Shown: positions 1 through 64,000 of the stretch, one piece after another
How the letters are laid out: every line of letters starts with the position of its first letter
Position numbering within the stretch: position 1 is the stretch's first letter
From: Nitrospirota bacterium
GTDB taxonomy: Bacteria; Nitrospirota; UBA9217
Assembly (NCBI GenBank): GCA_963663225.1
Contig: OY760142.1
Location: forward strand, 195,913 to 259,912
Length of the DNA stretch: 64,000 nucleotides
Direction: 5' to 3'
The notes under the pieces: model-generated
Seen by the model: the letters and a program-made list of their open reading frames with translations, nothing else
Told to the model about the DNA's origin: nothing
Databases searched by the model: none
Program-made: the position numbers and the translations under genes

Positions 1-2
1 AC

Positions 3-1040
3 TTAAGTGCTGTTTTTATCGACCAACTCGTACAAATCAAGGATTTTCCGTGCATTCGATTTCCAGTTAAACTCGCGCTCTGCATACGCACGGGCTTTCT
101 CTCCCATGTCTTGTATATCCATGGAGAACAGTCGGTCAATTGCTTTTCTGAGTTCCTGAGTGTCCTTCGTCGGCACAAGGATGCCGGTATCGGAATTTAT
201 GATATCTTTTATTCCACCAATAGCGGTGCTGATCACGGGTTTTGAGAATGCATAAGCGAGCGGGATTACACCTGACGTGGTGATATCGGTATACGGAAGC
301 ACAACAATATCACAGGCATTGAAATAGTACTGTATTTCATCGTTGCCAATCCACTTGGCGAAAAGACGCAGCTGGGGCATGGTTTTCGCGTGCTCAGTAA
401 GCATTTTGCATACATTCGCATCTTGCAGTTTGCCAGCAACGATGACGATTGTGTTTTTTCTATCTTTTACGGCATCAAGCAGATATTCATATCCCCTGTT
501 TTCCCGTATAAAGCCAAAGCATAGTATCACGTTGATGTTCTCAGGTATCTTTAAGAAAGCACGGGCCTCTTGCTTCGTGACAGTATTTGGATATGACTCA
601 TTAAAATTGCCGTGAGGAATAACAATATGAGCTTTTTTTGTTTTTGTATCAAACGTATCTTCTGCGCGTTCGATATCATGTCGGCTGTGGAATATGATCG
701 CGTCAGACTTTTCATAAAACCATGCTGAAGATAATTTATCTCGTTCCGTATAACCATGCGGAAGAATATTATGCATTTCCCAGATGATTTTTATTCCGAG
801 GAGCTTGCAGAGATAATAAAAACCCTTCATGATGAAGCTGAATGGGAAAATATACAACCAATGGACATGGATGATTCTATAATCTTGCAGCCTGAAATAA
901 AGCATTTTAATAAGATTCGTGAAGGAGGAATAATGAAAGGGCTTTAAAACAACGACCTGCACACCTTCAGCTTCAAGATGATGCTTCAATTGGTTGATAT
1001 ATTCGTGATTTTTGGGAATGATAAAAATGTTTTTTTTCAT
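3..1040 (-). CDS. glycosyltransferase family 4 (GT-B fold)
   Basis: ORF 3..1163. Start placed at internal ATG (MKKNIFIIPKNHEY) 13 nt downstream of the preceding gene's stop; stop codon at 3-5. C-terminal GT4-like region (VLPYTDITTSGVIPLAYAFSKPVISTAIGGI). Confidence 0.8.
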   Translation of the reverse strand: MKKNIFIIPKNHEYINQLKHHLEAEGVQVVVLKPFHYSSFTNLIKMLYFRLQDYRIIHVHWLYIFPFSFIMKGFYYLCKLLGIKIIWEMHNILPHGYTERDKLSSAWFYEKSDAIIFHSRHDIERAEDTFDTKTKKAHIVIPHGNFNESYPNTVTKQEARAFLKIPENINVILCFGFIRENRGYEYLLDAVKDRKNTIVIVAGKLQDANVCKMLTEHAKTMPQLRLFAKWIGNDEIQYYFNACDIVVLPYTDITTSGVIPLAYAFSKPVISTAIGGIKDIINSDTGILVPTKDTQELRKAIDRLFSMDIQDMGEKARAYAEREFNWKSNARKILDLYELVDKNST

Positions 1041-1053
1041 TTGTTTTCCGGAA

Positions 1054-1848
1054 TCATGCTCTATATTTAAAAAACGCGGACCAGATGCGATAGTACAGTT
1101 TGCTTCCCAGTGCTTTTTTAGCAACTGCCTTCGCGCTATACACAAGTTTTTCCTTTGCAGCATAGGAGGAATCGGCGCCTACAATCTGCCGAAAGCAGCT
1201 TATCGGCATGGATCGTGTGATTACGAACCGGTTAAAAACGGTACTGCTTCCAGTACTTGTTGTTTTATTCAAACCAGGGCAGGATGTTGCCACTCCTTTA
1301 TAGCCGGCCTCCTGCGCCGCACGTAAAACGTTCCGGGAGCAAAACCCGCCTGGCAGAGAAATAAAATCAACAGGCAGAGAAAGTTCTTTTTGCAGCTGTT
1401 GCTTGGATTCCTGCAATTCATGCATCAAAGCTTTTTTGTCAAGGTCTGAAAGAAATACATGATTAAAGCTATGGGACTGAATCGACATGTTTTCTTTGGC
1501 CATTTCCCTGAGATGCGTCCAATCAACATAACCGGGGGAACCAACCCGACTTACCGTAATAAAGAAGGTTGCTTTCATACCATATCGTTTCAGAATTGGA
1601 AGGGCTGCTGCATAGTCGCTGTAATTGCCGTCATCAAAAGAAATGATGACGTACTTCCCATTTTGATCAAGCAACCGGCTATCCAGCAAGTTTCCTAAAT
1701 CAGCGCTGGAAAATCCATTCTTCGATAGATATTGAATATGCTGTTCAAAAATGTCAGTAGAAATAGCATAATTTTCCGTATTATCAGTTCCCTCAAACAG
1801 CGCATGATAAAGGAGTACAGGCACACGTAAAGTATTATTCGTCGGCAT
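1054..1848 (-). CDS. polysaccharide deacetylase (NodB-homology domain)
   Basis: 264 aa ORF with NodB motif VIISFDDGNYSDY and downstream His-containing motifs (SHSFNHVFL). Confidence 0.8.
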   Translation of the reverse strand: MPTNNTLRVPVLLYHALFEGTDNTENYAISTDIFEQHIQYLSKNGFSSADLGNLLDSRLLDQNGKYVIISFDDGNYSDYAAALPILKRYGMKATFFITVSRVGSPGYVDWTHLREMAKENMSIQSHSFNHVFLSDLDKKALMHELQESKQQLQKELSLPVDFISLPGGFCSRNVLRAAQEAGYKGVATSCPGLNKTTSTGSSTVFNRFVITRSMPISCFRQIVGADSSYAAKEKLVYSAKAVAKKALGSKLYYRIWSAFFKYRA

Positions 1849-1851
1849 GTT

Positions 1852-3003
1852 CTATACCATTACTTCCTTGTAAAGCGCAAGGTACCGGGCAGACATACGG
1901 TCAGACGAATAGTTTGCCCGGACTGTTTCATATCCACCTTCAGCATAACGTCTTCGCTTGCCGTCATCTGCAAGCAGTGAAGAAAGTGCATCTTCCAGCC
2001 CCTGAACATCTCCAGGAGCAACAAGAATGCCGTTTTCTTCCTGGATGATATTCGGAATAGCACCTACGCTCGTGGCTATGACCGGCTTCTGCGCCGCCAT
2101 GGCTTCCAGTAATACCATGGGAAGCCCTTCTTTAATTGAAGGAAGGACGAATATATCCATAATGGACAGGAGTTCCGGGATGTCCGTCCGGAAACCGGTG
2201 AAAATTACATTTTTATTCAAGCCGTACTGCTCAGTTTCCTGCTTCAAAAAATCGAGAAGAGGGCCTTCTCCCACGATAAGCATCTTGACAGCTCTGCCGG
2301 AGGCAAAAATATTTCTGGCGGCCTGCAAAAGATACGTATGTCCTTTTTCCACACCGAGATTCCCTATAGTGCCGACCACGAGCTCATTGAGCGAAATCCC
2401 CAGTTCACGTTTAAGTTTTTCCACCGGATGATGGTTCTGAAATCTTGTCAGATCAATCCCATTGTCTATAACACTGATCTTTTCCGCCGGTACGCCTGAA
2501 TTCAACATGTCACTTCTTACACCTTCCGATACGGCGACAATTTTATTAAAAAAACGAATCAGCAGACTGTCAATCCGTCGGTATATGCGTAGTTTCCAGT
2601 GAGACGTAAGCCAGTTATGGTTTGTCGCTACGAGCGGCATGCCTTTTTTTCTGGCCAGCAAGGCATAGAAATTTGACTTATATCCGTGGCAATGAATGAT
2701 ATCAATGTCTTTTTCGCGGACAAATGTCCGTATCGCTTCAACCGCTTTGCTGTCGAATTTTGCCTTGCATGAAAAAACAACCGCAGCAATAGAATTTTTT
2801 CCGGCTTCCTCCACGACTTCCTTGTGGGGATTATAGGTATTCATGATGACGCCGATAACAGGTTCGCACCGTTGCCGCTTCAGACTGCTGCATAGTTCGA
2901 TCGCAACCCGTTCTGCTCCATACAGTCCTCTGCTGCTGATCAAGTGCAAAACTTTCAGGGGTCGCGCAGTATTTGCTGGGTGAGAGGATGTCAACTCTTG
3001 CAC
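1852..3003 (-). CDS. glycosyltransferase family 4
   Basis: 383 aa ORF; C-terminal GT4 signature FVLPSIKEGLPMVLLEAMAAQKPVIATSVGAIP. Confidence 0.8.
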   Translation of the reverse strand: MQELTSSHPANTARPLKVLHLISSRGLYGAERVAIELCSSLKRQRCEPVIGVIMNTYNPHKEVVEEAGKNSIAAVVFSCKAKFDSKAVEAIRTFVREKDIDIIHCHGYKSNFYALLARKKGMPLVATNHNWLTSHWKLRIYRRIDSLLIRFFNKIVAVSEGVRSDMLNSGVPAEKISVIDNGIDLTRFQNHHPVEKLKRELGISLNELVVGTIGNLGVEKGHTYLLQAARNIFASGRAVKMLIVGEGPLLDFLKQETEQYGLNKNVIFTGFRTDIPELLSIMDIFVLPSIKEGLPMVLLEAMAAQKPVIATSVGAIPNIIQEENGILVAPGDVQGLEDALSSLLADDGKRRRYAEGGYETVRANYSSDRMSARYLALYKEVMV

Positions 3004-3648
3004 GTATCATCTCCGCACTTTTTGGCATTTGGCATAATGTCCTGTTTTTGCGCAGGGGCCAAAATCCGGTAGAAAGTCAGAAAAATTAGTTTCATATCAT
3101 AGAAAAATGAACGATGCAGTATGTATTCCTTTGCCATCCGCATTTTTTCCGGGAGAAGCACGGTCAGATAAAAATGTTCCGGGTTGTCCTGTCCTTTCAG
3201 AACGCTTTCTTCATCCCTGAATGTCAGAGATGAAATATCCGTAATGCCCGGGCGCACGCTCAGAATGGTTTCATATTCCTGTTTGTAATACTCGACGTAT
3301 TTCTTTACTTCCGGCCGTGGTCCCACTATGCTCATATCGCCTGTTACAACATTGATAAGCTGCGGCAGTTCATCAATTTTTGTTTTTCTCAATATCCGTC
3401 CAATCGCAGTAACACGTGCGTCGCCGCCCGCAGTAATCTGCAATCCGCTTTTCTGAGCATCACGCACCATGGTCCTGAATTTGTAAATAAAAAACGGTTT
3501 GAACCTCCGGCCCATCCGTTCCTGTTTGAAGAAAACAGGACCATCGCTGCCGAATCTGACTAGAAAAGCGACGACGATAAAGAGCGGCAATAGGACCAGA
3601 AGTCCGATCAAAGCACTGAAAAAATCAAAAAGGCGTTTTATCATCATA
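2991..3648 (-). CDS. polyprenyl-phosphate sugar-1-phosphate transferase (bacterial sugar transferase, short WbaP/PglC type); likely priming transferase
   Basis: N-terminal TM helix, then KIDELPQLINVVTGDMSIVGPRP and SVRPGITD motifs typical of bacterial sugar transferases. Start placed at the tandem ATG pair (MMIKRLFDFF). Confidence 0.75.
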
Positions 3649-3689
3649 GCATGTAAGCATAAATAGCGGTGCGGCGCGTGCACGCGTCG

Positions 3690-4913
3690 TTACTTCTTAT
3701 AGAGCGTGATAATTTCCGTGACAGTCCGAATCACCCGGTCGATATCACTCTCGGTCATTTTCGGATAGATTGGCAGGGAGATTATCCTCTTGTAGGTTTC
3801 GAATGCCACAGGATACTGTTCAGGTTTGTATCCGAAGGTATCCCGGTAATACGGATGGATATGCAACGGAATAAAGTGAACGGAGGTCCCGATTCCCCGC
3901 TGCCTCAGTTCCTCGATGAATCGGTTCCGGTCGATGTTTAGGGTCTCCAGATTCAGTTTGAGCACATACAGATGCCAGCCGTGCTTATATTGCTGGGCAC
4001 CACCCGTTAACTCCGAAGAATTGCTCCCGTCCATCTCCGGAAGTTCAACTGCCGAAAGCTTCGAAAATGCCTGGCTGTATCTTTCGGCGATATATTTTCT
4101 CCGCTTCCATAATTCATCGGCTTTTTTCAGCTGAACAATGCCCAGAGCAGCCGCTGTATCCGTGAGATTGTACTTATAACCCGGCGCTATAATTTCATAA
4201 TACCAGCTTCCTTCCGCCGTATATCTTTTCCAGGCATCCTTGCTGATTCCGTGCAGGCTCATAATCCTCATCCGATCGGCCCACTCGTCGTTGTTCGTTG
4301 TTATCATTCCGCCTTCACCGGTAGAAATATTTTTTGTTGCGTAAAAGCTAAAGCAGGTAATGTCGCCGATTGTTCCGATAATGTCCTTGCCATATACTGC
4401 AGGAAATGCATGCGCCGCATCCTCAATGACCATCAACCCGAATTTTCTGGCGATGGCCATGATCGCCTCCATGGCACAGGGACGACCGGCGTAATGAACG
4501 GGAATGATGGCTTTCGGCAGAGCAGAGCCGCGCTCAGCGCATGAAGACAGATACGCTTCTATGCCGGCGGGGGCAATGTTCATCGTCACCGGGTCAATAT
4601 CAACAAAAACCGGTACTGCTTTGAAGTAACGGATCACTTCGGCGGTGGCAGCAAACGTCATGGGGGTTGTAAGAACCGAATCGCCCTCCTTGATGCCGAT
4701 GGCCTCCAGCGCGAGGTGAAGGGCGGCTGTGCATGAGTTTACCGCGATAGCGTGCTTGCATCCGATGTATTTTGCGAAATCGCTTTCAAATTGTTTTGTA
4801 CGAGGACCGGTTGTTATCCACCCGCTTTTAAGGGTATCTACAACAGCCTGAATTTCCTCGTCTCCGATCAACGGAAGTGAGAAAGGAAGAAAATCATTTT
4901 TATTTGCACTCAT
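3690..4913 (-). CDS. DegT/DnrJ/EryC1/StrS-family PLP-dependent sugar aminotransferase
   Basis: Start at internal ATG (MSANKNDF) preceded by AAGGAG RBS. Family-typical N-terminal region LPLIGDEEIQAVVDTLKSGWITTGP and overall length about 407 aa. Confidence 0.85.
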   Translation of the reverse strand: MSANKNDFLPFSLPLIGDEEIQAVVDTLKSGWITTGPRTKQFESDFAKYIGCKHAIAVNSCTAALHLALEAIGIKEGDSVLTTPMTFAATAEVIRYFKAVPVFVDIDPVTMNIAPAGIEAYLSSCAERGSALPKAIIPVHYAGRPCAMEAIMAIARKFGLMVIEDAAHAFPAVYGKDIIGTIGDITCFSFYATKNISTGEGGMITTNNDEWADRMRIMSLHGISKDAWKRYTAEGSWYYEIIAPGYKYNLTDTAAALGIVQLKKADELWKRRKYIAERYSQAFSKLSAVELPEMDGSNSSELTGGAQQYKHGWHLYVLKLNLETLNIDRNRFIEELRQRGIGTSVHFIPLHIHPYYRDTFGYKPEQYPVAFETYKRIISLPIYPKMTESDIDRVIRTVTEIITLYKK

Positions 4914-4930
4914 CTGACGCTCCTTAACAG

Positions 4931-5710
4931 TTATCTGAATTTTCTGCCGCGGCTCAGGAAACGCTTCACATCTTCCCTGTCCGGCCAACCGTAGTAATTT
5001 CCCTTAGTCATATCGAGCGAACGGGTTGCAACATCGTTCCTGACAATTTTTTCTATGCCTTCAAGCACCATTTCCGCACCAATCTGTTTGGAATGCCGGA
5101 TAAAGGAATCCAGGGTGTCATGCTCACGGATTAGGAATTGCCTCTGGACCAGCACATCGCCCGCGTCGATTTTTTCGTTTACAAAAAACAGCGTGCTCCC
5201 CGCTTCCTTTTCGCCATTTGCAAGGACCCAAAACGACGGCATTACGCCCCGGTAATCAGGCAGCAGCGAACCGTGAAGGTTCAGGCAGCCTTTCGGTGCC
5301 AGCTGGATCAAGTCCTTTTTAAATATCTGCGGACATGATATGGATACGATAAGCTCCGTGTCCCAATCTTTTAAGAGTTGCCGGGTCTCCGGGCTGTTTA
5401 CATCAAGAGCCTGCACATAAGGAATACCGTACGCCGCCAGCACCGACTTAAGCGAATAATATTTTCCTGTTTTGCCGCCAAAACGATCCATCACCTTGTG
5501 TGACAGAACCTGAACGGAAAGCATCCCGGCTTCCCAGAAACCGAACGTTTTTGCATAGCGCAACGCAAGCCCCAGCGTTGTTGTTTTTTTGTAAAGCGGC
5601 GGAACAACGATAACTTTAACCTCATGCCGGCCTTTCAGATTTTCAAGAACAAACTGGTAGAATTCCGGCAAATACAGCGGTTCATCCGGCGTTAAAAAAA
5701 CAATGCGCAT
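4931..5710 (-). CDS. formyltransferase (Fmt/ArnA N-terminal-domain-like)
   Basis: 259 aa ORF with formyl-transferase core LNLHGSLLPDYRGVMPSFWVLANGEKEAGSTLFFVNEKIDAGDVL. Confidence 0.7.
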   Translation of the reverse strand: MRIVFLTPDEPLYLPEFYQFVLENLKGRHEVKVIVVPPLYKKTTTLGLALRYAKTFGFWEAGMLSVQVLSHKVMDRFGGKTGKYYSLKSVLAAYGIPYVQALDVNSPETRQLLKDWDTELIVSISCPQIFKKDLIQLAPKGCLNLHGSLLPDYRGVMPSFWVLANGEKEAGSTLFFVNEKIDAGDVLVQRQFLIREHDTLDSFIRHSKQIGAEMVLEGIEKIVRNDVATRSLDMTKGNYYGWPDREDVKRFLSRGRKFR

Positions 5711-5711
5711 G

Positions 5712-6572
5712 CTATATTCCTGCCTTTTCGCGGTGTTTTTGCAAAATGTCCGTTATTGTCCCGAACCTGCTCAACTGCAGAAGTCCGGCCACTTTTTCCT
5801 CAAATCCGGCACGTCCGATTCCCTGATGCAGTCTGCGAGTGACGGGAACATGCTTCATCATCTCTTGCCATTCCAGCGGGTTAAATTCATACGGATGGCA
5901 GTAAATAACAAAGGGCATATTTTCTTCTTCAATCCGTTTCAGACATCGCTTCAAAAACCAGGCCGGAAACAAACGAAAATATCCGCCTCCTCCTATCGGG
6001 ATACGAAGACCTGCGGGCCGCTTCAACTGGAGGACAGTGACCGGCAGTTCTTCCAGAGGTCCTTCCGGAGTCTCAATCCTGCTGTATCCCCGTGCAAAAC
6101 CTTCTATGCCGTAGCGAGGGGTTTTTAAAGGGAAAATGGACGAATCAAATTTAATACCGCACTCAACCATGACATCAAACGCCCAGAAGTTATCCTTGTC
6201 GATAGAAAAATCAGGAGCACGGAATCCGGTTACCGGTTTTCCGATAATGTCTTCAATCAGTTTGCCTGTCTCCGTTAATTCCTGTTTAAATGCTTTCGGC
6301 GTAAGACTGTAGACCGGTCGATGAGAATACCCGTGCGACTGGACTTCATGGCCGTTCGTACAAATCTCTTTGATCAACTCTGGATACTGTTTCGCAACCA
6401 TCCCCTGGACGAAAAATGTGCCCTTTACATTCAAACGTTCAAGAAAGCCAAGAACATGCCGTGTGTTCCGGACGCAAAGTTCACTGATGGGCGCGTCAAA
6501 GTTGTAAGAAGACTGGTACCAGTCTTCAACATCCACAGAAAAGGCGTGAATACTATTGTTTGCCATATTCAT
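5712..6572 (-). CDS. polysaccharide deacetylase-family protein (DVEDW-type, as in PEP-CTERM-locus deacetylases; possibly a deformylase)
   Basis: 286 aa ORF starting MNMANNSIHAFSVDVEDWYQS, with His-rich catalytic region (HEVQSHGYSHRP). Assignment to the PEP-CTERM-locus subfamily is from recalled motifs only. Confidence 0.7.
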   Translation of the reverse strand: MNMANNSIHAFSVDVEDWYQSSYNFDAPISELCVRNTRHVLGFLERLNVKGTFFVQGMVAKQYPELIKEICTNGHEVQSHGYSHRPVYSLTPKAFKQELTETGKLIEDIIGKPVTGFRAPDFSIDKDNFWAFDVMVECGIKFDSSIFPLKTPRYGIEGFARGYSRIETPEGPLEELPVTVLQLKRPAGLRIPIGGGGYFRLFPAWFLKRCLKRIEEENMPFVIYCHPYEFNPLEWQEMMKHVPVTRRLHQGIGRAGFEEKVAGLLQLSRFGTITDILQKHREKAGI

Positions 6573-7609
6573 TATCTGCTGAGTGATTCGAACCAGCTTG
6601 ATTTGAAATTGAGGAATCGGTTAGCCAACCCAAACAGAAAGCCTGTTCCGAAACCCGTATGAATGCAGAAGATGGAGGCGGCAATGCCGGACCAAAATTT
6701 CATCTCGTGTTTCAGGGCGATTCTCAGGGCTTCCGCTGCAAGTGCAACCAGATAACCGCCTGTGTACAGAAAAAAGCATGCGGCCGCATAGTTGCTGAAC
6801 AGTCCAACACACCCCAGTACGCCGAATCCGGCTACAAGCAGCGCTGGCATGTAATGGCGCCATGAGGCCTGCCGGGGATGCTTTTCCAACACAAATACTT
6901 TCCAATAACCGTATTGCAAAAACTGTTTGAACAGCTGTTTGAACGTTTTTCTAGGAAAATACTGGATCTTGATTCTGCCTGATTGAATGACTTTGCCTCC
7001 ATTCTTTCTCAAACGGAACGATAACTCATCATCCTGATTCCTGATCATGCGTTCGTCATACAAGCCGACTTCAATGAGGCGGCTTTTTTTGAAACAGCCG
7101 CCGTATACCGCATCGGTCTCGCCGATGAAATCTCCCCGATCACGCAAGGCGCCTCCCATGGCTATGGGACTTTTATATGCAAGCGCAATGCTTTGCTGCG
7201 TGTAGGTAACGCCTGCCGGCACCAGCACACCACCGGCATTATCGGCACCGGTCTGCTCCATGAGGCCAATCAGTTCCGTTAAATAGTTTTTCGGATGAAC
7301 GCACCGTACGTCTGCGCGCACAATATATTCCCCCCGAGCCTGCATGATTCCGAGATTCATGCCGTGTGGAACCGTTTTCTGCGGGTTGTCCAGAACGGTC
7401 AGCCCAGGGTATTTAGTCTGAAGCGTTGTATACATATCCCTGGTTCCATCCGTGCTCATGCCGTCAATGACAATAACTTCAAAACCGTCGGCTGGTGCGT
7501 CAAAACCATAAATGTTATCCAGACAGCTTTCAATATGTCCGGCTTCGTTCCTGCAGGGAATCAGGACTGAAGCTTTCAATTTTTGTCCGACGCTGTTTTT
7601 CATGTTCAT
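6572..7609 (-). CDS. glycosyltransferase family 2 with C-terminal transmembrane helices (polyisoprenyl-phosphate glycosyltransferase-like, ArnC/DPM1/GtrB type)
   Basis: 345 aa ORF; N-terminal GT2 region LIPCRNEAGHIE...VIVIDGMSTDGT and about two hydrophobic helices at the C-terminus. Confidence 0.75.
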   Translation of the reverse strand: MNMKNSVGQKLKASVLIPCRNEAGHIESCLDNIYGFDAPADGFEVIVIDGMSTDGTRDMYTTLQTKYPGLTVLDNPQKTVPHGMNLGIMQARGEYIVRADVRCVHPKNYLTELIGLMEQTGADNAGGVLVPAGVTYTQQSIALAYKSPIAMGGALRDRGDFIGETDAVYGGCFKKSRLIEVGLYDERMIRNQDDELSFRLRKNGGKVIQSGRIKIQYFPRKTFKQLFKQFLQYGYWKVFVLEKHPRQASWRHYMPALLVAGFGVLGCVGLFSNYAAACFFLYTGGYLVALAAEALRIALKHEMKFWSGIAASIFCIHTGFGTGFLFGLANRFLNFKSSWFESLSR

Positions 7610-7643
7610 AGCCTGTTCATTCGTCCGTGATACAGCTTGCCGC

Positions 7644-8945
7644 TTAATGGAACTCGTATGCTCCCATATCGAAACCAGTTCCTTGAGGCCGCTTCACGCC
7701 GTCTTTATCCGTCATAACATCCGGCAACGCTACACCTTTATTGATCGCTGCGGAATTCTGCTGAAGGTGGAAATTTTCCTGCCGCGGGTTTATAAACCGC
7801 GGATCGCCGGTCACCGGAGACGTATCCGTCAATTTCAGCAGTTTTACCGGCTTGGGCCAGTACAGGTTGTTCGCGATCCTGATAGTCGAATTTCCTTTTT
7901 CGTTTTTTACATGCTGCGTACTCGCTGTCGAGCCGTCAGCGTTCGACAAGTCGAATATATTATTCTGCACGACGACGTTGTTTATATCCCGTTCGGTTCC
8001 ATAAATCGACAGCGCCGCCCCTCCATTGCCGAAAATAGTATTATTGAAAATTTTTACGTTTGACACAACACCCGGAACATAGATGCCGCTGTGGGGATTG
8101 TTAAAAAGGATATTGTTTCTGATAATAACGTTTTCAATTCTTGCGTGATCATATGCCGCAAGGATGATTCCCGACCGCTGCAGAGAATTGGCGACAATAT
8201 TCCCTTCTATCACAACATCTTTTATCAGCCGCTCAAAACCCGGCTTGTCGCCACCGCGCCGCTGGTCAAAGACATGAATTCCATAGCCGCTCATTCCGCG
8301 AGCTGTGTTGTTTTTTATTTTAATGTTTGTACCGTGGCTGATATAGTAGCAATGACCCTGGGTTCCTACGCTGCTTGCTTTGATATCGCAGACATTCCCT
8401 TCAAGAAGAATATTATTGCCGCTCACACCGATCGCATCCCATGAATATCCGGCTCCTGAAAAATTATTATTTACCAGCTGTATCGTGGTACGGTTGATCC
8501 CGCCCGCACCGATTGACTTTCCGTTTTTAAAATGCAGCCCTTCAATACGGATATAGTCGCATTCGATGATAAAGGGCCTTTGACTGTTCACAAAAACAGG
8601 CGTCTCGTGCGGATACGCTTTTATCGTCACCAACTTTCCGGGTGCGCCGCAGTGGCCGTATTCCGCCCGAAGCCATACTTCACTTTCCTGATAGGTTCCG
8701 CCGCGAACAAGCACGGTGTCTCCCGGCCGCGCTTTTCGCGCCGCGTATTCCACGCTGCCCCAGGGACTGCTCTGAGACCCGCTGTTTCTGTCAGATCCGC
8801 TTGATGATACATAATAGGTGTCTCCCGCGCCGATTGCGGAGACAGGAATCATGGTCAGAATGAGTATAAAAAGAAAAAAACAATATAAGACGGGTTTATA
8901 CACGTTTCCTCCTTGGGATCTCAAGCATCGCTTTGCCGGTGACAA
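7644..8945 (-). CDS. right-handed parallel beta-helix repeat protein with N-terminal TM/signal segment; putative secreted glycanase or polysaccharide lyase
   Basis: 433 aa ORF with repeated PbH1-like turns (VVIEGNIVANS, VIIRNNILFNN, VKIFNNTIFGNGG, VVVQNNIFDLSN, IRIANNLYW). Start uncertain: the ORF overlaps the upstream gene by about 50 nt. Confidence 0.6.
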   Translation of the reverse strand: MSPAKRCLRSQGGNVYKPVLYCFFLFILILTMIPVSAIGAGDTYYVSSSGSDRNSGSQSSPWGSVEYAARKARPGDTVLVRGGTYQESEVWLRAEYGHCGAPGKLVTIKAYPHETPVFVNSQRPFIIECDYIRIEGLHFKNGKSIGAGGINRTTIQLVNNNFSGAGYSWDAIGVSGNNILLEGNVCDIKASSVGTQGHCYYISHGTNIKIKNNTARGMSGYGIHVFDQRRGGDKPGFERLIKDVVIEGNIVANSLQRSGIILAAYDHARIENVIIRNNILFNNPHSGIYVPGVVSNVKIFNNTIFGNGGAALSIYGTERDINNVVVQNNIFDLSNADGSTASTQHVKNEKGNSTIRIANNLYWPKPVKLLKLTDTSPVTGDPRFINPRQENFHLQQNSAAINKGVALPDVMTDKDGVKRPQGTGFDMGAYEFH

Positions 8946-10266
8946 CAGGAACTGAATTTTCGACCTGAGTGGCTTGCTGTTTCGCAGATTTCATTAACAG
9001 AATTCCTCTGTCGGTCAGTCCCCAAAAAACCCAAAAATACGTCCCCATTTCATAATAGGAAAAGCGATCGCCAAAAACATTTGTAATAGCATGCGCTATA
9101 GCGCACCCGATAAAACCGAGCCCGAGACCGCGTTGAAATTGGCTTGTGCCGCCTCTGAACAACTTCCAGCCGCTTCTGAGCGCACCCAAGAAAATGAGCA
9201 GCAATAAGAACGTGCCGATAAGGCCTTGCTCGCACAGAGTCTTTAAATAGAAGTTATGCGTGTCGGACCAGTGTTCGCTGATATGCGCCACGGTAAAGCC
9301 TTTGAACCCGCTCCCGAAAATCGGATATTCATGGAACATGTCCATTGCTGAGTTCCAGAGCATCAGACGTGCCGCTGCGGAAGACTCCAGCTCACCGGTT
9401 CCGCTTTCGGTCATCTGTATACGTTCAACGACTGAAGTCGGCAACACGACCTGCCACAGCAGAACAAGAATCACTACCGCGACTAAGAGACGCCTGTCCT
9501 TCAGAAGGCCATAAACCGCCAACACGCTAAAAGCAGCAAGGTATGCTCCTCGGGAAAACGTAAAAAAGAGCGGATGGAGTGAAAAAATCAATGCCGCCAG
9601 ATACAGCCATTTTCTTTTCCGATCCTTGTCCAGAAGGAAAAGGCCCAGAATAAATGAAAAACAATAGGCGATAAACGCGCCGTAGTGGTTCGAGCCGAGC
9701 CCGGCTACCCAGAAAGGACCCGCGTCCCTGCTTTCATCGACAAAAGACGCGCCTGCAGTAAAATTCCTGAAGCTTTTTACAGCGACGTACAAGACCACCA
9801 GGGTCATGATGACAACCAGTTGTTTCTGTTGTTTTTCGTCCTTGATTGCGCTCACGGTCAGAAAGTAGGTGAAGATCATTACGCAATAACTTTTCCAGAT
9901 CACGAGAACCTGGCTTTCCCGCGTTATGGGTGTGGGAAGGCCGAAATTCAGGCTGACATTCCATACCGAAATATAGCTGACGATAAGGAAAATCAGCACG
10001 ATAACGGAATTATCGGATTTTGAAAAACCTTTTTTATTCACGAAAATGCCGATAAATACTGCAATGATCAGCATGTCGATGAAATCCTTGCCGTACGGAA
10101 AGCTATACAGCTTGTGGTACACGTTCGGCTGCGGTATCAGGGCGACTGCCAGATACAGCGCCCATTCCGCTTTTTTTGCGATGCTGATAATCGCGGTGAT
10201 AATTCCGCCGAAATAAAGCGTGTTGACTAATATCCAACTGATGATTGGTCGTAAAAAAGCTATCAT
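8896..10266 (-). CDS. O-antigen ligase/polymerase-family membrane protein (Wzy_C-like); possibly the exosortase-associated O-glycosylation ligase type
   Basis: 456 aa polytopic membrane ORF with Wzy_C-like motif LHPLFFTFSRGAYLAAF and a large loop containing EHWSDTHNFYLKTLCEQG. Confidence 0.7.
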   Translation of the reverse strand: MIAFLRPIISWILVNTLYFGGIITAIISIAKKAEWALYLAVALIPQPNVYHKLYSFPYGKDFIDMLIIAVFIGIFVNKKGFSKSDNSVIVLIFLIVSYISVWNVSLNFGLPTPITRESQVLVIWKSYCVMIFTYFLTVSAIKDEKQQKQLVVIMTLVVLYVAVKSFRNFTAGASFVDESRDAGPFWVAGLGSNHYGAFIAYCFSFILGLFLLDKDRKRKWLYLAALIFSLHPLFFTFSRGAYLAAFSVLAVYGLLKDRRLLVAVVILVLLWQVVLPTSVVERIQMTESGTGELESSAAARLMLWNSAMDMFHEYPIFGSGFKGFTVAHISEHWSDTHNFYLKTLCEQGLIGTFLLLLIFLGALRSGWKLFRGGTSQFQRGLGLGFIGCAIAHAITNVFGDRFSYYEMGTYFWVFWGLTDRGILLMKSAKQQATQVENSVPVVTGKAMLEIPRRKRV

Positions 10267-10324
10267 ATATTATGCCTGTTGTTTGCCTTGAGCATATAGC
10301 ACCGGTAAATACCGATTGCCGGAA

Positions 10325-11785
10325 TCAAGCCCAGTTTAAACTTCTTTTCAATTTTTCTCTTAGTTCATTTTCTTTATACAACGTTCCGATGCAAATAATG
10401 ATGACTCCTGCAAGGACCTTGACGATAAGGCTTATCCAGACAGTTGCGATGTGGATTTGCAGAACGATAAGGAACATGACGCTTGACAGAGCGAGGTAAT
10501 AAATTAATTTATTAAACTCCAGATTGATGCGCAGATATTTCCTCGACTGAAATGCTCCGAGGAATGTCGCGAGCGAACATGCCGTCAAATTTGCAATAGC
10601 GGCGCCGGTGGTACCGTAGGAGGGAAGCAGCAGTATATTCATGGTAATATTGACGGCAACGGCAAACAGCATAATGCCGAGCATGGTCATTGTTCGTTTT
10701 GCCAAATAGAGGCCGGCGTTGAACAGGCTCCCCATCGCAAATATCATGTAGCCGACAAGGATAACCGGTGAAAAGAAAGCCGCAGCTGCGTATTTTTCAG
10801 AAGCCAGCGTGATAAACAGGTCTTTGGAAACCGCAATATATCCGAAGCAAATGGGTATAAAAGCTATCAGAAGATAATGCATGCTCTTCTGTAAAAAAAC
10901 CTCTGTCTTTTCCTTGCCCTCCTTATTGTAAACCTCCAGATAAATCGGGACAATCGCATAGGATATGGAAAACGTAATAATGTTTGCTATATACATGGCA
11001 AGATTATATCCAACGGCATACAGGCCGAGCATGGCCTCTCCGTGATAAGCAACAATAAGATAACGGTCGGCATAGGACAATGCCAGAAAAGCGCATTCGC
11101 TGAAGAGCAGCGGAAGTCCGAATTTTATCAATCTTTTTGCGAGGTCGCCGGATACCCTTCCCAACTGTACGGGAAACGTTCTAAAAAACCAGGTGAATAA
11201 GACAACGCCGGCCACAAACTCAGAGATTACCACACCGATGAAATATCCGTATAATTCATGAACGACGAACAACAAGAGAAAAAGCGAGAGACCTATGGAC
11301 AGCGCTTTTTCGCATACATTAAGCGCGTTCATGAAAATTGTCTTGCCTTTAACTCGCATGAAATTCATCGCTATAATGTTTAGCGGGCGGATAAACAGAT
11401 AAGCAGCCATAACGCCAAAACAGGTAAGATATGTGGTGTCAATATTGATAAAATGTCTAAGAACGGGAAGAGTCAGCAGATACAGCACGACTGTGACGAC
11501 TGCGAACACAAGGCCTCTGATAAGGACCGTCGTGGAGAATACCGTTAAAGTCTCGGTATCTGAGCTGTTTTCTCCATACAATCTGATAATCCCGTCTGAC
11601 AAGCCGGCTTTGCTGACGGCCACGGCAATAAGCATCGTTGTGGTCACCAATCCCAGAATCCCGTACTGTTCTTTCGTAAGCACCCTTGTTAATATAGGAA
11701 ACGAGATGAAACTGAGCAGCTGTGCCATGCCCATACCGGTAATAAAGTGACTGAATTGTGTAAAAAATTTTCTGACAGCTGACAT
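10325..11785 (-). CDS. oligosaccharide flippase (Wzx/MOP superfamily polysaccharide biosynthesis protein)
   Basis: 486 aa ORF, hydrophobic throughout with about 12-14 predicted helices; N-terminus typical of Wzx flippases. Confidence 0.75.
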   Translation of the reverse strand: MSAVRKFFTQFSHFITGMGMAQLLSFISFPILTRVLTKEQYGILGLVTTTMLIAVAVSKAGLSDGIIRLYGENSSDTETLTVFSTTVLIRGLVFAVVTVVLYLLTLPVLRHFINIDTTYLTCFGVMAAYLFIRPLNIIAMNFMRVKGKTIFMNALNVCEKALSIGLSLFLLLFVVHELYGYFIGVVISEFVAGVVLFTWFFRTFPVQLGRVSGDLAKRLIKFGLPLLFSECAFLALSYADRYLIVAYHGEAMLGLYAVGYNLAMYIANIITFSISYAIVPIYLEVYNKEGKEKTEVFLQKSMHYLLIAFIPICFGYIAVSKDLFITLASEKYAAAAFFSPVILVGYMIFAMGSLFNAGLYLAKRTMTMLGIMLFAVAVNITMNILLLPSYGTTGAAIANLTACSLATFLGAFQSRKYLRINLEFNKLIYYLALSSVMFLIVLQIHIATVWISLIVKVLAGVIIICIGTLYKENELREKLKRSLNWA

Positions 11786-11840
11786 AATAAAATAATGTTT
11801 TGCAGAGCCAATCAGGCAATTCTGCGTCGGAAGCCTGTAT

Positions 11841-12878
11841 TTAAAAACCGGTCAACTTTAGTGCAAAGTACCCTTTTGAGAATCCTCCATGAAGAGACAA
11901 GCTCGAGGCTTCCCACATATTAATCCTTTTTAATGAAAAAGTATCCGAAAGATCATTGACACCTATTTCCGTTGTAACGGCGTATTCATATCCTGCTTCC
12001 TGAACCGCCTTCTTGAGCGCAGAATCGATATTTCCGCATGGATACGAAAAGCTGTTTACCTGCTGCCGGGTGTTCTCTTCTATAATCTGTTTTGAATCAT
12101 ACAGTTCATGTTTCAACTGTATTTTGTCTATCATGGTCGGGTTGTCATGACTGCAGGTGTGAGAGCCGAATTGACCATGATCATGCATCGACGCGATCTG
12201 ATTCCAGCTCATTATAGGATTGCTACTTTTTAATTTTTCGTGGTCTGTCTGCAACTTTTCGTGGAGTATTTTGAGAAGTGAATCTACTTTTTTTGAATCC
12301 CACTCATTAACTCTGGCAAAGAAACCAGACGGGTTTTTCTCAAATTCCTCGAACAACATTGCTACTTCAGAGTTTGTCCGCTGTATAAGTGTCTCTTTGC
12401 TGCCCCATTGCTGCATCTGAATAAGGTAATAATACAATTGATCCCACCAGAACGGATTCTCATCTTTGCTACCGATTTTATCGGCAGTGAGAAAGAATGT
12501 CGCGGTCAAATCCAGTTTTTTAAGCACTGGGTAGGCATTCCGATAGTTATCTTCATAACCGTCGTCAAAGGTAATAATCAGCGAGTTGGAAGGTAACTTA
12601 TTGCCGGGATAATTTTTTTTTAAATCCTGGAACGAAAGAACAGTATACCATTTCTTAATAAAGCGTAGTTGATTCTCAAAACTCTCTACTGTTGTAAACA
12701 GATATGGCAGCGACGCGTCAAGTTTACTGAGCGATTGGCCAGTCACCCTGTGATAGGTTATGATGGTAAGCCGATTACCGGCAATATTGTTCAGAAAACG
12801 GACAAAATGAAATAATCCGGTGTATAGATATAGCAAACCAACGGCTCTTCGAACAGTTTGTTTTATTTTAGTAACCAC
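11841..12878 (-). CDS. membrane-anchored polysaccharide deacetylase (NodB domain)
   Basis: 345 aa ORF; N-terminal TM helix, NodB motif LIITFDDGYEDNY and His motifs (HTCSHDNP). Confidence 0.7.
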   Translation of the reverse strand: MVTKIKQTVRRAVGLLYLYTGLFHFVRFLNNIAGNRLTIITYHRVTGQSLSKLDASLPYLFTTVESFENQLRFIKKWYTVLSFQDLKKNYPGNKLPSNSLIITFDDGYEDNYRNAYPVLKKLDLTATFFLTADKIGSKDENPFWWDQLYYYLIQMQQWGSKETLIQRTNSEVAMLFEEFEKNPSGFFARVNEWDSKKVDSLLKILHEKLQTDHEKLKSSNPIMSWNQIASMHDHGQFGSHTCSHDNPTMIDKIQLKHELYDSKQIIEENTRQQVNSFSYPCGNIDSALKKAVQEAGYEYAVTTEIGVNDLSDTFSLKRINMWEASSLSLHGGFSKGYFALKLTGF

Positions 12879-12919
12879 GAATGCTTCCTTTTCCGTGATA
12901 AAACTGAGCGTATGACTAC

Positions 12920-13996
12920 TTAATGATTTCCCCAGGATAACAACATTCTTTTTAATGAGACAAGCATTTTTATCGCATTAAAAGGAAACACTGAGCACAA
13001 GCGGTAAAACCAGAAGGTGTTATCACAGTACGGATTGTTTATCGATTTAATCACCTTCCAGATTGCTTCCGCTTCATACCGCATGCCTTTTTTTAGATAC
13101 TCTTTGTATAAAAGCACAAGCAACCTTTTGTATTCTCTTTCAATCTCTTCTATTGCGGGTCTGTTCGGACTTTGCGATGGGAAATATATTTTTTTACAAA
13201 TATCGATATGATACCGCAATTTTGTAAGATATTCGACCTGCGTAAGACGATTACCGGCATGACTTCTGTTGCCCGCTGTGGCAATATCCATAAAAATAAG
13301 ATCACAATCCTGCGTCAAATGGGCCATAAGCCAGTAATCTTCCCATGTCAAATAACCTTCCGAAAATCGAATCTTCTTCTCAAAACATTCTCTTTTTGCC
13401 AGAAGTGTCCAAGCACTAATATAGTTATTTTTTAATTCTGCAGAAAATAGATTTCCTGCATATATGTCAAAAGAATCGTTATTATAGGTTATCCCAAAAT
13501 CCCTAGAGCTGTATTGTTTCGAATATACATCTGACCAAGTGCGAATACTTCCTTTTTCCCCCATACCCACCCAGGTATGCAAACCATTATTCGAAATAAT
13601 CCCCGTCTTATCAAATATGTAAAAATCTGAATGCACCGCTTTATAGGTAGGAAAAGCCCGCAACACGTTAAATTGCAATGACAGCTTAAATGGCATCCAT
13701 ATATCGTCAGAATCTAAAAAGGCGAGCCATTCGTTCTGCGCCTCCTGGATTCCACGGTTTCTTGCTGCGCCTGCACCGGCATTTTGCTGGCAAATATATT
13801 TTATTTTACTGCCGAAGCCCAGCACAACTTCCCGCGTATTGTCTGTTGATCCATCATCAACAACAATAATTTCAATATCGCAATTGTGGATATCCTGATC
13901 GAGCACGCTTCGGATTGACTCGGCGATTAAACCAGCACGATTAAAAGTAGGAATTATTACAGATACAGACGGGAACTCAGTCATATTATTAACCAT
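12920..13996 (-). CDS. glycosyltransferase family 2
   Basis: 358 aa ORF; GT2 N-terminus VSVIIPTFNRAGLIAESIRSVLDQ...IEIIVVDDGSTDNT. Confidence 0.75.
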   Translation of the reverse strand: MVNNMTEFPSVSVIIPTFNRAGLIAESIRSVLDQDIHNCDIEIIVVDDGSTDNTREVVLGFGSKIKYICQQNAGAGAARNRGIQEAQNEWLAFLDSDDIWMPFKLSLQFNVLRAFPTYKAVHSDFYIFDKTGIISNNGLHTWVGMGEKGSIRTWSDVYSKQYSSRDFGITYNNDSFDIYAGNLFSAELKNNYISAWTLLAKRECFEKKIRFSEGYLTWEDYWLMAHLTQDCDLIFMDIATAGNRSHAGNRLTQVEYLTKLRYHIDICKKIYFPSQSPNRPAIEEIEREYKRLLVLLYKEYLKKGMRYEAEAIWKVIKSINNPYCDNTFWFYRLCSVFPFNAIKMLVSLKRMLLSWGNH

Positions 13997-15116
13997 GGGT
14001 GGTCAACTTAAACAATTTTTTCGCGAAATCTTTTATACTGAAAATAGACTGTAATAATTGTCCTTTATAACTTTTATTAAATGCACATACTATGACATGT
14101 TTTCTCTCGTTTTCCTTCGCCCATATTCGCTTCCATGTCATGGAGGGTCCGAGAAAATCAAATTCAGTTATGTTACGCTTGAAGACGGCATCAAATTGCA
14201 TCCATTTAAGCGTGTTGCCTACTCCGAATTCATGGTATGTTTCGTCAAATTCAGTTTTTAAATCATACAAGGTGTTTTCATACAGCAGACAAAAGTCAAA
14301 AACAACGGGTGTATTTCCGGCATAAAGAATATAAAGCTCCAACCATGCTTCCCGTGCAGCGGTATACGCCAAGTCACGGTAAAAAGATTTTAGTAATGGT
14401 GTCGAAGAAAGAGCCGTGCCCTCCCTGGCTTTCCAGCTTTTTGCAGCAATTGTGAATACATCATCAAGTGCTTTATCCAACTCAGATGAGTCCTTATAGG
14501 AGATAAGTTTTACAGGACCGTTTTCCTCTAGTTTTTTAAACCTGCTGTTCAAACCTCTCTTAAATCGTGGCTGAAGGTTCTTAATATAGTCATCCCAGCA
14601 GTTCGTTATGGGTATATACGGCGTCGACATTTGAAAATACTGTTTGCAGGAAATGTCTTTTTTCTTCAAAGACGCTAAAAAGTGCTTTTTAGCAGGTGAA
14701 TCGTCGTAAAAATACTCAAGATTCAGTAAATCCCATGTTTCGCCATATTCATTCAGCAAGCATGAGACTATAACATCGCATGCTTGTTCTGGCTTATCAC
14801 TTAATATTAGATCTGCTCTGTTTGAATGAACATTTGCTATAAATTCAATTTTGTTTGCGTTCAGTGTTGTGTTTGTTTTGCCAATGACAGTATATGGTCC
14901 TTGGTTGAACATAAAAGGAGCTATCGCAATAAGTTCGTTTTTATCATATACAAGTATGATAAAGAGCTTATTTTCGGACCGGAAGGCTCTCCACCATGCA
15001 TCCATCCATTCGTGAGTTAGAAAAACAAAGGGGTGAAGACTTCGTTTTAGCAAGTTGTTCCAAGCATTCTTAATCTCCAAAAAATCTTCATATGTATTTA
15101 TGACGTGAACCTTCAT
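13989..15116 (-). CDS. FemAB-like / GNAT-fold acyltransferase (CelD/BioF2-like), paralog 1 of 3
   Basis: 375 aa ORF. Shares N-terminal W-rich motif (THEWMDAWWRAF) and C-terminal EFDFLGPS-type motif with the next two genes. Confidence 0.6.
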   Translation of the reverse strand: MKVHVINTYEDFLEIKNAWNNLLKRSLHPFVFLTHEWMDAWWRAFRSENKLFIILVYDKNELIAIAPFMFNQGPYTVIGKTNTTLNANKIEFIANVHSNRADLILSDKPEQACDVIVSCLLNEYGETWDLLNLEYFYDDSPAKKHFLASLKKKDISCKQYFQMSTPYIPITNCWDDYIKNLQPRFKRGLNSRFKKLEENGPVKLISYKDSSELDKALDDVFTIAAKSWKAREGTALSSTPLLKSFYRDLAYTAAREAWLELYILYAGNTPVVFDFCLLYENTLYDLKTEFDETYHEFGVGNTLKWMQFDAVFKRNITEFDFLGPSMTWKRIWAKENERKHVIVCAFNKSYKGQLLQSIFSIKDFAKKLFKLTTHG

Positions 15117-15127
15117 TTCATGGTATT

Positions 15128-16273
15128 TCAGGATTTTTTGGCGATATATGCAGTCTGGCTGGGCAAACCGGCACTTCTAAATAGTTTTTTTGCTGAGCAT
15201 TTTATACGATATAAAATATTCGAGAGCGTACCATTTATTGTTTTGTTATAAAGAGTAACCGTAAACAAAGGACGGCCATCTTTGGTCCAGCCGCTTTTAT
15301 ATTCCTCGCTTCCCTGTAAGAAGTTATACTCTGTATTGCCGTTTTGAAAGGCTTCTTTGATTGCCTCAAATACAATAGCTTTGCCCGGTCCAAACCGCTC
15401 CCATTTTACGTCCATTCCCTTCTGATAGGAAAATATGCGTCCTTGATAGTTAAAATTATAAGAAGCGGCAATGACGTCTTTTTTGTTTCGCAAAAACCTC
15501 ATGGAAATCCAACCGGAGTTGTTTATGCGTTTTGACAAAGCCTTGTGGAATTCGAGAATCGCGGCATCATTAAAGGTGCTGCGGATTTTTTTTCTACTGG
15601 ATCTGCTCGCATGAATAGCAAACAAGGTATCAAATGCTTCAGGTTCGGCCAGCGGGTCACACGATTCATATGAGAAGCCCTGCGCTTCCAGTTTCTTTTT
15701 TCTGCTTTTCAGGTTGTATCTTTGTTTGGAATCAAGGGTATTTACAAAATCTTCAAAGCTGCCGTGCAACGGAATAAAGTAAGCGTAGGAATCCTGCCGG
15801 ATATTGTAACAGAGGCCGTTCCTGTAATCAGCGCGGTCCTGTTTAGTCCATGAAATAAAGTTGCTGCCCTCAGCAAACAGTCGCAAATCAAGAACGTCCC
15901 ATTCTCTATATTCAGAATACAGGAAATTACAGAGTGCTTCGATGCATGCTTTCGCGTTTTCTTTTGATGCAATAACATCAAGATGGTCAGGATACAGCTC
16001 CCTGCAGCCGCAATAGGTTAATACACGGCCGACAGTACATTCTCTGTTCAAACAAATATTATACGAAGCAAGCGGGAGTATGCCTTTAAGTTCGGAATCC
16101 TCATACACAAATAAAATGAGAGGCATATAGCTTTCACCAAACTGTTCCCACCAGGTATATATCCATTCCCAGGTGCAGAAGATTGATGGAATCGGCATCG
16201 AAGCCGCCAAACAGTTCCAGGCGTCCCTGCTGTTTTCGAATTCCTTCTCAGTTGCGATCTTTACTGTATACAT
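15128..16273 (-). CDS. FemAB-like / GNAT-fold acyltransferase, paralog 2 of 3
   Basis: 381 aa ORF; CTWEWIYTWWEQF N-terminal motif and EYNFLQGSEEYKSGW C-terminal motif, collinear with paralogs 1 and 3. Confidence 0.6.
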   Translation of the reverse strand: MYTVKIATEKEFENSRDAWNCLAASMPIPSIFCTWEWIYTWWEQFGESYMPLILFVYEDSELKGILPLASYNICLNRECTVGRVLTYCGCRELYPDHLDVIASKENAKACIEALCNFLYSEYREWDVLDLRLFAEGSNFISWTKQDRADYRNGLCYNIRQDSYAYFIPLHGSFEDFVNTLDSKQRYNLKSRKKKLEAQGFSYESCDPLAEPEAFDTLFAIHASRSSRKKIRSTFNDAAILEFHKALSKRINNSGWISMRFLRNKKDVIAASYNFNYQGRIFSYQKGMDVKWERFGPGKAIVFEAIKEAFQNGNTEYNFLQGSEEYKSGWTKDGRPLFTVTLYNKTINGTLSNILYRIKCSAKKLFRSAGLPSQTAYIAKKS

Positions 16274-17414
16274 TTTTTATCAGTTTCTTGCCCGGTTTAA
16301 TGACCCGTTGTGACAGGTAATGTACCGCCCTATTGGAGACGTTATTTTTCTTAATAAAAAGCGAGAAATTAAACCGAGTATTGTTTGCCCAGAAGTATTT
16401 ATATTTTTCATCGCCCCGGAGAAAATCAAACTCAGAACATCTCTCGGAAAAAGCTTTTTCGATCATCAGGGATAACAGAACCGTGCCCGCACTTTTTTCT
16501 TCCCCGTGCGCGGACAGTCCTGTTTGGTAATAGTAGTATTTGTTGTTGTACTTTATACAATAATAAAAAGCCTGATAAACCGACTCCTTCAGGAGAAAGG
16601 CAATAATTATTTTGTTTTCATTCAGTAAGTAGCCAACCAAGGATTCGTGGAAACTATAGACCTTGTCTCCTCTGAAGGCAGTCGGATAATTTTTTCTTTT
16701 TGCACGTTCCGCATGAAGCAAGAATAAAGTCTTCAGGTAGTGCTGCAGATTACCGGATTGGCTGTCCAGAATGCGGCATTTCCAGTTTTCCTTTTCCAGC
16801 AGATTTTTTTTCTTGCGCAGAAGTGTATTGCGTGTTTTTCCTGAAAAAGAACCGAGAAAGTCCTCAAAAGTTTTATCGATAGTCAGATAGGGGCAACGAG
16901 AGTCCGCGTTGCATTCAATGAGTAATTTTAGGAGCCCGTTTCGATGATCCGAAAGATACTTTTTTATGCAGGAGTTTTCATGCACGCCTTCCAGTGTTAT
17001 TTCATCCCATTCCATCTCATGCGTCTGTAGATAATCAAATACCAGCTTCGGGAAAAGGTGTTCAACTCTTCTATCGCAAAGAATGTCGAGATGATCGGGA
17101 GCAGTCTCGGAAGAGGAGCAGAATTTGACTGTATTGCGTCGGACACCGAAATATCTTTTTTTCTCGATATAAAACGGCGCAATCCCGACTAGTTGCCCTT
17201 GTGTGTCATAACCACAGACAATAAGTAGTTCTTTCTTTTCGTTTTTAAACGTATTCCACCAGGAAAACATCCACTCCCAAGACAAAAAGAATTCATTCGT
17301 AACGCTTCTGTTCAGGAGTTCGTTCCATTGTTCCCGCAGAAAAGTAAAATCTTTTTCCGAGAGCCGTTTTATAAAAAGAGATTTCACTTCTATGTCTGAC
17401 TTCGTTGTTATCAT
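16248..17414 (-). CDS. FemAB-like / GNAT-fold acyltransferase, paralog 3 of 3
   Basis: 388 aa ORF; LSWEWMFSWWNTF and EFDFLRGDEKYKYFW motifs. Overlaps paralog 2 by 26 nt. Confidence 0.6.
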   Translation of the reverse strand: MITTKSDIEVKSLFIKRLSEKDFTFLREQWNELLNRSVTNEFFLSWEWMFSWWNTFKNEKKELLIVCGYDTQGQLVGIAPFYIEKKRYFGVRRNTVKFCSSSETAPDHLDILCDRRVEHLFPKLVFDYLQTHEMEWDEITLEGVHENSCIKKYLSDHRNGLLKLLIECNADSRCPYLTIDKTFEDFLGSFSGKTRNTLLRKKKNLLEKENWKCRILDSQSGNLQHYLKTLFLLHAERAKRKNYPTAFRGDKVYSFHESLVGYLLNENKIIIAFLLKESVYQAFYYCIKYNNKYYYYQTGLSAHGEEKSAGTVLLSLMIEKAFSERCSEFDFLRGDEKYKYFWANNTRFNFSLFIKKNNVSNRAVHYLSQRVIKPGKKLIKNVYSKDRN

Positions 17415-17454
17415 GAGAATATCGCTATCGCCGCCTCTTTTGCGCTGTTGACGG

Positions 17455-18609
17455 TCAGTTTTCTCTGGTGAGAATTACCTGTTTAAAGATTGTCTCATAA
17501 TTTTCTATCATATGTTCCAGGCTGAATTTTTCTTCCACCCTTTTTTTTGCGGCCGTGCTGAACTGTTGCGCCGTTATCGGATCATCCAAGATGGACCAGA
17601 TGGCTTCCGCCAGCGCGTGGGAATCTCCGGGCGGGACCAAAAAACCCGTCTCACCCTGGACAACTGCTTCGGCATTGCCGCCGACCGTTGTTGCCACTAC
17701 CGGCTTGGAAGAAGCCATGTATTCCAAAATCGTGTTTGAAAAACCTTCACTTAATGAAGCCACAACGGCAACATCGAATATGGAAATTATTTCCGGAACA
17801 TCTCTGCGCCTTCCCAGAAAATGCACATTCCGGGAAACACCAAGTTTTTCGGCCATTGTCTGCATACTGCTGATTGAATAACCCATGTCAGTTGTATCAC
17901 TGCCGGCGATGAGAAACTCAACATCGGATCTTCTTTTGCAAATACGCGAAGCGGCCTCAATGAGATACGTAATGCCTTTTATGCGGCGAAGATTTGCGAC
18001 GAGTCCCACTACCGGATGAGCAGGGTCAATACCGATTTCTTTTTTAATATCTGAGCACGTTCTGCGGCACGTATTGTATTCCCGCAAATCAACTCCATTG
18101 TAAATCGAAACTATCCGTTTTTCAGGAAACCAGCCTTGTTTAACTATCTCCTGTTTGACTGCATCGCATACGGTTATCTCCCGATCAAAAAAACCACCGA
18201 TAAGTTTGTACGCCATCTTATGATGCGAGCGCGTTTTGAAGCCCATGTCTCTTCTGCTTGAAATAACCGGAATATTGCATGCTTTAGCAAGGATTAAGCC
18301 GTAAAAATCTGAAGTTTCGTGATACGTTACGATGAGCGAAATATTCTTATTTTTAATCAACCTGCGCAGAAAAAAGATATTTTTTATCCCATTGACAGTA
18401 TAGATCCCACCCCGCAAAAGGTCAAAGACTGAGTGGCCTTCTTCGCGCATTTCCTGAGCAAGCTGGCCGGAATAGATGCAAGCCATGTAAAGATTAAATT
18501 TCTCTTTATCAATACCTTTTAGCAGCTGTGTAATATTGCGTTCAGATCCCGCCATTCCCATGAACGTGTCAGTCAGGATCAGCACATTATATTTATTTGT
18601 CATTTCCAT
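17455..18609 (-). CDS. glycosyltransferase family 4
   Basis: 384 aa ORF; VVASLSEGFSNTILEYMASSKPVVATTVGGNAEAV GT4 signature. Confidence 0.8.
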   Translation of the reverse strand: MEMTNKYNVLILTDTFMGMAGSERNITQLLKGIDKEKFNLYMACIYSGQLAQEMREEGHSVFDLLRGGIYTVNGIKNIFFLRRLIKNKNISLIVTYHETSDFYGLILAKACNIPVISSRRDMGFKTRSHHKMAYKLIGGFFDREITVCDAVKQEIVKQGWFPEKRIVSIYNGVDLREYNTCRRTCSDIKKEIGIDPAHPVVGLVANLRRIKGITYLIEAASRICKRRSDVEFLIAGSDTTDMGYSISSMQTMAEKLGVSRNVHFLGRRRDVPEIISIFDVAVVASLSEGFSNTILEYMASSKPVVATTVGGNAEAVVQGETGFLVPPGDSHALAEAIWSILDDPITAQQFSTAAKKRVEEKFSLEHMIENYETIFKQVILTREN

Positions 18610-18633
18610 AATTTCAACACATTTTTAGCAAAA

Positions 18634-19332
18634 TTACTTTTCTTCTTGTTTTTTGTCTATGGTGTCTGGTTTTGTGCCAGATGATTCTTGGTTCGGTTTC
18701 GAGAAATCGACGGAAAGCAAATGACATTTTAAATCTTTTCTGAATGTTTTCGAGGCCATGATATCCTGCACTTCGAATTTATTCTTACCTTTAAATAAAT
18801 AGTCAAACTTCGTCAGGCCCTGTCGCTCCCATTCCATGAGGCATTTTTGCTTATATTTTTCTACTGTTGAAACACGTATTGCGGGATTTCCTATCATGAT
18901 ACTGCCCGGTTTTACATCGTTGATAACCGTAGCATAGGGGCCGATGATTGAATTTTTTCCAATTCTAACTCCGGCGGATATAGTAGCATGAGCTCCTATA
19001 AAGCAATTATCTTCTATGATGACTTTTCCAAAAAAACGTAAATGCGGGAGCTCGTCTCTGAAAATTACGCTCGCGCCGTCATGCGTCATGAGATCCACGC
19101 CATACGCTATGGAAACACTATCGCCGATTTCAACCAGATAAGGTTCTGAACTCAAGCTTCTAATTTGAAGAAAACAATTTTTCCCGACTATTGCGCCCTG
19201 TTTTCTGAATTTTTCTGCAATCGTAACGTCATTGTAGCGGAATCGTTCGTAAATTCTGTGAAGAATGTAAGCAACCATGTACAAGGGTGCGAGCAAAATT
19301 CTTAGCTTTTTACAGTACATAGACACCTGCAA
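18634..19332 (-). CDS. hexapeptide-repeat (left-handed beta-helix) acyl/acetyltransferase, paralog A
   Basis: 232 aa ORF; N-terminal hydrophobic helix; conserved block AEKFRKQGAIVGKNC...EPYLVEIGDSV...MTHDGASVIF...GKVIIEDNCFIGAHATI shared with 25990..26589 and 28749..29378. Confidence 0.7.
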   Translation of the reverse strand: MQVSMYCKKLRILLAPLYMVAYILHRIYERFRYNDVTIAEKFRKQGAIVGKNCFLQIRSLSSEPYLVEIGDSVSIAYGVDLMTHDGASVIFRDELPHLRFFGKVIIEDNCFIGAHATISAGVRIGKNSIIGPYATVINDVKPGSIMIGNPAIRVSTVEKYKQKCLMEWERQGLTKFDYLFKGKNKFEVQDIMASKTFRKDLKCHLLSVDFSKPNQESSGTKPDTIDKKQEEK

Positions 19333-19361
19333 TATCCATTAAATTTTTTACCGCAAACGCA

Positions 19362-20459
19362 CTATTTAACGTCGCAACGGAAATTTCCCGAATAATCCAC
19401 GCTACCATTTTTGGCGAGTACCACGAGGTTCATTTTTCTAAAACTCGGCACTAAACCCAGCGGTGCATAATCTTCAAAATTCAGATATGTTGCATTTTCA
19501 AATACTACTCCCTTCGCGTTCATCTCTTCCGCACGTTTTACGGCTTCATACAGGAGTGCTGCTATATGCGGCATGCTGCATTCTTTAAAAGGATTTACAA
19601 TCAGGAAGTCGACAACAATAAAAAATTGTGTTTTGCTTTCCTTGATCGTTTCTAACGGATAAAAATTTATAAAAGCGTTTATTTCACCATCGCGTTCTAC
19701 TACAAAAGTTCTGTGCGTGGGATGGCCAAAACAGTAGTGTTTGAGCTGATCTTCCGCCATGGTCAGCATAAAATGCGGTGCATCGGGAATTTTATTAAAC
19801 AATTGCGTCAACTGTCCGGCATCAGCTTCTTCTGCAATTCTTATTCTGGCAGAACCGGGCAACGGAGAATTGTCTTGCAGGTATTTTTTCAAACGTGCGG
19901 GCATGACTACACACTGGTTGAATGTTGAATAAGTTTTTCGCTTCACCTGAAAATATTTTGCCGACAGTTTATCACCTATGCTTTTTAATGGCTTTCCTTC
20001 TTCAATATAGGCAAATGTCGCGCTGCAGTCGGGCTCATAGAAATCTGCATCAGGGTGAAATAAATGAGTATGTTCGGCCAACTGCATTACACAATCCATC
20101 CTGTGGCGTAAATCAAGCCGGGGAGAAACTGCAAGGTGGGTGTTTAAATATGAATTCATTACATTCCCATTACAGATCATTTTTCTAGGGAGAAAACTCT
20201 GAAAGGCCACTAATTCATCATCAAGGAACGCTCCAAGAAGTATGTTTTTGTCAGTATTGGGTCCTCCATACAACCACAGTAAATAGTCCTGGGGAAATAC
20301 CGGGCTTCCTGTTTTGCCGTACAATTGGCTCCAGATAGAATTCAAAAATGTGCCTATTTTCTGCATTTCTTGCAATGAAAGACGCGAAAATTTCAGCAAT
20401 CGTTCATGCCGCAGCAATTTTATAAAAGAAGTAAGTGGTTGTCCGTTTTTAATTTGCAT
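19362..20459 (-). CDS. hypothetical protein (possible GNAT-like acyltransferase fold; function unknown)
   Basis: 365 aa ORF in operon context with no overlap conflicts. I recognise no diagnostic motif; the segment LLGAFLDDELVAFQSF is only weakly GNAT-like. Confidence 0.45.
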   Translation of the reverse strand: MQIKNGQPLTSFIKLLRHERLLKFSRLSLQEMQKIGTFLNSIWSQLYGKTGSPVFPQDYLLWLYGGPNTDKNILLGAFLDDELVAFQSFLPRKMICNGNVMNSYLNTHLAVSPRLDLRHRMDCVMQLAEHTHLFHPDADFYEPDCSATFAYIEEGKPLKSIGDKLSAKYFQVKRKTYSTFNQCVVMPARLKKYLQDNSPLPGSARIRIAEEADAGQLTQLFNKIPDAPHFMLTMAEDQLKHYCFGHPTHRTFVVERDGEINAFINFYPLETIKESKTQFFIVVDFLIVNPFKECSMPHIAALLYEAVKRAEEMNAKGVVFENATYLNFEDYAPLGLVPSFRKMNLVVLAKNGSVDYSGNFRCDVK

Positions 20460-20509
20460 GTATTATGTCCAAGATGTCGCCATGGTCGCTCAAGGTGAAT
20501 TATTTCGGT

Positions 20510-22138
20510 CTATTTGTCCGACGTTCCGTAAACGCTGCTGAGCAGCGCTCTGTCTATTTTCTTGCTTTTATTTTTGGGAAGCTGTTCGAGTCTGACAAGA
20601 TGCTGCGGGATCATATATCGGGGCAGGCTCTTTTTCAGGTTGTGGTGAATCTCTTCATGGCAGTCCGCGGCCGCCTCGTAAACAAGTTTGAGTGACTTAA
20701 TTTCACCGTTTTCCCGGACCGGGATGACAACATTACCCGTCACTGAATCAACTTTTGAAACAACTCTCTCGATTTCCTGCAAATTGATTCGATATCCGAA
20801 AAATTTGATCTGACTGTCCTTGCGGCCATGGATGCAGTAGCCGACCCCGGGAATAAAAGACGCGACATCCCCGGTCCTGTAAAACGGCACCCCGTGCTCA
20901 TCCCTTCCAAAAACCTTGTTCGTTTTGTCAGGATCATTCCAATATCCGATAGACAAATGAGGAGAATGGACGATGAGCTCTCCTCGCTCTTCATTTTCCG
21001 GGAAGTCGGTTTTGTCAAGCGTGAAACGGATTCCCATGATCGGGAAACCGATGGGAACGGCGCCTCCGTCCTCGCCCTTGTAATCGTTCAGCGAGAAAAC
21101 AGCCATCAGTGACGATTCAGTAGATCCATAGCCGTTGATAAACTTTGCGTTGGGCAGCATGGCCATCACAGTTGCCAAAATATTCCGGTTGGCGGGTTCT
21201 CCGCCGAGCAAAACAGTTTTTAGCCCCTGAAGATGCTCCGGCTTGATCAGACCGCTGTTTACGAGAGCGTTCAGCGTCGAGGTGACCAGCAGCGTTCTGG
21301 TGACTTTGTACGTATATGTAAGGTCCAGAATGTCCTTCGGAAAAATTACTTCTTCTGGGTAAACAGCAAGTGTTCCACCTGAACACAGCGGTGGAAATAT
21401 GTCAGCGGTTGAGGCGGAGAATGCGGTTGCATTCAGCCCACTGGTCACGTCATCCACGTTATAACCCAGGGTATCGATCACCCACTGGACATTCTTGAAA
21501 ATATTGCCGTGGGGAATCATGACGCCTTTCGGCTCGCCGGTGGAGCCTGACGTGAAATAAATCATCGCCAGATCATTCGGCAAAAGGTCTACTTTTTGTG
21601 GATCATCCCGCCGCGCGCTTCCGAACGGCAATTTGACGAAATCGCGTTCTTCGCCATCGTCAAGCAGAACGGCCTGAAAACGCCCTGGAGATAGTTCCGC
21701 ACATTTTCTGAACAGGTCAGCTGAAAAGCGGTCGGCAAAAACGCGAAGCGGCGATATTTCAATCAATAAATCAGTCAGTCTGGCCGGCGGTGTTTTGGTG
21801 TCCAGAGGAACAACGACTCCTCCCGCTCTTATGATGCCGATCATGGCGGCATACAGATAGATTGACCTGTTCATCATGAGTGCGACACGATCGCCTTTTT
21901 TCAGACCACTCTCCTGCAGATACTGTGAAACATCGAGAGTCAGTTCGCGCAGTTCATGATAGGTCCATGCTTTGTCATACAGCCGTATCGCGGCTTTTGA
22001 TGCGTGCAAAGCAAACATCTTATCGAGCAGATCCATGATGGTAGAAACGGCTGATTGATTTTCTGCTTGTTTCTGGTTTATCGCGGTGTTTTTTTCCATG
22101 GGATTCTTTTTGACAATTGCATTGTCCTGAAGTTCCAT
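20510..22138 (-). CDS. adenylate-forming enzyme (AMP-dependent synthetase/ligase, acyl- or aminoacyl-activating), ligase 1
   Basis: Start placed at internal ATG (MELQDNAIV) 2 nt after the upstream stop. AMP-binding motifs YFTSGSTGEPKGV, GYGSTE and YRTGD are present. Confidence 0.8.
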   Translation of the reverse strand: MELQDNAIVKKNPMEKNTAINQKQAENQSAVSTIMDLLDKMFALHASKAAIRLYDKAWTYHELRELTLDVSQYLQESGLKKGDRVALMMNRSIYLYAAMIGIIRAGGVVVPLDTKTPPARLTDLLIEISPLRVFADRFSADLFRKCAELSPGRFQAVLLDDGEERDFVKLPFGSARRDDPQKVDLLPNDLAMIYFTSGSTGEPKGVMIPHGNIFKNVQWVIDTLGYNVDDVTSGLNATAFSASTADIFPPLCSGGTLAVYPEEVIFPKDILDLTYTYKVTRTLLVTSTLNALVNSGLIKPEHLQGLKTVLLGGEPANRNILATVMAMLPNAKFINGYGSTESSLMAVFSLNDYKGEDGGAVPIGFPIMGIRFTLDKTDFPENEERGELIVHSPHLSIGYWNDPDKTNKVFGRDEHGVPFYRTGDVASFIPGVGYCIHGRKDSQIKFFGYRINLQEIERVVSKVDSVTGNVVIPVRENGEIKSLKLVYEAAADCHEEIHHNLKKSLPRYMIPQHLVRLEQLPKNKSKKIDRALLSSVYGTSDK

Positions 22139-22142
22139 CGCT

Positions 22143-23354
22143 TTACACGACAATTTCAGCAGGCAGCGCGTGACTGAGAAAATGAAGCGGGCTTGCTGAA
22201 AAACCATATGCTCCTGAATTAAAGAAGAGGAGAACGTCGCCTTCCTCGATGTCGGCAGCCAGTTCAATATCAGTTGCCAATACATCGTCGGGAATGCAAA
22301 GGCTGCCGGTTATTGTGTACCTGATTTCAGCACCGGATTTTTCCTCTCCTGACAGTGTATCAATCTCGTAGTTACGCCGTATTACCTGTCCAATACCGCC
22401 GGCCGCCGCATAGTGTTGATGCATACCGCCGTCAACGACAAGAAATTCACGAGCGTAGCCCTTCTTGCGATACAACACGTGAACCGCGTAAAGCCCGCAT
22501 TCCGCCACCAGAAAGCGGCCTGGCTCGATGATGAACGTGGTGTTTCTGAGCGGAGCCGTAAGCTCTTCATCGGCAAAAAGTCTGGAGAGACCTTCCCTAA
22601 GCGCCGCAAGATCGAGCGGGGGTTTTTTCCCGAACATATCTATCCCCCAGCCGCCGCCAAAGTTTATTTTTTCGATGACAATTCCGTATTTGTTCGCAAT
22701 TTCGACGCTTTTTTCGAGAATAAAGCGATAATTGCTCAAAATCTTGTCTGATTCCTGATATTGTGAACCAAGATGCAGGTGCAGGCCCCGGAAGCGGAGC
22801 ATCTCCGGGTGGGATTTGATTACGGCAATGGCTTCCTCCAACTGGTCTTCAGGAATGCCGAACTGGGTATCTCCTCCCATCTTCATGGCTGAGGCCGCAG
22901 GACGCGTTTTGGGGTTTACCCTGATGCCCACGTTTCCGGCTTTCTTTTTTGCGCGGCAAAGTTTCGCTATCGTGTGTATTTCTGAAACGCTTTCAGCATT
23001 TATGCAGGAAACACCGGCATCGATCGCCTGCGATAATTCATCAAGGGTTTTTCCGGGACCGGTGAATTCTATGCTATCTGACGAAAATCCGGCAATCAGT
23101 GCCGCCGCGAGTTCCCCCCCCGAGGCCACGTCGGCACCCATGCCAAGTGCGTTCATTGTTCTTAAGATGTCATTATTGGGATTGGCCTTGAACGCATAAT
23201 GGATTTTGAAATGCTCTGGCAGACAATCTGACAGGTCACGATACTTTTTTTCAATGACCTTTTTAAAATAACAAAAAACCGGAAGCTTTCTCCCATCAAG
23301 AAAAGCGAGAAGTTCCGATTTTGGTATCAGCTTGTAAAATTCTTGCTTGTTCAT
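22143..23354 (-). CDS. PLP-dependent decarboxylase, Orn/DAP/Arg decarboxylase fold (diaminopimelate-decarboxylase-like)
   Basis: 403 aa ORF; HYAFKANPNNDILRTMNALGMGADVASGGEL and GLHLHLGSQ motifs. Confidence 0.8.
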   Translation of the reverse strand: MNKQEFYKLIPKSELLAFLDGRKLPVFCYFKKVIEKKYRDLSDCLPEHFKIHYAFKANPNNDILRTMNALGMGADVASGGELAAALIAGFSSDSIEFTGPGKTLDELSQAIDAGVSCINAESVSEIHTIAKLCRAKKKAGNVGIRVNPKTRPAASAMKMGGDTQFGIPEDQLEEAIAVIKSHPEMLRFRGLHLHLGSQYQESDKILSNYRFILEKSVEIANKYGIVIEKINFGGGWGIDMFGKKPPLDLAALREGLSRLFADEELTAPLRNTTFIIEPGRFLVAECGLYAVHVLYRKKGYAREFLVVDGGMHQHYAAAGGIGQVIRRNYEIDTLSGEEKSGAEIRYTITGSLCIPDDVLATDIELAADIEEGDVLLFFNSGAYGFSASPLHFLSHALPAEIVV

Positions 23355-24951
23355 ATTTGTTTTTTATTTCCGCGTATCGAACTTTGCCGTTTTCAGCCAG
23401 GGGCAGACTTTTCACAATGTTGATGTTGTCAGGCACCATATACGACGGCAGGCGTTCCTTCATATGTTTGATAAGGTCTTCTTTTTTTAGACCGTCACAG
23501 GAAATGATTTCCGCTATTATGTTGTGGCCTTTCCGATCATCCGGAATTCCCACTACCGCGCAGTGTGTCACTCCAGGATGTTCCAGAATGCAGCTTTCCA
23601 CTTCTTTGGGATAAATTCTGAATCCTGAGCTCTTGATCATTCCATCTTCACGTCCCAAAACATACAGAAAACCATCGCGGTCGATTTTTCCACGGTCACC
23701 GGTAAAAACCACCTTGCCCGCAGAGATCGTTGGCTTTAAACACGCGGGTATCTCTGCAAGTTTTTTCTGCGAACCAGCAACTTCATTGATATACCCAAGC
23801 ATGGTGCCAGCACCGTAATGAATTATTTCTCCTTCTTCGTCCGGGGATGCGATTTGGGTATTGTCTTTCAAAATAAAAATGCGAGTCCCCTTAACCGGAC
23901 GGCCTACCGATGTCATTTTACCATCATAGTCGTTCGCTTTTAATATGCCGCTTCTGAACGTTTCACTCTGCCCGTATGTTTTTATTATTTTCGTCCTCGG
24001 GAAATAATGCTTCAACTGTTCCAAATATTTTCGTGCGAGGTCTCCTCCGGAAACAGTGATGTATCGCAATGTTTTCGTATCTTCCGGGAAGCCGTCTTCT
24101 CGGGGAACAGAAAGCATATCGGCCCAGATGGTAGGCACTGCGGAAATCCCTGAGATATTAAATCGTTTGATTGCCGTTGCAATATCCCGTGGAAACCAGG
24201 AATTCAAAATAATAAGATGGGCGCCCGATAAAATGCTCGAAAAGAGCTGATTCAGTCCGACATCAAACGAAAAAGGCAGCAGGCTGAGCAAACAATCTTC
24301 CCTGTTAATTTCAAAATCTTCAATTTCTGTGGTGACTCTGACGTACAGATCGTCGCGATCGATTAACACACCCTTTTGCTCACCTGTCGATCCTGAAGTA
24401 AATAAGCAGTATCCGCGTTTTTTCTGGGAATTTGAGAATGGAGCATGTATCCGGGGATCGCCCATGCCGTCAATTGCTGCAGAAGCGCCGGATTGTTGAG
24501 ATTCCTGGACCCTGCGAGCCGGGATAAAATTCAAAAACTCGATTCCATCGCTACAAAGAGCAAACCGCATATTCGATGTAATAGCATCTTCAGACGACAT
24601 AATCTGCTTTACCGTGCTTCTGTTGAGAATGATAAATTTAGGTTTGGCAACTCTCGCCAATCTTATTACGTGAGGTGGCTTCAGCCTCGAATTCAATGAA
24701 CAGGCGGCGCCGCCGGCCAAAATGGCACCAAGAATGGTTACTGCTGCATCGATGGACTTGTTCATGTAACTAGCAACCAGATCATTCGGCTGCATCCCCT
24801 CTCTGGTAAAGAAGTCTGCAACTTCTTTTACTTTTCGAGCCAGCATGCCATAGGTCAGGGTTTGGAGTGTTCCCCCGGGCAAACAGTGGGAAATCGCAGC
24901 TTTGTCATTGTGTCGCGCAAATGCCTGCTCTATGCGTCGGGAAAGAATCAA
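23296..24951 (-). CDS. adenylate-forming enzyme (AMP-dependent synthetase/ligase), ligase 2
   Basis: 551 aa ORF; LFTSGSTGEQKGV, YGQSE and FTGDRG motifs. The first codon appears to be TTG, overlapping the stop of the upstream carrier-protein gene. Confidence 0.75.
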   Translation of the reverse strand: MILSRRIEQAFARHNDKAAISHCLPGGTLQTLTYGMLARKVKEVADFFTREGMQPNDLVASYMNKSIDAAVTILGAILAGGAACSLNSRLKPPHVIRLARVAKPKFIILNRSTVKQIMSSEDAITSNMRFALCSDGIEFLNFIPARRVQESQQSGASAAIDGMGDPRIHAPFSNSQKKRGYCLFTSGSTGEQKGVLIDRDDLYVRVTTEIEDFEINREDCLLSLLPFSFDVGLNQLFSSILSGAHLIILNSWFPRDIATAIKRFNISGISAVPTIWADMLSVPREDGFPEDTKTLRYITVSGGDLARKYLEQLKHYFPRTKIIKTYGQSETFRSGILKANDYDGKMTSVGRPVKGTRIFILKDNTQIASPDEEGEIIHYGAGTMLGYINEVAGSQKKLAEIPACLKPTISAGKVVFTGDRGKIDRDGFLYVLGREDGMIKSSGFRIYPKEVESCILEHPGVTHCAVVGIPDDRKGHNIIAEIISCDGLKKEDLIKHMKERLPSYMVPDNINIVKSLPLAENGKVRYAEIKNKYEQARILQADTKIGTSRFS

Positions 24952-25220
24952 GCTTCATCTCCCGCCAATTTCTTTTCAATAAAATACGATATTTTGCTTA
25001 TGGAGTCGAAATTGTCCAAAGAAAGTTCCGCCGGATAAAAAATAACGTCAAATTTCTCTGAAAAAGCCTCAATAATCTGGATTGCTCCGAGAGAGTCGAT
25101 TAGCCCGCTGTCGATCAGCGAATCCTCTTCACCAATACTAGTACCACTCCCATTGCCATCCTTTGCGGCAATCTCTGTTATTATTTGTTTAACCGCTCCT
25201 TTTATTTCTGCTAACTCCAT
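24948..25220 (-). CDS. acyl/peptidyl carrier protein (phosphopantetheine-binding)
   Basis: 90 aa ORF; carrier-protein serine motif GLIDSLGAIQIIE; GGGGGG RBS-like run 8-13 nt upstream of the ATG. Confidence 0.75.
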   Translation of the reverse strand: MELAEIKGAVKQIITEIAAKDGNGSGTSIGEEDSLIDSGLIDSLGAIQIIEAFSEKFDVIFYPAELSLDNFDSISKISYFIEKKLAGDEA

Positions 25221-25282
25221 GCTGAATGCCCCCCATTCAACGATTATTTTTATAATGATGCAGCAATGTATATTTTTTTGAC

Positions 25283-25993
25283 TTACCTTTGCAGGAGATC
25301 CCGCAAGAGGTTATCCAGTATCTCATACGCTTTTTGGTTTAAGTGTGTTCCGTCTCCACTGTTTAACTCATCACGAAGAGAACGCTCGCGGTCGCTTTTC
25401 CGTAATGCAGCCTCGAGGTCAATCAGCGTGATTTTCTCTTTTTTGGCGTAATCCCGAATCCAGTCATTGTAGGCCAAAATGCCTTCTATTTTGCCTTGCA
25501 CAGCCTCCGCGCGTGCGCGTGTAACAGGGACAACGGTCGCCAATATCACCTCTACGCGCGCGTCACGAATCCGCTTGACCCATTTTTGCACCAGTTCCTG
25601 CTGAAGGGCGATGTCGCCTGGAAAATAGGACGAACATTCTTTAATAACAATAATGTTCGGCAACACGGGTGACGGCCGGAAAAAACCCTTTATGTATGAC
25701 AGCGTAAAGTGAAACTTTCTTTTCGGACGCATCAGGATTTCATCGATTGCTTCCGTTTTATCAAACTGATACACCGCTATAAATTCGACGCTATGAGCGC
25801 GGTCACCCGTCCGCTGGGAATACTCTGCAAGTTTCCATGCCTTCCCGATGGAAGCCCCGACAAACATCACGTTTTTTTTGGAGGCATCCGCTTTACCCTG
25901 ATCCTGGATTTGCGTACAACCGGTCAGCACAAGCAAGCCTGCCGCTACAACGAAGAATATTTTTTTTACGGCCTTAATCATAGAGAACCTCAC
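25283..25993 (-). CDS. lipoprotein, putative SGNH/GDSL-type hydrolase
   Basis: 236 aa ORF; signal peptide with lipobox (LVLTGCTQ); C-terminal SGDGTHLNQKAYEIL resembles the SGNH block V (DGxH). Block I is not canonical. Confidence 0.5.
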   Translation of the reverse strand: MRFSMIKAVKKIFFVVAAGLLVLTGCTQIQDQGKADASKKNVMFVGASIGKAWKLAEYSQRTGDRAHSVEFIAVYQFDKTEAIDEILMRPKRKFHFTLSYIKGFFRPSPVLPNIIVIKECSSYFPGDIALQQELVQKWVKRIRDARVEVILATVVPVTRARAEAVQGKIEGILAYNDWIRDYAKKEKITLIDLEAALRKSDRERSLRDELNSGDGTHLNQKAYEILDNLLRDLLQR

Positions 25994-26589
25994 GCAAGGT
26001 CATCCTTGAACAATTTCAGCAAATGTTGTTTTAAATGTTGGCTATTTTGGCGTGCATATTTTGTGGACCACCAATTTTCGTCATTTTCCAGCTGTATGTC
26101 GGGTGGCTTTTGCATCTTCCATCGCTCAAGACATTTTTCCTTGTATTTCAATACAGAACCGAACGGCCGCGCAGGCACTCCCATAACAATAGTATCAGGG
26201 GGAACATCCGCGATCACAACTGAACCGGCACCGACAATCGAATTTTTTCCGATTCTGATACCCGGAAACAGGATGGCGTTCTGACCGATGATGCAATTAT
26301 CTTCTATTACGATGGGACCGAATATCTGAAGGTCCGGCACCTCATGCCTGAAAACCCAGGCGCCTCCATCGTGAGTCATGAATTTCACTCCCTGAGCAAT
26401 ACCGACGTGATTTCCGATTTTAATGAGATACGGTTCAGTGCCGAGCTGGGTTGGAATTATTCTGCAATGCTCTCCTATCTGGACCCCTTGTTTTCTGAAA
26501 TATTCCGCGATAGTATCCGCATTATACTTTCGAAGTTCATACGCTTGCAGCAACCGGGCTACAACTTTTTTAAGCACCTTAAAAATCAT
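25990..26589 (-). CDS. hexapeptide-repeat acyl/acetyltransferase, paralog B
   Basis: 199 aa ORF; [15 protein letters not shown]...EPYLIKIGNHV...MTHDGGAWVF...GPIVIEDNCIIGQNAIL, collinear with paralogs A and C. Confidence 0.7.
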   Translation of the reverse strand: MIFKVLKKVVARLLQAYELRKYNADTIAEYFRKQGVQIGEHCRIIPTQLGTEPYLIKIGNHVGIAQGVKFMTHDGGAWVFRHEVPDLQIFGPIVIEDNCIIGQNAILFPGIRIGKNSIVGAGSVVIADVPPDTIVMGVPARPFGSVLKYKEKCLERWKMQKPPDIQLENDENWWSTKYARQNSQHLKQHLLKLFKDDLA

Positions 26590-26615
26590 TGACCTGACTC
26601 CTTTTGTATTCCCGC

Positions 26616-28700
26616 CTAGTTTACAGCGTGTGCGTGAGCACGGTCGCTTTCGTCTGCCGTTAAAATGAGATCAACCAGCTCTTTTCTGGTTTCCTCAAAA
26701 AAATCTGGAGTCCATTCCGATTCTCCATCCTGACGACAGACTGGTTCTCCGGATTTGCCTCGGATTCTTGAGAAAAAGTCTTCATAACGGGAAGTGTCTA
26801 TTCCTTTCCGCTTCAATACAGAAACCCGCTTTACAAGCTGATACAGCAGCTTATGGTCATTAATCCCCTCGCGGATTGCTTCCCATTTGAGCGTCGGCAC
26901 CGGACCGGACGGAGCTGGATAGGCCAGATACAGATCGTGCCCCGGTGTATCCGCCTTTTCCGGGAGGCCGCTTGCATTCTGCGTATTCTGAAATGTCCAG
27001 GATGACATTCCGTCAATGTTCTTCATCCACGTGTAATATCCGTACACATACCGTGCATAGGCGGGATTATCACATTGAGTAGTTATATTATTATTGTATA
27101 TCCAGTAACGTGAACCATTTTGATGGGCGGCCTGCATCTCGTGTTCATTCATTTCCGCAGAGCACAGATAATCAACCGGCGAGAACTGATCGTATCGAAG
27201 AGACGTAAGCATTGTTTTTCCACCCGACTCTTTTACGGCCTTAAGCAGCACGGGCGTTACAGCATATCGTTTCTTCTGTAAATCCTGCTGTGAATCATCC
27301 GGTTCATCGATAGGTAAAAATATGACCGGTGGGCAGTGATTTTCTTTTGCAAATTCCGTAACTGTTCTGACAAGATGACGTAGACGCTCCTCGTGTACTT
27401 TTTGATCAAAACCTTTTATGTTTCCCGGATGCTTCGGTTTGGCAGTTTGGATAAGATGTCCCATATACCAGATGACAGGCTTTGTAAATCCGGTGTCTCG
27501 TGCCGCGAGAAGAGCGGCGAAAACATCGTCCAGAACCAGGGTGCCGTCATCCCGGGTAAGAGCGACGAAGGGAGAATGGATTGAAAGCGTAGTCATGCCA
27601 TGCTCTCTATAGTTTTTCAAAACTGCTCGCGCCGAGCGCCGGAGTTCGTTCTTCTCTTTCTCATTCCATGGAAAGACAAGCTCCGTAAATTCGTACGTCA
27701 TGAGCATGAAATAGTCTTTATCCGGGATATCTTCTGTAATAATGGGGAGAACCATAATCTGGAGCGGTATTGTTTTACTCTTCCCATATTGCGGCAAAAC
27801 CGTTATTGTTCCCGTGTACTTGCCCGGCAGAACGGATTGATCAATTTTTGCTGTTAGCCAGAAACGGCAATGACCTCCTTTTTTAACGGAAGTCTTGCTC
27901 TTAGATCTGATCAGGGCAGGGAGCCGCCTGAATTCTCCTGGCGGGAGGCCTGTCGAATCCTCTACTGATTCGACAACCCCGATTTTAATTTTTTCTTTTG
28001 CGATGGTCCCCTGCGGGCCGTTCAAATCTTCAATTGCTAATTTTACCGTTCCGAGGTTCCTGCTAGAAAATAAGGAAATACTGATTGGAAGATATATATT
28101 TCGTGCCGTCCGTATTGATATTTCGCGAATGCTTTCCGCCGCTTCCGGCACCGTCCCCGGATATTCATAGAGTAGCGGAGACCGCAAAAAAACAACATAG
28201 CCGTCGGGGAAATCGACATCATTCGTTTTTATCTTCGCGGATTCATTCCGTAACGGCATCTCACGGTAGGCGATGGGAGTATGTATCCGTTCGGAATCGT
28301 TATAGTTCCTCAGCTCGGATTGCAATACAGACTGGGTAATAAAAACCGTGAAGATCCGTTGATCGTCTGCGGCCTCCAGCTGAATGTCGTATTTCCCTTC
28401 AGACAACGGGGATGGAAGATCGAAAAGAAGATTGCCGTTTTTCTCCCGTACCAGTATGGTCTGTGCCTGTGCAATAATATTGCCGTCCCGACAAAGAGTT
28501 CCTTTGACCTTCAGCCGGTCAATATGCTCCGCACCGCCAGAAACAGTAAACGCAGCATAAAGCGCTTTCTTCAGCTGAACTTGGTCAAGCACCGCTACTC
28601 TATCCCGAAGAATTAGAGAATCTATATGGATTGATTTTGTTTTGCAGGCTGGGCAAAGAACAGCAACGACAAGAGCAAATATCCCAAGAAGTCTTTTCAC
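26616..28700 (-). CDS. large secreted lipoprotein, function unknown (possibly a glycan-active enzyme)
   Basis: 694 aa ORF with signal peptide and lipobox (ALVVAVLCPACK); aromatic-rich; no motif I can assign. Confidence 0.55.
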   Translation of the reverse strand: MKRLLGIFALVVAVLCPACKTKSIHIDSLILRDRVAVLDQVQLKKALYAAFTVSGGAEHIDRLKVKGTLCRDGNIIAQAQTILVREKNGNLLFDLPSPLSEGKYDIQLEAADDQRIFTVFITQSVLQSELRNYNDSERIHTPIAYREMPLRNESAKIKTNDVDFPDGYVVFLRSPLLYEYPGTVPEAAESIREISIRTARNIYLPISISLFSSRNLGTVKLAIEDLNGPQGTIAKEKIKIGVVESVEDSTGLPPGEFRRLPALIRSKSKTSVKKGGHCRFWLTAKIDQSVLPGKYTGTITVLPQYGKSKTIPLQIMVLPIITEDIPDKDYFMLMTYEFTELVFPWNEKEKNELRRSARAVLKNYREHGMTTLSIHSPFVALTRDDGTLVLDDVFAALLAARDTGFTKPVIWYMGHLIQTAKPKHPGNIKGFDQKVHEERLRHLVRTVTEFAKENHCPPVIFLPIDEPDDSQQDLQKKRYAVTPVLLKAVKESGGKTMLTSLRYDQFSPVDYLCSAEMNEHEMQAAHQNGSRYWIYNNNITTQCDNPAYARYVYGYYTWMKNIDGMSSWTFQNTQNASGLPEKADTPGHDLYLAYPAPSGPVPTLKWEAIREGINDHKLLYQLVKRVSVLKRKGIDTSRYEDFFSRIRGKSGEPVCRQDGESEWTPDFFEETRKELVDLILTADESDRAHAHAVN

Positions 28701-28748
28701 AATCGTTCAGTCATCTATGATAAAGAGATGCAGAGGGTGAAATAAAGA

Positions 28749-29378
28749 TCACTTTTTATCCCGGTAGAGGCTGATAAGATGCTCCTGCAGTAACCTGCAA
28801 TCACGGTTTTTCAGCTGCTGAATCCGTTCCGGCGACCGGGATTCGCTCTGCTGAATGCCTGCAAAATATGCCGAGGGACACTGTTTTTTCCATAATGCCA
28901 ATACTTTCTCTTTATATTTGTCGGTCGTTGAAACAATTCTTGCAGGATTTCCGGCCACGATTGCTCCTTCAGGGACATCCTTGGTCACAACTGCACCCGC
29001 CCCTACAATTGCATTCGGTCCGATTTTAACATTTCCCAGAATGATTGCGTTAAGGCCGATAAAACAATTATCGGCTATCTCAATGGGGCCGAACCGTTGC
29101 ACGCTGGGGTGTTCGTCGGTAAAGATCCAAGGCGACCCGTCATGGCTCAGAAAAATCACGTTCGGTGCTATCGTGCAATGGCTGCCGATTCTGATTAAAT
29201 ACGGCTCCTGTCCTAGCGAGCTTACGTATATTCTGTTGCGGTCGCCGATGATCGCTCCCTGCTTCCTAAAATATTCCGCAATGGTGAATTCGTTGTACCG
29301 GTTCAGTTCAATACTATGCTGAATGCGCCGTTTTACGCTTTGTACAATTTTAATCAGTGCGTTTACCATCACAACCAC
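28749..29378 (-). CDS. hexapeptide-repeat acyl/acetyltransferase, paralog C
   Basis: 209 aa ORF; [15 protein letters not shown]...[11 protein letters not shown]...[10 protein letters not shown]...[17 protein letters not shown]. Confidence 0.7.
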
Positions 29379-29423
29379 CGAACCTCACTTGCTTTTCTTG
29401 CGATAAGAACATCACCAACAGAT

Positions 29424-30443
29424 CTATAATCCCAGTTTCTTTTTTGCGTTATTTATAAACGCCAACTCCGGATCGGAGTATATTTTTTGATACCCGTCTT
29501 CCCTTGTCATTACTCCGTCCCGGACCATGTTGGCGATTTCCCACACGTACGGGTGAAAACCATGGCGTTTCAGATGGACATCATTCCCGAAGGCATTGAG
29601 AAGACAGTTCGTGGAATTGCTGTCCGTGTCCTGAGGCGCCGTCCACCCGAATTCTCCGATCTGTTCAACCAGTGTTCCTTCGTGGTAAAACTCCCAGGCC
29701 ATGGGGTGAACGTTATAGGGGAACCGTTCCTGCATGGCGAAATGCTTCTCATTCAGAAAATATGATTCGATATCGGTTCCAGCCACTTCGCGCAGCGGAT
29801 TCAGGACCGCTTCCTGCGACATTTTGACGAGTGACGGATTCGTTCTCATAATCGAGGACTGCACCGGCGCCTGTCCAGGCGACCACCCGTATCCGATCAT
29901 GGGTATTTCCTGTTCAATGGCTGTTTTCAAACAGTATGACTTCACAATAGCCATACACGAGGTACAGATGGTACTTGCTCGTTCAAGCGTTTTTTTCGAA
30001 TATAGATCGCGGTCTGCTGCAACTGCAAAAATTTTTTTCAAAATGTCCCAGCGCGGTTTGAAAAAAATATGGTCCACATTCAACCGATCAGTCACCCGCC
30101 GAATGTTCGCCACGGCCGTCTCGGACACGAACCCGTTGTCCAGACTGACTGCCAGCACCCGCAGTCGGTATTTGTTTTTGAGCAGACTCATGGTGTAGGT
30201 CGAGTCTTTCCCGCCGCTATATGCCATCAAAATATCATAGGATCGGCGCCGGGCTGCCGGTCCTCCTGTCTGCTCCAGTAAATCCAGGAACTTCCGTTCA
30301 TATCTTTTTTTGTCTTCGGCGTGTTTTTTTTCCTTTCCGGCGGCCTGCTGGCAGTGCACGCAAACACCGGCTTCATCAAAACTGATGCCGGGAAAGGTTC
30401 CCGGCAATATGCAGCGCGTACAAACGGTTATATTAGATGACAT
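29424..30443 (-). CDS. N-acetyl sugar amidotransferase-like PP-loop ATPase (WbuX/PseA-like)
   Basis: Start at internal ATG (MSSNITVCTRC). N-terminal zinc-ribbon cysteines CTRC...CVHC followed by PP-loop motif YSGGKDS. Confidence 0.65.
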   Translation of the reverse strand: MSSNITVCTRCILPGTFPGISFDEAGVCVHCQQAAGKEKKHAEDKKRYERKFLDLLEQTGGPAARRRSYDILMAYSGGKDSTYTMSLLKNKYRLRVLAVSLDNGFVSETAVANIRRVTDRLNVDHIFFKPRWDILKKIFAVAADRDLYSKKTLERASTICTSCMAIVKSYCLKTAIEQEIPMIGYGWSPGQAPVQSSIMRTNPSLVKMSQEAVLNPLREVAGTDIESYFLNEKHFAMQERFPYNVHPMAWEFYHEGTLVEQIGEFGWTAPQDTDSNSTNCLLNAFGNDVHLKRHGFHPYVWEIANMVRDGVMTREDGYQKIYSDPELAFINNAKKKLGL

Positions 30444-31305
30444 GGTTTGCAGTCCTTTTCTTCGTGGCCCGTATTGCTCGTATTTTGTCTCCATCTTTGA
30501 AATACTCGATATTCTGATAACCGCCGCTTTTTTCGATTACTCGGGTGACCAGGGTCTCCTGCCGTTCACCGATTTCAAAGAGCAGGACTCCGTCCGGCTT
30601 CAGCAACGGCTGCGCATCTGTGATCAGCCGGCGGTAGATGTTAATCCCGTATGGCCCGCCGTCAAGCGCGACGAGCGGCTCATGGTCAATAATTTCGGCA
30701 GACAGTTTGCTGAGTGAGCTTGTCGGTATATAAGGCGGATTACATACGATGCAGTCTATATTTTCTTCGTATTCCACTCCTGCATAAGGCGCGAACAGGT
30801 CTCCGACCGCGAGAGAAATCCTGTCCTCGAGCTTGAACTTTGCCACGTTCCGGCGGGCTATCTCCACCGCGGCAGAACTGATGTCACTGGCCAGAACCGA
30901 TACCTGTTGTGCCTGCAGGGCAATGGATACTGCGATGTTTCCGCAGCCGGTTCCTACTTCGATCAGCGTGAGGGTCTTGCCGGCAGATTCTTTTTTACAC
31001 AGCGATTCAAGAACTGCGTTCACTAATACTCTGGTTTCATCGGTCGGAATCAGCGTATCCGGAGTGCAGAAAAACATGCGTCCCATAAAATGCGCTTTAC
31101 CGAGAATATACTCCCAGGGCATTCCTTTTTTCCTTTTTTGAATCGCAAGTTCAAGATTGATCTGTTCCCCCTCCGCATGCGTTAAGGTCGCTCCCCGCAG
31201 CGCGCCGCTCGACAGCAGGTCAAAAAGGCGCAAAGTCTCGTAAAGAGAGTTTTCCGTGCCGGCTTGTTCAATCAAAGTATAACTGCGTAAAAAATCATGG
31301 AACAT
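30433..31305 (-). CDS. HemK/PrmC-family SAM-dependent methyltransferase (NPPY-type)
   Basis: 290 aa ORF; SAM-binding LIEVGTGCGNIAV and catalytic CNPPYIP motif. Confidence 0.7.
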   Translation of the reverse strand: MFHDFLRSYTLIEQAGTENSLYETLRLFDLLSSGALRGATLTHAEGEQINLELAIQKRKKGMPWEYILGKAHFMGRMFFCTPDTLIPTDETRVLVNAVLESLCKKESAGKTLTLIEVGTGCGNIAVSIALQAQQVSVLASDISSAAVEIARRNVAKFKLEDRISLAVGDLFAPYAGVEYEENIDCIVCNPPYIPTSSLSKLSAEIIDHEPLVALDGGPYGINIYRRLITDAQPLLKPDGVLLFEIGERQETLVTRVIEKSGGYQNIEYFKDGDKIRAIRATKKRTANHVI

Positions 31306-31319
31306 GAATAATAACCTCG

Positions 31320-32870
31320 TTATTCGTTTACGGCCATCAAGAGTGTTTTGCTGATTTTACCCGTTGTAGTCTTTGGAAGAGTTTCCAGAATTTCTACATA
31401 CTTGGGAACCATAAAGTTTTCGAGATGGTCCGCGCAATATTTCAAAATATCCTTTTCCGTCAGGCGCGCACCGTTCTCCAGCGCGACATACGCTTTAATT
31501 GCCTGGCCGAAAATTTCATCCGGAACACCAACGACTGCCGCCTCCACAATGCCGTCGAGCGCATACAGTACATTTTCCACTTCCTTCGGACTGACTTTTT
31601 CACCCTTGCATTTTATGATATCGTCTTTTCTTGCAACAAAATAAAAATATCCGTCCTCGTCCGTTCTGAAAAGATCACCGGTGTATAAGAGCCGCTCTCC
31701 TGGATACGTGCCCGGCTTCAGACGTTTTGCCGTTTCTTCGGGCAGATCCCAATATCCAAGCATTACATTGGAACCTCTCACCACCAATTCTCCCACCTCT
31801 CCGGGTGGCATCCGTCGGCCTTTTTCATCGACGATGAAAATTTCTTCATTCGGCATGCCTTTTCCCACGGAAGTGGGTTTTTTCTCAAGATCTGCCGGAG
31901 GCAGATAGGAAACCCGTTTGCATTCCGTCAAGCCGTACATCGAGTAGAGCTTTGCCTGGGGGAAAAGCTCACGCAATCTTTTTATATGGCTGACCGGCAG
32001 TGCCGCAGCGGTATTGGTAATGTACCGCAGAGTACTGAAGTCATATTTCTGAATATCTTTCATTTGCAGCAGAAGAGAAAAAATCGTCGGAACGCCGGGA
32101 AAACCCGTAACCTTTTCTTCAGTCATTACTTTAAGGACTTGAGCAGGGTAGGCAAAGGATTTTTCCAGCACGACGGTAGCGCCGACTCTGAATCCCATAA
32201 GAATCTGGTAAAGGCCGTAATCGAAGGTGAGCGGCAGCACATTGATAATGATATCCTGATCGGTATTGTCAAGATATGTCGTTATTGAATGCGCAGCCGA
32301 AACCATGTTCAGGTGAGAGAGCATGACCCCTTTCGGATTTCCCGTTGATCCAGAAGTATAAACGATGGAAGCCAGATCGAGATCAATGCATGTTTTTTTT
32401 ATGGAGCCGTTTATCGCATTGTTGCACGTAATTTTCTCAAAGGACAGAGGGGAGGACGCCAGACCGCTCCATATAACCGTTTGGAGATGGGGGGAAGTCG
32501 TGGACGCCACGACGTCCTTCCGGGCGTTCTGGGTAATCATTACCTTTGCCCTGCTGTTGTTCAGAATATACTCAAGTTTTCCGGACTTGGTCGTGTGATT
32601 GATCATCATGAATGCCGCGTTTGCCTTGAGTATTCCGAAAAGCGCAATGACTGCTTCGACCGAGTTGTCCATGAATACGGCGACCCGGTCGCCGCGCTCA
32701 ACTCCGGACGCCGCAAGAGCATGGGCAAGACGTTCTGAACGGGAATCTATATCAGCATACGTAAAACGCTTTCCCTGATAAATCAGCGCTGTTTTTTCCG
32801 GAAATTTTTGTGCGCTGGTTTCGAGAAAATGATTGACAAGTGTATGTCTGAACATGGCGGTGTCCATCAT
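31320..32870 (-). CDS. adenylate-forming enzyme (AMP-dependent synthetase/ligase), ligase 3
   Basis: 516 aa ORF; YTSGSTGNPKGV, YGLTE and YTGDL motifs. Confidence 0.8.
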   Translation of the reverse strand: MMDTAMFRHTLVNHFLETSAQKFPEKTALIYQGKRFTYADIDSRSERLAHALAASGVERGDRVAVFMDNSVEAVIALFGILKANAAFMMINHTTKSGKLEYILNNSRAKVMITQNARKDVVASTTSPHLQTVIWSGLASSPLSFEKITCNNAINGSIKKTCIDLDLASIVYTSGSTGNPKGVMLSHLNMVSAAHSITTYLDNTDQDIIINVLPLTFDYGLYQILMGFRVGATVVLEKSFAYPAQVLKVMTEEKVTGFPGVPTIFSLLLQMKDIQKYDFSTLRYITNTAAALPVSHIKRLRELFPQAKLYSMYGLTECKRVSYLPPADLEKKPTSVGKGMPNEEIFIVDEKGRRMPPGEVGELVVRGSNVMLGYWDLPEETAKRLKPGTYPGERLLYTGDLFRTDEDGYFYFVARKDDIIKCKGEKVSPKEVENVLYALDGIVEAAVVGVPDEIFGQAIKAYVALENGARLTEKDILKYCADHLENFMVPKYVEILETLPKTTTGKISKTLLMAVNE

Positions 32871-33142
32871 CAGGCGTTTTGGACCGCAACCGGTCCCGTA
32901 CTTGCTTTTTTGGCGACAAAATCGGCGAGCTTGCCGATGGAATCAAAGTTATCGGGTATTATTTCATCATCGGTTACGGCGAACCCGAATTTCTCTTCGA
33001 CAAAGGACACTAGTTCGAGCACGCCGGTTGAGTCGATAATGCCTTTTTCCAGAAAAGAGACCTCGTCGGTCAGTGTATGGTCATCCTGACCATATAAAAA
33101 GTTTTCTATGACAAAGGCTCTGATTACATCTTTCTGTTGCAT
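32870..33142 (-). CDS. acyl/peptidyl carrier protein (phosphopantetheine-binding), second copy
   Basis: Start at internal ATG (MQQKDVIRAF) with GGGGGAG RBS 7 nt upstream; carrier serine motif GIIDSTGVLELVSF. The longer ORF-track start at 33232 lacks this support. Confidence 0.7.
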   Translation of the reverse strand: MQQKDVIRAFVIENFLYGQDDHTLTDEVSFLEKGIIDSTGVLELVSFVEEKFGFAVTDDEIIPDNFDSIGKLADFVAKKASTGPVAVQNA

Positions 33143-33251
33143 AGTGGTGCTCCCCCTTTTGCTGGTTAATCGTATCTCTGTACACGTATATGTATATGTT
33201 AAAATGCCCGATAGAGCTGAGTTGATATGCATCCAGACGATCGCGGGATAA

Positions 33252-35192
33252 TCAACGAATGCTCCGTTTTTTTACCTGAAATTGTTTTATAAACTGGTCA
33301 TACAGCAGCATCGTAGAAACAATACCGACAATGGCCATATTGTCCTTGAATCCCAAAACAGGGCTTTGTCTGCATTTTTTTACCAGGGTGGACACTGACC
33401 TGGGGTTGAAAAAACCGACTTCCTGCAGTTGCTTTTCTGAAAGGATTTCCTCAATATAGTCGGGTGACTCCTTTGCAAAAAAGCTTTTCGCGTCAGGGGC
33501 CATATAGGGCTGCTTAGTTCTCTTCACCACCGCCGGAGGCAGTAAGTTCCTCATGCTTTTCTTGAGAATATACTTTTCCGTAAGGGCGCACATTCTGATT
33601 GTGGGGGGCAGTTTGCAGGAAAACTCCACAAGCCGGTGATCAAGAAACGGGAACCTTCCTTCTATCGAATGCGCCATGGCAACCCGGTCACCCTGCGATG
33701 AGAGCAGATAGCCAGAAAGCAAAGTCTTGATTTCCATGTACTGCGCCTGTGAAATGTCGTCAAATGCACTGAAATCATCCGACAATAAATCCGTCAAATC
33801 ATACAGATTGTTATACCCGCGCAGCGTGTCTTTCAGTGCATCGGAAAAGAATGATTTTATTTTCGCAGTCGTGTTCCAGCGCGGAACATGAGAAAAGTAT
33901 TGGGGAGGATATTTGTCCGCATCCGTGTTAAAGAATGCTTCCGCGTATTTGACTGACCGCACCGGAGAATGCGCGAGATATGGATACAGACGTTTTAGAA
34001 TCAGCTGCCTGAAACGGGAATCAGGATTTTTTTCCAAAAATCTTCGTACTTTGGTTTCCTTAAAAATATCATAACCGGCTAATATTTCATCCGATCCTTC
34101 CCCCGTCAAAACAACCTTATATCCGCTTTCCCTGACCAGTTTTGACAAAAGAAAAAGTGGCGCCGGTGCAGTGCGCACAATGGGCTTCTCCGTATGCCAG
34201 ACAACGTCCGGGAACACATTTCCGATATCGGCATAGGAACACTTGATATCGCTGTGGTCGGTCCCCAGATAGTCGATCATCTGCTTCTGATAGGAGCTTT
34301 CATCATAAACTTCATCGGCAAAGGTGACTGAAAATGTCCTTAAGGGCGTATCAGTGTATTTTTTTATAAGCGTCGTAATGACTGAAGAGTCTATTCCTCC
34401 GCTGAGGTATGCGCCCACCGGGACGTCAGCCCTCAGTTGGAGCCTTGTAGAGTCGATCAAAAGACTGCGCAATTCTTCGGCATACTGAGTTTCCGTTTTT
34501 GAACATGCATCGGGAGTAAAATCAGGATCCCAATACCGTTTCTGGACCAGTACACCGCGGGTAATGGTAATAGAATGTCCGGCGGGAAGTTCGAAAATAT
34601 CTTTGAAGGCAGTCCTTGGCGGAATGGTCATCCAGAAGGTGAATATCTGGTCCAGAGCGCACGGATCTATTTCCCTCTTTACGCGGGAATCGGCAAACAG
34701 GGATTTTATCTCCGATGCAAACAGCAGCGAATCTTCGATCCGGGTATAGAAAAGCGGACGAATACCCAGCCGGTCTCGCGCTATGAAGAAGACATCACCG
34801 GTTTTGTCCCAGATGGCAAATGCAAACTGGCCGTTCAGATAACCAAGGCATTCCGTACCGTATTCTTCATAAAGATGTACAATTACCTCGGTATCGGATT
34901 TTGTATAAAAAACGTGGCCTTTCTTCTGGAGAAATTCCCGCAGTTCGATGTAATTGAATATTTCACCGTTGAAAATGATTGCAATGGTTCTGTCTTCATT
35001 GTAAATCGGCTGGTTTCCACCCGCAAGGTCGATAATACTCAACCTGGCGTGCGCCAGTCCCGCCCGCAGATCACGATGGAATCCGTATCCATCCGGACCG
35101 CGATGCTGCACCATCTCAATCATGTCCTTCAGGACATCCAGGGATATTTCCCTGTCGCGATGGAGGTTAAAAATGCCTGCTATGCCGCACAT
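33252..35192 (-). CDS. asparagine synthase (glutamine-hydrolysing)-family amidotransferase
   Basis: 646 aa ORF; N-terminal nucleophile MCGIAGIF; synthetase-domain PP-loop SGGIDSS. Confidence 0.85.
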   Translation of the reverse strand: MCGIAGIFNLHRDREISLDVLKDMIEMVQHRGPDGYGFHRDLRAGLAHARLSIIDLAGGNQPIYNEDRTIAIIFNGEIFNYIELREFLQKKGHVFYTKSDTEVIVHLYEEYGTECLGYLNGQFAFAIWDKTGDVFFIARDRLGIRPLFYTRIEDSLLFASEIKSLFADSRVKREIDPCALDQIFTFWMTIPPRTAFKDIFELPAGHSITITRGVLVQKRYWDPDFTPDACSKTETQYAEELRSLLIDSTRLQLRADVPVGAYLSGGIDSSVITTLIKKYTDTPLRTFSVTFADEVYDESSYQKQMIDYLGTDHSDIKCSYADIGNVFPDVVWHTEKPIVRTAPAPLFLLSKLVRESGYKVVLTGEGSDEILAGYDIFKETKVRRFLEKNPDSRFRQLILKRLYPYLAHSPVRSVKYAEAFFNTDADKYPPQYFSHVPRWNTTAKIKSFFSDALKDTLRGYNNLYDLTDLLSDDFSAFDDISQAQYMEIKTLLSGYLLSSQGDRVAMAHSIEGRFPFLDHRLVEFSCKLPPTIRMCALTEKYILKKSMRNLLPPAVVKRTKQPYMAPDAKSFFAKESPDYIEEILSEKQLQEVGFFNPRSVSTLVKKCRQSPVLGFKDNMAIVGIVSTMLLYDQFIKQFQVKKRSIR

Positions 35193-36145
35193 CGCTTCCC
35201 TGAATGGTCGCGGTACCAGTTGATTGTTTCAACAAGACCGCGGTTGATGGGATATTGGGGGTTATATGCAAGTTGTTTGCGCGCGAGATCCACATCAGCG
35301 AGGGAATCCCTTACATCACCGGAACGTTTCGGACGGTAGATGATTTCCGAGCTTGACGATGTCTCCTTCTGAATCAATTGAGCAAGATCAAGGACGGTTA
35401 TCCGCTGACCATATGCGATGTTAAAAACTCTGCCCGGTATCTGGTCAATGGTCAAAGCGTTCAAATTTGCGGAAACGACATCATCGATATAGCTGAAGTC
35501 CCGCGTTTGCAGGCCGTCGCCTTCTATCGGAAGAGGTTCGTTCTGGAGCGCTTTTGTAATAAATTTCGGGATAACCGCCGCATAGTCTGAGGCAGGGTTT
35601 TGTCTGCGGCCATACACGTTAAAATATCTCAGGCCGATAATCTGCATGCCGTAAAGATTGGAAAAAACCGAGGCGAGCATCTCCTTCGAAGCTTTAGAAA
35701 CAGCATACGGCGACTTCGGGTTGAGCGGCATGCTCTCACGCTTCGGTAATTCCGGCGTATCACCGTAGACGGAGGAAGAACTGGCGAACACTATCCGTTT
35801 GCAGCCGTACTCCGCAGCGATATGAAACAGATTTGTCGTACCGGTGATATTTACATCAATGGTCTTTATCGGATCTTTGACGCTTTTGGAGACGCTCGGT
35901 ACCGCCGCCTGATGGGATATCAGCGAAATATTTTCGGACTTTATTATGGATCTCAACAGTCCGCCGTCAAGAATGCTTCCATGAATAAATTTCATATTGT
36001 CGCTTTCCTGTATATCGAGGACATTCTCCATTTTCCCCGTGCTCAAATCATCCAGGACAACGACACGGTATCCGCGCAACAGCAATGCCTCGGCTATGTT
36101 GCTCCCGATAAATCCTGCTCCGCCCGTTACTAATACTGACTCCAT
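35180..36145 (-). CDS. NAD-dependent epimerase/dehydratase (extended SDR; UDP-sugar 4-epimerase-like, WbpP/TviC type)
   Basis: 321 aa ORF; Rossmann motif VTGGAGFIGSNI and catalytic YxxxK (PYAVSKASK). Confidence 0.8.
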   Translation of the reverse strand: MESVLVTGGAGFIGSNIAEALLLRGYRVVVLDDLSTGKMENVLDIQESDNMKFIHGSILDGGLLRSIIKSENISLISHQAAVPSVSKSVKDPIKTIDVNITGTTNLFHIAAEYGCKRIVFASSSSVYGDTPELPKRESMPLNPKSPYAVSKASKEMLASVFSNLYGMQIIGLRYFNVYGRRQNPASDYAAVIPKFITKALQNEPLPIEGDGLQTRDFSYIDDVVSANLNALTIDQIPGRVFNIAYGQRITVLDLAQLIQKETSSSSEIIYRPKRSGDVRDSLADVDLARKQLAYNPQYPINRGLVETINWYRDHSGKRCAA

Positions 36146-36174
36146 AATTCCTCCTTGGAATAAAACAATGCTTC

Positions 36175-37485
36175 TTAAAATATCTGTCTGAATTCGAGAA
36201 TGAACCGATTGTTCGAGTAATTGTTCGCCATAATGTCATACGAATGGCTGTTTGCAAACCGATATTCAAAAGACAGGGTCGCCTTCTCAGATAATTGTTG
36301 GTCAAGTCGAAGTGTTGAAAGAACGATTTTCGTTACGCCGCCGGTAGCGGTTGTATCGTTTACATCCTGATAGCCGGCCCCCAGTGTACCGGTTGTAAGT
36401 GTAGCAAAACGGTATAGTGCCGACCCCTGTACTTGCTGGGTTCTGGACAACCGCTGATTCGACAGAGCGTCACGATATTCATTCCATCCTCCTGAAAGGG
36501 TGACAACGGCCCTCGGCCAGGTATTTGAAATGCTGGCAGTATACTGGTCATCCAGCGTAACAAGACGCACCGGATCCTGAACAACATACCTGCGCGCACC
36601 CAAAGCGAATGTCAGGGTTGATATCCGATGGTTCAGACCTCCGTCCCAGAACCAGTAATCCTTTCTTGGATGATTTTGGTTGGGGTCCGCTTTCGGCTCA
36701 AAATCGAACCAGGTTTTGCCGCCCCGGGCGAAAATATAGGCATTTTCTGCGTACGCATACTGTGGTCCGGCGTATACGTCAACCTGGGTATAATTTGAAA
36801 TGTGGTTGAAATCATGCGTATATCGCGCTCCTGCGGTAAATGTCATGCGTGAAGAAAGATTGATCCCCAGGTCGCCGTATGCAATATGTTCCAGGTGGTT
36901 GACGGTTTCAGCCTGGCTTGCGACGCTGCCGTTGAGGTAGCGAACATCCTGGAAAATGTATCCGAATACAGTCCGCGAGTTCGTAGAGGGTCGGAGAATG
37001 AGATACGGATTAACCGCAAATATGTTTTGATCAACCTGGTTGGCGGTGGGACTCTGCTGCGTGTAATCGATGCTGACGTTTTGAGATACCCTGCTGTAGT
37101 CGTCCCGCACTTCAACATACAGATAGTCCTGAATAAGTTCAGTCCGGTTTCTCAGAAAAAGCAGATGAGAATAGTCGTTCTGGATACGGTGCCGGGTATA
37201 ATAGTAATAGCTGTACGTATAGTTCAGGTCCCAGTCCCAGAAGGAAGTTGTATATTTTAATCGAATTGACGGGGATAGTCTGGTGATAAAGGACTCGATT
37301 TTATTTTCATCGCGTTGCAGAAAAACGTTGTCATTATACTCTTCACTCACCATAATAGAAGGCTCAATCCTGAACACGGCGCCTTCTGTTTCCAGCGCAA
37401 AGCAGGTAAGCATAAAAACAATGGCCGCAGCAACAAGTCCTGATATTCGCAAGGAAGCCCCCCTTCGGGAAAGTATATGGATCAT
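36175..37485 (-). CDS. outer-membrane beta-barrel protein (PEP-CTERM/EPS-locus-associated type)
   Basis: 436 aa ORF; N-terminal signal peptide; alternating-hydrophobic, Tyr/Asn-rich body; C-terminal residues FRQIF ending in Phe, as in OM beta-barrels. Confidence 0.65.
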   Translation of the reverse strand: MIHILSRRGASLRISGLVAAAIVFMLTCFALETEGAVFRIEPSIMVSEEYNDNVFLQRDENKIESFITRLSPSIRLKYTTSFWDWDLNYTYSYYYYTRHRIQNDYSHLLFLRNRTELIQDYLYVEVRDDYSRVSQNVSIDYTQQSPTANQVDQNIFAVNPYLILRPSTNSRTVFGYIFQDVRYLNGSVASQAETVNHLEHIAYGDLGINLSSRMTFTAGARYTHDFNHISNYTQVDVYAGPQYAYAENAYIFARGGKTWFDFEPKADPNQNHPRKDYWFWDGGLNHRISTLTFALGARRYVVQDPVRLVTLDDQYTASISNTWPRAVVTLSGGWNEYRDALSNQRLSRTQQVQGSALYRFATLTTGTLGAGYQDVNDTTATGGVTKIVLSTLRLDQQLSEKATLSFEYRFANSHSYDIMANNYSNNRFILEFRQIF

Positions 37486-38432
37486 TTTTTTCCTGTCCTA
37501 TTCAAAATAGTATCCAGCCAGGTCTTAATCTTTTGAATTGCCGTATTAATCGTTTTTTCCGTCTGATCCATCAGTTTAGCAGCTTTGAGCGCTCCGGCCT
37601 GTTCCACTGCCGAAGAGCGGTCATAGTACGGCATCCCCTGCGATGAAAGATAGTGTGGAACATTATTGAAGACTGTCCCGAATACATGGGTGTCATTCAG
37701 GAGTGCCAGCGCCTGCCCTGCTGATTTCACCGGCGTCCGGCCGGCTTGAACCACGAAAATAGCTCCATCTATGTACTCCTTTAAATACAGGGCTTCAGCG
37801 GTGGTCAGAAGCGGAGAAGAGTCAAAGATAATATACCGGTCACGGTATCGGTATTTCATTTCCCGCACAAGGTCTTTCATTTTTTCGGATGCGAGAAGCT
37901 CGGACGGATTGCTCGGCGGATTGCCGGCAGGCAGCAATACCAGTTTGCCGATTCCCGTTTTGATAAGGATATCGGAAAGCTGCACCTTTGCCTGCAGATA
38001 ATCGCTCAGACCGTACTGCGGGGTTATGCCGAGATAGGTATGAATCGACGGCTGGCGAAGGTCCGTATCGATCAGGAGGACGGTATGATCGATTTCCTGC
38101 GCCATCGTAATAGCCAGATTGATCGCGGTGACTGTTTTCCCTTCTCCCGCAAGTGCGCTGGTAACAAGGAGACTGTTCAGAAAATCTTTTTCCGTGCTTT
38201 TAAAAATTCTTGCCCGCAGCTTTTTGTATTCCTCCGCGGAAGGGGCGGTCGGATCGGTTATGCAAACGATATGTTTATTAACGGCAGTGGGGTCGATTAT
38301 GGATTCTCCCACCTCGAAAACCGGCGTCGAGCTCTGCCGCTCTCGTGCCACACTTATCGTCGATGATGATTCTCTTCCGCCCTGCCTCAACTGCGCAGCT
38401 TTTTCCAATGCTTTCTCTATTCTGCTCATCAC
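37482..38432 (-). CDS. BY-kinase catalytic protein (Wzc C-terminal-domain-like tyrosine autokinase, CpsD type)
   Basis: 316 aa ORF; Walker A SALAGEGKTV, Walker A' VLLIDTDLRQP, Walker B YIIFDSSP; Tyr pair near the C-terminus (PYYDRSS). Confidence 0.8.
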   Translation of the reverse strand: MMSRIEKALEKAAQLRQGGRESSSTISVARERQSSTPVFEVGESIIDPTAVNKHIVCITDPTAPSAEEYKKLRARIFKSTEKDFLNSLLVTSALAGEGKTVTAINLAITMAQEIDHTVLLIDTDLRQPSIHTYLGITPQYGLSDYLQAKVQLSDILIKTGIGKLVLLPAGNPPSNPSELLASEKMKDLVREMKYRYRDRYIIFDSSPLLTTAEALYLKEYIDGAIFVVQAGRTPVKSAGQALALLNDTHVFGTVFNNVPHYLSSQGMPYYDRSSAVEQAGALKAAKLMDQTEKTINTAIQKIKTWLDTILNRTGKK

Positions 38433-38449
38433 AGGTCTCCCGTGTATGG

Positions 38450-40012
38450 TTATAGGATCCGTACTCCTAAGATCTGACTAATAACTTCCTCAAGCAAAAC
38501 CAAACCGACAATGCCGAGATAGATGGCAGCGGCTTTATAATATTTTCTGTCGAGCAGCCGCGATGCCGCCCGGTCCTCTTCCGTTTCAATTTGCGGCACA
38601 GTCGCCAAAAGGGGAAGCTTGAGGCCGTTTTCAAGCAAATCTTCATTTTTAAAGGTTGGATCTAAATAATCGAGCGCAACCACCGAAGCAATACCCGCGA
38701 TTATTCCCAAAAACAGTCCAACCAGGATCATTTTTACCCTATTCGGGAAAATTGGTAGATGCGGTTCGACAGGCGGATCCATAATCTTGAAGGTAGAATT
38801 TTGCCCCAGTTCCAGATCTCTTGATACCCTCGCGCTTTCCAACTTGATCAAAAGATCGTCATAAATTCTCTGATAAACAGCTCGATTGCGTTGCAGTTTC
38901 GTCCATTCCTCCTGCTCTTTCGGCATCTTTCTGAGAAGTGACTGCCCCTCCTGCTGCTGTTTCGTCAGTTCTCCCTGGCGCGCGCGCAGTGTCTCAATTT
39001 CCGTCTCGGTCCTGGCCAACTCTTCCCGCAACTGCTGGTAAACCGGATTGACAGCCGCAGTCTCTGTTCCGGCACCTTCATGTCGCTGTGTAGAAGCCAT
39101 TGCAATCTGTTTTTTCAACTCCTCAATTTCATTCTTAACTTTTATTACTTCCGGATAATCCTCGGTATATTTCGTCGTCAAGAGGATGAGTTGATTGTTC
39201 AACTGGCTTAACCGTGCCTGCGGTGATCCTTCTCGGGTAACAAAGGCAACGGTCAGCTCTTTTTCACCCGAAAGCTGTTTTTTGAGGCTTTCCCGTTTCT
39301 TTTCCAGTTCACGAAGTTTGATTTCCGCATCGATTTTTCCGGATTGGAAGGTTTCGATTCTGCTGACTACCGTATTTTCGCTCTGCGGCACCAGCGTCGG
39401 ATGCTGCTCCCTGAACTCCCGTATAAGCTTATCGGAGGCATCAAGTTTCTCCCGGTATTCATTCAATTCTTTTTCGATAAAACTGAATGCTCCGTAAACA
39501 TCCTGCGTCCGGGAGCTTTCGTTTATCGCTATGCATTCGCTGATGTGGGTATTCACCAGGCTGGTCACTTTTTTCGGATCACCGCCGCGATACGCAATTG
39601 AAAAATAGAGGTCAGATGCTGTAGCTCCACCGCTCCGGACGGTAACCGTAAGGCTTTTTCGCATTCCTTCAATCAGGCTTTCGTATTGAGTCGGATTGCT
39701 GATTTTGTCGTCGAGATTGAGCTTTTTAATGACGCGTTCAATAAGGCTTCTGCTGGTTAAAATATTTCTCAGGTTTCTCAGCCGCTCTTCCAGGCTTACC
39801 GTGACACCCACGCCCTGCATCAGGGGGTTGATCAGAGATGTGCCCTGGATGTACACCGTGGCGTTTGCTTCGTATGTCTTGGGCATAAGGAAACCGCCCC
39901 AGGTAAAGACGGATATCACGATAAGCGCCACAGCAATCGCCAGATATCTTCTTTTGTACAGGATGCCGAGATAATACTTAAAATCAATTTTAAAGGCGCC
40001 GTTTTCTTCCAT
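38450..40012 (-). CDS. polysaccharide co-polymerase / chain-length determinant protein (Wzz/GumC-like)
   Basis: 520 aa ORF; TM helix near the N-terminus, long charged coiled-coil periplasmic region, C-terminal TM helix. Confidence 0.75.
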   Translation of the reverse strand: MEENGAFKIDFKYYLGILYKRRYLAIAVALIVISVFTWGGFLMPKTYEANATVYIQGTSLINPLMQGVGVTVSLEERLRNLRNILTSRSLIERVIKKLNLDDKISNPTQYESLIEGMRKSLTVTVRSGGATASDLYFSIAYRGGDPKKVTSLVNTHISECIAINESSRTQDVYGAFSFIEKELNEYREKLDASDKLIREFREQHPTLVPQSENTVVSRIETFQSGKIDAEIKLRELEKKRESLKKQLSGEKELTVAFVTREGSPQARLSQLNNQLILLTTKYTEDYPEVIKVKNEIEELKKQIAMASTQRHEGAGTETAAVNPVYQQLREELARTETEIETLRARQGELTKQQQEGQSLLRKMPKEQEEWTKLQRNRAVYQRIYDDLLIKLESARVSRDLELGQNSTFKIMDPPVEPHLPIFPNRVKMILVGLFLGIIAGIASVVALDYLDPTFKNEDLLENGLKLPLLATVPQIETEEDRAASRLLDRKYYKAAAIYLGIVGLVLLEEVISQILGVRIL

Positions 40013-40021
40013 GCAACCCTC

Positions 40022-40918
40022 CTAAAACCAGCTTGTCTTGACCGTAACCACATCACCAGGCCGTAAGGTGAAATTTTTGCCTATGTCTCCGTTCATGACA
40101 TCTTTTATTTTTACTTTATGATTCTGAACCGCATCGCCTTCCTTTCGGGAGACAAGAACGTTGTTTTTGCTTGCGAACTCGGTAAAACCTCCCGCAGCCA
40201 GTATAGCGTCAAGAGCCGTCATGCCTTCGCTATAAGGGATAATGCCCGGCGTCCTGACCGCACCGGTCACTCGAATGCGGTTGCTGAACCCTCCTGGGAG
40301 ATAAATGATATCATTCGGTTCAAGCTTTACATCCTGGGAGTAATCGCCTTTTCCCACCAGTTGCTCAAAACTGACGGCAACTTTTTTCCCGGCTCTCAGC
40401 AAATAGGCATTGGGTAAATCAATGTTGCTGACTGATCCCAACTGTGCAAGAAGCTGCAGCAGCGTTGTATTTCTTCTGAGTGTAATCTGTCCGGAAGCTG
40501 CTCCACCGGCTCCGGCAGCGGCGCTGGCTGTTTGTCCGGCTGTGTCTGACAGCAACGCATTTGATCGGGAGACGCCGTCTCCGAAAACATACACTTTAAA
40601 ACTATTAATTGCCGTCACCGTGATGCTGACGACCGGCGCTTTTACATACCGCAGGAGCTCTTTTTCAATGACTTTTTTCAATTCAAGGGGGGTTTTGCCT
40701 TCCGCCTTGATGTCGCCGACAAGAGGCATTGAGACCATTCCATCCGGTCTTACCGGAACATGAACACTCAATTCATTGTTTCCCCATACTGATATCTGCA
40801 GCATGTCTTCCGCACCGATGACGTATCCTTCCGCATGAGCTGTTTTCATGTTCAGAGACAGCAGCGTCATTAAAAAAACCGATAAAACGGCCAAGACCAT
40901 CTTGTACGTTGATCTCAT
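40022..40918 (-). CDS. polysaccharide export protein (Wza-like)
   Basis: Start at internal ATG (MRSTYKMVLAVL) preceded by GGGGGG RBS; signal peptide; Poly_export-like region PVRPDGMVSMPLVGDIKAEGKTPLEL. Confidence 0.75.
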   Translation of the reverse strand: MRSTYKMVLAVLSVFLMTLLSLNMKTAHAEGYVIGAEDMLQISVWGNNELSVHVPVRPDGMVSMPLVGDIKAEGKTPLELKKVIEKELLRYVKAPVVSITVTAINSFKVYVFGDGVSRSNALLSDTAGQTASAAAGAGGAASGQITLRRNTTLLQLLAQLGSVSNIDLPNAYLLRAGKKVAVSFEQLVGKGDYSQDVKLEPNDIIYLPGGFSNRIRVTGAVRTPGIIPYSEGMTALDAILAAGGFTEFASKNNVLVSRKEGDAVQNHKVKIKDVMNGDIGKNFTLRPGDVVTVKTSWF

Positions 40919-41113
40919 AATTTCCCCCCGCAATTTTTTCGCAGAATAGCACCGCATTTTTGCAATGCTCCGCCCTCTCAGTCACAGACACGTGCCGGAG
41001 GGATAAAAAACCATTGTTTACATCCACTTCTTGCACAGCATCAGCTCCAAAAAACATTGTTCCGTGTTTGGTCGCTGATTTTTACGATCGAACGGCGAGC
41101 ATTCAATTGTTTG

Positions 41114-41767
41114 TCAACACAATGATTCTACTTCCTGGGCTGCCACTCGTATGGAAACGCTTCTGCCGAGCAGTTCTACAGTAACCTGGAACAGATATTC
41201 GTTTTCTTTCCGGATCAGAATGCCTTCTGCATTTTTGAGCGGGCCGTTTTTAATCCGGATCCGGGTCCCCTGTTTCAAGTGCGGATAGACATCCAGCTCT
41301 TTGCCGCTCTCGACGAGAAGCCGTAAGGAATCTATCTCTTCGGGAGCAACCGGTGTCGGCTTGCCGGGTTCCAGCGAGATGAAAGTCACAACCCCTCGTG
41401 TCCTCAGCACGTCTAGGAACGCCTCAGGTCCGGGACTAATTTTCACGAAAAGGTATCCTGGAAACAGTGGATATTTGACGATCTTTTTTCTGTCTTTCCA
41501 CTGGCTGACCCGCTTTGCAGCAGGCAGAAATGCTTCCAGATTTTTTTCAGTCAGTTCATCCAGAACAACGAATTCATGCCGCGATTTTACATGAACGGCA
41601 TACCAGCATACCGTCTGCTCTGCCGGCGATTGTCGACTAAAATGAGATTCCGAAAACACTATAGACCGTGCCAGTTCACATTGATTCATGAGTTCCACGT
41701 TTCCTTTTATTTCCGTATTCCCGATTTTCCAGTCCATGCAGGCGACAGGAAAGGACTTACCGATCAC
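41114..41767 (-). CDS. NusG-paralog transcription antiterminator (UpxY/LoaP/RfaH-like)
   Basis: NGN-domain motif CWYAVHVKSRHEFVV...YPLFPGYLFVK and C-terminal KOW-like GTRIRIKNGPLKNAEGIL. True start uncertain; candidate Met codons at 41767, 41737 and 41689. Confidence 0.7.
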   Translation of the reverse strand: MIGKSFPVACMDWKIGNTEIKGNVELMNQCELARSIVFSESHFSRQSPAEQTVCWYAVHVKSRHEFVVLDELTEKNLEAFLPAAKRVSQWKDRKKIVKYPLFPGYLFVKISPGPEAFLDVLRTRGVVTFISLEPGKPTPVAPEEIDSLRLLVESGKELDVYPHLKQGTRIRIKNGPLKNAEGILIRKENEYLFQVTVELLGRSVSIRVAAQEVESLC

Positions 41768-41791
41768 CGTTTAGGCAAAACATGCATAATT

Positions 41792-42688
41792 TTATTCCGG
41801 ATCCTGTATCCCCAGAGCATGAAGAAGAGCGGAATAATCGATACTTTTTCTCACACCCTGATCATGAGAACCCCAATAGAGCGTTTCAAAGTCGAGGTCC
41901 TTTACGATATCCCGGACCATAGCGGGGTCAACCTCTTTCGTTTCTTCAATAAAAGCGGTCAACAGCAGGAAGTCACACATGATGTTTACCAGCCGTGGGA
42001 CTCCCTTTGTGTACTGGTAAATAAGATCAATGCTCCCATCGGAAAACGTTACGGCGTCTCTGTTGCCAGCCACTTCATGACGGTGCAGAATATACTCTAG
42101 CGTCTCTTCTTTTGTCAGCGGGCTGATCCGGCAATTGATGCTGATGCGCTGACGAAGTTGACGCAGCTGCGGTAGGGCAAGAACATCCCTCAGTTCAGGC
42201 TGGCCGACGAGAACAATTTGCAGCAGTTTCGAGGTGCTGGTCTCCAGATTTGACAGCATCCTGATTTCTTCCAGCAGATCAGGCTTTAGGTTCTGCGCCT
42301 CATCAATAATAAGAACCGGATTAAAGCGCCTCGCATGCTGTTCTATCAGAAAATCATTCAGGTCTTTGAACAGCGTGACTTTGTCCTTTCCTTGCACTGC
42401 AAGCCCGAAATCATCATTGATCATAGCGATCAACTGTTCGGAAGTAACTTTTGTGTTAAAAATCTTAGCGAGAGTGACATTGCCTGCCAGTCTTTTAATA
42501 AGATCGCTGATAAGCGTCGTTTTACCTGAGCCGACTTCTCCCGTCAGGAGTATAAAGCCCGCCTTTTCCCGTATTCCATATTGCAGATAGTGAATCGCCC
42601 GTTTATGGGTTCTGCTCATGTACAGGAAATCAGGGTTCGGTATAAGCTCAAACGGTTTTGTTTTAAAATTAAAAAATGCTTCATACAT
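41792..42688 (-). CDS. ExeA-like AAA ATPase (secretion-ATPase type found in PEP-CTERM/EPS loci)
   Basis: 298 aa ORF; Walker A LLTGEVGSGKTTL and Walker B LIIDEAQNL. Confidence 0.75.
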   Translation of the reverse strand: MYEAFFNFKTKPFELIPNPDFLYMSRTHKRAIHYLQYGIREKAGFILLTGEVGSGKTTLISDLIKRLAGNVTLAKIFNTKVTSEQLIAMINDDFGLAVQGKDKVTLFKDLNDFLIEQHARRFNPVLIIDEAQNLKPDLLEEIRMLSNLETSTSKLLQIVLVGQPELRDVLALPQLRQLRQRISINCRISPLTKEETLEYILHRHEVAGNRDAVTFSDGSIDLIYQYTKGVPRLVNIMCDFLLLTAFIEETKEVDPAMVRDIVKDLDFETLYWGSHDQGVRKSIDYSALLHALGIQDPE

Positions 42689-42777
42689 AGAATTGCTGTC
42701 CTTCCTGCACAGGTTTCTAGGGAACCGCTGCCGTAGTGCCTCCTGCCGGTAGCGCTCTAACTAACCTGTTGCCTGCT

Positions 42778-43200
42778 TCATATTTCTACTCTTATTTCCG
42801 GCTTCGCTGCATTGCTGACCAGAGCTGATTCAGCACCGCTTTTACAGTTTTCCATGATTTGATTTACGAGATCCCGGAATTTCGTATAATCAAGCGGCTT
42901 TATCATACAATGCAGCAGTGATTTGTCCACGTTATCGAGCATGATTGCCAAATCTCGGTTCAGCCGGTCAGAAAGGATGATGACCGGAAGTTTTGTTTTA
43001 ACAAGCTCTGCCAGTACGACTGCCCCATATGGATAGCTTGTTATGACGAGACCGAAATCTTCGCAGTTCAGTATTGATGTGATGCTTTGAAGATCGCTGG
43101 TAACAATAGTGGAATACTTTTCTTTTTCCAGTATTGCCGAGCAGATACGTGCAAATCTTGCTTCATCAATTATTAATATCTTCTTTGTTTGGATTTCCAT
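42778..43200 (-). CDS. stand-alone receiver-like domain protein lacking the canonical phospho-acceptor Asp (atypical or pseudo-receiver)
   Basis: 140 aa ORF; beta1 KILIIDEA, conserved Ser/Thr (PVIILSD) and Lys (IKPLD) positions present, but the expected Asp after beta3 is Thr/Ser (GLVITSYP). Confidence 0.55.
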   Translation of the reverse strand: MEIQTKKILIIDEARFARICSAILEKEKYSTIVTSDLQSITSILNCEDFGLVITSYPYGAVVLAELVKTKLPVIILSDRLNRDLAIMLDNVDKSLLHCMIKPLDYTKFRDLVNQIMENCKSGAESALVSNAAKPEIRVEI

Positions 43201-43333
43201 GGCAATAATACTAATAGCAAATTCAATGCCTGAGATAAAAGTCCAATTATTAAGGCAGTTTCAATTTAAAAAATCAGCTTTCCAGAAATTTGTTTCTCAA
43301 GTATACACATTTCAAAAAAAGTCGTTGTTTTCG

Positions 43334-43352
43334 GTTGTATCCAATGGATACA
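43334..43352. promoter_or_regulatory. perfect 19-bp palindrome in the divergent EPS/glmS promoter region; candidate dimeric regulator binding site
   Basis: TTGTATCCA-A-TGGATACAA read directly from the sequence, within the 498-bp AT-rich intergenic region 43201-43698. Confidence 0.35.
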
Positions 43353-43698
43353 AAATTGACAACGTATTGGAAACTAACAATTTATATTTTATAACTGTTT
43401 CTTTTAGAAACACATTTTGGTGTGCGGTTATCTCGTTTTCCTATTATTTTATTGCCGACAGCATTTTTTTTGGGCATTTTTTTACACAGGTGGCTATGAA
43501 AACATCCTTTTTTTCACGGTCCTTCAGCAGAACCATTCTTGCAATCCTTTATAAAACAATGAATTTCTCCATCCATTTTCGTTAAGAAAGAAACTGATTT
43601 TTTGAGCATGTTTTTTGCTAGTTACTATTCTCAAAAAGTACGCATTTCTGCAGGGCAAAGACTCAAAGCAAGTTTTTATCAAGAGGAGGCTTTGGTTT

Positions 43699-45528
43699 AT
43701 GTGTGGTATTGTCGGATACGTTGGTAAAACTGGTTCTCTCCAGGTGCTCGTTGACGGACTTAAGCGACTTGAATACCGGGGATATGATTCAGCAGGCATA
43801 GCTTTTGTCAACGGGAATGGCCTTGAAGTGTGCAAAACCAAGGGGAAACTCAAGGATCTTCAGCGTATGCTCCCCGATCCTGCTCCTGCAGTACGAATGG
43901 GGCTTGGCCATACACGCTGGGCCACCCACGGTGGTCCTTCATCGGTCAATGCACATCCACACCGTGTTGAAGGCATTGCCGTAGTGCATAATGGAATTAT
44001 AGAAAACTACAGGGAATTGAAGACAACTTTGGAAAGCGAAGGGCATACTTTTCTCTCTGAAACAGACACTGAGGTTGTGCCGCAACTGATTGCAAAATAT
44101 ATGAACAAAGGCCTTCCGATCAGGGAAGCAATTCGGTCAGCCGTTGCTCAGCTGCACGGTTCTTATGCGCTTGGTATCATCAGCGAGCAGCATCCCAATA
44201 CCCTTTTTGCAGTAAGAAAAGGAAGCCCGCTCGTTCTTGGAATCGGCACGGATGATTTTTACTTCGCTTCCGACATTCCGGCAATCCTTCCTTACACCCG
44301 CAAATTCATATTCATGGAAGACGGACAGCTGTGCACCCTCACCGGGGAAGGAATGGATATTCGACTTGTTGAATCCGATGCCGTTGTCTCCAATTTAGGC
44401 AAGGTAATAGAGATCGACTGGACGTCCGATATGGCCGAAAAAGACGGCTATGATCACTTCATGCACAAGGAAATATACGAGCAACCCCGTGCAATCACTG
44501 CGACAATCAGCGAACGCCTACAAAGTCCTCTTAACTTTCTTTCCGAGCTTGGAATCTACGTCCAAAGAAAATCGGATGTAAAAAAGCTGCACATCGTTTC
44601 CTGCGGCACGTCGTATCACGCGGCGCTCGTCGGGAAATATATGATTGAAAATATTGTTCGCATTCCGGTAAGCGTTGATATCGCCTCGGAATATCGCTAT
44701 CGGCAGCCCATCATTGAGAAGGGTACGCTTTTTGTTGCAATCACTCAATCGGGGGAAACAGCTGATACGCTTGCGGCTCAGCGCGAAGCGAAACGTCTTG
44801 GAGCATTGACGCTCACCATCTGCAATGTCGTGGGAAGCACATCAACACGCGAAGCTGATTCGGTTCTTTACACCCGATCAGGGCCGGAAATCGGTGTCGC
44901 ATCTACGAAAACATTTACTTCGCAGATGGCGGCATTATGTGTTTTGGCTCTTGCCATGGGGTTCAAAAAATCCACGATTTCTCAGGCAGAATATGACGCG
45001 CTGAAGTCTCATCTTATTGAAATTCCCGCGCTCATAGAGAAGACATTGCAATCGGATGCAAAAATCAAGGAGCTTGCAAAAACCCTCGCGCAGGCAAAGG
45101 ATTTTTTGTATCTCGCGCGGGGAATAAACTATCCACTTGCTCTCGAAGGGGCCTTAAAATTAAAGGAAATTTCTTATATACACGCCGAGGGGTATCCGGC
45201 AGGCGAAATGAAACATGGTCCCATAGCTCTCATCGACCAGAATCTGCCGGTTGTTGTGGTCGCCTCCTCAAATGATCTTTTTGAAAAGATATTCTCCAAC
45301 ATAGAAGAAGTGAAAGCCCGGGGAGGACGGGTTGTTGCAATAACTGATATCCCCGAGGCGATGAAGGGAAAGGCTGATGATGTCATAACCGTACCATCAA
45401 CCCATCCGCTGCTTACTCCCTTTGTTAACGTAATCCCTCTCCAGCTCCTTGCATACCATATCGGCGTGCTGAGAAACTGCGATGTGGATCAGCCACGAAA
45501 CCTTGCGAAAAGCGTGACGGTTGAATAA
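43699..45528 (+). CDS. glmS: glutamine--fructose-6-phosphate aminotransferase (isomerising)
   Basis: Start ATG at 43699 preceded by AGAGGAGG RBS; N-terminal MCGIVGYVG nucleophile; two SIS domains; characteristic C-terminus AKSVTVE. Confidence 0.95.
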   Translation: MCGIVGYVGKTGSLQVLVDGLKRLEYRGYDSAGIAFVNGNGLEVCKTKGKLKDLQRMLPDPAPAVRMGLGHTRWATHGGPSSVNAHPHRVEGIAVVHNGIIENYRELKTTLESEGHTFLSETDTEVVPQLIAKYMNKGLPIREAIRSAVAQLHGSYALGIISEQHPNTLFAVRKGSPLVLGIGTDDFYFASDIPAILPYTRKFIFMEDGQLCTLTGEGMDIRLVESDAVVSNLGKVIEIDWTSDMAEKDGYDHFMHKEIYEQPRAITATISERLQSPLNFLSELGIYVQRKSDVKKLHIVSCGTSYHAALVGKYMIENIVRIPVSVDIASEYRYRQPIIEKGTLFVAITQSGETADTLAAQREAKRLGALTLTICNVVGSTSTREADSVLYTRSGPEIGVASTKTFTSQMAALCVLALAMGFKKSTISQAEYDALKSHLIEIPALIEKTLQSDAKIKELAKTLAQAKDFLYLARGINYPLALEGALKLKEISYIHAEGYPAGEMKHGPIALIDQNLPVVVVASSNDLFEKIFSNIEEVKARGGRVVAITDIPEAMKGKADDVITVPSTHPLLTPFVNVIPLQLLAYHIGVLRNCDVDQPRNLAKSVTVE

Positions 45529-45633
45529 ACAGGGTTTTCTCGGCGCAGCACGAAGAGGTCGGAGGACCTTATCCGCCCGGATGGAATGGGACACTCCGCA
45601 TGCTTCAACAAACAGCTGTGGCCGTCCGGTCCT

Positions 45634-45669
45634 AAAAAAAGGCGTTGCAGGATTAGTCCTGCAACGCCT
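45634..45669 (-). terminator. intrinsic terminator between convergent glmS and the iron-sulfur flavoprotein operon (strongest in the minus direction)
   Basis: Perfect 13-bp stem AGGCGTTGCAGGA / TCCTGCAACGCCT with 4-nt loop. The A7 run on the plus strand gives a U-run after the hairpin for the minus-strand transcript. Confidence 0.7.
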
Positions 45670-45697
45670 CTCTCAACACACAATCTTTATCTAGGAA

Positions 45698-48600
45698 TCA
45701 ATAATCATATTTTGGTTTTTTGCAGAAAAGCCCCTTGTCTCTTGCTGCATTGATAAGGGAAAATGACTCGACAGCATTGTCGGCAATCCCTTTATAGTGC
45801 GGCATCTTTTCAGCAATCAATCCTCTGACATGATCCATGCTATACGATTTCCCCGTTGCCTCCTGCAGTATCATGTTCAGGACCTCGAAGTTTGATACGC
45901 CCTGAAGCGGATCGAAAGCCTTTTTGAATTTCACGACTTTTCCATCAAAGGAAACAATCGATCCTTCCGATTCGATATTCGGAGCATACGGAAGAACAAC
46001 CTCGGCGCTGGCGGTTATATCATTCTCGAAAGACGAGAGCGCAGCAACAAAGTCGACCCCTTTCGGAGAAAGATCAGAGATACTTATATTTTCATTCAGC
46101 GAAAGTATCGCCTTGATTTTCCCTTTCTGCAAGGATTCCTTAATCGCTTTGAGTTTGTCAGCCGAGGAGAACCCGGTCGAGCCGTCGAACACGATATCCC
46201 GGTACCCCTGGCTGTTGCTGTTTTTGTGGATAACGGCGATGCCGTTATTCGCCTTGTTCATGCGGCCCGTGCTGAGCAACAGGTTAACGGCTGCCTTGAT
46301 ATCCTTGAGGTTTGCGCCATCAACCGTATCATTATAAAGAACAATGGCGTTCTTTGCGCCGTCAAGCAGGGCTGCCGCGACAGTCTCAACTTTATCCAGG
46401 TTTTTGGGATACGTTTCCTTGAGGACTCCCGACTTGAATTTTTCAAATCCCTCAATGGCAGCTGCCGCTTTGGCGTCGAATGCCTTGTTGCTGATCACAC
46501 TCTTGAGAATGGCATTGATTATCTGCCCTTCCTCACCGGTCTTGCAATCAATATGGACGGACACGTATTTCTCAAGTTCAGAATTGAGCGGTCCTATCTG
46601 GACAAGCTGTGCGCCCTTTGCAACTGCCCTTTTTACCTGGAAACCGAACACAGGGCTGTTCAGCGTCAGTCCGGAGCCGATATTGATAATCACGTTTGCC
46701 TTTGCCACATCTTCGCGCGTGGCGGAAGAAATATTCATACCCGTCATCTCGCTGATATCGGGTATCTCCGCACGCACGATATCTTCTGCAGAGGCTATAT
46801 TGGAAGAACCGTAATGCTTTGCTATCGACGAAAGAAGGAATACTTCCTCATTCGTCGCGGACGGAGAAACAAGGAACAGCAGGGAGTCGCCGCCCTGTTT
46901 GCTTTTGATATCATTGAGCCGCGCCGTTAATTTAGCGATCGCCGTCCGGATGGGAACGGCCCCCTTCCCATTCTCATAGCTTTCAGCAATTCTGCCGTCC
47001 TGCTTCAAATAGGTGCTCTCGAATCTGCCTTTCTTGCACAGTTCTCCTTCAACATATTTTTCATAGGGTTTCGCGGTCAGATAGAAAATATCCCGGTCGT
47101 ATGCGTTGATGTCGATTTCGCAAGCAACGCTGCAGTCGGAACAAACCGACCGTTTCGCCGTGGTTTTAAACGGCGCCTGTCTCTTGAAGGGGTAGTTGAA
47201 CTCGATTGCCCCTGTGGGACAGACTTCGATGCAGTTGCCGCAGGAAATGCATGAGGTTTCCGCAAGCGGTCTATCCATTGACGGCTTCACCACGGTTGAG
47301 TAGCCGCGGTTTATAAACCCGAGGGCATGAATGCCGATCAGGTCTCCGCAATACCGTACGCACCTTCCACAGAGCACGCATTTGTTCGGATCGAGTGAAA
47401 TATAGGGGTGCTGATCGTCAACCTTGGATTTTTTAAATTTGCCAGTATATGCCTTCTGCACCGCACCGACTGCGGTGGAGTAATCCTTGAGGTCGCAGTC
47501 ATAAATGGTGACGCAACCGCAGGCAAGGCACCGGTTTGCTTCGTGGGAAACGATTTCAGGAGTGACCCCGAGATCAACTTCATCGAACGTCTTGATTCTT
47601 TCCGCGGGATCCAGCTTTTTGCTATGGCTGCGTTCGACCTGTTCGATATGCGCAAAGGACGCCTTGTCGAGTTTTTCAAGCGCCGCCTTGTCGCTGACGA
47701 ATTCATCGTGAATCGGAACGATTTTGCCAGTCGAAATATATTTGTCGATGACCGTCGCGGCCTTTCTTCCCATGCCGATGGCATCAATGGCCGCCATGGG
47801 CCCGCTCGCAACGTCGCCGCCGGCAAAAATCCCCGAAATATTCGTAGCTGTCGACTTCGGATCGAAATCAATTGTTTTCCATTTGGTTGTTTTTATTTCA
47901 CCAAACGTCTTGTTTGCCAGCGAGGAGAGATCGGCTTCCTGGCCAATCGCGGAAACGATCATATCGCACTTGAATACAAACTCGGAATTTTCCTTCTGGA
48001 TCGGCTTTCTTCTGCCGCTCGCATCCGGCTCTCCCAGATACATCTCAAAGCACTCGAGACCGATCAGTTTTCCATTCTCGGCAACCACTCTCTTGGGAGC
48101 CGTAAGCATCTTAAACTCGATGCCCTCTTCGACCGAATCATGGATCTCTTCCTTATCGGCAGGCATTTCATCCAGCGTACGGCGGTACAAGAGCGCCACT
48201 TTGTCTGCTCCGCACCGGACTGCCGTTCTCGCCACGTCGATCGCCGTGTTGCCGCCGCCGACAACCGCCACGGTTCCGCTCAAGCGCGGCAGAACAGCCG
48301 CCTTTTTGACATCTTCAAGGAATTTGATGCCGGTCTGAACAAAGGGAGAATTTTCTCCATCAATGCCCATGGGTTTTCCGACCCAGGAACCGATGGCAAG
48401 ATAAACGGCGCTGTATCCCTTTGCCTTTAATTCATCAAGAGTGATGTCTTTTCCGAGCTTCACTCCTGTCTCGACATTTATGCCGTGGGAAATAATGAAG
48501 TTGACTTCCTTATCGAGCACTTTTGCAGGCAAGCGATATTCGGGGATTCCGTAGCGCACCATACCGCCGAGCTTCGGCTGAGCTTCGAAAATGGTGACTT

Positions 48601-49249
48601 CATATCCCTTCTTGGCAAGAAAATACGCGCAGGTCAGACCCGAAGGGCCACCGCCGACAACCGCGACTTTTTTGCCGTTCTTCGGAGCAAGGACGGGTTT
48701 CTCAAGCCTGTCATATTCAAGGTCGGCCACATAGCGTTTTACGAAGTTCAAAGCGGCCGGAGTATCCGTATAGTTTCTTCTGCAATTCCCCTCGCAATAC
48801 TTCACGCAAACCCTGCCGCACATGAGAGGCATCGGGTTGGTCTCCCTGATCAGTTCGAGAGCCTCTTTATATTTGCCTGCGCCTGCAAGAGCAAGATATC
48901 CCTGGATATCCACTGAAGCCGGGCATCTTGTGTTGCACGGCCCCCTGCAGTCGGCATAGTGGGTTGAAAGAATAAGCTCAAGAGCCGATTTTCTCGACGC
49001 CACCGCTGCGGGGCTGTCCGTCTCTATCTCCATACCGTCTGCAGCAGGCACGGCACAGGAGACGAGTATTTTTTTCGATTTCATTTCCTCGACTGAACAT
49101 ACAAGGCAGGAACGATGGGGCTCAAGCCGCGGCTCATAACACATGGCCGGGATATCGAAACCATTGTCCCTTGCCACCTGCAGTATGGTCTTGCCAGGTT
49201 CGGTAACTATGCTTTTTCCGTTGATTTTTATTGTAATGGTATTTGCCAT
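45698..49249 (-). CDS. multidomain iron-sulfur flavoprotein: NuoG/HydA-like N-terminus fused to GltD/NfnB-like FAD/NAD(P)H domain, with a NuoG-like C-terminal region (Stn/Nfn-type large subunit candidate)
   Basis: 1183 aa ORF; N-terminal 2Fe-2S ferredoxin cysteines (MCYEPRLEPHRSCLVCSVEE); dinucleotide motifs VAVVGGGPSGLTCAYFL and VAVVGGGNTAIDVA; several CxxCxxCxxxCP ferredoxin motifs. I could not find [FeFe]-hydrogenase H-cluster motifs. Confidence 0.7.
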   Translation of the reverse strand: MANTITIKINGKSIVTEPGKTILQVARDNGFDIPAMCYEPRLEPHRSCLVCSVEEMKSKKILVSCAVPAADGMEIETDSPAAVASRKSALELILSTHYADCRGPCNTRCPASVDIQGYLALAGAGKYKEALELIRETNPMPLMCGRVCVKYCEGNCRRNYTDTPAALNFVKRYVADLEYDRLEKPVLAPKNGKKVAVVGGGPSGLTCAYFLAKKGYEVTIFEAQPKLGGMVRYGIPEYRLPAKVLDKEVNFIISHGINVETGVKLGKDITLDELKAKGYSAVYLAIGSWVGKPMGIDGENSPFVQTGIKFLEDVKKAAVLPRLSGTVAVVGGGNTAIDVARTAVRCGADKVALLYRRTLDEMPADKEEIHDSVEEGIEFKMLTAPKRVVAENGKLIGLECFEMYLGEPDASGRRKPIQKENSEFVFKCDMIVSAIGQEADLSSLANKTFGEIKTTKWKTIDFDPKSTATNISGIFAGGDVASGPMAAIDAIGMGRKAATVIDKYISTGKIVPIHDEFVSDKAALEKLDKASFAHIEQVERSHSKKLDPAERIKTFDEVDLGVTPEIVSHEANRCLACGCVTIYDCDLKDYSTAVGAVQKAYTGKFKKSKVDDQHPYISLDPNKCVLCGRCVRYCGDLIGIHALGFINRGYSTVVKPSMDRPLAETSCISCGNCIEVCPTGAIEFNYPFKRQAPFKTTAKRSVCSDCSVACEIDINAYDRDIFYLTAKPYEKYVEGELCKKGRFESTYLKQDGRIAESYENGKGAVPIRTAIAKLTARLNDIKSKQGGDSLLFLVSPSATNEEVFLLSSIAKHYGSSNIASAEDIVRAEIPDISEMTGMNISSATREDVAKANVIINIGSGLTLNSPVFGFQVKRAVAKGAQLVQIGPLNSELEKYVSVHIDCKTGEEGQIINAILKSVISNKAFDAKAAAAIEGFEKFKSGVLKETYPKNLDKVETVAAALLDGAKNAIVLYNDTVDGANLKDIKAAVNLLLSTGRMNKANNGIAVIHKNSNSQGYRDIVFDGSTGFSSADKLKAIKESLQKGKIKAILSLNENISISDLSPKGVDFVAALSSFENDITASAEVVLPYAPNIESEGSIVSFDGKVVKFKKAFDPLQGVSNFEVLNMILQEATGKSYSMDHVRGLIAEKMPHYKGIADNAVESFSLINAARDKGLFCKKPKYDY

Positions 49250-49260
49250 GGTTTTCAGCC

Positions 49261-51030
49261 CTAATCCTTATAGATAGCGTTGAAATTGCACACCGTAAAG
49301 CATTTGCCGCACTTAACGCACTGTTCCTGGTTGACGGTATGAGGTTTCTTCCGTTCTCCCGTGATCGCCTTTGTGGGGCAATCGCGCGCGCAGAGAGTAC
49401 ACCCTGTGCACTTCTCCGGCTTAATGACGAACTTCACCAGTGCCGCGCAGGAATGCGCCGGACAAACATGGTCTCTGATATGCGCAAGATATTCATCCTT
49501 GAAGTATTTGAGCGTCGTGAGCACGGGGTTCGGCGCGGTGACTCCCAGGCCGCAGGAGGAAGACTTCCCGATATAATCAGCAAGTTCCTGAAGCTTCGCA
49601 ATGTCCTCTTCCTTGCCCTTCCCGGCAACAATGCGTTCGAGAATCTCCAGCATGCGGAGCGTTCCGATCCTGCAGGACGTGCATTTGCCGCAAGATTCGT
49701 TCTGGGTAAACTCAAGGAAGAACCGGGCCAGCTCAACCATGCAGGTATCTTCGTCCACGACGATCATGCCGCCGGAACCCATAATGGCGCCGAGCTTGGT
49801 TATTTCCTCGTAATCGATTTTCGTATTCGCGAGAGATGCCGGGATGCAGCCTCCGGAAGGGCCGCCCATCTGAACGCCCTTGAACTTTTTGCCGTTCCTG
49901 ATCCCGCCGCACACTTCATTCACAATTTCGTTAATGGTGATGCCCATCGGAACTTCAACAAGTCCGGCTTTGCTTGCCTTGCCGGCTATCGCAAACACCT
50001 TGGTGCCTTTGCTTTTCTCCGTCCCATACGCTGCATATTTTGCCGCACCGTTCAGAACAATCCACGGCACGTTGGCAAACGTCTCCACGTTGTTGATATT
50101 GGTGGGTTTGCCCCACAAACCTTTTGCCGCAGGATAGGGAGGCCGAACTTTCGGCGTGCCCCGTTTTCCCTCAATGGATGACATCAGGGCAGTCTCTTCA
50201 CCGCAGACAAAAGCACCGGCCCCTTCTTTCACCTTCAGCTTGAAGGAGAACTTGCTGCCGAAAATATTGCTGCCGAGCATGCCTTTCTTTTCGAGGATCG
50301 CAATGGACCGCTGAAGACGCCGCACTGCCATGGGATACTCTGCTCTGCAGTAGATATATCCCTCGGAAGCGCCGATGGCATATCCGCAGATCATCATGCC
50401 TTCGAGAACAGAGTGGGGATCGCCCTCCAACACGCTTCTGTCCATAAAAGCCCCGGGGTCGCCCTCGTCAGCATTGCAAATAACGTATTTTTTATCGTTC
50501 TTGGACTGGCTTGCGAATTTCCATTTCATTCCGGTGGAGAATCCTCCGCCGCCCCTTCCCCGCAGTCCCGACGCGATCATCATTTCAATAACCTGATCCG
50601 GTGTCATTTCCGTCAGGACCTTTTTAATTGCCTTGTATCCGTCCTTGCCAAAATACTCATCCAGGGAATCAGGATCAATGGTACCGCAATTGCGGAGAAC
50701 AATTTTCACCTGTTTCTTCAGGTAGTCATACTCCTGGCCTTCTTTCTTGTCCCGTATGATCACCCATTCCTCGACCGGTTTCTGGTCGGTAACGTGGCTA
50801 TCAAATATCTTTTTTGCCTTTTCCTCGGTGACGTCACCGTAAAGAAATGTCTGAGCCCCCGTACTTACTTCGACCAAAGGCTCCCGATAGCACATGCCGA
50901 CGCAGCCGGTTGCAGAGACCGCAACTGATGATTTAGGAGCATTCCCCGACAAATTCGTTAAAGCATCAAAAACCTTTTGCGCTCCTGCCGAGACGCCGCA
51001 GGTAGCCATTCCAACAGTAATATTTATCAC
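49261..51030 (-). CDS. NuoF/HndC/HydB-like NADH-binding FMN iron-sulfur subunit
   Basis: 589 aa ORF; N-terminal thioredoxin-like 2Fe-2S region; GLRGRGGGGFSTGMKW (NADH/FMN site); ESCGKCTSCR (4Fe-4S); C-terminal two ferredoxin motifs (CTGCTLCARDCP, CVKCGKCFTVC). Confidence 0.85.
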   Translation of the reverse strand: MINITVGMATCGVSAGAQKVFDALTNLSGNAPKSSVAVSATGCVGMCYREPLVEVSTGAQTFLYGDVTEEKAKKIFDSHVTDQKPVEEWVIIRDKKEGQEYDYLKKQVKIVLRNCGTIDPDSLDEYFGKDGYKAIKKVLTEMTPDQVIEMMIASGLRGRGGGGFSTGMKWKFASQSKNDKKYVICNADEGDPGAFMDRSVLEGDPHSVLEGMMICGYAIGASEGYIYCRAEYPMAVRRLQRSIAILEKKGMLGSNIFGSKFSFKLKVKEGAGAFVCGEETALMSSIEGKRGTPKVRPPYPAAKGLWGKPTNINNVETFANVPWIVLNGAAKYAAYGTEKSKGTKVFAIAGKASKAGLVEVPMGITINEIVNEVCGGIRNGKKFKGVQMGGPSGGCIPASLANTKIDYEEITKLGAIMGSGGMIVVDEDTCMVELARFFLEFTQNESCGKCTSCRIGTLRMLEILERIVAGKGKEEDIAKLQELADYIGKSSSCGLGVTAPNPVLTTLKYFKDEYLAHIRDHVCPAHSCAALVKFVIKPEKCTGCTLCARDCPTKAITGERKKPHTVNQEQCVKCGKCFTVCNFNAIYKD

Positions 51031-51043
51031 GGTTAACCTCGCC

Positions 51044-51601
51044 TCAATTCCGCGCTTTGCGCTGATATTCCTTCAACAGCTTCCGTACACTCTGGGCTGT
51101 CAGCTTTCCATGCACATCCTCGTTGATGAAAATAACCGGCCCGATACTGCAGCAACCGAGACATGCGACCGTCTCAACGGTAAACAAACCGTCATTTGAC
51201 GTATCAGAGGAGTCGTCCAGCTTGAGTTCTTCTTTAATAACATTAAGAAGCATGGTCGAATCGTTAACATGACAGGCCGTTCCATCACAAACCTTGAGAA
51301 GATTTTTTCCCGGCGGCTTCAGCCGGAACTGCTTATAAAATGTCACGACGCTGTAAATGTCGCTTTCAGCAGCGCCAGTCAACTGGCTGATTTCATGGAT
51401 AGATTCTTCAGGAACGTATCCGTTCTCCACCTGCACCTTCTGCAGAAGTGGAATAACGTCACTTTTGCTTGCCCCTTTTGCAGCAACTTCAGGGGGGAAA
51501 AACTTAAACGTCGCGTTCTTGAGCACCCTCTGCCTCCTTAAACTCTGCGATTTCGTACCCGAACGATCACGATAGTGCATTTCGTGACGTTGCAAACTCA
51601 T
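51044..51601 (-). CDS. NuoE/HndA/HydC-like thioredoxin-fold [2Fe-2S] subunit
   Basis: 185 aa ORF; cluster-binding cysteines in CDGTACHV and CLGCCSIGPV. Start may be later than the ORF-track start. Confidence 0.8.
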   Translation of the reverse strand: MSLQRHEMHYRDRSGTKSQSLRRQRVLKNATFKFFPPEVAAKGASKSDVIPLLQKVQVENGYVPEESIHEISQLTGAAESDIYSVVTFYKQFRLKPPGKNLLKVCDGTACHVNDSTMLLNVIKEELKLDDSSDTSNDGLFTVETVACLGCCSIGPVIFINEDVHGKLTAQSVRKLLKEYQRKARN

Positions 51602-51776
51602 TATTTTAACCTTTTTATACCCTTTTTACAAGAAAACTTTTCGGATAAGAGCAAACGGAAAATGCACCGATAAGAATTATATAATGAAAAACCCTGCTGC
51701 AGTGCTGTCTTCCTGGTAAAAACACTTATGCAATTTCCGCTGTTGCTTACAACAAGCAAAATGCAGAAAACAATTC

Positions 51777-51823
51777 AAAAAAAAGGAGCGCCCCCCGGCT
51801 AAATTCCGCAGGGGTAGCGCTCC
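51777..51823 (-). terminator. putative intrinsic terminator downstream of the malic enzyme gene
   Basis: Imperfect GC-rich hairpin (GGAGCGCCCC ... GGGGTAGCGCTCC). An A8 run on the plus strand gives a U-run after the hairpin on the minus strand, about 100 nt past the stop at 51922. Confidence 0.5.
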
Positions 51824-51921
51824 CGGTCTATAGTCGCTACTCACAACAGTGCATGTTTGTTAACCAGCTGTAAAGAACATATCCACGCAATCGCGAATAG
51901 ATCGGATGTGGCGCAGGTTCC

Positions 51922-53241
51922 TTAGAGCTGATGTTTGTAGGATTTCACGAACGCACTCATACGATCGCGAGCGTCGAATACGCGTTTGCGCAGGTCTTTT
52001 GCATACTGATCCAAGTCAAGTTTAACCGTGGCAACGCCTTCATCCATGGCTGCCTTGGCAACCGCAACCGGCTCGAGGTCGATCAGACGGGTATCAAGCG
52101 CCTTCGGGATGATGTAGTCCAGACCATAGGTCAGCGACTTCACATTATACGCATCACAAACTTCCTGCGGTACCGGCTTTTTGGCCAGGTCAGCGATAGC
52201 TTGCGCTGCAGCTTTCTTCATATTTTCGGTGATTGCAGTTGCGCCGCAGTCCAGAGCTCCGCGGAAGATATAGGGGAACCCGGAAACGTTGTTCACCTGG
52301 TTCGGGAAGTCAGAACGGCCCGTTCCCATGATCAGGTCCGGACGAGCTGCCTTTGCATCGGGATACGGAATTTCCGGATCAGGGTTCGCCATGGCGAACA
52401 TGATCGGATTTTTGGCCATGCTCTTAACCATTGCAGGAGATACAAGGTTCGCCTGCGAAAGGCCGAGGAACATGTCTGCGCCCTTGAATGCTTCTTCAAG
52501 CGATGAGAAAGCCTTTTTCTGGGCAAACAGCTTTTTGTACTCGTTGAGGTCGGTACGACCCGCATGAATATGGCCTTTGGTGTCGAACAGGGAGATGTTT
52601 TCCTGAGGAACACCGAGCAAAACATAGAATTTGCAGCAGGCAATACCGGCAGCACCGGCGCCCGAGCAGACCACTCTCATGTCAGAGGCTTTCTTGCCTG
52701 AAATATCGATGGCATTGATCAAGCCTGCACCGGAGATGATCGCCGTACCATGCTGGTCATCATGGAATACCGGTATTTTCATGATCTTTTTCAGTTTTTC
52801 TTCAATATAGAAGCAATCGGGTGCGCCGATGTCTTCGAGATTGATGCCGCCAAAAGTCGGCTCTAATGCCTTCACAATTTCAATGATTTTATCCGGATCC
52901 TTGACATCAAGATTGATATCATAGGAATCAATGTCCGAGAAAATCTTGAACAAGATTCCCTTGCCTTCCATGACCGGCTTTGCAGCTGCTGGGCCGAGGT
53001 TTCCAAGTCCCAGGATGGCGGTACCGTTGGTGACAATTGCCACCAGGTTGCCCTTACCTGTGTACTTGTAAACATCTGCGGGATTTGCCGCAATTGCGCG
53101 GCAAGCGTCAGCAACACCTGGCGAGTAGGCCGTTGCCAGATCCTTCTGGGTAAAGTAGGGCTTTGTCGGAATGACTGTGCATTTCCCCGGAGGAAACACA
53201 TTATGATACTTCAATGCTTCTTCTTTCGTTACCAGTGCCAT
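51922..53241 (-). CDS. malic enzyme (NAD(P)-dependent malate dehydrogenase, decarboxylating; short type without PTA domain)
   Basis: 439 aa ORF; AAGGAGG RBS; malic-enzyme N-terminus [13 protein letters not shown] and dinucleotide-binding [12 protein letters not shown]. Confidence 0.9.
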
Positions 53242-53364
53242 TTTACTACCTCCTTTTGTCTATAAAGTTATTTCCCGGCATTTTTACTTCAAATTCTATC
53301 ACGGCATATTGTTTTTAGGGATACAACTGGATCCTGCAACTGTACAAATACTCATGCTGCAAAA

Positions 53365-53380
53365 AGCAAGGAACATGCCA
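53365..53380 (-). promoter_or_regulatory. sigma-54 (-24/-12) promoter upstream of the malic enzyme gene
   Basis: Minus-strand reading TGGCATG-TTCC-TTGCT versus consensus TGGCACG-N4-TTGCW (11 of 12 positions, correct GG-N10-GC spacing), about 124 nt upstream of the ATG and adjacent to a sigma-54 activator gene. Confidence 0.5.
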
Positions 53381-53673
53381 ATTATTATAATGGTATATAG
53401 GACTTATTTTACAGAGGATTAGCTGTTTTTAGAATAACTTCACGCTTGTTTCTGAATATAACGAAACTCATGGATGTGATTCGAAAAAAACTATAATTTT
53501 ATTATTTACAGCAAGATATGAACTATAATAAAAATTATAGGCCATAACTTTTTATACTGATTATTTATTATATATTTTTTACCTGCCCCACAGGGATGTG
53601 TTTCACCTTTATAAAGCGGCCTATCATAGCACAAATCACTTTTTTAGCAATAAAAAAAGCAGAGAGCCTGACA

Positions 53674-55098
53674 TTATTCTTCGCTCGAAGTTTCCTGCTG
53701 CTGTTTAAGGCGCTTGCTCAGCGCTGGCTGCGATATGCCCAAAAATCGGCTTGCCACAGACTGATTCCCTCTCGCACGCTTCATGGCTTCCGCAATGAGA
53801 AGCCCCACGGTCTGCTGAATGGAAGGCAGAGTTTCCACACTTTCGAAGATATTCGCGGAATCAGCATGAAAACGCGAAGGGGTCCGGTCATGTGAAGCAC
53901 TTATCTTTTTAAATTGTTTGGTTGAAACAGTGCCCGAGGCGGACTGAGCAACGGCGTCGAACACCATCGAACGCAGTTCCCGGATATTGCCCGGGAAATT
54001 ATACTGTTCAAGAAGCGGGACCAGATCAAAGGCATAATTCAGCTTGTCCTTTCCGAGAGAACGGGCCGCTTCCTCCAGAAAATAATCGAGCAGCAGCGGG
54101 ATGTCTTCCTTTCGATCGCGAAGCGGAGGCAGGTGTATATGGTGCGTGTGCAAACGGAAAAAAAGGTCCTTTCGCAATTCTCCCCGCGCCTGTTTTTCAG
54201 TAAGGTTCTGGTTCGTGGAAGCGATAACGCGCGCATTCAACCGTTTCGGCCTGTCGCTGCCTAAGGGAAAGTAATCTCCCTCCTGAAGAAGACGCAGAAG
54301 CTTCACCTGCGATGCATTGTTCAGGTCGCCTATTTCGTCCAAAAAAAGAGTCCCCAGGGCCGCCTGTTCCACCATGCCGCTTCTCGGCTGGTCCGCGCCG
54401 GTAAAGGCGCCTTTTACGTGTCCAAACAAGGTATCGGTAAACATGGCATCATCAAGTCCTCCCACATTCACCGATACCAGCGAACCCTTGCAGCCGCTTA
54501 AGGTATGGACTGCATTGACGATGAGCCCTTTTCCCACGCCGCTTTCACCCGTAACCAGCAGCGGCTGGCTGCTTTTGGCTACCGCTTCCACGTATTGGAA
54601 AATCGTTTTCATCGTTTTATTCAGCGTAATGATGCCTTCAAACGCGTGGGGATCCCGGAGTGAATCCGACAGAAAACTCCTGGTCATCTCGCGGTTCTCC
54701 GAACGCATTTCTATGATTTTTATCGCATGCTGGATTGCGGTAATAATCCGGCATTCTTCGGCAGTCTTGACCATATAATCGAAAGCGCCGTGTTTCATGC
54801 AGGTGACCGCGGTCTCGAGCTGGCTTATGCCGCTGCAGACAATCACTATTATCTCGGGGAACTGTTCGTTTATCAGTTTCAGAAGTTCTTCTCCCGAGAG
54901 GTTGGGCATCGTGAGATCCAGCAGCACAATGCCGATCTCCTGCTGGGCCAGTATCTCTAAAACATCACGGCTGTCCTGGCAGGACATCACATTGGTGATG
55001 CCTGCATGCCTCTCAAGGGACATGCGCATGGATCGGATCCATGCCTGCTCATCATCCACGATCAGGATGCGAAATGACGGATACCCTGCTGCACTCAT
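53674..55098 (-). CDS. sigma-54-dependent response regulator (NtrC family: receiver + AAA+ sigma-54 activation domain + HTH)
   Basis: Start placed at ATG forming an ATGA overlap with the kinase stop; receiver ILIVDDE...LLDLTMP; Walker A GESGVGKG; GAFTGA motif; C-terminal HTH (RARGNQSVASRFLGISQPALSKRLK). Confidence 0.85.
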   Translation of the reverse strand: MSAAGYPSFRILIVDDEQAWIRSMRMSLERHAGITNVMSCQDSRDVLEILAQQEIGIVLLDLTMPNLSGEELLKLINEQFPEIIVIVCSGISQLETAVTCMKHGAFDYMVKTAEECRIITAIQHAIKIIEMRSENREMTRSFLSDSLRDPHAFEGIITLNKTMKTIFQYVEAVAKSSQPLLVTGESGVGKGLIVNAVHTLSGCKGSLVSVNVGGLDDAMFTDTLFGHVKGAFTGADQPRSGMVEQAALGTLFLDEIGDLNNASQVKLLRLLQEGDYFPLGSDRPKRLNARVIASTNQNLTEKQARGELRKDLFFRLHTHHIHLPPLRDRKEDIPLLLDYFLEEAARSLGKDKLNYAFDLVPLLEQYNFPGNIRELRSMVFDAVAQSASGTVSTKQFKKISASHDRTPSRFHADSANIFESVETLPSIQQTVGLLIAEAMKRARGNQSVASRFLGISQPALSKRLKQQQETSSEE

Positions 55099-56906
55099 GC
55101 CTGAACCTCCCATTCTGCCACAGGCAGTTTGATAATTACGGTTGCTCCCTCGCCGGGCTTGGAATTAAAACTGAGCGTTCCCCCATGCTCCTTCACAATT
55201 CCCGCGGAGATCGCAAGCCCGAGACCCGTTCCGCCGCTGTCCCTCTTGGTGGTAAAAAAGGGATCGGTCACGCGGTTCAGATGTTCCGGCGGAATGCCGA
55301 TTCCATCGTCGTGCACCCTGATGATAATCGTCCCGACTTCACGCTCATATGAGGTCATGACAAATATCCCTTTGTCGACAAACGGCAAGCCGGGAAACGA
55401 GCTCATAATATCTACCGAAGGCTGTGGCGTGCGCTCCGGCTTCTGCCGGTTGGCGCTCTCAACGGCCTGCGCCGCATTCAACACAAGGTTTACAATCACC
55501 TGTTCGAGCCGGTGCGGATTGCCCTTGATCAAAGGAAGCGGTTCCGTGCAATAAACAGCGCAGTGGATGGCCGAGCTTTTCAACGAGTGTTCCAGCAGCC
55601 GGACGGAAGTCCGCACCACATTGTTCACGTCGAACAGCTCCTTGGAATTGGAATCGTTTTTCCGCGAAAAGTGCTTGAGATCGTCGACAATGCGCTTGAT
55701 GCGCTTTACCGCAACCTGCATCTCGTCAAGAAGCTGGGGAAGTTCCTTGCGCATCCGTGAATACGGCAGACCACCCATTAAAAATTCCCCGTGTTCACGG
55801 TAATAAGCATCAAGAATCGGGTCGGCATCTTTGATGACCTCGCTGACCAGCGGCAAATTAAAAAGAAGCAGACCGTTCGGATTGTTGATTTCATGGGCCA
55901 CGCTCGAGACAAGAACACCCAGGGCAGCCATCTTATCGGCCTGGATCAACCGCTGGTGCTGAAGCCTCAGCTCTTCATCCATGCGTTTGCGTTCTTCCAC
56001 CTCGCGGTTCAGGGCAGCGGTCCTGGCGGCAACCCGCATCTTCAGCAGTCTGGACCAAATAATGGACGCAAGAAGGCCGAAAATAAGCGCGGAAACAATG
56101 TACATGTTGTATTTTTTCAGCCATTTCCAGGAAGCATACTCTGTATCCACATTTCCCAGCCATTTTTCCTGCAGTTCCTGATACCGGCCCGTCTCTTTGA
56201 GAAATGCCAGCCCTTCATTGAATTTTTCCAATGTAGCCAGGTTCCCTTTTCTGAAGGCAAAGCAGTACTTGCTGGTATCGATATTCTTGGCAACCAGTTC
56301 TACGTTTGTGATCTTTAAATCGGTAATCAGATATGTTGCCTGAAGCGTTTCCAGCACGGCATAGTCATGTTTAGCCGAGGCAAGCATCTTCACTGCCTCC
56401 GCAATGGACGAAACAGTGACTATCTGAATTTGGCTCCATGCCGCCCGGGAGTAATCGTGTTTTCCATCCAGGCTCACAAGAACGACTTTCTTTCCGCGGA
56501 GATCATCAAGGGATGAAACCGGAGATGCGTCTGTTCTGGCGAAGATGGAATGAGAAATTGCGGAATGCGGCGAAGAAAGGTCCAGGATATGCGCCCGTTC
56601 TTCCGAAAAGGGAAGGCCTTCGATAACATCAATACGGCCGGTTTCCACATCCCTGAATATCGTGGACCATGATTTTTCCAGCTTAAACGTGACTTCAACG
56701 TCCATGGTCTCGGCTATGGCTTTTGTCAACTCCACAATGAAACCGGCGGGCTTGCCATCTCTGTCAATGAACTCATACGGTGGATGGGCGCTGTTGCCGC
56801 CTACAACGATCATGTGTTTGGAGTTATCGGTGTTCTCCGCGGCCAGAGTCTGAGCATGGAGAGCTGGTAATAACAGCAGCAGACAGATGAAGGCTCTCAC
56901 CATCAT
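55095..56906 (-). CDS. sensor histidine kinase with N-terminal periplasmic solute-binding (SBP type 3-like) domain
   Basis: 603 aa ORF; signal peptide; periplasmic domain about 230 aa; one TM helix; HisKA H-box (LVSSVAHEINNP); HATPase motifs (HDDGIGIP, GGTGLGLAI). Confidence 0.8.
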   Translation of the reverse strand: MMVRAFICLLLLLPALHAQTLAAENTDNSKHMIVVGGNSAHPPYEFIDRDGKPAGFIVELTKAIAETMDVEVTFKLEKSWSTIFRDVETGRIDVIEGLPFSEERAHILDLSSPHSAISHSIFARTDASPVSSLDDLRGKKVVLVSLDGKHDYSRAAWSQIQIVTVSSIAEAVKMLASAKHDYAVLETLQATYLITDLKITNVELVAKNIDTSKYCFAFRKGNLATLEKFNEGLAFLKETGRYQELQEKWLGNVDTEYASWKWLKKYNMYIVSALIFGLLASIIWSRLLKMRVAARTAALNREVEERKRMDEELRLQHQRLIQADKMAALGVLVSSVAHEINNPNGLLLFNLPLVSEVIKDADPILDAYYREHGEFLMGGLPYSRMRKELPQLLDEMQVAVKRIKRIVDDLKHFSRKNDSNSKELFDVNNVVRTSVRLLEHSLKSSAIHCAVYCTEPLPLIKGNPHRLEQVIVNLVLNAAQAVESANRQKPERTPQPSVDIMSSFPGLPFVDKGIFVMTSYEREVGTIIIRVHDDGIGIPPEHLNRVTDPFFTTKRDSGGTGLGLAISAGIVKEHGGTLSFNSKPGEGATVIIKLPVAEWEVQA

Positions 56907-57394
56907 AGTGATTTAGCTTGCCTCTGGGATTGGTGGGGTTTTACGAATAACATAATTTGTGTAACTTACTGCATTATAAGGAGAAAGTCAAGCAACATAT
57001 GAGTTTTTGCCTGTTAAGAACAAAAAAACCGCTGCCTTCATCTTTGTATTGACAAACCCGGCCCGTTGAGAGCAAATTCTTCATACGATTTGACATAATA
57101 CAGGTGTGCAATTGTAAAAAAAGGGCTGCCGTAACCAGCAGGGTAACCATCCCTAAAGGGCTCCACGCTCGCCTCATCAAAGACGCCACACAACTGCGTT
57201 TCTCCTAAAAAAGCTATTCCATACATTGCATATTAGCCGTAGCATGACGACTATTCCGAATTTTGAATATTAGTCATTTAAATATGCTTTTAAATTCAGT
57301 CGGATACAGCAAATTCTTTCTTAAATTCATTGGCCATCATTTCAATTATATGCTATATTTCCCGAAGAACTAATATCTGGTTAGTCTAACTGAA

Positions 57395-58072
57395 ATGGCG
57401 AAAAACGATTTATACATATCCCCTTTTGAAGGCAAAACACCCGAAGAACGTTTTGTAGCCTATATTGATATTCTTGGCTTTGGTAAAGAAGTAAACGATA
57501 ACTTAGAAGCTGCCATAGACGTTTATGAAGATTTGATTGGTCATTGTCATTTATTAGGTCGCCTAGTAAATCTGTCAATCTATTCCGATTCAATTATTCT
57601 GCAATCTGCAAAATTGATTGACGTCGCATATGTAGCGACAATGGTTCAATTTATTGCTCTTACACGAAATTATCTGGTACGAGGAGGCATCGCGGTCGGG
57701 AAGCATCTTGAATCGAGGCAAAATGGAAATTTATTCGTGGTCAGCAAAGCATTAGTAAAAGCTGTAAAACAGGAGAAGCTAAATCAAACCCAAGAGACAC
57801 CGTGTATTACCCTTCATCATGAAATAAATCCAGTTCCGTCGGTCGTATTAAATGATCCTGCACGCATTGTTGTTGAATACAAGGGACAAAACATTGTTAA
57901 TCCTTTCAATCCCCACATGGAATCAAGCCAAAGAGATGGAATACATTCTCAACTAATTGAACTACGTGACAGATGTCCCGAGAAGGACCAACCGAAATAC
58001 ACTTGGTATATAGAATTGATGGATTTCATTCTAAGAACATATGGGGAAAGTGGACGACAGCGGCCAAATTAG
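57395..58072 (+). CDS. hypothetical protein with minimal nucleotide-cyclase-like palm domain (class III cyclase / GGDEF / Cas10-palm superfamily-like)
   Basis: 225 aa ORF in a low-GC stretch. FVAYIDILGFGK resembles the cyclase metal-binding motif FADIVGFT, with a second Asp about 40 residues later (SIYSDSIIL) and RGGIAVGKH resembling RIGIHTG. Assignment rests on motif resemblance only. Confidence 0.45.
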   Translation: MAKNDLYISPFEGKTPEERFVAYIDILGFGKEVNDNLEAAIDVYEDLIGHCHLLGRLVNLSIYSDSIILQSAKLIDVAYVATMVQFIALTRNYLVRGGIAVGKHLESRQNGNLFVVSKALVKAVKQEKLNQTQETPCITLHHEINPVPSVVLNDPARIVVEYKGQNIVNPFNPHMESSQRDGIHSQLIELRDRCPEKDQPKYTWYIELMDFILRTYGESGRQRPN

Positions 58073-58156
58073 ATATACCAACAACACCGGCGAGAGGGAC
58101 AGAGAATCACGCCCTCCTCATGGCGGCGTTAGCGGAATATTCTGGTAATCAATCGC

Positions 58157-58975
58157 ATGACTATACCATACATAAAACAATATGAAACCCAATTACATTC
58201 GCGACATTATATTCGAAATGCGACTGCTGCAAATTATTGGTATGATTTTTCTGCAAATCGTGTATCCACTTATGTTAATAATTACCATGACGATTTCTGC
58301 ATGGTTATCAATGGCTCAGAAACTGAGAACGACGCCTATGTCTTGCCATATAAAGTCTTTAAAGGTTTTTTTACTGAAGATTACCTTGATCACCGAAACC
58401 GTTGGAATGGTACCATCAAAGACAATATCATCAAACTCACATTGACAGCGAATAACAAGCCAAACAAATATCTATCCGTTGGTGCTTTTTATAATGCCTT
58501 TTCATTTCTCGTCTCAAACCTGCCCGATGAGAATGAAATTCATGTAGTAACGACAGATAGCTTAGAAATCAATCTTTCAAATCTGCAGAAACTGATTCAG
58601 GAGTTTAACGAGCATTACTCAAGTATTGCTCCGGAAAAGCGGATTACCGTATCGGAACGAATCGCGAGACCCAATGCAATCACAGATTATATTAAGAAAA
58701 TTCAAAAATTTACTTGCCAGATATGCAAGCTTCCCGGCTTTCAACAAAAAAACGGTTCCAAATATATCGAAGCCCATCACATCATAGAACTGCATGACTT
58801 AATTCCAGGATCATACTGCTCTGACAACATCATTACAGCCTGCCCAACTTGTCATAGGAAGCTACATTACGCATCTGTATTGTACCAGACTCAAAACGAG
58901 CAAATAGTATCTGTCATTATTAATGGCCAAGCTTATTCTTTTCAAAGAAATGTTATTTCTGAAAAAGTAAAGTAG
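58157..58975 (+). CDS. HNH-endonuclease-domain protein with N-terminal domain of unknown function
   Basis: 272 aa ORF; C-terminal HNH/zinc-finger motif CQICKLPGF...YIEAHHIIELHDL...CPTCHRKLHY; the N-terminal 190 aa have no motif I can assign. Confidence 0.6.
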   Translation: MTIPYIKQYETQLHSRHYIRNATAANYWYDFSANRVSTYVNNYHDDFCMVINGSETENDAYVLPYKVFKGFFTEDYLDHRNRWNGTIKDNIIKLTLTANNKPNKYLSVGAFYNAFSFLVSNLPDENEIHVVTTDSLEINLSNLQKLIQEFNEHYSSIAPEKRITVSERIARPNAITDYIKKIQKFTCQICKLPGFQQKNGSKYIEAHHIIELHDLIPGSYCSDNIITACPTCHRKLHYASVLYQTQNEQIVSVIINGQAYSFQRNVISEKVK

Positions 58976-58992
58976 GGCCTAACGTGTCGTTC

Positions 58993-59159
58993 GAGTCCCG
59001 CGCTCAAGCAGCGCGGGGCTCAACTCGTCGTTCTCCCCTCGCTTCGCAAACGAGGGGAGAATCCCGGGGCTGAGCCTAAGCCCCATCCCCTTGCAAAAAC
59101 GCTCGGGGAGAACCAGGGGCTCGAAACCTACCGCTAACGCGGAGGCTCAGCCCCGGGAT
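58993..59159. repeat. GC-rich cluster of nested hairpins / inverted repeats downstream of the HNH gene
   Basis: Hairpin 58993-59021 (GAGTCCCGCGC/GCGCGGGGCTC, one mismatch); perfect 10-bp hairpin 59032-59060 (TCTCCCCTCG/CGAGGGGAGA); 16-bp inverted repeat pair ATCCCGGGGCTGAGCC (59061-59076) and GGCTCAGCCCCGGGAT (59144-59159). Confidence 0.6.
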
Positions 59160-59205
59160 TAGTCCATGACAGAAGCTATTCACACCCGTAAGGAGACTTT
59201 TCACA

Positions 59206-59952
59206 GTGGACATCCCACGGATATTCAACATTACTGAAAGTGCTCACCGCATCCACAACCCGTTCACAGCCGAAAAGCTCGCCACTCTCGGCGCGGCGCT
59301 GCGTCTGGAATCGGGAGCCCGAGTGCTCGACCTCGGCAGCGGTTCTGGAGAGATGCTGTGTACCTGGGCACGCGATCACGGCGTCATCGGCACCGGCATC
59401 GACATGAGCAAGTTATTCACCGAGCAAGCGAAACTCCGTGCTGAAGAACTCGGCGTCGCCCATCAAGTCAAGTTCATCCATGGCGATGCTGCCGGCTATG
59501 TCTCTGACGAGAAGGTCGATGTGGCAGCCTGTCTCGGTGCCACTTGGATCGCCGGGGGATTCACGGGCACTATCGAACTTCTGGCGCGGAGCCTGCGCAC
59601 CGGAGGGATCATCCTCATCGGCGAGCCCTACTGGCGGCAGTTACCGCCGACGGAAGATGTTGCCAAGGGGTGTCTTGCCAACTCAATCTCCGACTTTCTC
59701 ATGCTTCCAGAACTTCTCGCGTCTTTCGGCCACCTTGGCTACGATGTCGTTGAAATGGTTCTGGCTGACCAAGACGGCTGGGACAGATACGAGGCGGCCA
59801 AATGGCTCACCATGCGCCGATGGCTTGAAGCCAATCCCGACGACGAGTTAGCGAAAGATGTTCGAGCCAAACTGACCTCGGAACCCGAGCGCTACGCCGC
59901 TTACACGCGTGAATACCTGGGCTGGGGTGTGTTCGCGCTGATGCCGCGGTGA
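59206..59952 (+). CDS. class I SAM-dependent methyltransferase
   Basis: 248 aa ORF with GTG start preceded by AAGGAGA RBS; motif I VLDLGSGSGEM. GC-rich coding sequence (by eye). Confidence 0.75.
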   Translation: MDIPRIFNITESAHRIHNPFTAEKLATLGAALRLESGARVLDLGSGSGEMLCTWARDHGVIGTGIDMSKLFTEQAKLRAEELGVAHQVKFIHGDAAGYVSDEKVDVAACLGATWIAGGFTGTIELLARSLRTGGIILIGEPYWRQLPPTEDVAKGCLANSISDFLMLPELLASFGHLGYDVVEMVLADQDGWDRYEAAKWLTMRRWLEANPDDELAKDVRAKLTSEPERYAAYTREYLGWGVFALMPR

Positions 59953-60077
59953 TGCGGGGATTACCGGGCGACTCAAAAAGTGGAGAAAATCCAATCATGC
60001 CTACCAAGTCATTTAAGCCTATACCGCTGCGCGGAGAGGTTTAATTCAGGCATTAAATATCGAGGTGTATTGAAATT

Positions 60078-61292
60078 ATGGCTCATATCTCGCTGCAAGA
60101 ACTCCAATCCCGCTGGGACCGCTGTCGAAAGCTGCTGAAGGAGCATGTCCCTGCTGCAGAAGGTCTGTTCGTCTTTTCCCGACTGAACATCTATTACTTC
60201 ACCGGCACCTTCGGGAATGGCGTGTTCTATCTTCCGCTCCAGGGCGAACCTGTGCTGCTCTGCAGGCGCGGCTATGATCGCGCATCCATCGAATCGCCCG
60301 TGAAAAGGATCGTTCCGTTTTACAGTTACAAGGACGTGGAAGGTGTGCTCCGGGATGCGGGAGCGCCGATGGGCAAAACCGTTGCCGTGGAGATGAATGG
60401 GCTTTCATGGATGCTGGGAAACAGCTTCTCCAAGTATCTGCCTGGCAGCTCGTTCCTGTCCGATGACAAGGTGATCTCGATGACGCGGAGCCGGAAGTCC
60501 GCGTGGGAATTGGAGCGGATTCGGACCGCAGGGGCAAAGCATAAGACCTGCCTGGTTGACCTGCTTCCGCGGCTCCTGCAGAAAGGCATGTCCGAACTCG
60601 AGATGGCGCATACCATTTCTCACCTTTTCTTCTCCCAAGGCCATCAGGGCATCCTGCGCACGGAGAATTACGGGGAAGAGGTCTACCTCGGCTATATCTC
60701 CATCGGCGAGAGTGGGAATTATCCCAGTGTGTTCAACGGACCCCTCGGCCTGCGCGGTGTCCATCCGGCGATACCTCACATGGGTTCCCAGCAGGTGCTC
60801 TGGGAAGAAGGAATGCCGTTGACCATCGATAACGGATTCATGCATGAAGGCTATCAGACGGACAAGACCCAGGTCTACTGGCTTGGAGAGAGGAACACGA
60901 TCCCCTCTCAGGTCCAGGCAGCGTTCGACTGCTGCGTCGAGATCCAGGCGCGGACCGCGGAGCAACTGAAACCCGGCGTCCGGCCGTCGGACCTTTGGGA
61001 GCAGAGCCTGCAATATGCGGAGAAAAAGGGCTTCGAAGACGGGTTCATGGGCCTGGACCGGAACAAGGTGCCCTTTTTGGGCCACGGCATCGGTCTCGCC
61101 ATTGATGAGTATCCGGCAATTGCGAAAGAGTTTGATCTACCTCTTGAAGAGAGCTGTGTGCTGGCCATCGAGCCGAAGATAGGAATTCCCTGCGTGGGCA
61201 TGGTCGGCGTGGAGAACACCTTCGAAGTCACGGCCAAGGGCGGGAGGTGCCTCACCGGAGAGAAACACGAGATCATTTGCGTGGCATCGTAG
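60078..61292 (+). CDS. M24-family metallopeptidase (Xaa-Pro aminopeptidase/creatinase-like)
   Basis: 404 aa ORF; N-terminal creatinase-like domain; M24 metal-binding region FLGHGIGLAIDEYP and C-terminal LAIEPKIG...GVENTF. Confidence 0.8.
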   Translation: MAHISLQELQSRWDRCRKLLKEHVPAAEGLFVFSRLNIYYFTGTFGNGVFYLPLQGEPVLLCRRGYDRASIESPVKRIVPFYSYKDVEGVLRDAGAPMGKTVAVEMNGLSWMLGNSFSKYLPGSSFLSDDKVISMTRSRKSAWELERIRTAGAKHKTCLVDLLPRLLQKGMSELEMAHTISHLFFSQGHQGILRTENYGEEVYLGYISIGESGNYPSVFNGPLGLRGVHPAIPHMGSQQVLWEEGMPLTIDNGFMHEGYQTDKTQVYWLGERNTIPSQVQAAFDCCVEIQARTAEQLKPGVRPSDLWEQSLQYAEKKGFEDGFMGLDRNKVPFLGHGIGLAIDEYPAIAKEFDLPLEESCVLAIEPKIGIPCVGMVGVENTFEVTAKGGRCLTGEKHEIICVAS

Positions 61293-61535
61293 AATCTGAA
61301 CAGACATCGAGGGACACGACAGATTATCGATGGCGACTATTTCTATCACATGAAATCTCCGACTCCTCCATTATCCTTCCCCTTCTAAACCCGCGTAAAC
61401 CGTGCACTAAAATTTGCTAAAAACATTCTCAGTACAGAAATTCTGCTCATACAATATGTAAGAACATCCAGCTTAATTTCGTTTGCATTACCTCCTGCTC
61501 AATGAGATAATGCAGTTAAATTTTCTGGAGATTTT

Positions 61536-62363
61536 ATGTCATTTATTCCCGGCCTTGTGCCAGTAAAAAACTCCACCAAAGACGACTGGTGGTTTATCAT
61601 CTGTGGTTCCAGCCTTCTGGTTACCCTGTCAGAAACCGACGCAGCTGTTCCCCGCTCACCCCAAATAGCGTTTCTGAAAGAAAAGCTCTCGAAAATATCA
61701 TATCTGGGAAGGTTGGACGACGCAGGATGTTTTGTTGCCGAACTGCAGGAACGCGGAGAAGAACTTCAAGGGATGCGCTTGCAGGAATTACGTCCTCTTC
61801 TCGGGTTGCTGAGCGATGAAATGTTTTCCATTGCCGGCCGCGCTTTTCAGCTCCTGCACTGGGACCAAACGCACCAGTTCTGCAGCAGATGCGGGTCGCG
61901 CACAGGACCAAAGAAGGATGAACGGGCAAAATTGTGCCCTCAGTGCGGCCTGGTCGATTACCCGGCCATCTCTCCGGCAATCATCGTGGCTGTCGTTAAA
62001 GACCGTGAAATACTTCTGGCACAGGCCCGGCGGTTCGTCACCCGGTTCTACAGCGTGCTCGCCGGTTTTGTTGAGCCCGGAGAAACCTTTGAGGAATGTG
62101 TACAACGAGAAGTCAAGGAGGAAGTGGGCCTCGACGTGGACCGCATCGAATATTTCGGCAGCCAGCCATGGCCCTTCCCCAATTCCCTGATGGTCGCCTT
62201 TACGGCGGTACATGCAGGCGGTGAAATCAAGATCGACGGGACAGAAATCGTCGACGCGCAATGGTTTGCAGCGAACGCCCTTCCCGAAATACCCAAAAAA
62301 GGAGCAATTGCCCGGCGATTGATCGACTGGTTTGTGGAGAATCAAAAAAGCACTACTGCCTGA
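61536..62363 (+). CDS. nudC: NAD+ diphosphatase (NADH pyrophosphatase, Nudix family)
   Basis: 275 aa ORF; zinc ribbon CSRCGSRT...CPQCG; Nudix box GFVEPGETFEECVQREVKEEVGL; NudC-specific SQPWPFPNS. Confidence 0.9.
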   Translation: MSFIPGLVPVKNSTKDDWWFIICGSSLLVTLSETDAAVPRSPQIAFLKEKLSKISYLGRLDDAGCFVAELQERGEELQGMRLQELRPLLGLLSDEMFSIAGRAFQLLHWDQTHQFCSRCGSRTGPKKDERAKLCPQCGLVDYPAISPAIIVAVVKDREILLAQARRFVTRFYSVLAGFVEPGETFEECVQREVKEEVGLDVDRIEYFGSQPWPFPNSLMVAFTAVHAGGEIKIDGTEIVDAQWFAANALPEIPKKGAIARRLIDWFVENQKSTTA

Positions 62364-62504
62364 CGGGCGACGGGCAGATGCCGGAAAAACGCTGCGGGAA
62401 CCAAAAACATGTGCCTCCGCTCTATAAAACAAAAGGCAGAGTGCTCTGCATACTGCACTTCGCACCCTGCCTCATAACGAGTTTCAAATATATTGCAATA
62501 GTAT

Positions 62505-63077
62505 TTATTTTCTCGATGTATCGATGATGTATCCTGCTATGAGACCGCCTACTTGCAAAGGTAACATTTTATCCGTAGCACCGGCAGAATACGCTCCTGC
62601 AAATGGGTTTGTATCCTCTCTGATATCTCGTTCACTCACAAGGTTTCCCGAAGCAGCATCGATCAGCTTCACATGAACAGTCATCTCTGATCTTCCTGCC
62701 ATGTCACCGAGCCAGATTCGTGCCCCAGTACCCACAATCCTCATTTGAGTCAATTCCCCTTGCACGATCAGCGTCGAATCCGACCGCTCTGCAGTCGAAA
62801 CATATTTTACATTTTCAAACAAATTTGATTTCATCAACTCTGCGGCACAACTTGATTGAGCATCCGCTAACACTCCCTTCGGATTATCAGTTTCCTGGAC
62901 GCCCCTCGGAGTTATGAAAAAATTTACCAGTTGGACATTTTTATATTTCATATCAGCTTTAGATAGTCTTTCATACGGATTTGTTTTGACTTCTTCGTTA
63001 CGATGACACGCTGATACAACCAACAGCACGCTTAAGATACCTACCACAACCATTGATAACCTTGCAGAATTCCTCAT
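62505..63077 (-). CDS. lipoprotein, function unknown
   Basis: 190 aa ORF with signal peptide and lipobox (LLVVSACH). Confidence 0.6.
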   Translation of the reverse strand: MRNSARLSMVVVGILSVLLVVSACHRNEEVKTNPYERLSKADMKYKNVQLVNFFITPRGVQETDNPKGVLADAQSSCAAELMKSNLFENVKYVSTAERSDSTLIVQGELTQMRIVGTGARIWLGDMAGRSEMTVHVKLIDAASGNLVSERDIREDTNPFAGAYSAGATDKMLPLQVGGLIAGYIIDTSRK

Positions 63078-63249
63078 TATCTTCCTCTCCTTTTGCGAAC
63101 TGCCTCTAAAATAAATTTTATTTGCCTATTATTTTATGTAATTTAGTGCAATTTTATGCAATTCTACGCTTTTCTTTGCATTAAATCAAATTTATTTCCT
63201 ATCTCACCAGAGACGTTTGACTATTTATATAAAACCAATTTATTTGTTG

Positions 63250-63278
63250 TTGACATATTTAAATTGTTATTGTATGTT
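63250..63278 (+). promoter_or_regulatory. putative sigma-70-type promoter for the downstream response-regulator gene
   Basis: TTGACA, 17-nt spacer, TATGTT, about 90 nt upstream of the ATG at 63369, in an AT-rich intergenic region. Confidence 0.3.
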
Positions 63279-63368
63279 TTATTTTACGCATATTTATATT
63301 TATTTCGGATTCTAACTATTTTCCGTTTGGATCAATGAAGGCAGGTCGTTTGAGGAGCATTTATTTTG

Positions 63369-64000
63369 ATGACAGAGCAGTCTTTAAATAGGAACCACGT
63401 AATACTAGTTGTTGATGATGATCATCCGGTACTTGAAGCAATAAGCGCGCAGCTTGACGCATGTGGATATACCGTAGTAACGTGCCTCAATGCACAGGAA
63501 GCCATTGACAAGTATCAATCCACCGACATTGATGTTATTCTTACGGACATCAAGATGCCCGGGCTTTCCGGCATCGAGCTTGCTGAAAGAATCCACGCAT
63601 TAAACGCCGATGTTCCGATTATTCTCATCACTGCATACGCAGATATAAAAACCGCTGTTGACGCGATCCATGGGGGCGCTTTTGATTTTATAACCAAACC
63701 GTATAAATTCGATTATCTGAAGGAATCAGTGAAAAAGGCAATACGATTTACTGAAATGGTTCGGCATGAGAAGGACTATAAGCGCATCCTTGAAGAAGAG
63801 GTCAGACAAAAGACCAAATCTCTTTCTGATATGAGCAGGGAGTTTATCGTACGTTTGACAACGGTTGCGGAATTCAGGGACGAAGATACAGGCGCGCATA
63901 TTTCGAGGATAGGATTGTATGCGAAGGAGATCTCCGAAACTCTCGGCATGCCTTTCGATTTTATCGACCGAATAAGTCTTGCAGGCTCACTCCACGATAT
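63369..64000 (+). CDS. response regulator with receiver domain and HD-GYP-type phosphodiesterase domain (RpfG-like); 3' end truncated by the window edge
   Basis: ATG at 63369 preceded by GAGGAG RBS; receiver LVVDDDHP...ILTDIKMPGLSG...KP; start of HD-GYP domain EFRDEDTGAHISRIGLYA...LAGSLHDI. Not in the ORF track because no stop lies within the window. Confidence 0.75.
   Translation, partial: MTEQSLNRNHVILVVDDDHPVLEAISAQLDACGYTVVTCLNAQEAIDKYQSTDIDVILTDIKMPGLSGIELAERIHALNADVPIILITAYADIKTAVDAIHGGAFDFITKPYKFDYLKESVKKAIRFTEMVRHEKDYKRILEEEVRQKTKSLSDMSREFIVRLTTVAEFRDEDTGAHISRIGLYAKEISETLGMPFDFIDRISLAGSLHD

What the first reader, a model, noticed from the sequence alone, without database searches (positions are those of the whole stretch)
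42778..43200. First gene of the EPS operon is a receiver-like protein lacking the phospho-acceptor aspartate
The 140 aa protein keeps the acidic pair after beta1 and the conserved Ser and Lys positions, but the canonical Asp after beta3 is replaced (GLVITSYP). It is probably a phosphorylation-independent pseudo-receiver acting through protein-protein interaction, placed where it could couple locus expression to a regulator.
Basis: seen in the sequence. Interest (0 to 1): 0.4.

Follow-up and report, generated by a model that had tools for sequence, protein, structure and literature searches.

The report
Aspartate-less receiver heading a PEP-CTERM operon
The first gene of this exopolysaccharide (XrtA/PEP-CTERM) operon encodes a small CheY-like protein in which an invariant serine replaces the phosphorylated aspartate; it belongs to a small uncharacterised family that always sits just behind a sigma-54 promoter with three enhancer boxes, and most likely tunes the two-component system that switches the locus on.

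Summary
ORF 42778-43200 (-) encodes a 140-aa protein with a confident (beta-alpha)5 receiver fold. It keeps D12-E13, S77 (T site) and K101-P102 (K site). The phospho-acceptor column holds Ser55, which is never Asp in about 170 relatives.

The beta3-alpha3 loop is 4 residues shorter than in CheY. The T+1 residue is a conserved Asp, and the Tyr/Phe switch residue is a conserved Cys. Aspartyl phosphorylation is therefore excluded.

The family is small: about 80 clusters at 50% identity, in Nitrospirota and a few Geobacter (e.g. Gmet_2033). It has no dedicated Pfam or NCBIfam model and is mis-annotated as a DNA-binding regulator.

New here:
- 47 of 54 related loci carry a sigma-54 -24/-12 element upstream of the gene; in the loci measured it ends 12-17 nt before the ATG (predicted near-leaderless mRNA).
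- 41 of 42 loci have two or three TGTWTCC-N3-GGAWACA palindromes upstream, like Haft's PEP-CTERM box.
- In about 20 loci the gene lies between a histidine kinase/NtrC-type activator pair and PrsT. In the window it precedes the XrtA-associated ATPase and a UpxY-type NusG paralog.

The best reading, which is inferred, is a phosphorylation-independent feedback modulator of that kinase/activator pair, analogous to FixT and Osp. It is a new member of a known kind, of moderate interest.

The parts
42778..43200 (-). CDS of the 140-aa stand-alone aspartate-less receiver (called RECl here)
   Evidence: ORF. Receiver fold. Profile-profile probability 99.8% to canonical receivers. 305 homologs.
43036..43038 (-). 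Codon AGC = Ser55, occupying the phospho-acceptor (CheY D57) position
   Evidence: Ser in 173 of 178 aligned sequences; the 4 sequences with Asp look like canonical NtrC-type receivers, judging by the matching residue counts at four other columns.
43162..43167 (-). Codons GAT GAA = D12-E13, the acidic pair after beta1
   Evidence: Read from the sequence. D 175/178 and E 173/178.
42967..42972 (-). Codons for S77 (T site) and D78 (T+1, family-specific Asp)
   Evidence: S/T at 77 in most members but variable. D78 in 173/178.
42895..42909 (-). Codons for C98 (at the Tyr/Phe switch position) through K101-P102 (K site)
   Evidence: C98 in 171/178, K101 in 177/178.
43216..43231 (-). Sigma-54-type -24/-12 element aGGCATtgaatTTGCT, 15 nt before the ATG
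   Evidence: The strict motif is found upstream of 47 of 54 related genes, against a background of 0.1 per kb. In the loci measured the spacing to the ATG is mostly 12-17 nt.
43291..43307 (.). Proximal enhancer-like palindrome (12 of 14 consensus positions of TGTWTCC-N3-GGAWACA)
43336..43352 (.). Central enhancer-like palindrome TGTATCCA-T-TGGATACA (14 of 14)
43396..43412 (.). Distal enhancer-like palindrome (12 of 14)
41792..42688 (-). XrtA/PEP-CTERM system-associated ATPase (TIGR03015), second gene
   Evidence: 399.9 bits, cutoff 324.5.
41114..41767 (-). UpxY-family NusG paralog (antiterminator), third gene; the true start is probably internal
   Evidence: NF033644 127.6 bits (cutoff 100); the match begins at residue 55.
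36175..40957 (-). XrtA-system export protein, chain-length determinant, tyrosine autokinase and TIGR03016 outer membrane protein
43699..45528 (+). Divergent glmS; this neighbour recurs in many related loci

Best explanation
The gene encodes a stand-alone, aspartate-less pseudo-receiver: a CheY fold with Ser55 at the phospho-acceptor site. It cannot be phosphorylated on aspartate.

It is the promoter-proximal product of a sigma-54 promoter fitted with three PEP-CTERM-box-like enhancer palindromes. It is therefore made whenever the PrsR-like NtrC-family activator fires.

The most likely role is a phosphorylation-independent feedback modulator of that kinase/activator pair. It would dock either on the histidine kinase (through the alpha1 face) or on the activator's own receiver domain (through the alpha4-beta5-alpha5 face). 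This would set the gain or duration of expression of the XrtA/PEP-CTERM exopolysaccharide locus.

Shown: the fold, the Asp-to-Ser replacement, family conservation, the conserved promoter and enhancer sequence motifs, and the gene neighbourhoods.

Inferred: that the motifs are used by sigma-54 and the neighbouring activator, the partner, and the sign of the feedback.
For: Identity as a pseudo-receiver.

The pocket is not built for phosphoryl chemistry:
- There is no Asp at the acceptor site.
- The beta3-alpha3 loop is 4 residues shorter than in CheY.
- The T site varies across the family.
- T+1 is a conserved Asp where canonical receivers have Ala or Gly.

Strong purifying selection:
- 42-47% identity between the window protein and the Geobacter/Desulfuromonadales copies.
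- More than 30 invariant positions.

Regulon membership:
- The sigma-54 motif lies upstream of 47 of 54 family genes.
- 2-3 palindromes sit at fixed offsets in 41 of 42 loci. 95 of the 131 matches found in 457 kb of loci lie in these 13.4 kb.
- In the window, the only cluster of these palindromes is in front of this gene.
- The layout (17-nt box, about 61-nt spacer, sigma-54 motif) matches the PEP-CTERM box described by Haft et al. 2006 (PMC1569441).

Link to a two-component system:
- In about 20 loci the order is HK, then NtrC-type EBP, then this gene, followed in about 13 of them by PrsT.
- The adjacent EBP receiver domains score 25-44 bits against the family HMM. That equals the best canonical receivers in a 1.84-billion-protein library (36-47 bits). 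PDB receivers reach only about 20 bits. This suggests the family arose from that receiver.

Precedent: the single-domain receiver-like proteins FixT and Osp are induced by the system they inhibit and bind the kinase directly (PMC7078487, PMC9430884).
Against: - No interaction was or could be tested.
- In the window and its closest relatives no kinase or activator is adjacent. The neighbours are the ATPase and the NusG paralog.
- Similarity to the activator's receiver may reflect ancestry only.
- The transcription start, sigma-54 dependence and activator binding are inferred from motifs, not measured.
- The invariant D12, E13, D78 and K101, together with Ser55, could mean the pocket still binds a ligand or is modified. 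That would make 'phosphorylation-independent' too strong.
Confidence: 0.45

Rival explanations
1. Adaptor for the operon's own cytoplasmic proteins. The pseudo-receiver binds the UpxY-type NusG paralog and/or the TIGR03015 ATPase and controls antitermination or assembly of the export machinery.
For: - In the window and about 20 close relatives the order is pseudo-receiver, ATPase, NusG paralog.
- In L003, L004 and L021 it is followed directly by the NusG paralog with no ATPase.
- A NusG paralog lies within 4 kb in most loci.
Against: - In 22 loci the next gene is instead PrsT, a predicted lipoprotein (Haft 2006). PrsT is therefore not a cytoplasmic partner.
- Many loci have neither an ATPase nor a NusG paralog within 4 kb.
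- The only invariant neighbour is the promoter.
Confidence: 0.2
2. A serine-phosphorylated receiver. Ser55 (or Thr54) receives a phosphoryl group from the neighbouring histidine kinase or from a Ser/Thr kinase. This would give a long-lived switch that uses the retained D12/E13/K101 pocket.
For: - Ser55 is invariant, and D12, E13 and K101 are nearly invariant, although Asp is gone.
- Ser is the third most common replacement in aspartate-less receivers, and it has been flagged as potentially phosphorylatable (PMC4395418).
- From my own knowledge: CheY D57N was reported to be phosphorylated on Ser56 by CheA (Appleby and Bourret 1999).
Against: - The T site is variable, and the beta3-alpha3 loop that supplies a metal ligand is truncated.
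- A few members have Asn or Ala at position 55.
- No Ser/Thr kinase gene is consistently nearby.
Confidence: 0.1
3. A redox- or metal-sensing pseudo-receiver. The conserved Cys20 (alpha1) and Cys98 (switch position) sense oxidants or bind a metal or Fe-S cluster, as in RitR or FixT, and gate its interaction.
For: - C20 and C98 are each present in 171 of 178 sequences.
- C98 replaces the Tyr/Phe switch residue.
- Cys-based sensing is documented for RitR and for the Fe-S-binding FixT.
Against: - There are only two conserved Cys per chain.
- By general receiver topology they lie on alpha1 and beta5 and are probably too far apart for an intramolecular disulfide. No coordinates were available to measure this.
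- Both may simply be core residues.
Confidence: 0.1
4. A non-functional remnant: the N-terminal fragment of a frameshifted NtrC-type regulator, or a decaying duplicate.
For: Databases call members 'DNA-binding NtrC family response regulator'.
Against: - Length is a uniform 120-145 aa across about 300 homologs.
- No AAA+ or HTH coding sequence lies downstream.
- The signature is strongly conserved across two phyla.
- The gene has its own conserved promoter.
Confidence: 0.02

Closest known systems
Canonical CheY-like receiver domains (Pfam PF00072)
   Same: (beta-alpha)5 fold. Acidic pair after beta1, Ser at the T site, and Lys-Pro at the K site. Best structural matches are CheY, PhoP, ArcA and DivK.
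   Different: The phospho-acceptor Asp is replaced by an invariant Ser. The beta3-alpha3 loop is 4 residues shorter. T+1 is Asp instead of Ala/Gly. The switch Tyr/Phe is Cys. The score is below Pfam's gathering threshold.
Aspartate-less receivers / pseudo-receivers (Maule et al. 2015, PMC4395418; J Bacteriol 2025 review, PMC12632262)
   Same: It fits the definition exactly: a receiver fold lacking the D residue. Ser is the third most common replacement.
   Different: This is a discrete family of about 80 clusters, not individually described. It is stand-alone and keeps DD and K. It is tied to one gene system and one promoter type.
FixT (Caulobacter/Sinorhizobium) and Osp (Rhodobacter): single-domain receiver-like feedback inhibitors of histidine kinases
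   Same: Small stand-alone receiver-fold proteins whose genes are induced by the two-component system they act on. Phosphorylation is not needed (Osp D51N is functional). They bind the kinase directly.
   Different: No specific sequence relationship was tested. Osp lacks DD and K but keeps D, which is the opposite pattern. FixT binds an Fe-S cluster through 4 Cys. For the present family, binding to a kinase is only inferred.
PrsK/PrsR/PrsT regulatory module and the PEP-CTERM box (Haft et al. 2006, PMC1569441)
   Same: The same gene system (XrtA/PEP-CTERM EPS loci). The same promoter layout: a 17-nt upstream box, often repeated, then a spacer of about 60 nt, then a sigma-54 -24/-12 element. PrsT and an NtrC-type activator are adjacent in many loci.
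   Different: The pseudo-receiver is an additional component not listed in that work. The box half-site is TGTWTCC rather than ending in TTTACA. The neighbouring kinase is short (about 337 aa), and the activator scores below the PrsR cutoff (387.5 against 502.6 bits). Haft found the box only in Proteobacteria; here it is in Nitrospirota and Geobacter.

Membership tests
CheY-like receiver domain (PF00072) | (beta-alpha)5 flavodoxin-like fold | tested here: met
   AF2 model with pLDDT 81 and the correct order of elements. Foldseek PDB hits to receivers at probability 1.0.
CheY-like receiver domain (PF00072) | Score at or above Pfam's gathering threshold | tested here: not met
   19.2 bits against a cutoff of 30.2, although the match is full length. 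Only 2 of the 120 listed homologs carry a precomputed PF00072 hit.
CheY-like receiver domain (PF00072) | Phospho-acceptor Asp at the end of beta3 | tested here: not met
   Ser55 occupies the column where canonical receivers have Asp.
CheY-like receiver domain (PF00072) | Acidic pair after beta1, Ser/Thr after beta4, Lys after beta5 | tested here: met
   D12-E13, S77 and K101-P102. The T site is variable among relatives.
Pseudo-receiver / aspartate-less receiver class | Recognisable receiver fold lacking at least the D residue | tested here: met
   Definition taken from PMC12632262.
PrsR (TIGR02915, PEP-CTERM-box response regulator transcription factor) | Receiver plus sigma-54-interaction AAA+ domain plus Fis-type HTH, about 445 aa | tested here: not met
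   The protein is 140 aa with only a receiver-like domain. No NCBIfam hit is significant.
Kinase-inhibiting single-domain receiver-like proteins (FixT/Osp type) | Direct binding to and inhibition of the cognate histidine kinase; gene induced by the same system | not testable with these tools
   Only the second half is supported indirectly, by the enhancer and sigma-54 promoter upstream and the adjacent kinase/activator genes.
XrtA/PEP-CTERM system-associated gene | Consistent co-location with XrtA/PEP-CTERM marker genes | tested here: met
   In the window the gene is followed by TIGR03015, TIGR03027, TIGR03007, TIGR03018 and TIGR03016 proteins. PrsT (TIGR02917) is confirmed in L026 and L043, and PrsT homologs lie next to the gene in 22 loci.

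The most novel reading that the evidence does not exclude
The invariant Ser55, sitting in a pocket that still keeps the acidic pair and the Lys, is a genuine phospho-acceptor. The neighbouring histidine kinase (or another kinase) would transfer phosphate to serine inside a receiver fold. This would create a hydrolysis-resistant 'latched' receiver that records past activation of the PEP-CTERM regulatory system.
Probability: 0.08. Interest if true: 0.8.

Novelty: new member of a known kind. Interest (0 to 1): 0.42.

Why it matters
Pseudo-receivers make up several percent of all receiver domains, yet how bacterial ones are controlled is largely unknown (PMC12632262). This family offers a clean test case for four reasons:
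- It is a single domain with a sharply defined signature.
- It is always expressed from the same enhancer-dependent promoter.
- It is often encoded next to a candidate kinase/activator pair.
- It has an ortholog in a genetically tractable organism (Geobacter metallireducens Gmet_2033).

It also adds a previously unlisted component and a Nitrospirota/Geobacter version of the PEP-CTERM box to the regulatory model of exosortase-linked exopolysaccharide and floc formation. That model has so far rested on PrsK, PrsR, PrsT and RpoN.

Tried and rejected
- Rfam scan of the whole window (to look for a glmS ribozyme or a leader RNA): no family reached threshold.
- Sigma-70 promoter and terminator scan around the gene: counts were no higher than in shuffles.
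- The repeat tool found no inverted repeats, because the arms are only 8-9 nt. My own scripts found them.
- Single-sequence and family-profile searches against PDB sequences gave weak hits only (E about 1e-3). They gave three different registers for the D site, so they were not used to assign it.
- The first hhalign run used a 'canonical' template set that turned out to contain 11 family members (seen). It was discarded and redone cleanly, with the same Ser55-D57 assignment.
- The window-wide count of loose sigma-54 matches is not enriched (24 against 33 expected). The case for the promoter rests on cross-locus conservation, not on that count.
- Literature searches for Gmet_2032, Gmet_2033, Gmet_2034 and GSU1986-1989 found nothing beyond Haft 2006.
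- A frameshifted-regulator explanation was rejected because of the uniform length and the downstream genes.
- PrsT was rejected as a direct partner because it is a predicted lipoprotein.
- No coordinates of the model were available, so the Cys20-Cys98 distance and a possible D78-K101 salt bridge could not be measured.

Full report
**1. The observation**

The minus-strand ORF 42778..43200 starts with ATG and encodes 140 aa: MEIQTKKILIIDEARF...GLVITSYPYG...VIILSDR...HCMIKPLDY....

Pfam's Response_reg model aligns end to end (residues 8-111 to profile positions 1-109 of 111). It scores only 19.2 bits against a gathering threshold of 30.2. NCBIfam has no model for it. Sequence alone is therefore borderline, and I tested the fold independently.

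- An AlphaFold2 model built on 35 relatives has mean pLDDT 81. Its elements run E7-11, H14-26, E31-34, H37-46, E49-56, H60-68, E73-77, H82-90, E96-100, H105-128.
- Foldseek against the PDB returns only receiver domains at the top: CheY, PhoP, ArcA, DivK, RR468. Probability is 1.0 and TM-scores are 0.6-0.79.

The C-terminal 18 or so residues are predicted disordered and are not conserved.

**2. Which residue sits at the phospho-acceptor site**

Single-sequence and family-profile hits to PDB sequences are weak. They put I53, T54 or S55 opposite the Asp, depending on the target. Three better tests agree on Ser55.

- BLASTP against an NtrC-type regulator encoded next to a relative aligns VITS with IITD.
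- A profile-profile alignment of the family against 77 canonical receivers plus CheY and Spo0F has probability 99.8% and E 3.7e-30. It aligns FGLVITSY--P--YG with YGFVISDWNMPNMDG. This gives T54/S56, S55/D57, S77/T87, D78/A88, C98/Y106 and K101-P102/K109-P110. An earlier run was discarded because its template set was contaminated with family members, as one search revealed.
- When about 60 canonical receivers from a 1.84-billion-protein library are aligned to the family HMM, their 'TD' falls on the family's 'TS' column.

No acidic residue occurs in residues 49-60 in any register. Spo0F was copied.

**3. Family signature**

There are 305 homologs at E <= 1e-3 in the 90%-clustered database. In the 50%-clustered library 79 representatives have E <= 1e-10, and there is a clear drop to canonical receivers below about 50 bits.

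Counts over 178 aligned sequences:

| Position | Count |
|---|---|
| D12 | 175 |
| E13 | 173 |
| C20 | 171 |
| T54 | 167 |
| S55 | 173 |
| Y56 | 171 |
| P57 | 173 |
| S77 | 151 (T in 13) |
| D78 | 173 |
| C98 | 171 |
| K101 | 177 |
| P102 | 176 |
| D104 | 176 |
| Y105 | 176 |

Four sequences have D at position 55. They appear to be canonical NtrC-type receivers that passed the HMM threshold, because four sequences also carry A16, L20, A78 and Y98.

In more distant representatives the T site is often Ala, Leu, Tyr or Phe, and position 55 is occasionally Asn or Ala. It is never Asp.

Compared with canonical receivers:
- the beta3-alpha3 loop is 4 residues shorter;
- the beta1-alpha1 loop is 1 residue shorter;
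- the T+1 residue is Asp rather than Ala/Gly;
- the aromatic switch residue is Cys.

Together these argue that the pocket no longer performs aspartyl-phosphate chemistry. The refinement is that the replacing residue is Ser55, and that the 'conserved Ser' (S77) is not invariant family-wide.

**4. Context in the window**

Downstream on the same strand lie, in order:
- a TIGR03015 XrtA/PEP-CTERM-associated ATPase (399.9 bits);
- a UpxY-family NusG paralog (127.6 bits);
- the XrtA-system export protein, chain-length determinant, tyrosine autokinase and TIGR03016 outer-membrane protein;
- about 35 kb of sugar-modifying and exosortase-A-associated genes.

The upstream neighbour glmS is divergent. 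The gene is therefore the first of a very long minus-strand gene array. No minus-strand terminator-like site was found in the 40900-43800 stretch scanned.

**5. Distribution and neighbourhoods elsewhere**

A scan of one genome per species found 52 loci. Almost all are Nitrospirota MAGs, plus a few Geobacter/Desulfuromonadales, including the isolate G. hydrogenophilus. The G. metallireducens ortholog is Gmet_2033. It is annotated 'hypothetical', 'response receiver' or 'response regulator transcription factor', and it lies next to PrsT Gmet_2032.

Close relatives (about 55% identity or more) repeat the window's order: pseudo-receiver, ATPase, NusG paralog, export. In three fetched loci (two places) the NusG paralog follows directly.

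In about 20 more distant loci the order is a histidine kinase (about 337 aa), then an NtrC-type sigma-54 activator, then the pseudo-receiver; about 13 of these continue with PrsT. PrsT is confirmed by TIGR02917 at 643-684 bits. The activator scores 387.5 bits on the PrsR model, below the cutoff of 502.6.

Intermediate arrangements link the two layouts. L011 has pseudo-receiver, PrsT, ATPase. L046 has pseudo-receiver, PrsT, NusG paralog.

**6. A conserved promoter**

Immediately upstream of the window's ATG lies aGGCATtgaatTTGCT (43216-43231, minus strand), two mismatches from TGGCAC-N5-TTGCW. The window-wide count of such loose matches is not enriched.

A strict version (GG[CT]A[CT]-N5-TTG[CT][AT]) is found within 150 nt upstream of 47 of 54 family genes. 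The background is 0.1 per kb per strand, and that figure includes these sites.

Further upstream are 17-bp palindromes of the form TGTWTCC-N3-GGAWACA.
- 41 of 42 loci have one to three of them.
- In the window's subgroup they start about 183, 123 and 78 nt upstream of the sigma-54 motif.
- 95 of the 131 matches found in 457 kb of fetched DNA lie in the 13.4 kb upstream of these genes.

In the window the three sites (43291-43307, 43336-43352, 43396-43412) form the only cluster. Shuffled sequence gives 0.76 matches per window.

The layout is a 17-nt box, often repeated, then a spacer of about 61 nt, then the sigma-54 motif. This mirrors the 'PEP-CTERM box' that Haft et al. found in front of PEP-CTERM genes in Proteobacteria, where the spacer was 62.8 +/- 10.6 nt. 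They attributed that box to PrsR. The half-site differs here.

Sigma-54 and activator usage are inferred from motifs and from established promoter geometry. They were not measured.

**7. Predicted leaderless message**

In nearly all of the 39 loci measured the first in-frame ATG begins 12-17 nt after the TTGCW, with no Shine-Dalgarno sequence. The two loci with 26- and 39-nt spacing do carry GGAGG-like sequences.

With the usual sigma-54 start about 11-12 nt after the GC, the 5' UTR would be about 1-7 nt.

**8. Mechanism**

Aspartyl phosphorylation is excluded, and the protein has no output domain. It must therefore act by binding something.

The only universal neighbour is the enhancer-dependent promoter. 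The next most frequent are the kinase/activator pair (cytoplasmic) and PrsT, which is a predicted lipoprotein and so an unlikely partner.

The adjacent activators' receiver domains score 25-44 bits against the family HMM. That equals the best canonical receivers in the whole representative library (36-47 bits). PDB receivers reach about 20 bits. Alpha1 and the beta5-alpha5 region are visibly alike between the two: SAIL.EEGY and IKP.DY.K.

This suggests descent from that receiver, with possible retention of its docking surfaces.

My preferred model is a feedback modulator that binds the kinase or the activator's receiver. Documented parallels are FixT and Osp, which are single-domain receiver-like proteins induced by the system whose kinase they inhibit. 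My confidence is about 0.95 that it is an aspartate-less pseudo-receiver, and about 0.35-0.4 for the partner and the feedback role. I give the explanation as a whole 0.45.

The rivals are:
- serine phosphorylation at Ser55;
- Cys-based redox or metal sensing;
- a decaying gene fragment, which is effectively excluded.

**9. Novelty**

Aspartate-less receivers are a recognised class. They make up about 4% of receivers, and Ser is the third most common replacement. The kind is therefore known.

This particular family has no dedicated Pfam or NCBIfam model and no literature that I could find. Its tie to the PEP-CTERM regulatory module and its promoter architecture appear undescribed.

I rate it a new member of a known kind, of moderate interest.

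Noticed in passing
window 43291-43412 and 43216-43231; related loci L001-L058 upstream of the homologous gene: Three 17-bp palindromes TGTWTCC-N3-GGAWACA lie about 61 nt upstream of a sigma-54 -24/-12 element. The layout is conserved from Nitrospirota to Geobacter. It looks like a lineage-specific version of Haft's PEP-CTERM box, which was previously reported only in Proteobacteria.
   Followed up: yes
window 43198-43231 (-); 39 related loci: The start codon lies 12-17 nt after the -12 element and no Shine-Dalgarno sequence is present. This predicts a leaderless or near-leaderless sigma-54 transcript. The two loci with longer spacing (L058, L046) do have GGAGG-like sequences.
   Followed up: partly
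window 43699-45528 (+); L005-L008, L017, L019, L022-L027, L030, L031, L034, L038, L052, L053, L058: glmS (the first step towards UDP-GlcNAc) is the divergent upstream neighbour of the cassette in many loci. It lies either next to the pseudo-receiver or next to the kinase/activator pair. This may reflect coordinated precursor supply.
   Followed up: no
window 53365-53380 (-), between 53674-55113 (-) and 51922-53241 (-): The best sigma-54 consensus match in the window (TGGCATgttccTTGCT, 1 mismatch) lies between a second NtrC-type activator, which has a sensor kinase with a periplasmic binding domain, and a malic-enzyme gene. This appears to be an unrelated sigma-54 regulon.
   Followed up: no
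L043 768-1145 (G. hydrogenophilus); cluster with Gmet_2033; P0003, P0012 etc.: Family members of about 125 aa are annotated in public databases as 'DNA-binding response regulator', 'NtrC family' or 'response regulator transcription factor', although they have no DNA-binding or AAA+ domain.
   Followed up: yes
L020 and L021 (same contig, about 15 kb apart); L025 and L050 (same MAG): Some genomes carry two copies of the pseudo-receiver, each with its own sigma-54 promoter. One copy (L003/L021) is followed directly by a NusG paralog and then a transposase and lipid/polyketide-type genes instead of EPS export genes.
   Followed up: partly
P0202, P0204, P0207, P0225, P0244: A second, more distant set of stand-alone proteins of about 130 aa also has Thr-Ser at the D-1/D positions (TSMP). 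It lacks the Cys20/Asp78/Cys98 signature and may be a separate Ser-type aspartate-less receiver family.
   Followed up: no
window 41114-41767 (-): The NusG-paralog ORF as listed starts at a GTG 54 codons before the region that matches NusG/UpxY profiles. The real start is probably internal, which would lengthen the gap after the ATPase gene.
   Followed up: no

Follow-up and report, generated by a model that had tools for sequence, protein, structure and literature searches.

A NuoE/NuoF-type operon of a Nitrospirota bacterium very probably encodes a StnABC/NfnABC-type transhydrogenase complex

We analyzed a stretch of 64,000 nt (64 kb; in the following called the window) from the genome of a member of the Nitrospirota ("Nitrospiraceae"), in which a three-gene NuoE/NuoF-type operon had been predicted at 45698–51601. 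The ORF check recovered these genes as a tightly packed trio on the minus strand at 51601..51044, 51030..49261 and 49249..45698, encoding 185, 589 (GTG start) and 1183 amino acids and separated by gaps of 13 and 11 nt. The genes, the segments of the large subunit (amino acid positions of stnC) and the associated elements are as follows:

45634..45668, minus strand: intrinsic terminator of the operon (11-bp G+C-rich stem, 6-nt loop, T7 run)
45698..49249, minus strand: stnC/nfnA (BfuA), 1183 amino acids; colinear full-length match to 9bov_A and 8oh5_C
45701..47158, minus strand: stnC 698–1183, inactive formate-dehydrogenase-like domain (PF04879 and PF00384 only)
47195..47530, minus strand: stnC 574–685, CxxCxCxxxxxC motif and NuoG/HydA-type 2x[4Fe-4S] (PF22117)
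47729..48961, minus strand: stnC 97–507, GltD/NfnL-like domain (PF14691, PF07992; alignments with the Sporomusa ovata, Caldicellulosiruptor saccharolyticus and Thermococcus sibiricus proteins)
49013..49243, minus strand: stnC 3–79, N-terminal [2Fe-2S] ferredoxin domain (PF13510)
49261..51030, minus strand: stnB/nfnB (BfuB), NuoF/HydB-like FMN/NAD(H) subunit (Pfam and PDB matches)
51044..51601, minus strand: stnA/nfnC (BfuC), NuoE/HydC-like subunit with thioredoxin-like [2Fe-2S] domain (PF01257, E-value 1.5e-44)
51603..51631, minus strand: candidate sigma-70-like promoter upstream of stnA (TTGTAA-17-TAAAAT, consensus match only)
51777..51824, minus strand: terminator-like hairpin with T8, 3′ of the upstream malic-enzyme gene, forming the 5′ boundary of the stn unit

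The operon is a discrete unit with a terminator on either side, flanked by an NADP-malic-enzyme gene and glmS. Its own terminator begins 30 nt past the stnC stop codon (−31.4 kcal/mol, z = −7.0), and the hairpin on the other side folds at −32.4 kcal/mol (z = −3.25). The small-subunit gene probably starts at GTG 51526 (160 amino acids) and not at ATG 51601. This GTG is preceded by AAGGAGG-N6 (AAGGAGG-N6-GTG at 51539..51524), and it agrees with the small-subunit genes of relatives, which start with GGAGG-N6-GTG and yield products of 157–168 amino acids; in the relative at 75% identity, a product of 162 amino acids begins at the equivalent position. Because of this likely start, the unit probably spans 45698–51526 together with its promoter and terminator. 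The sigma-70-like candidate, if used, would place the transcription start downstream of ATG 51601; the evidence for it is weak because the total number of such matches in the region was not above shuffle expectation.

The small subunit matches 2Fe-2S_thioredx (NuoE family) and carries the [2Fe-2S] ligands Cys105, 110, 147 and 151 (185-amino-acid numbering); its best PDB matches are 9n5u_C (E-value 5.6e-41), 9bov_C, 7t2r_C and 8oh5_A. In the middle subunit, Pfam and NCBIfam assigned Complex1_51K, NADH_4Fe-4S and a C-terminal 2x[4Fe-4S] domain, and a weak match indicated an N-terminal thioredoxin-like domain, with a B5 site formed by Cys11, 43 and 47. The FMN loop reads GLRGRGGGGF, the B1 [4Fe-4S] ligands are Cys447, 450, 453 and 493, and the C-terminal ferredoxin-binding domain holds the B3 and B4 clusters (Cys541–551 and Cys571–581). 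The Zn site (Cys430, His517, Cys523, Cys528) was mapped from C437, H524, C529 and C534 of T. sibiricus. The PDB search returned 8oh5_B (2.6e-250), 9bov_B (8.5e-249) and 9n5u_B (4.4e-244), with the hydrogenase HydB chains ranking below these Stn/Nfn chains.

For the large subunit, a fusion of a NuoG/HydA-like Fe-S module to a GltD/NfnB-like flavoprotein had been proposed, and the domain order bears this out: [2Fe-2S], GltD-type FAD/NADPH, NuoG-type Fe-S and truncated formate-dehydrogenase-like. The Pfam matches are Fer2_4 (3–79), Fer4_20 (101–179), Pyr_redox_2 (193–494), Fer4_Nqo3 (615–682), Molybdop_Fe4S4 (698–745) and Molybdopterin (771–1114). All seven Fe-S motifs are present. The N-terminal [2Fe-2S] ligands (Cys37, 48, 51, 65) are invariant among 55 homologs. 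In the GltD-like domain follow H97xxxC101xxxC105xxxC109P and C144xxxC148xxxC152xxxC156, the ligand Lys171 (K170 in S. ovata) and R239 (R239 in S. ovata). The two predicted dinucleotide-binding motifs are found within Pyr_redox_2, GGGPSG for FAD (199–204) and GGGNTA for NADPH (331–336; GxGxxA), the latter accompanied by Y355-R-R357 (YRR). Further downstream lie the CxxCxCxxxxxC ligands (Cys574, 577, 579, 585) and those of the NuoG/HydA-type clusters (Cys624–634 and Cys667–677), likewise invariant in the alignment, as are all diagnostic large-subunit residues across the 55 homologs (40–75% identity). HxxxCxxxCxxxCP and CxxCxCxxxxxC are signatures of the insertion of GltD into NuoG (PMC7483475), and the roles of K170, R239 and C114 were set out for the S. 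ovata enzyme (PMC10482914).

Two positions vary. Position 115 is Ile, where S. ovata (C114) and C. saccharolyticus carry Cys and T. sibiricus Val; in S. ovata, C114 modulates the FAD-proximal cluster, the C114A variant keeps 50% activity, and the T. sibiricus enzyme with Val is still active. The extra Cys144 is invariant in the clade of the window protein and missing from each of the three solved enzymes; cluster coordination or potentials may therefore differ.

Gene organization, domain order, ligand and motif positions and homology ranking were read directly, and they make it highly probable that the operon encodes a heterotrimeric StnABC/NfnABC (Nfn-Bfu, Type 1 Bfu) complex, in line with the Stn/Nfn-type transhydrogenase of the original prediction. 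Stn/Nfn complexes are the best PDB matches of all three subunits: C. saccharolyticus NfnABC (9bov) for the large, S. ovata StnABC (8oh5) for the middle and T. sibiricus NfnABC (9n5u) for the small one. Residues 5–1146 of the large subunit align with 4–1117 of 9bov_A (E-value 1.8e-227), followed by 8oh5_C (3.9e-201); identity to the characterized enzymes is ~38% overall, 44–45% in the N-terminal and 31% in the C-terminal half. More than 7800 stnC homologs were found in the database (E-value ≤1e-50). The gene order is kept in four relatives, including other phyla and Holophaga foetida, with products of 157–168, 582–589 and 1179–1236 amino acids and otherwise unrelated flanks. Kremp et al. named the H. 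foetida StnC homolog HolfoDRAFT_2931 as Stn, which is probably the H. foetida large subunit compared here. The window complex would be an ordinary member of a known family whose enzyme type is already well characterized. Such fusions can no longer be described as sparsely characterized: between 2020 and 2025, family members from three organisms were purified and assayed, and three cryo-EM structures were solved (PMC7483475, PMC9304861, PMC10482914, PMC11829005, PMC12018979).

Compared with the individual systems, C. saccharolyticus NfnABC (9bov/9bp5; Li et al. 2025, PMC11829005) shares the long form of the large subunit (1178 versus 1183 amino acids), the seven Fe-S motifs, the Lys ligand and the inactive formate-dehydrogenase-like domain, and its NfnB shares the B1, B3, B4, Zn-site and three-Cys B5 patterns at 60% identity. 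NfnA is ~45% identical in the N-terminal and 31% in the C-terminal half; it has Cys at the C114 position and lacks Cys144, and its host is a thermophilic Firmicute, in contrast to the Nitrospirota host here. S. ovata StnABC (8oh5/8oh9; Kremp et al. 2020, Kumar et al. 2023) has the same gene order stnA-stnB-stnC, likewise 60% identity in StnB, and K170, R239, HxxxCxxxCxxxCP, CxxCxCxxxxxC and GxGxxA, but C114 in place of Ile115, and it lacks the extra Cys144. Its operon adjoins the Wood-Ljungdahl gene metVF (PMC7483475), whereas the operon described here has glmS on one side and the NADP-malic-enzyme gene on the other, and acetogenesis genes were not found in the 64-kb window. T. sibiricus NfnABC (9n5u/9n5v; Schut et al. 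2022, Xiao et al. 2025), a single heterotrimer, resembles the window protein in its non-Cys residue at the C114 position, but its NfnA is a short form of 963 amino acids lacking one cluster and much of the formate-dehydrogenase-like domain, whereas the window protein has the long form seen in the bacterial enzymes. The NfnAB/NfnSL enzymes (Thermotoga maritima 4ylf, Pyrococcus furiosus 5jca) catalyze the same overall reaction, and their NfnB/NfnL is homologous to stnC ~100–507 (3.5e-91 and 1.2e-81), with a CGRVC cysteine equivalent to Cys144 in T. maritima NfnB. They have another partner subunit without a NuoE/F module, FAD as the bifurcating site and Glu as cluster ligand instead of Lys. The bifurcating hydrogenases HydABC and NiFe-HydABCSL (7t2r, 7q4v, 8a6t, 7p5h) share the BfuBC core (B subunit E-values 1e-227 to 1e-192) and the FMN-centered bifurcation logic, but their large subunit carries or docks the hydrogenase active site, in place of which the window protein has the GltD NADPH domain.

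A non-bifurcating NADPH oxidoreductase acting on sulfur or polysulfide (Nso-type) or Fe(III) (SfrAB-type), or transferring electrons from NADPH to ferredoxin or NAD+ in an energetically uncoupled way, appears unlikely. The T. litoralis homolog was first named NADPH-dependent sulfur oxidoreductase (Nso; cited in PMC10482914, PMC7483475), SfrB and SudA are similar to the GltD domain, and isolated S. ovata StnC oxidizes NADPH with artificial acceptors (PMC7483475); yet the T. sibiricus Nso-type enzyme proved to be a genuine Nfn-Bfu (PMC9304861). The BfuBC core is also complete here, with thioredoxin-like domain, Zn linker, B3/B4 ferredoxin domain and NuoE-like [2Fe-2S]. SfrAB, moreover, consists of separate subunits and is not known to have NuoE/F partners. 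Given the Nso history of the archaeal homolog, side activities or other acceptors are possible in this likely sulfur-metabolizing lineage. Service as the electron input/output module of an [FeFe]-hydrogenase encoded elsewhere, with a HydBC-like core and a docking large subunit, is clearly less probable still: in the relative at 75% identity, the operon lies divergently beside the maturase genes hydG, hydF and hydE, with a lyase gene between hydG and hydF, but this adjacency is not kept in the three other relatives, and no hyd genes were found in the 64-kb window. Nfn-type B subunits give the B subunit higher scores than hydrogenase-type ones do, and the large subunit has no H-cluster domain, in agreement with the original prediction: PF02906 is not among the best 25 of 31 Pfam families or the NCBIfam matches.

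We give the least credence, next to none, to an NAD(P)+-linked formate dehydrogenase, even though many homologs are automatically annotated as "formate dehydrogenase major subunit" (JGI names) and the C-terminal region matches Molybdopterin and Molybdop_Fe4S4, the latter with cluster ligands Cys703, 706, 710 and 738. The partial TIGR01591 (Fdh-alpha) match of 146.7 bits is far below the cutoff of 666 bits, and the C-terminal half scored 243 and 192 bits against NfnA/StnC and 142 bits against the best true FdhA. The proposed check for Mo/W-pterin ligands gave Val-Arg at the Mo-ligand Cys/Sec-His (FdsA VCH aligned with IVR), Molydop_binding (PF01568) was not found on this part even at E ≤10, and the fold is truncated (~485 versus roughly 700 amino acids), so that the formate dehydrogenase site is not intact. 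S. ovata Stn did not show formate oxidation (PMC7483475), and its formate-dehydrogenase-like domain is catalytically inactive and required for tetramer assembly (PMC10482914). By analogy, the domain in the StnABC/NfnABC-type complex described here is probably a cofactor-less remnant with a structural role in assembly or oligomerization.

In the Stn/Nfn family, bifurcation takes place at the FMN-centered site of the NuoF/NuoE-like pair and not at the FAD of the GltD domain. From homology to the solved enzymes we infer what the complex does, in which direction it runs in the cell, how it oligomerizes and which cofactors it binds (at the B5 site, Zn or [2Fe-2S]). The large subunit would, by this analogy, feed electrons from NADPH into the Fe-S chain: a hydride would pass to the non-bifurcating FAD of the GltD-like domain, and single electrons would travel via the Lys171-ligated [4Fe-4S], the second cluster of this domain, the CxxCxC…C cluster, the NuoG-type [4Fe-4S] and the N-terminal [2Fe-2S] to the B1 cluster and FMN of the NuoF-like subunit. 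The FMN/B1/[2Fe-2S] "flavobicluster", built with the NuoE-like subunit, would split two electron pairs, with NAD+ reduced at the FMN and low-potential electrons reaching ferredoxin via the mobile NuoE-like domain and the two C-terminal [4Fe-4S] clusters. In anaerobes, enzymes of the Stn/NfnABC type keep the pools of NADH, NADPH and ferredoxin in balance. Because the predicted reaction, NADH + Fd_red + 2 NADP+ → NAD+ + Fd_ox + 2 NADPH, would be reversible, the enzyme would link these three pools in its anaerobic Nitrospirota host.

The stn operon consists of three co-oriented, adjacent genes in the order NuoE-like (stnA), NuoF-like (stnB) and large GltD-NuoG fusion (stnC), with intergenic gaps of 13 and 11 nt. 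ORF calling recovered all three minus-strand reading frames that the original prediction had placed at 45698–51601. Based on sequence and folding, the operon is flanked by terminators on both sides.

Genes and signals of the stn operon and its upstream neighborhood
51601..51044, minus strand: stnA, small subunit, 185 aa as longest ORF
51030..49261, minus strand: stnB, B subunit, 589 aa, GTG start
49249..45698, minus strand: stnC, large subunit, 1183 aa
45668..45634, minus strand: intrinsic terminator 3′ of stnC, 11-bp stem, T7 run, −31.4 kcal/mol, z = −7.0
51824..51777, minus strand: hairpin followed by a T8 run between the malic-enzyme gene and the stn operon (from fold and sequence)
51922–53241, minus strand: NADP-dependent malic-enzyme gene directly upstream of the operon, NF009501-like, malic domain only, 439 aa
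53380..53365, minus strand: sigma-54 promoter match, the best of the window, TGGCATGTTCCTTGCT with one mismatch, ~125 nt ahead of the malic-enzyme start
53674–55113, minus strand: sigma-54 response regulator beside the malic-enzyme gene
55095–56906, minus strand: histidine kinase with a periplasmic SBP_bac_3 domain

The upper coordinate of the originally given span probably lies 75 nt beyond the true start of stnA. At the ATG with which the longest ORF begins (51601), the ribosome-binding site is poor. AAGGAGG-N6 precedes the GTG at 51526, from which a product of 160 aa would result; the small-subunit products of relatives measure 157–168 aa, and in a relative with 75% identity the start at the corresponding place reads GGAGG-N6-GTG. 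Because the consensus Shine-Dalgarno sequence and the homolog lengths agree, we prefer GTG 51526, which would make the longest ORF 25 codons too long.

For the large subunit, Pfam and NCBIfam assigned the domains Fer2_4, Fer4_20 plus Pyr_redox_2, Fer4_Nqo3, Molybdop_Fe4S4 and a partial Molybdopterin domain. From the N-terminus, a [2Fe-2S] module is followed by HxxxCxxxCxxxCP with the GltD FAD/NADPH domain, CxxCxCxxxxxC, two [4Fe-4S] modules, Molybdop_Fe4S4 and a truncated pterin fold. Together, Fer4_20 and Pyr_redox_2 form an architecture of the GltD/NfnB type that contains two Rossmann motifs, so the flavoprotein domain with two dinucleotide-binding motifs (GGGPSG and GGGNTA) was correctly recognized at the outset, as was the NuoG-like Fe-S module (CxxCxCxxxxxC and Fer4_Nqo3). 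The motifs add up to six [4Fe-4S] and one [2Fe-2S] cluster, as in the long bacterial forms of the StnABC/NfnABC family.

Ligands and motifs of the large subunit (residue numbers, stnC product)
Cys37, 48, 51, 65: [2Fe-2S] ligands
H97xxxC101xxxC105xxxC109P and C574xxC577xC579xxxxxC585: fusion signatures
C148, C152, C156: further cysteines of the GltD domain
K171: Lys ligand of the FAD-proximal [4Fe-4S] cluster, aligned to K170 of Sporomusa ovata StnC
R239: Arg near the FAD, aligned to R239 of S. ovata StnC
GGGPSG: FAD motif
G331-G-G-N-T-A336, then Y355-R-R357: NADP(H)-type motif (GxGxxA)
Cys624–634 and 667–677: two ferredoxin-type clusters
Cys703, 706, 710, 738: Molybdop_Fe4S4 cluster

Every ligand listed is invariant in an alignment of 55 large-subunit homologs at 40–75% identity. 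The signatures of the Stn/Nfn family have been defined previously (PMC7483475, PMC10482914, PMC11829005, PMC12018979); HxxxCxxxCxxxCP and CxxCxCxxxxxC were described as family motifs (PMC7483475) and K170 of S. ovata as “strictly conserved” (PMC10482914). The second dinucleotide motif of the GltD domain is of the NADP(H) type, a predicted specificity; the pattern is the same in the three complexes with solved structures, S. ovata StnABC (8oh5, in the following “Sov”), Caldicellulosiruptor saccharolyticus NfnABC (9bov, “Csac”) and Thermococcus sibiricus NfnABC (9n5u, “Tsi”).

The middle protein was assigned by Pfam and NCBIfam as a NuoF-type FMN/NADH subunit and the small protein as a NuoE-type thioredoxin-like [2Fe-2S] protein, in which all four cluster cysteines are present.

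Loops and ligands of the B subunit (residue numbers, stnB product)
FMN loop and CNADEGDPGAFMDR loop
Cys447, 450, 453, 493: ligands of cluster B1
C430, H517, C523, C528: Zn site (Zn/B2 linker), mapped from Tsi C437, H524, C529, C534

The ligand motifs of the C-terminal clusters B3 and B4 are present, too, and the B5 site in the N-terminal Trx-like domain shows the three-Cys pattern common to Sov, Csac and Tsi. This shared pattern would fit either Zn or [2Fe-2S] at the site. At the level of motifs, the features of the bifurcating BfuBC core, the NuoF-like plus NuoE-like pair of the bifurcating (Bfu) family, are thus all recognizable: FMN loop, B1, Zn/B2 site, B3/B4, Trx-like domain and the BfuC [2Fe-2S] cluster.

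We placed the operon within the StnABC/NfnABC family by score ranking and motif conservation, using the sequences of the solved chains in alignments. In a sequence search of the PDB, the same three complexes (9bov, 8oh5 and 9n5u) lead for all three proteins. The large subunit can be aligned colinearly from end to end with Csac NfnA (5–1146 versus 4–1117, E = 1.8e-227) and with Sov StnC (E = 3.9e-201). The B subunit matches Sov StnB, Csac NfnB and Tsi NfnB with E-values of 2.6e-250, 8.5e-249 and 4.4e-244, and these chains outrank every hydrogenase HydB chain. For the small subunit, Tsi NfnC (5.6e-41) and Csac NfnC (2.3e-38) were matched. Counted from the alignments, the B subunit is 60% identical to both Sov StnB and Csac NfnB, and the large subunit shares 44–45% identity in its 2Fe-2S/GltD half and 31% in its NuoG/Fdh-like half. 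By score ranking, the subunits are therefore nearer to the characterized Nfn-type proteins than to other Bfu, Nuo or Fdh subunits. The PDB ranking and the family signature residues, all of which were found, support the initial reading as a Stn/Nfn-type transhydrogenase and, at the sequence level, the assignment of the operon as a new Nitrospirota member of the StnABC/NfnABC (Nfn-Bfu, Type 1 Bfu) family, already known biochemically and structurally.

Three other enzyme types share parts of this architecture. A Mo/W-bisPGD formate dehydrogenase (FdhA/FdsA) is matched by the C-terminal half, which on its own scores 142 and 133 bits against genuine FdsA; against NfnA/StnC, however, it reaches 243 and 192 bits, and the large subunit obtains only 146.7 bits with TIGR01591 versus a cutoff of 666. 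As for the Mo/W-pterin ligands that the original prediction proposed to check, Val-Arg occupies the positions where FdsA (“VCH”) has the Cys that binds Mo and the catalytic His, which excludes a formate-dehydrogenase active site. The Molydop_binding domain (PF01568) is absent from the C-terminal part even in a permissive search. Without Cys/Sec-His and without this domain, we rejected an intact formate dehydrogenase.

An [FeFe]-hydrogenase HydA is matched only in its Fe-S N-terminal modules, NF040763 covering residues 566–684 with 172 bits versus a cutoff of 765. The H-cluster domain (PF02906) was not found among the best 25 of 31 Pfam families or the NCBIfam matches reported, in agreement with the lack of H-cluster motifs noted initially, and HydA was rejected as well. 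NfnAB/NfnSL, which shares the GltD/NfnB architecture, consists of two subunits, the smaller of which is FNR-like, and uses a Glu to ligate the cluster beside the bifurcating FAD. Here, no NfnA/S-type gene adjoins the stn operon, the Glu is replaced by Lys171, and the large subunit has NuoE/F-like proteins as partners, which led us to reject this type, too.

For the StnABC/NfnABC assignment, a mechanism can be proposed by analogy with the characterized enzymes. NADPH would deliver its electrons to the FAD of the GltD-like domain, predicted to be non-bifurcating, from which single electrons would pass through the large subunit's chain of clusters and reach B1 and FMN. The flavobicluster of FMN, B1 and the NuoE-type [2Fe-2S] cluster would then bifurcate: NAD+ would be reduced at the FMN, and ferredoxin at the C-terminal clusters once the NuoE-like domain has moved. 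The predicted activity is hence NADPH oxidation coupled to ferredoxin and NAD+, and its reverse; the reaction would be reversible, and may run toward NADPH formation in vivo. The long Fdh-like domain, which mediates tetramerization in Sov and Csac, is present in our protein. The Fdh-like domain of S. ovata is needed for assembly (PMC10482914), and here it would likewise serve as a scaffold without cofactor. These bacterial long forms are tetramers of heterotrimers, an arrangement that is only predicted for the Nitrospirota complex. As with this oligomeric state, we infer metal occupancy and reaction direction from the characterized relatives.

One difference from the solved enzymes concerns the GltD domain of the large subunit. 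Position 115 is Ile, while Sov (C114) and Csac have a Cys adjoining the FAD-proximal cluster and Tsi has Val; the Sov C114A variant kept 50% activity (PMC10482914). Conversely, Cys144 (CGRVC, codon 48818–48820), invariant in the 55 homologs of 40–75% identity, has no equivalent in Sov, Csac or Tsi. It seems to be an ancestral residue of the GltD type that was retained, because Thermotoga maritima NfnB has the equivalent Cys (“CGRVC”). Together with Ile or Val at the Sov Cys114 position throughout the clade of our protein, Cys144 hints that the GltD-domain clusters may have other ligands. We consider it rather unlikely that these traits, Val/Ile in place of the C114 that modulates the FAD-proximal cluster in S. 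ovata and an invariant, ancestral Cys144 (CxxxCxxxCxxxC), define a distinct, mostly non-Firmicute Stn/NfnABC subclade whose two GltD-domain clusters could differ in ligand set and potentials from those of the three solved enzymes. Its members would come from Nitrospirota, Holophaga, Myxococcota, “Deltaproteobacteria”, Riflebacteria and Anaerolineae; if this were true, preferred direction or kinetics might be shifted in non-acetogenic respiratory anaerobes.

At E ≤ 1e-50, the large subunit has more than 7800 homologs in the database. The same gene triplet order was found in four relatives (the 75%-identity relative, Holophaga foetida and two other genomes). The triplet behaves as a self-contained module, since it recurs amid unrelated flanking genes. 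Kremp et al. list an H. foetida StnC homolog, HolfoDRAFT_2931, as Stn (PMC7483475); it is probably the same protein as in the H. foetida triplet. The window is 99% identical to a MAG labeled “uncultured Nitrospiraceae bacterium”. A contig scan with close-relative patterns yielded two near-identical Nitrospiraceae MAG loci, both ending inside the gene and thus showing no upstream synteny; the other matches were GltD only, from unrelated taxa. In the 75%-identity relative (253–5825 and 6256–6270 of that locus), the stn-like operon is divergent from its neighbors hydE, hydF, a Lyase_1 (aspartase-like) gene and hydG, the hyd genes encoding [FeFe]-hydrogenase maturases, and a sigma-54-like element, TGGCATATTTATTGC, lies ~70 nt upstream of the stnA start. 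Neither the maturase neighbors nor this element occurs in the window.

A search of the window found no sigma-54 promoter for the stn operon, the sole good match being upstream of the malic-enzyme gene, and co-transcription with the latter was rejected due to the terminator-like hairpin between them. At most, malic enzyme and Stn might be linked functionally via the NADPH pool, because the adjacency is not kept in relatives and a terminator intervenes. Downstream, glmS is convergent with the operon. The first ~42 kb (1–42700, minus strand) contain a co-oriented polysaccharide biosynthesis and export locus resembling PEP-CTERM/exosortase-type EPS clusters. It encodes several GT1, GT2 and GT4 glycosyltransferases, a DegT aminotransferase, polysaccharide deacetylases, Wzy- and Wzx-like proteins, Wza (Poly_export), a Wzz/GNVR chain-length protein, a ParA-like ATPase, a glutamine-dependent asparagine synthase, three AMP-binding ligases, an Orn/DAP decarboxylase, an AAA_22 ATPase and a NusG-like paralog (41114–41767). 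On the other side, a 272-aa ORF with an HNH endonuclease domain (58157–58975, plus strand) is preceded by a 225-aa ORF (57395–58072) without Pfam match. The 64-kb window contains no tRNA or Rfam elements.

The main value of these results lies in annotation. The description of such fusions as sparsely characterized is outdated: the biochemistry of the family and three cryo-EM structures have been published, and therefore no new mechanistic question is opened. Homologs are routinely mislabeled in databases as “formate dehydrogenase major subunit”, “FAD-dependent oxidoreductase” or “glutamate synthase small chain”. Read as StnABC/NfnABC, the triplet would give this Nitrospirota genome a predicted ferredoxin-coupled NADH/NADPH transhydrogenase, an assignment of use in reconstructing its metabolism with respect to redox balance and NADPH supply.

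What the first reader, a model, noticed from the sequence alone, without database searches (positions are those of the whole stretch)
51922..56906. Near-consensus sigma-54 promoter on the malic enzyme gene, next to a sigma-54 activator and solute-binding-domain kinase
TGGCATG-N4-TTGCT lies about 124 nt upstream of the malic enzyme start, and the adjacent genes encode an NtrC-type activator (GAFTGA present) and a histidine kinase with a periplasmic solute-binding domain. The simplest reading is a ligand-sensing circuit, perhaps for a C4-dicarboxylate or amino acid, driving malic enzyme. The adjacent NADPH-linked redox operon makes this a possible redox-balancing regulon.
Basis: partly seen in the sequence, partly recalled or inferred. 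Interest (0 to 1): 0.45.

Follow-up and report, generated by a model that had tools for sequence, protein, structure and literature searches.

The report
Dicarboxylate-type sigma-54 switch driving malic enzyme
The malic enzyme gene has a real sigma-54 promoter with conserved binding sites for the neighbouring activator, which belongs to a widespread but functionally uncharacterised sensor-regulator family that elsewhere sits next to C4-dicarboxylate transport and breakdown genes.

Summary
TGGCATGTTCCTTGCT (53365-53380, minus strand) is the only exact TGGCAY-N5-TTGCW match in the 64 kb window. It lies 124 nt upstream of a 439-aa malic enzyme gene and downstream of an overlapping kinase/activator gene pair.

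The regulatory reading is supported by comparison with related loci. Ten activator orthologs share an invariant DNA-binding helix. Downstream of most of them lies a sigma-54-like promoter preceded by the palindrome TATAAY-N4/5-RTTATA. The window has a perfect copy centred 152.5 nt upstream of the -24 GG and a weaker copy at 85.5 nt. One relative has almost the same offsets, and others place the proximal site similarly.

The genes driven in relatives are dcuB, dctA-type symporters, a DctP TRAP subunit, aspartate ammonia-lyase and succinate dehydrogenase/fumarate reductase. The signal is therefore most likely a C4-dicarboxylate, or aspartate. This is inferred, not shown.

The sensor domain is homologous to Geobacter HK29s (PDB 3H7M), which was crystallised closed with no ligand bound. 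Malic enzyme is a lineage-specific addition: homologs at 68% identity or less have no such promoter.

The proposed redox regulon with the adjacent StnABC-like transhydrogenase is not supported, because a strong terminator separates the two. This is an ordinary architecture with a moderately new regulon assignment.

The parts
55095..56906 (-). Sensor histidine kinase (603 aa). It has a signal-peptide-like N-terminus, a single periplasmic SBP_bac_3 (Venus-flytrap) domain, a transmembrane segment, a coiled coil, an H-box (AHEINNP) and HATPase_c.
   Evidence: Pfam; translation. The sensor domain matches PDB 3H7M (Geobacter sulfurreducens HK29s) at E 3e-57 over residues 30-253. More than 2600 homologs were found.
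53674..55113 (-). NtrC-type sigma-54 activator / response regulator (479 aa; the true start may be the ATG at 55098, which overlaps the kinase stop codon). Domains: REC, AAA+ with GAFTGA, and a Fis-type HTH.
   Evidence: Pfam; translation. The HTH region 'NQS.A...G.SQPALSKRLK' is invariant in 10 orthologs. It is the only GAFTGA protein in the window.
53524..53539 (.). Distal upstream activator site: the perfect palindrome TATAAT-TTTT-ATTATA, centred 152.5 nt upstream of the -24 GG.
   Evidence: Only exact TATAAY-N4-RTTATA match in the window. The same motif lies at -153.5 in L001, -141.5 in L086 and -181.5 in L005. It is invariant in near-identical loci and aligned across three different cargo genes.
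53457..53472 (-). Proximal upstream activator site CATGAG-TTTC-GTTATA. The right half is perfect and the left half degenerate. It is centred 85.5 nt upstream of the -24 GG and 67 bp from the distal site.
   Evidence: Proximal sites fall at -85.5 (L001), -83.5 (L005), -86.5 (L006) and -74.5 (L086). The 67-68 bp spacing between sites recurs in L001 and L086. The site sits in an invariant block among close relatives.
53365..53380 (-). Sigma-54 promoter TGGCATGTTCCTTGCT. The -24 GG is at 53379/53378 and the -12 GC at 53367/53366. The predicted transcription start is near 53354.
   Evidence: Invariant in L087-L089. Homologous promoters TGGCATACTC(T/C)TTGCT occur in L001 and L086. The start site is inferred from the usual spacing and is not mapped.
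53242..53354 (-). Predicted 5' leader of about 113 nt, with GGAGG (53249-53253) 7 nt before the ATG. No stable structure.
   Evidence: Fold gives -13.6 kcal/mol against -20.1 for shuffles (z +2.0). No Rfam family matched anywhere in the window.
51922..53241 (-). Short-type malic enzyme (439 aa), the gene driven by the promoter.
   Evidence: Pfam malic + Malic_M. The best NCBIfam match is NADP-dependent malic enzyme, N-terminal part only and below the cut-off. The closest solved structures are NADP-dependent MaeB malic-enzyme domains, E 5e-152.
51776..51824 (-). Intrinsic terminator after malic enzyme: hairpin 51784-51824 followed by U8 at 51776-51783. It makes the malic enzyme gene a single-gene transcription unit.
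   Evidence: -28.6 kcal/mol, z -3.86, and none of 200 shuffles fold as well. Sequence shown.

Best explanation
**What it is.** The kinase (55095-56906) and activator (53674-55113) form a two-component system of the HK29 type. This type pairs a single periplasmic Venus-flytrap sensor kinase with an NtrC-family enhancer-binding protein.

**How it most likely works.** Phosphorylated activator binds two sites of the form TATAAY-N4-RTTATA, at 53524-53539 and 53457-53472. It contacts sigma-54 RNA polymerase held at TGGCATGTTCCTTGCT (53365-53380). Using ATP, it opens the promoter, giving a single-gene malic enzyme transcript that ends at the terminator at 51776-51824.

**Likely signal.** The signal is most likely an extracytoplasmic C4-dicarboxylate (malate, fumarate or succinate) or aspartate. 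The cell would then make malic enzyme (malate to pyruvate + CO2 + NAD(P)H) when such substrates are available.

**Shown here:** the sequence elements, the domain content, and the conservation of the sites, their positions and the activator's DNA-binding helix.

**Inferred:** binding, phosphotransfer, sigma-54 dependence, the transcription start, the identity of the ligand, and whether the ligand switches the kinase on or off.
For: 1. **Promoter.** It is the unique exact consensus match in 64 kb, intergenic, correctly oriented and the top-scoring site.
2. **Regulators.** The adjacent activator has every module of an NtrC-type EBP, including GAFTGA, and is the only EBP in the window.
3. **Promoters next to orthologs.** A sigma-54-like promoter on the same strand lies downstream of orthologous kinase/activator pairs (kinase 40-59% identical) in L001, L004, L005, L006, L007, L086, L090, L172 and L173.
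4. **Shared upstream motif.** The palindrome built on TATAAC/GTTATA lies upstream of those promoters.
   - There are 10 exact hits in 0.24 Mb of family loci, all within 200 nt upstream of the promoter, against 5 in 1.78 Mb of unrelated loci.
   - Offsets are -152.5/-85.5 in the window and -153.5/-85.5 in L001.
5. **Same DNA-binding helix.** The activator HTH region is invariant in all 10 orthologs, so the same DNA specificity is expected.
6. **Aligned regulatory regions.** The window, L001 and L086 regions align through both sites and the promoter, although they precede malic enzyme, sdhC and dctP respectively.
7. **Ligand class from the driven genes.**
   - DcuB (L172; L173, Geotalea sp. SG265).
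   - DctA, above the NCBIfam cut-off (L090).
   - SDF symporters (L004-L007).
   - DctP TRAP subunit (L086).
   - AspA, above the equivalog cut-off (L006).
   - sdh/frd (L001).
8. **Experimental precedent.** In G. sulfurreducens the dcuB promoter was shown by primer extension to be RpoN-type, and an EBP gene lies upstream of dcuB (PMC2725144).
Against: - There are no expression, binding or start-site data for this locus.
- The proximal site matches only 13 of 16 positions.
- No IHF-like site lies between the sites and the promoter in the window, although four relatives have one at -28 to -30.
- rpoN itself is not in the window, so its presence in the genome is inferred from the EBP.
- There is no terminator between the activator gene and the promoter, so read-through from the kinase/activator operon could give sigma-54-independent expression.
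- A sigma-70-like element with an extended -10 (53650 to 53623) is conserved in close relatives.
- **Ligand.** SBP_bac_3 domains usually bind amino acids. HK29s crystallised closed with no ligand bound (PMC4352136).
- The window kinase and its 85% relative differ from their subgroup at several conserved sensor positions: H41, L98-P99-F100, E186 and Q189. Its ligand may therefore differ from that of its relatives.
- Some orthologs (L003, L008, L085) have no recognisable adjacent target.
Confidence: 0.72

Rival explanations
1. The circuit is as described, but the sensor detects an amino acid (aspartate or glutamate, or another polar amino acid) rather than a non-amino C4-dicarboxylate. Malic enzyme would then be the end of an aspartate-to-fumarate-to-malate-to-pyruvate route.
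For: - SBP_bac_3 is the polar amino-acid binding fold. After HK29s, the next-best PDB matches to the sensor domain are glutamine, arginine and other amino-acid binders.
- In two gammaproteobacteria the driven genes include aspartate ammonia-lyase.
- The window kinase has Glu186 at the position aligned with an Asp of AncQR ('VVTDN'). From memory, this Asp corresponds to the one that binds the alpha-amino group in amino-acid binding proteins.
- The carboxylate-binding Arg (R104) is invariant in the family.
Against: - Nearly all other family members have Ala at position 186, including those next to aspA.
- Most driven genes are dicarboxylate-specific: DcuB, DctA above its cut-off, DctP, sdh/frd and malic enzyme.
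- No glutamate or aspartate ABC transporter of the aat type is adjacent in any locus.
Confidence: 0.2
2. Malic enzyme and the downstream StnABC-like transhydrogenase form one sigma-54-controlled redox-balancing unit: NADPH from malic enzyme feeds NADPH-dependent reduction of NAD+ and ferredoxin.
For: - The genes are adjacent, on the same strand and 320 bp apart.
- The order kinase-activator-malic enzyme-stnABC is kept in three near-identical contigs.
- The 1183-aa protein matches StnC over its full length (8OH5_C, E 3.9e-201). Stn uses NADPH (PMC10482914).
- The malic enzyme is closest to NADP-dependent enzymes.
Against: - A strong terminator (-28.6 kcal/mol, U8) lies between the two.
- There is no sigma-54-like site or UAS motif in 51602-51921.
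- A sigma-70-like element precedes stnA (51631 to 51603).
- The adjacency is seen only in genomes more than 90% identical, so it carries little evolutionary weight.
- Orthologous two-component systems elsewhere never sit next to stn genes.
Confidence: 0.1
3. The sigma-54-like motif is not the working promoter. Malic enzyme is instead transcribed by sigma-70 polymerase, either by read-through from the kinase/activator operon or from the TTGCTA-N16-TGcTATGAT element at 53650-53623, and the two-component system regulates genes elsewhere.
For: - No terminator was found between the activator stop codon and the malic enzyme gene.
- The sigma-70-like element has an extended -10 and is conserved in close relatives.
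- Malic enzyme homologs in other lineages have no sigma-54 promoter.
Against: - The sigma-70 scan found fewer sites than shuffles give: 6 against 7.6 expected.
- That element is not present at the corresponding place in L086 or L001.
- The sigma-54 promoter and both activator sites are conserved in sequence and position across loci whose kinases are only 58-59% identical. Chance does not explain this.
Confidence: 0.06

Closest known systems
DctB/DctD of rhizobia and pseudomonads (sigma-54-dependent C4-dicarboxylate two-component system activating dctA)
   Same: - A membrane kinase with a periplasmic sensor paired with an NtrC-type activator.
- Tandem upstream activator sites and a -24/-12 promoter.
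- In relatives the driven gene is dctA itself (L090) or other C4-dicarboxylate genes.
- The kinase has an 'AHEINNP' H-box; from memory this resembles the DctB-type transmitter, which was not compared here.
   Different: - The sensor is a single SBP_bac_3 / Venus-flytrap domain, not the tandem PDC/Cache fold of DctB.
- The binding motif found here is TATAAY-N4-RTTATA; it was not compared with the DctD binding site.
- In the window the driven gene is a catabolic enzyme (malic enzyme), not a transporter.
- No ligand data exist.
HK29 of Geobacter sulfurreducens (sensor domain structure PDB 3H7M)
   Same: - The sensor domains are homologous along their whole length (E 3e-57, about 50% identity).
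- The overall kinase architecture is the same.
- The closest full-length homolog of HK29s in my set (P0085, 72% identity) is followed by the same type of activator, a TATAAC/GTTATA site, a sigma-54-like promoter and dcuB.
   Different: - Papers citing HK29s describe a closed domain with no bound ligand and mention neither a ligand nor target genes (PMC4352136, PMC5431781); the original structure paper was not read.
- The window protein belongs to a different subgroup ('GGNSAYPPYEF') and deviates further at conserved sensor positions.
- I could not confirm which G. sulfurreducens locus encodes HK29.
RpoN-dependent dcuB promoter of Geobacter sulfurreducens (Leang et al. 2009, PMC2725144)
   Same: - An experimentally mapped -24/-12 promoter on a C4-dicarboxylate gene with an EBP gene upstream.
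- The arrangement matches L172 and L173.
   Different: - That paper did not name the EBP, its kinase or a binding motif.
- Orthology to the family described here is inferred from synteny in other Geobacteraceae, not verified.
MalK/MalR (YufL/YufM) of Bacillus subtilis and DcuS/DcuR of E. coli (recalled from memory, not checked here)
   Same: Two-component systems that sense external malate or C4-dicarboxylates and induce catabolic and transport genes. MalKR induces a malic enzyme gene (maeA).
   Different: They use CitA/DcuS-type PAS/PDC sensors, non-sigma-54 response regulators and sigma-70-type promoters.
AauS/AauR of Pseudomonas (acidic amino-acid sensing, sigma-54 EBP)
   Same: A kinase paired with a sigma-54 EBP responding to aspartate and glutamate. 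It controls uptake genes through a conserved palindromic motif (PMC7386598).
   Different: The AauS periplasmic domain is described as DctB-like, and a separate binding protein (AatJ) takes part. Here the binding-protein fold is fused into the kinase.
BvgS of Bordetella (Venus-flytrap sensor kinase)
   Same: Periplasmic Venus-flytrap domain(s) of the same fold fused to a histidine kinase. HK29 is described as a BvgS homolog whose domain is closed without a ligand (PMC4352136).
   Different: BvgS has tandem flytrap domains, a PAS domain and a phosphorelay, and its partner BvgA is not a sigma-54 activator. BvgS is on by default and switched off by modulators. Whether that applies here is unknown.

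Membership tests
Sigma-54 (-24/-12) promoter | GG and GC dinucleotides 10 nt apart within TGGCAC-N5-TTGCW, upstream of a gene and in its orientation | tested here: met
   TGGCATGTTCCTTGCT at 53365-53380(-). It is the unique exact match and the top-scoring site in the window.
Sigma-54 (-24/-12) promoter | Transcription starts about 12 nt downstream of the GC and depends on rpoN and an EBP | not testable with these tools
   No expression data are available and rpoN is not in the window.
NtrC-family response regulator / enhancer-binding protein | Receiver domain with a phospho-acceptor Asp, AAA+ sigma-54 interaction domain with Walker A and GAFTGA, and a C-terminal Fis-type HTH | tested here: met
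   Pfam REC, Sigma54_activat, AAA_lid_14 and HTH_8. DD...D66...K116, GESGVGKG and GAFTGA are seen in the translation. No NCBIfam equivalog reaches its cut-off, so this is not a named subfamily.
NtrC-family response regulator / enhancer-binding protein | Cognate palindromic upstream activator sites about 80-200 bp upstream of the promoter | tested here: met
   Sites at 53524-53539 and 53457-53472. Motif and positions are conserved in orthologous loci. Physical binding was not tested.
DctB/DctD C4-dicarboxylate system | Kinase sensor is a tandem PDC (double Cache) periplasmic domain | tested here: not met
   The sensor is SBP_bac_3. Its best structural homolog is 3H7M, and all other sensor-domain matches are periplasmic binding proteins.
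DctB/DctD C4-dicarboxylate system | Activates a sigma-54 promoter of C4-dicarboxylate transport genes | tested here: inconclusive
   Met by context in relatives: DctA in L090, DcuB in L172 and L173, DctP in L086. In the window the driven gene is malic enzyme, and no transporter gene is adjacent.
DctB/DctD C4-dicarboxylate system | Sensor binds succinate, malate or fumarate | not testable with these tools
   Requires biochemistry.
HK29-type Venus-flytrap sensor kinases (PDB 3H7M) | A single periplasmic SBP_bac_3 domain homologous to HK29s between two membrane segments, followed by a DHp/H-box and HATPase_c | tested here: met
   E 3e-57 over residues 30-253 of the query and 10-232 of the 234-residue chain. 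Architecture. Family alignment has 62% mean column identity.
Malic enzyme (short, MaeB-N-terminal type) | Malic N-terminal domain plus the NAD(P)-binding Malic_M domain, with no PTA-like C-terminal domain | tested here: met
   Pfam. The protein is 439 aa and matches positions 7-434 of the 764-position NADP-malic enzyme model. PDB matches.
Malic enzyme (short, MaeB-N-terminal type) | NADP rather than NAD specificity | tested here: inconclusive
   The closest solved relatives are NADP-dependent (E 5e-152), but NAD-dependent relatives also match (E 4e-99). Specificity residues were not analysed.
StnABC electron-bifurcating transhydrogenase (neighbouring operon, context only) | NuoE-like StnA, NuoF-like StnB, and StnC as a fusion of an N-terminal 2Fe-2S domain, a GltD/NfnB-like domain and a NuoG/FdhF-like domain of about 1170 aa | tested here: met
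   Pfam and NCBIfam. The 1183-aa protein matches 8OH5_C (1172 aa) over its full length at E 3.9e-201. Architecture as described in PMC10482914. Activity was not tested.

The most novel reading that the evidence does not exclude
The HK29-type kinase/activator pair may be a widespread and so far uncharacterised counterpart of DctB/DctD. In it, a binding-protein fold fused to the kinase would sense C4-dicarboxylates.

Its cognate cassette of two activator sites plus a sigma-54 promoter stays with the regulator genes, while different genes have been placed behind it in different lineages: dcuB, dctA, dctP, aspA, sdh/frd and, here, malic enzyme.

In the window lineage the sensor has also changed at conserved positions (H41, L98-P99-F100, E186, Q189). 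This may have retuned it to a different ligand, such as malate or an amino-dicarboxylate, in step with the new target gene.
Probability: 0.4. Interest if true: 0.5.

Novelty: new variant of a known kind. Interest (0 to 1): 0.36.

Why it matters
**A testable ligand class for a solved sensor.** HK29s (PDB 3H7M) was solved in 2009, and the papers I could search that cite it name no ligand and no regulon. The comparison here proposes a ligand class (C4-dicarboxylates or aspartate), a DNA-binding motif (TATAAY-N4/5-RTTATA) and a set of target genes. These can be checked by ITC on the sensor domain, by gel shifts and by reporter fusions.

**A possible link to Geobacter fumarate respiration.** It suggests which regulator lies behind the RpoN-dependent dcuB promoter that makes rpoN essential for fumarate respiration in Geobacter sulfurreducens.

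**Sigma-54 control of malic enzyme.** I found no report of this in the searched literature.

**A regulatory cassette kept across different target genes.** Related loci keep the same cassette in front of different target genes.

None of this overturns current understanding. It extends a well-known regulatory pattern to a different sensor module.

Tried and rejected
1. **Exact-sequence look-ups.** Look-ups of the window's malic enzyme and kinase found no contig on record. Near-identical contigs were reached through cluster members instead.
2. **Genome-collection scan.** It returned only relatives at 44% identity or less, and 74 of the 80 loci were unrelated kinases. The source organism could not be named.
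3. **Search with the HK29s sequence.** It returned only fragments and not the G. sulfurreducens protein, so the HK29-to-dcuB link rests on the 72%-identical P0085.
4. **Metagenome scan with malic enzyme.** Homologs at 68% identity or less have no sigma-54 promoter, UAS or adjacent EBP. The one EBP found upstream (L109, L122) is separated from the malic enzyme gene by another ORF, has no sigma-54-like site within 500 nt upstream of it, and looked to me like a PilS/PilR-type cluster, though no domain search was run.
5. **Riboswitch or attenuator in the leader: rejected.** Rfam found nothing and the leader folds worse than shuffles.
6. **IHF site between enhancer and promoter.** None within one mismatch in the window, although four relatives have one.
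7. **Direct repeat in the leader (53265-53310).** One copy varies among close relatives, so it was not pursued.
8. **Autoregulation.** There is no UAS or sigma-54-like site upstream of the kinase gene.
9. **Named subfamilies.** AtoC, NtrC, ZraR, GlrR, PgtA and others all score far below their NCBIfam cut-offs.
10. **Literature.** No paper in the searchable library describes this family's regulon or sigma-54 control of malic enzyme. The library excludes most subscription journals, including the original HK29s paper.

Full report
**1. The observation**

On the minus strand the window carries three genes in order: a 603-aa kinase (56906 to 55095), a 479-aa activator (55113 to 53674) and, after a 432-bp spacer, a 439-aa malic enzyme (53241 to 51922).

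The sequence TGGCATGTTCCTTGCT occupies 53380 to 53365. Its last base is 124 nt from the ATG.
- It is the only exact match to TGGCAY-N5-TTGCW in 64 kb on either strand. Shuffles give 0.19 matches expected per window.
- It is the highest-scoring site in a weighted -24/-12 scan.

Pfam confirms the gene identities.
- Malic enzyme: malic + Malic_M.
- Activator: REC, Sigma54_activat, AAA_lid_14 and HTH_8. GAFTGA and Walker A are visible in the translation.
- Kinase: SBP_bac_3 (33-251) + HATPase_c. It also has a signal-peptide-like N-terminus, a hydrophobic segment near 265-287 and an AHEINNP H-box.

**2. Is the promoter tied to the neighbouring activator?**

- Within the spacer, the repeat finder reported a palindrome around 53523-53540.
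- Three near-identical contigs (L087-L089, proteins more than 90% identical) have the same gene order. Their spacer is 93% identical, which is too close to be informative. Even so, the promoter, the palindrome region and a block around 53450-53475 are invariant, while neighbouring stretches vary.

The useful comparisons are more distant. I collected kinase/activator pairs whose kinases are 40-64% identical to the window's.
- In nine of them a sigma-54-like promoter lies downstream of the activator gene on the same strand.
- Upstream of those promoters there is a shared palindrome built on the half-site TATAAC/GTTATA, usually TATAAY-N4-RTTATA. The spacer is N5 in two Geobacteraceae loci, and an N10 arrangement occurs in three others.
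- The window has one exact copy, TATAATTTTTATTATA at 53524-53539. It is the only exact match in the window.
- The window also has a weaker copy, CATGAGTTTCGTTATA at 53457-53472.

Positions are conserved.

| Locus | Distal site (nt upstream of the -24 GG) | Proximal site |
|---|---|---|
| Window | 152.5 | 85.5 |
| L001 | 153.5 | 85.5 |
| L005 | 181.5 and 163.5 | 83.5 |
| L006 | about 166 | 86.5 |
| L086 | 141.5 | 74.5 |

Further support:
- Across all fetched DNA, exact matches number 10 in 0.24 Mb of family loci, every one within 200 nt upstream of the promoter. There are 5 in 1.78 Mb of unrelated loci.
- The activators' HTH region (NQS.A...G.SQPALSKRLK) is invariant in all ten orthologs aligned. 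Proteins that recognise the same DNA sequence would be expected to show this.
- The regulatory regions of the window, L001 and L086 align through both sites and the promoter. They precede three different genes: malic enzyme, sdhC and dctP.

I regard the link from activator to promoter as well supported by sequence, though not demonstrated.

**3. What the system senses**

The genes behind the conserved promoter in relatives are listed below.

| Locus | Source | Gene(s) driven |
|---|---|---|
| L173, L172 | Geotalea sp. SG265; a metagenome contig | DcuB-family transporter |
| L090 | MAG assembly GCA_009787515.1, taxon not given | DctA (722.8 bits, cut-off 513) |
| L004 | Geomonas propionica | SDF symporter |
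| L005 | Oceanospirillaceae MAG | SDF symporter |
| L006 | Photobacterium halotolerans | SDF symporter + aspartate ammonia-lyase (827.8 bits, cut-off 681.2) |
| L007 | Motiliproteus coralliicola | Aspartate ammonia-lyase + SDF symporter |
| L086 | MAG | DctP TRAP binding subunit |
| L001, L002 | Metagenome | Succinate dehydrogenase / fumarate reductase, followed by an SDF symporter |

All of these handle fumarate, succinate, malate or aspartate. Malic enzyme fits the same theme. I therefore infer a C4-dicarboxylate-class signal, with aspartate as the main alternative.

The sensor domain itself does not settle the question.
- It is homologous along its whole length to HK29s of Geobacter sulfurreducens (PDB 3H7M; E 3e-57).
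- Later papers describe HK29s as a closed Venus-flytrap domain with no bound ligand (PMC4352136; PMC5431781).
- The family keeps the Arg that binds a carboxylate in amino-acid binding proteins (R104).
- It has Ala where AncQR has the aligned Asp, which from memory is the residue that binds the alpha-amino group in amino-acid binders. The window kinase and its 85% relative have Glu there.
- These two also differ from their subgroup at H41, L98-P99-F100 and Q189.

The window's ligand may therefore not be the same as its relatives'.

**4. Link to experimental work**

In G. sulfurreducens the dcuB promoter was shown by primer extension to be RpoN-type, and an EBP gene lies upstream of dcuB (PMC2725144). 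The paper names neither the EBP nor a binding site.

The closest full-length homolog of HK29s in my set (P0085, 72% identity) is followed by the same type of activator, a TATAAC/GTTATA site, a sigma-54-like promoter and dcuB. HK29 and its partner are thus probably the dcuB regulators in Geobacter. I could not retrieve the G. sulfurreducens locus to confirm this.

**5. Malic enzyme is a lineage-specific target**

Malic enzyme homologs at 42-68% identity from metagenomes show no sigma-54 promoter, no UAS and no adjacent EBP. The one upstream EBP found is separated from the malic enzyme gene by another ORF, has no sigma-54-like site upstream of it, and looks like a PilS/PilR-type cluster (not domain-checked).

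Orthologous two-component systems at 58-64% kinase identity are followed by other genes. So the regulator-plus-promoter cassette is old, and its connection to malic enzyme is recent.

**6. Limits of the transcription unit**

- The predicted leader of about 113 nt is unstructured (z +2.0). No Rfam family matches anywhere in the window.
- About 100 nt after the malic enzyme stop codon there is a strong terminator: hairpin 51784-51824 and U8. It folds at -28.6 kcal/mol, z -3.86.
- The next operon (51601 to 45698) encodes NuoE-like and NuoF-like proteins and a 1183-aa protein that matches StnC over its full length (8OH5_C, E 3.9e-201). Its architecture matches that described for the Stn transhydrogenase (PMC10482914).
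- That operon has no sigma-54 or UAS motif upstream.
- A metabolic connection is plausible, since malic enzyme makes NADPH and Stn uses it. Co-regulation is not indicated by the sequence.

**7. Caveats**

- No terminator separates the activator gene from the promoter, so basal read-through is possible.
- A sigma-70-like element at 53650-53623 is conserved among close relatives, but it is absent at the equivalent place in L086 and L001.
- The window lacks the IHF-like site that four relatives have just upstream of the promoter.
- rpoN is not in the window.
- The source organism could not be named. Related kinases carry labels from Geobacteraceae, Desulfuromonadales, Dissulfurispiraceae and Thermodesulfovibrionales.

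**8. Comparison with known systems, and verdict**

Functionally this resembles DctB/DctD. It is not a member of that family, because the sensor fold differs (tested, not met). It is a member of the HK29-type kinase family and of the NtrC-type EBPs. No NCBIfam equivalog names either protein. I found no paper describing the family's regulon, or a sigma-54-driven malic enzyme, within a library that omits most subscription journals.

The architecture is conventional. What is new is the family-level regulon and motif assignment, plus the addition of malic enzyme as a target. Interest is moderate-low at 0.36.

Noticed in passing
window 45698-51601 (-): A three-gene operon encoding a NuoE-like protein (185 aa), a NuoF-like protein (589 aa) and a 1183-aa fusion of a 2Fe-2S domain, a GltD/NfnB-like domain and a NuoG/FdhF-like domain. 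The large protein matches StnC of the Sporomusa-type electron-bifurcating transhydrogenase over its full length (8OH5_C, E 3.9e-201; also 9BOV_A, E 1.8e-227). It lies outside the acetogens in which Stn was first described.
   Followed up: partly
window 51776-51824 (-): A strong intrinsic terminator (nested GC-rich hairpin plus U8; -28.6 kcal/mol, z -3.9) after malic enzyme. The simple scan reported only the inner part of it.
   Followed up: yes
window 55095-56906 (-), sensor residues 41, 98-100, 186, 189: The window kinase and its 85%-identical relative P0002 differ from the otherwise well-conserved subgroup consensus. They have H41 for Y, L-P-F for I-S-Y, E186 for A, and Q189 for P. This hints at a change of ligand specificity in this lineage.
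   Followed up: partly
window 57395-59952 (+) compared with L087 3165-7521: The segment next to the kinase gene differs between the window and a relative whose kinase, activator and malic enzyme are more than 90% identical. The window has a 225-aa protein of unknown function and an HNH endonuclease gene (58157-58975). L087 has RDD, HEPN_Swt1, DUF5343, an outer-membrane beta-barrel and YbbD_head genes. This looks like a variable spot, possibly defence- or mobile-element-related.
   Followed up: no
window 57126-57141 (-): A terminator-like hairpin followed by a T-run (CTGCTGGTTACGGCAG CCCTTTTTTT) on the minus strand. It lies in the spacer upstream of the kinase gene, where no upstream minus-strand gene is evident.
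   Followed up: no
window 1-42700 (-), and 43615-45528 (+): A long same-strand cluster that looks like exopolysaccharide biosynthesis: a Polysacc_synt flippase, asparagine synthase, three AMP-binding ligases and an AAA_22 protein. It is followed by glmS. glmS and glmU also lie near the orthologous kinase/activator pairs in L001 and L086, which suggests remnant synteny.
   Followed up: no
L090 6861-8208: In this MAG contig (GCA_009787515.1) the activator is called as two ORFs, with REC separate from AAA+/HTH. This is either a frameshift or assembly error, or a split regulator.
   Followed up: no
L005, L006, L007, L086: 28-30 nt upstream of the TGG of the promoter: IHF-like sites (WATCAANNNNTTR with one mismatch) sit at a fixed offset just upstream of the -24 element in four relatives. 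The window has none. This is unusually close to the promoter for an IHF site.
   Followed up: partly
window 53623-53650 (-): A sigma-70-like element with an extended -10 (TTGCTA-N16-TGcTATGAT) lies immediately after the activator stop codon. It is conserved in the near-identical contigs but not in L001 or L086. It could give a long-leader basal transcript of malic enzyme.
   Followed up: partly
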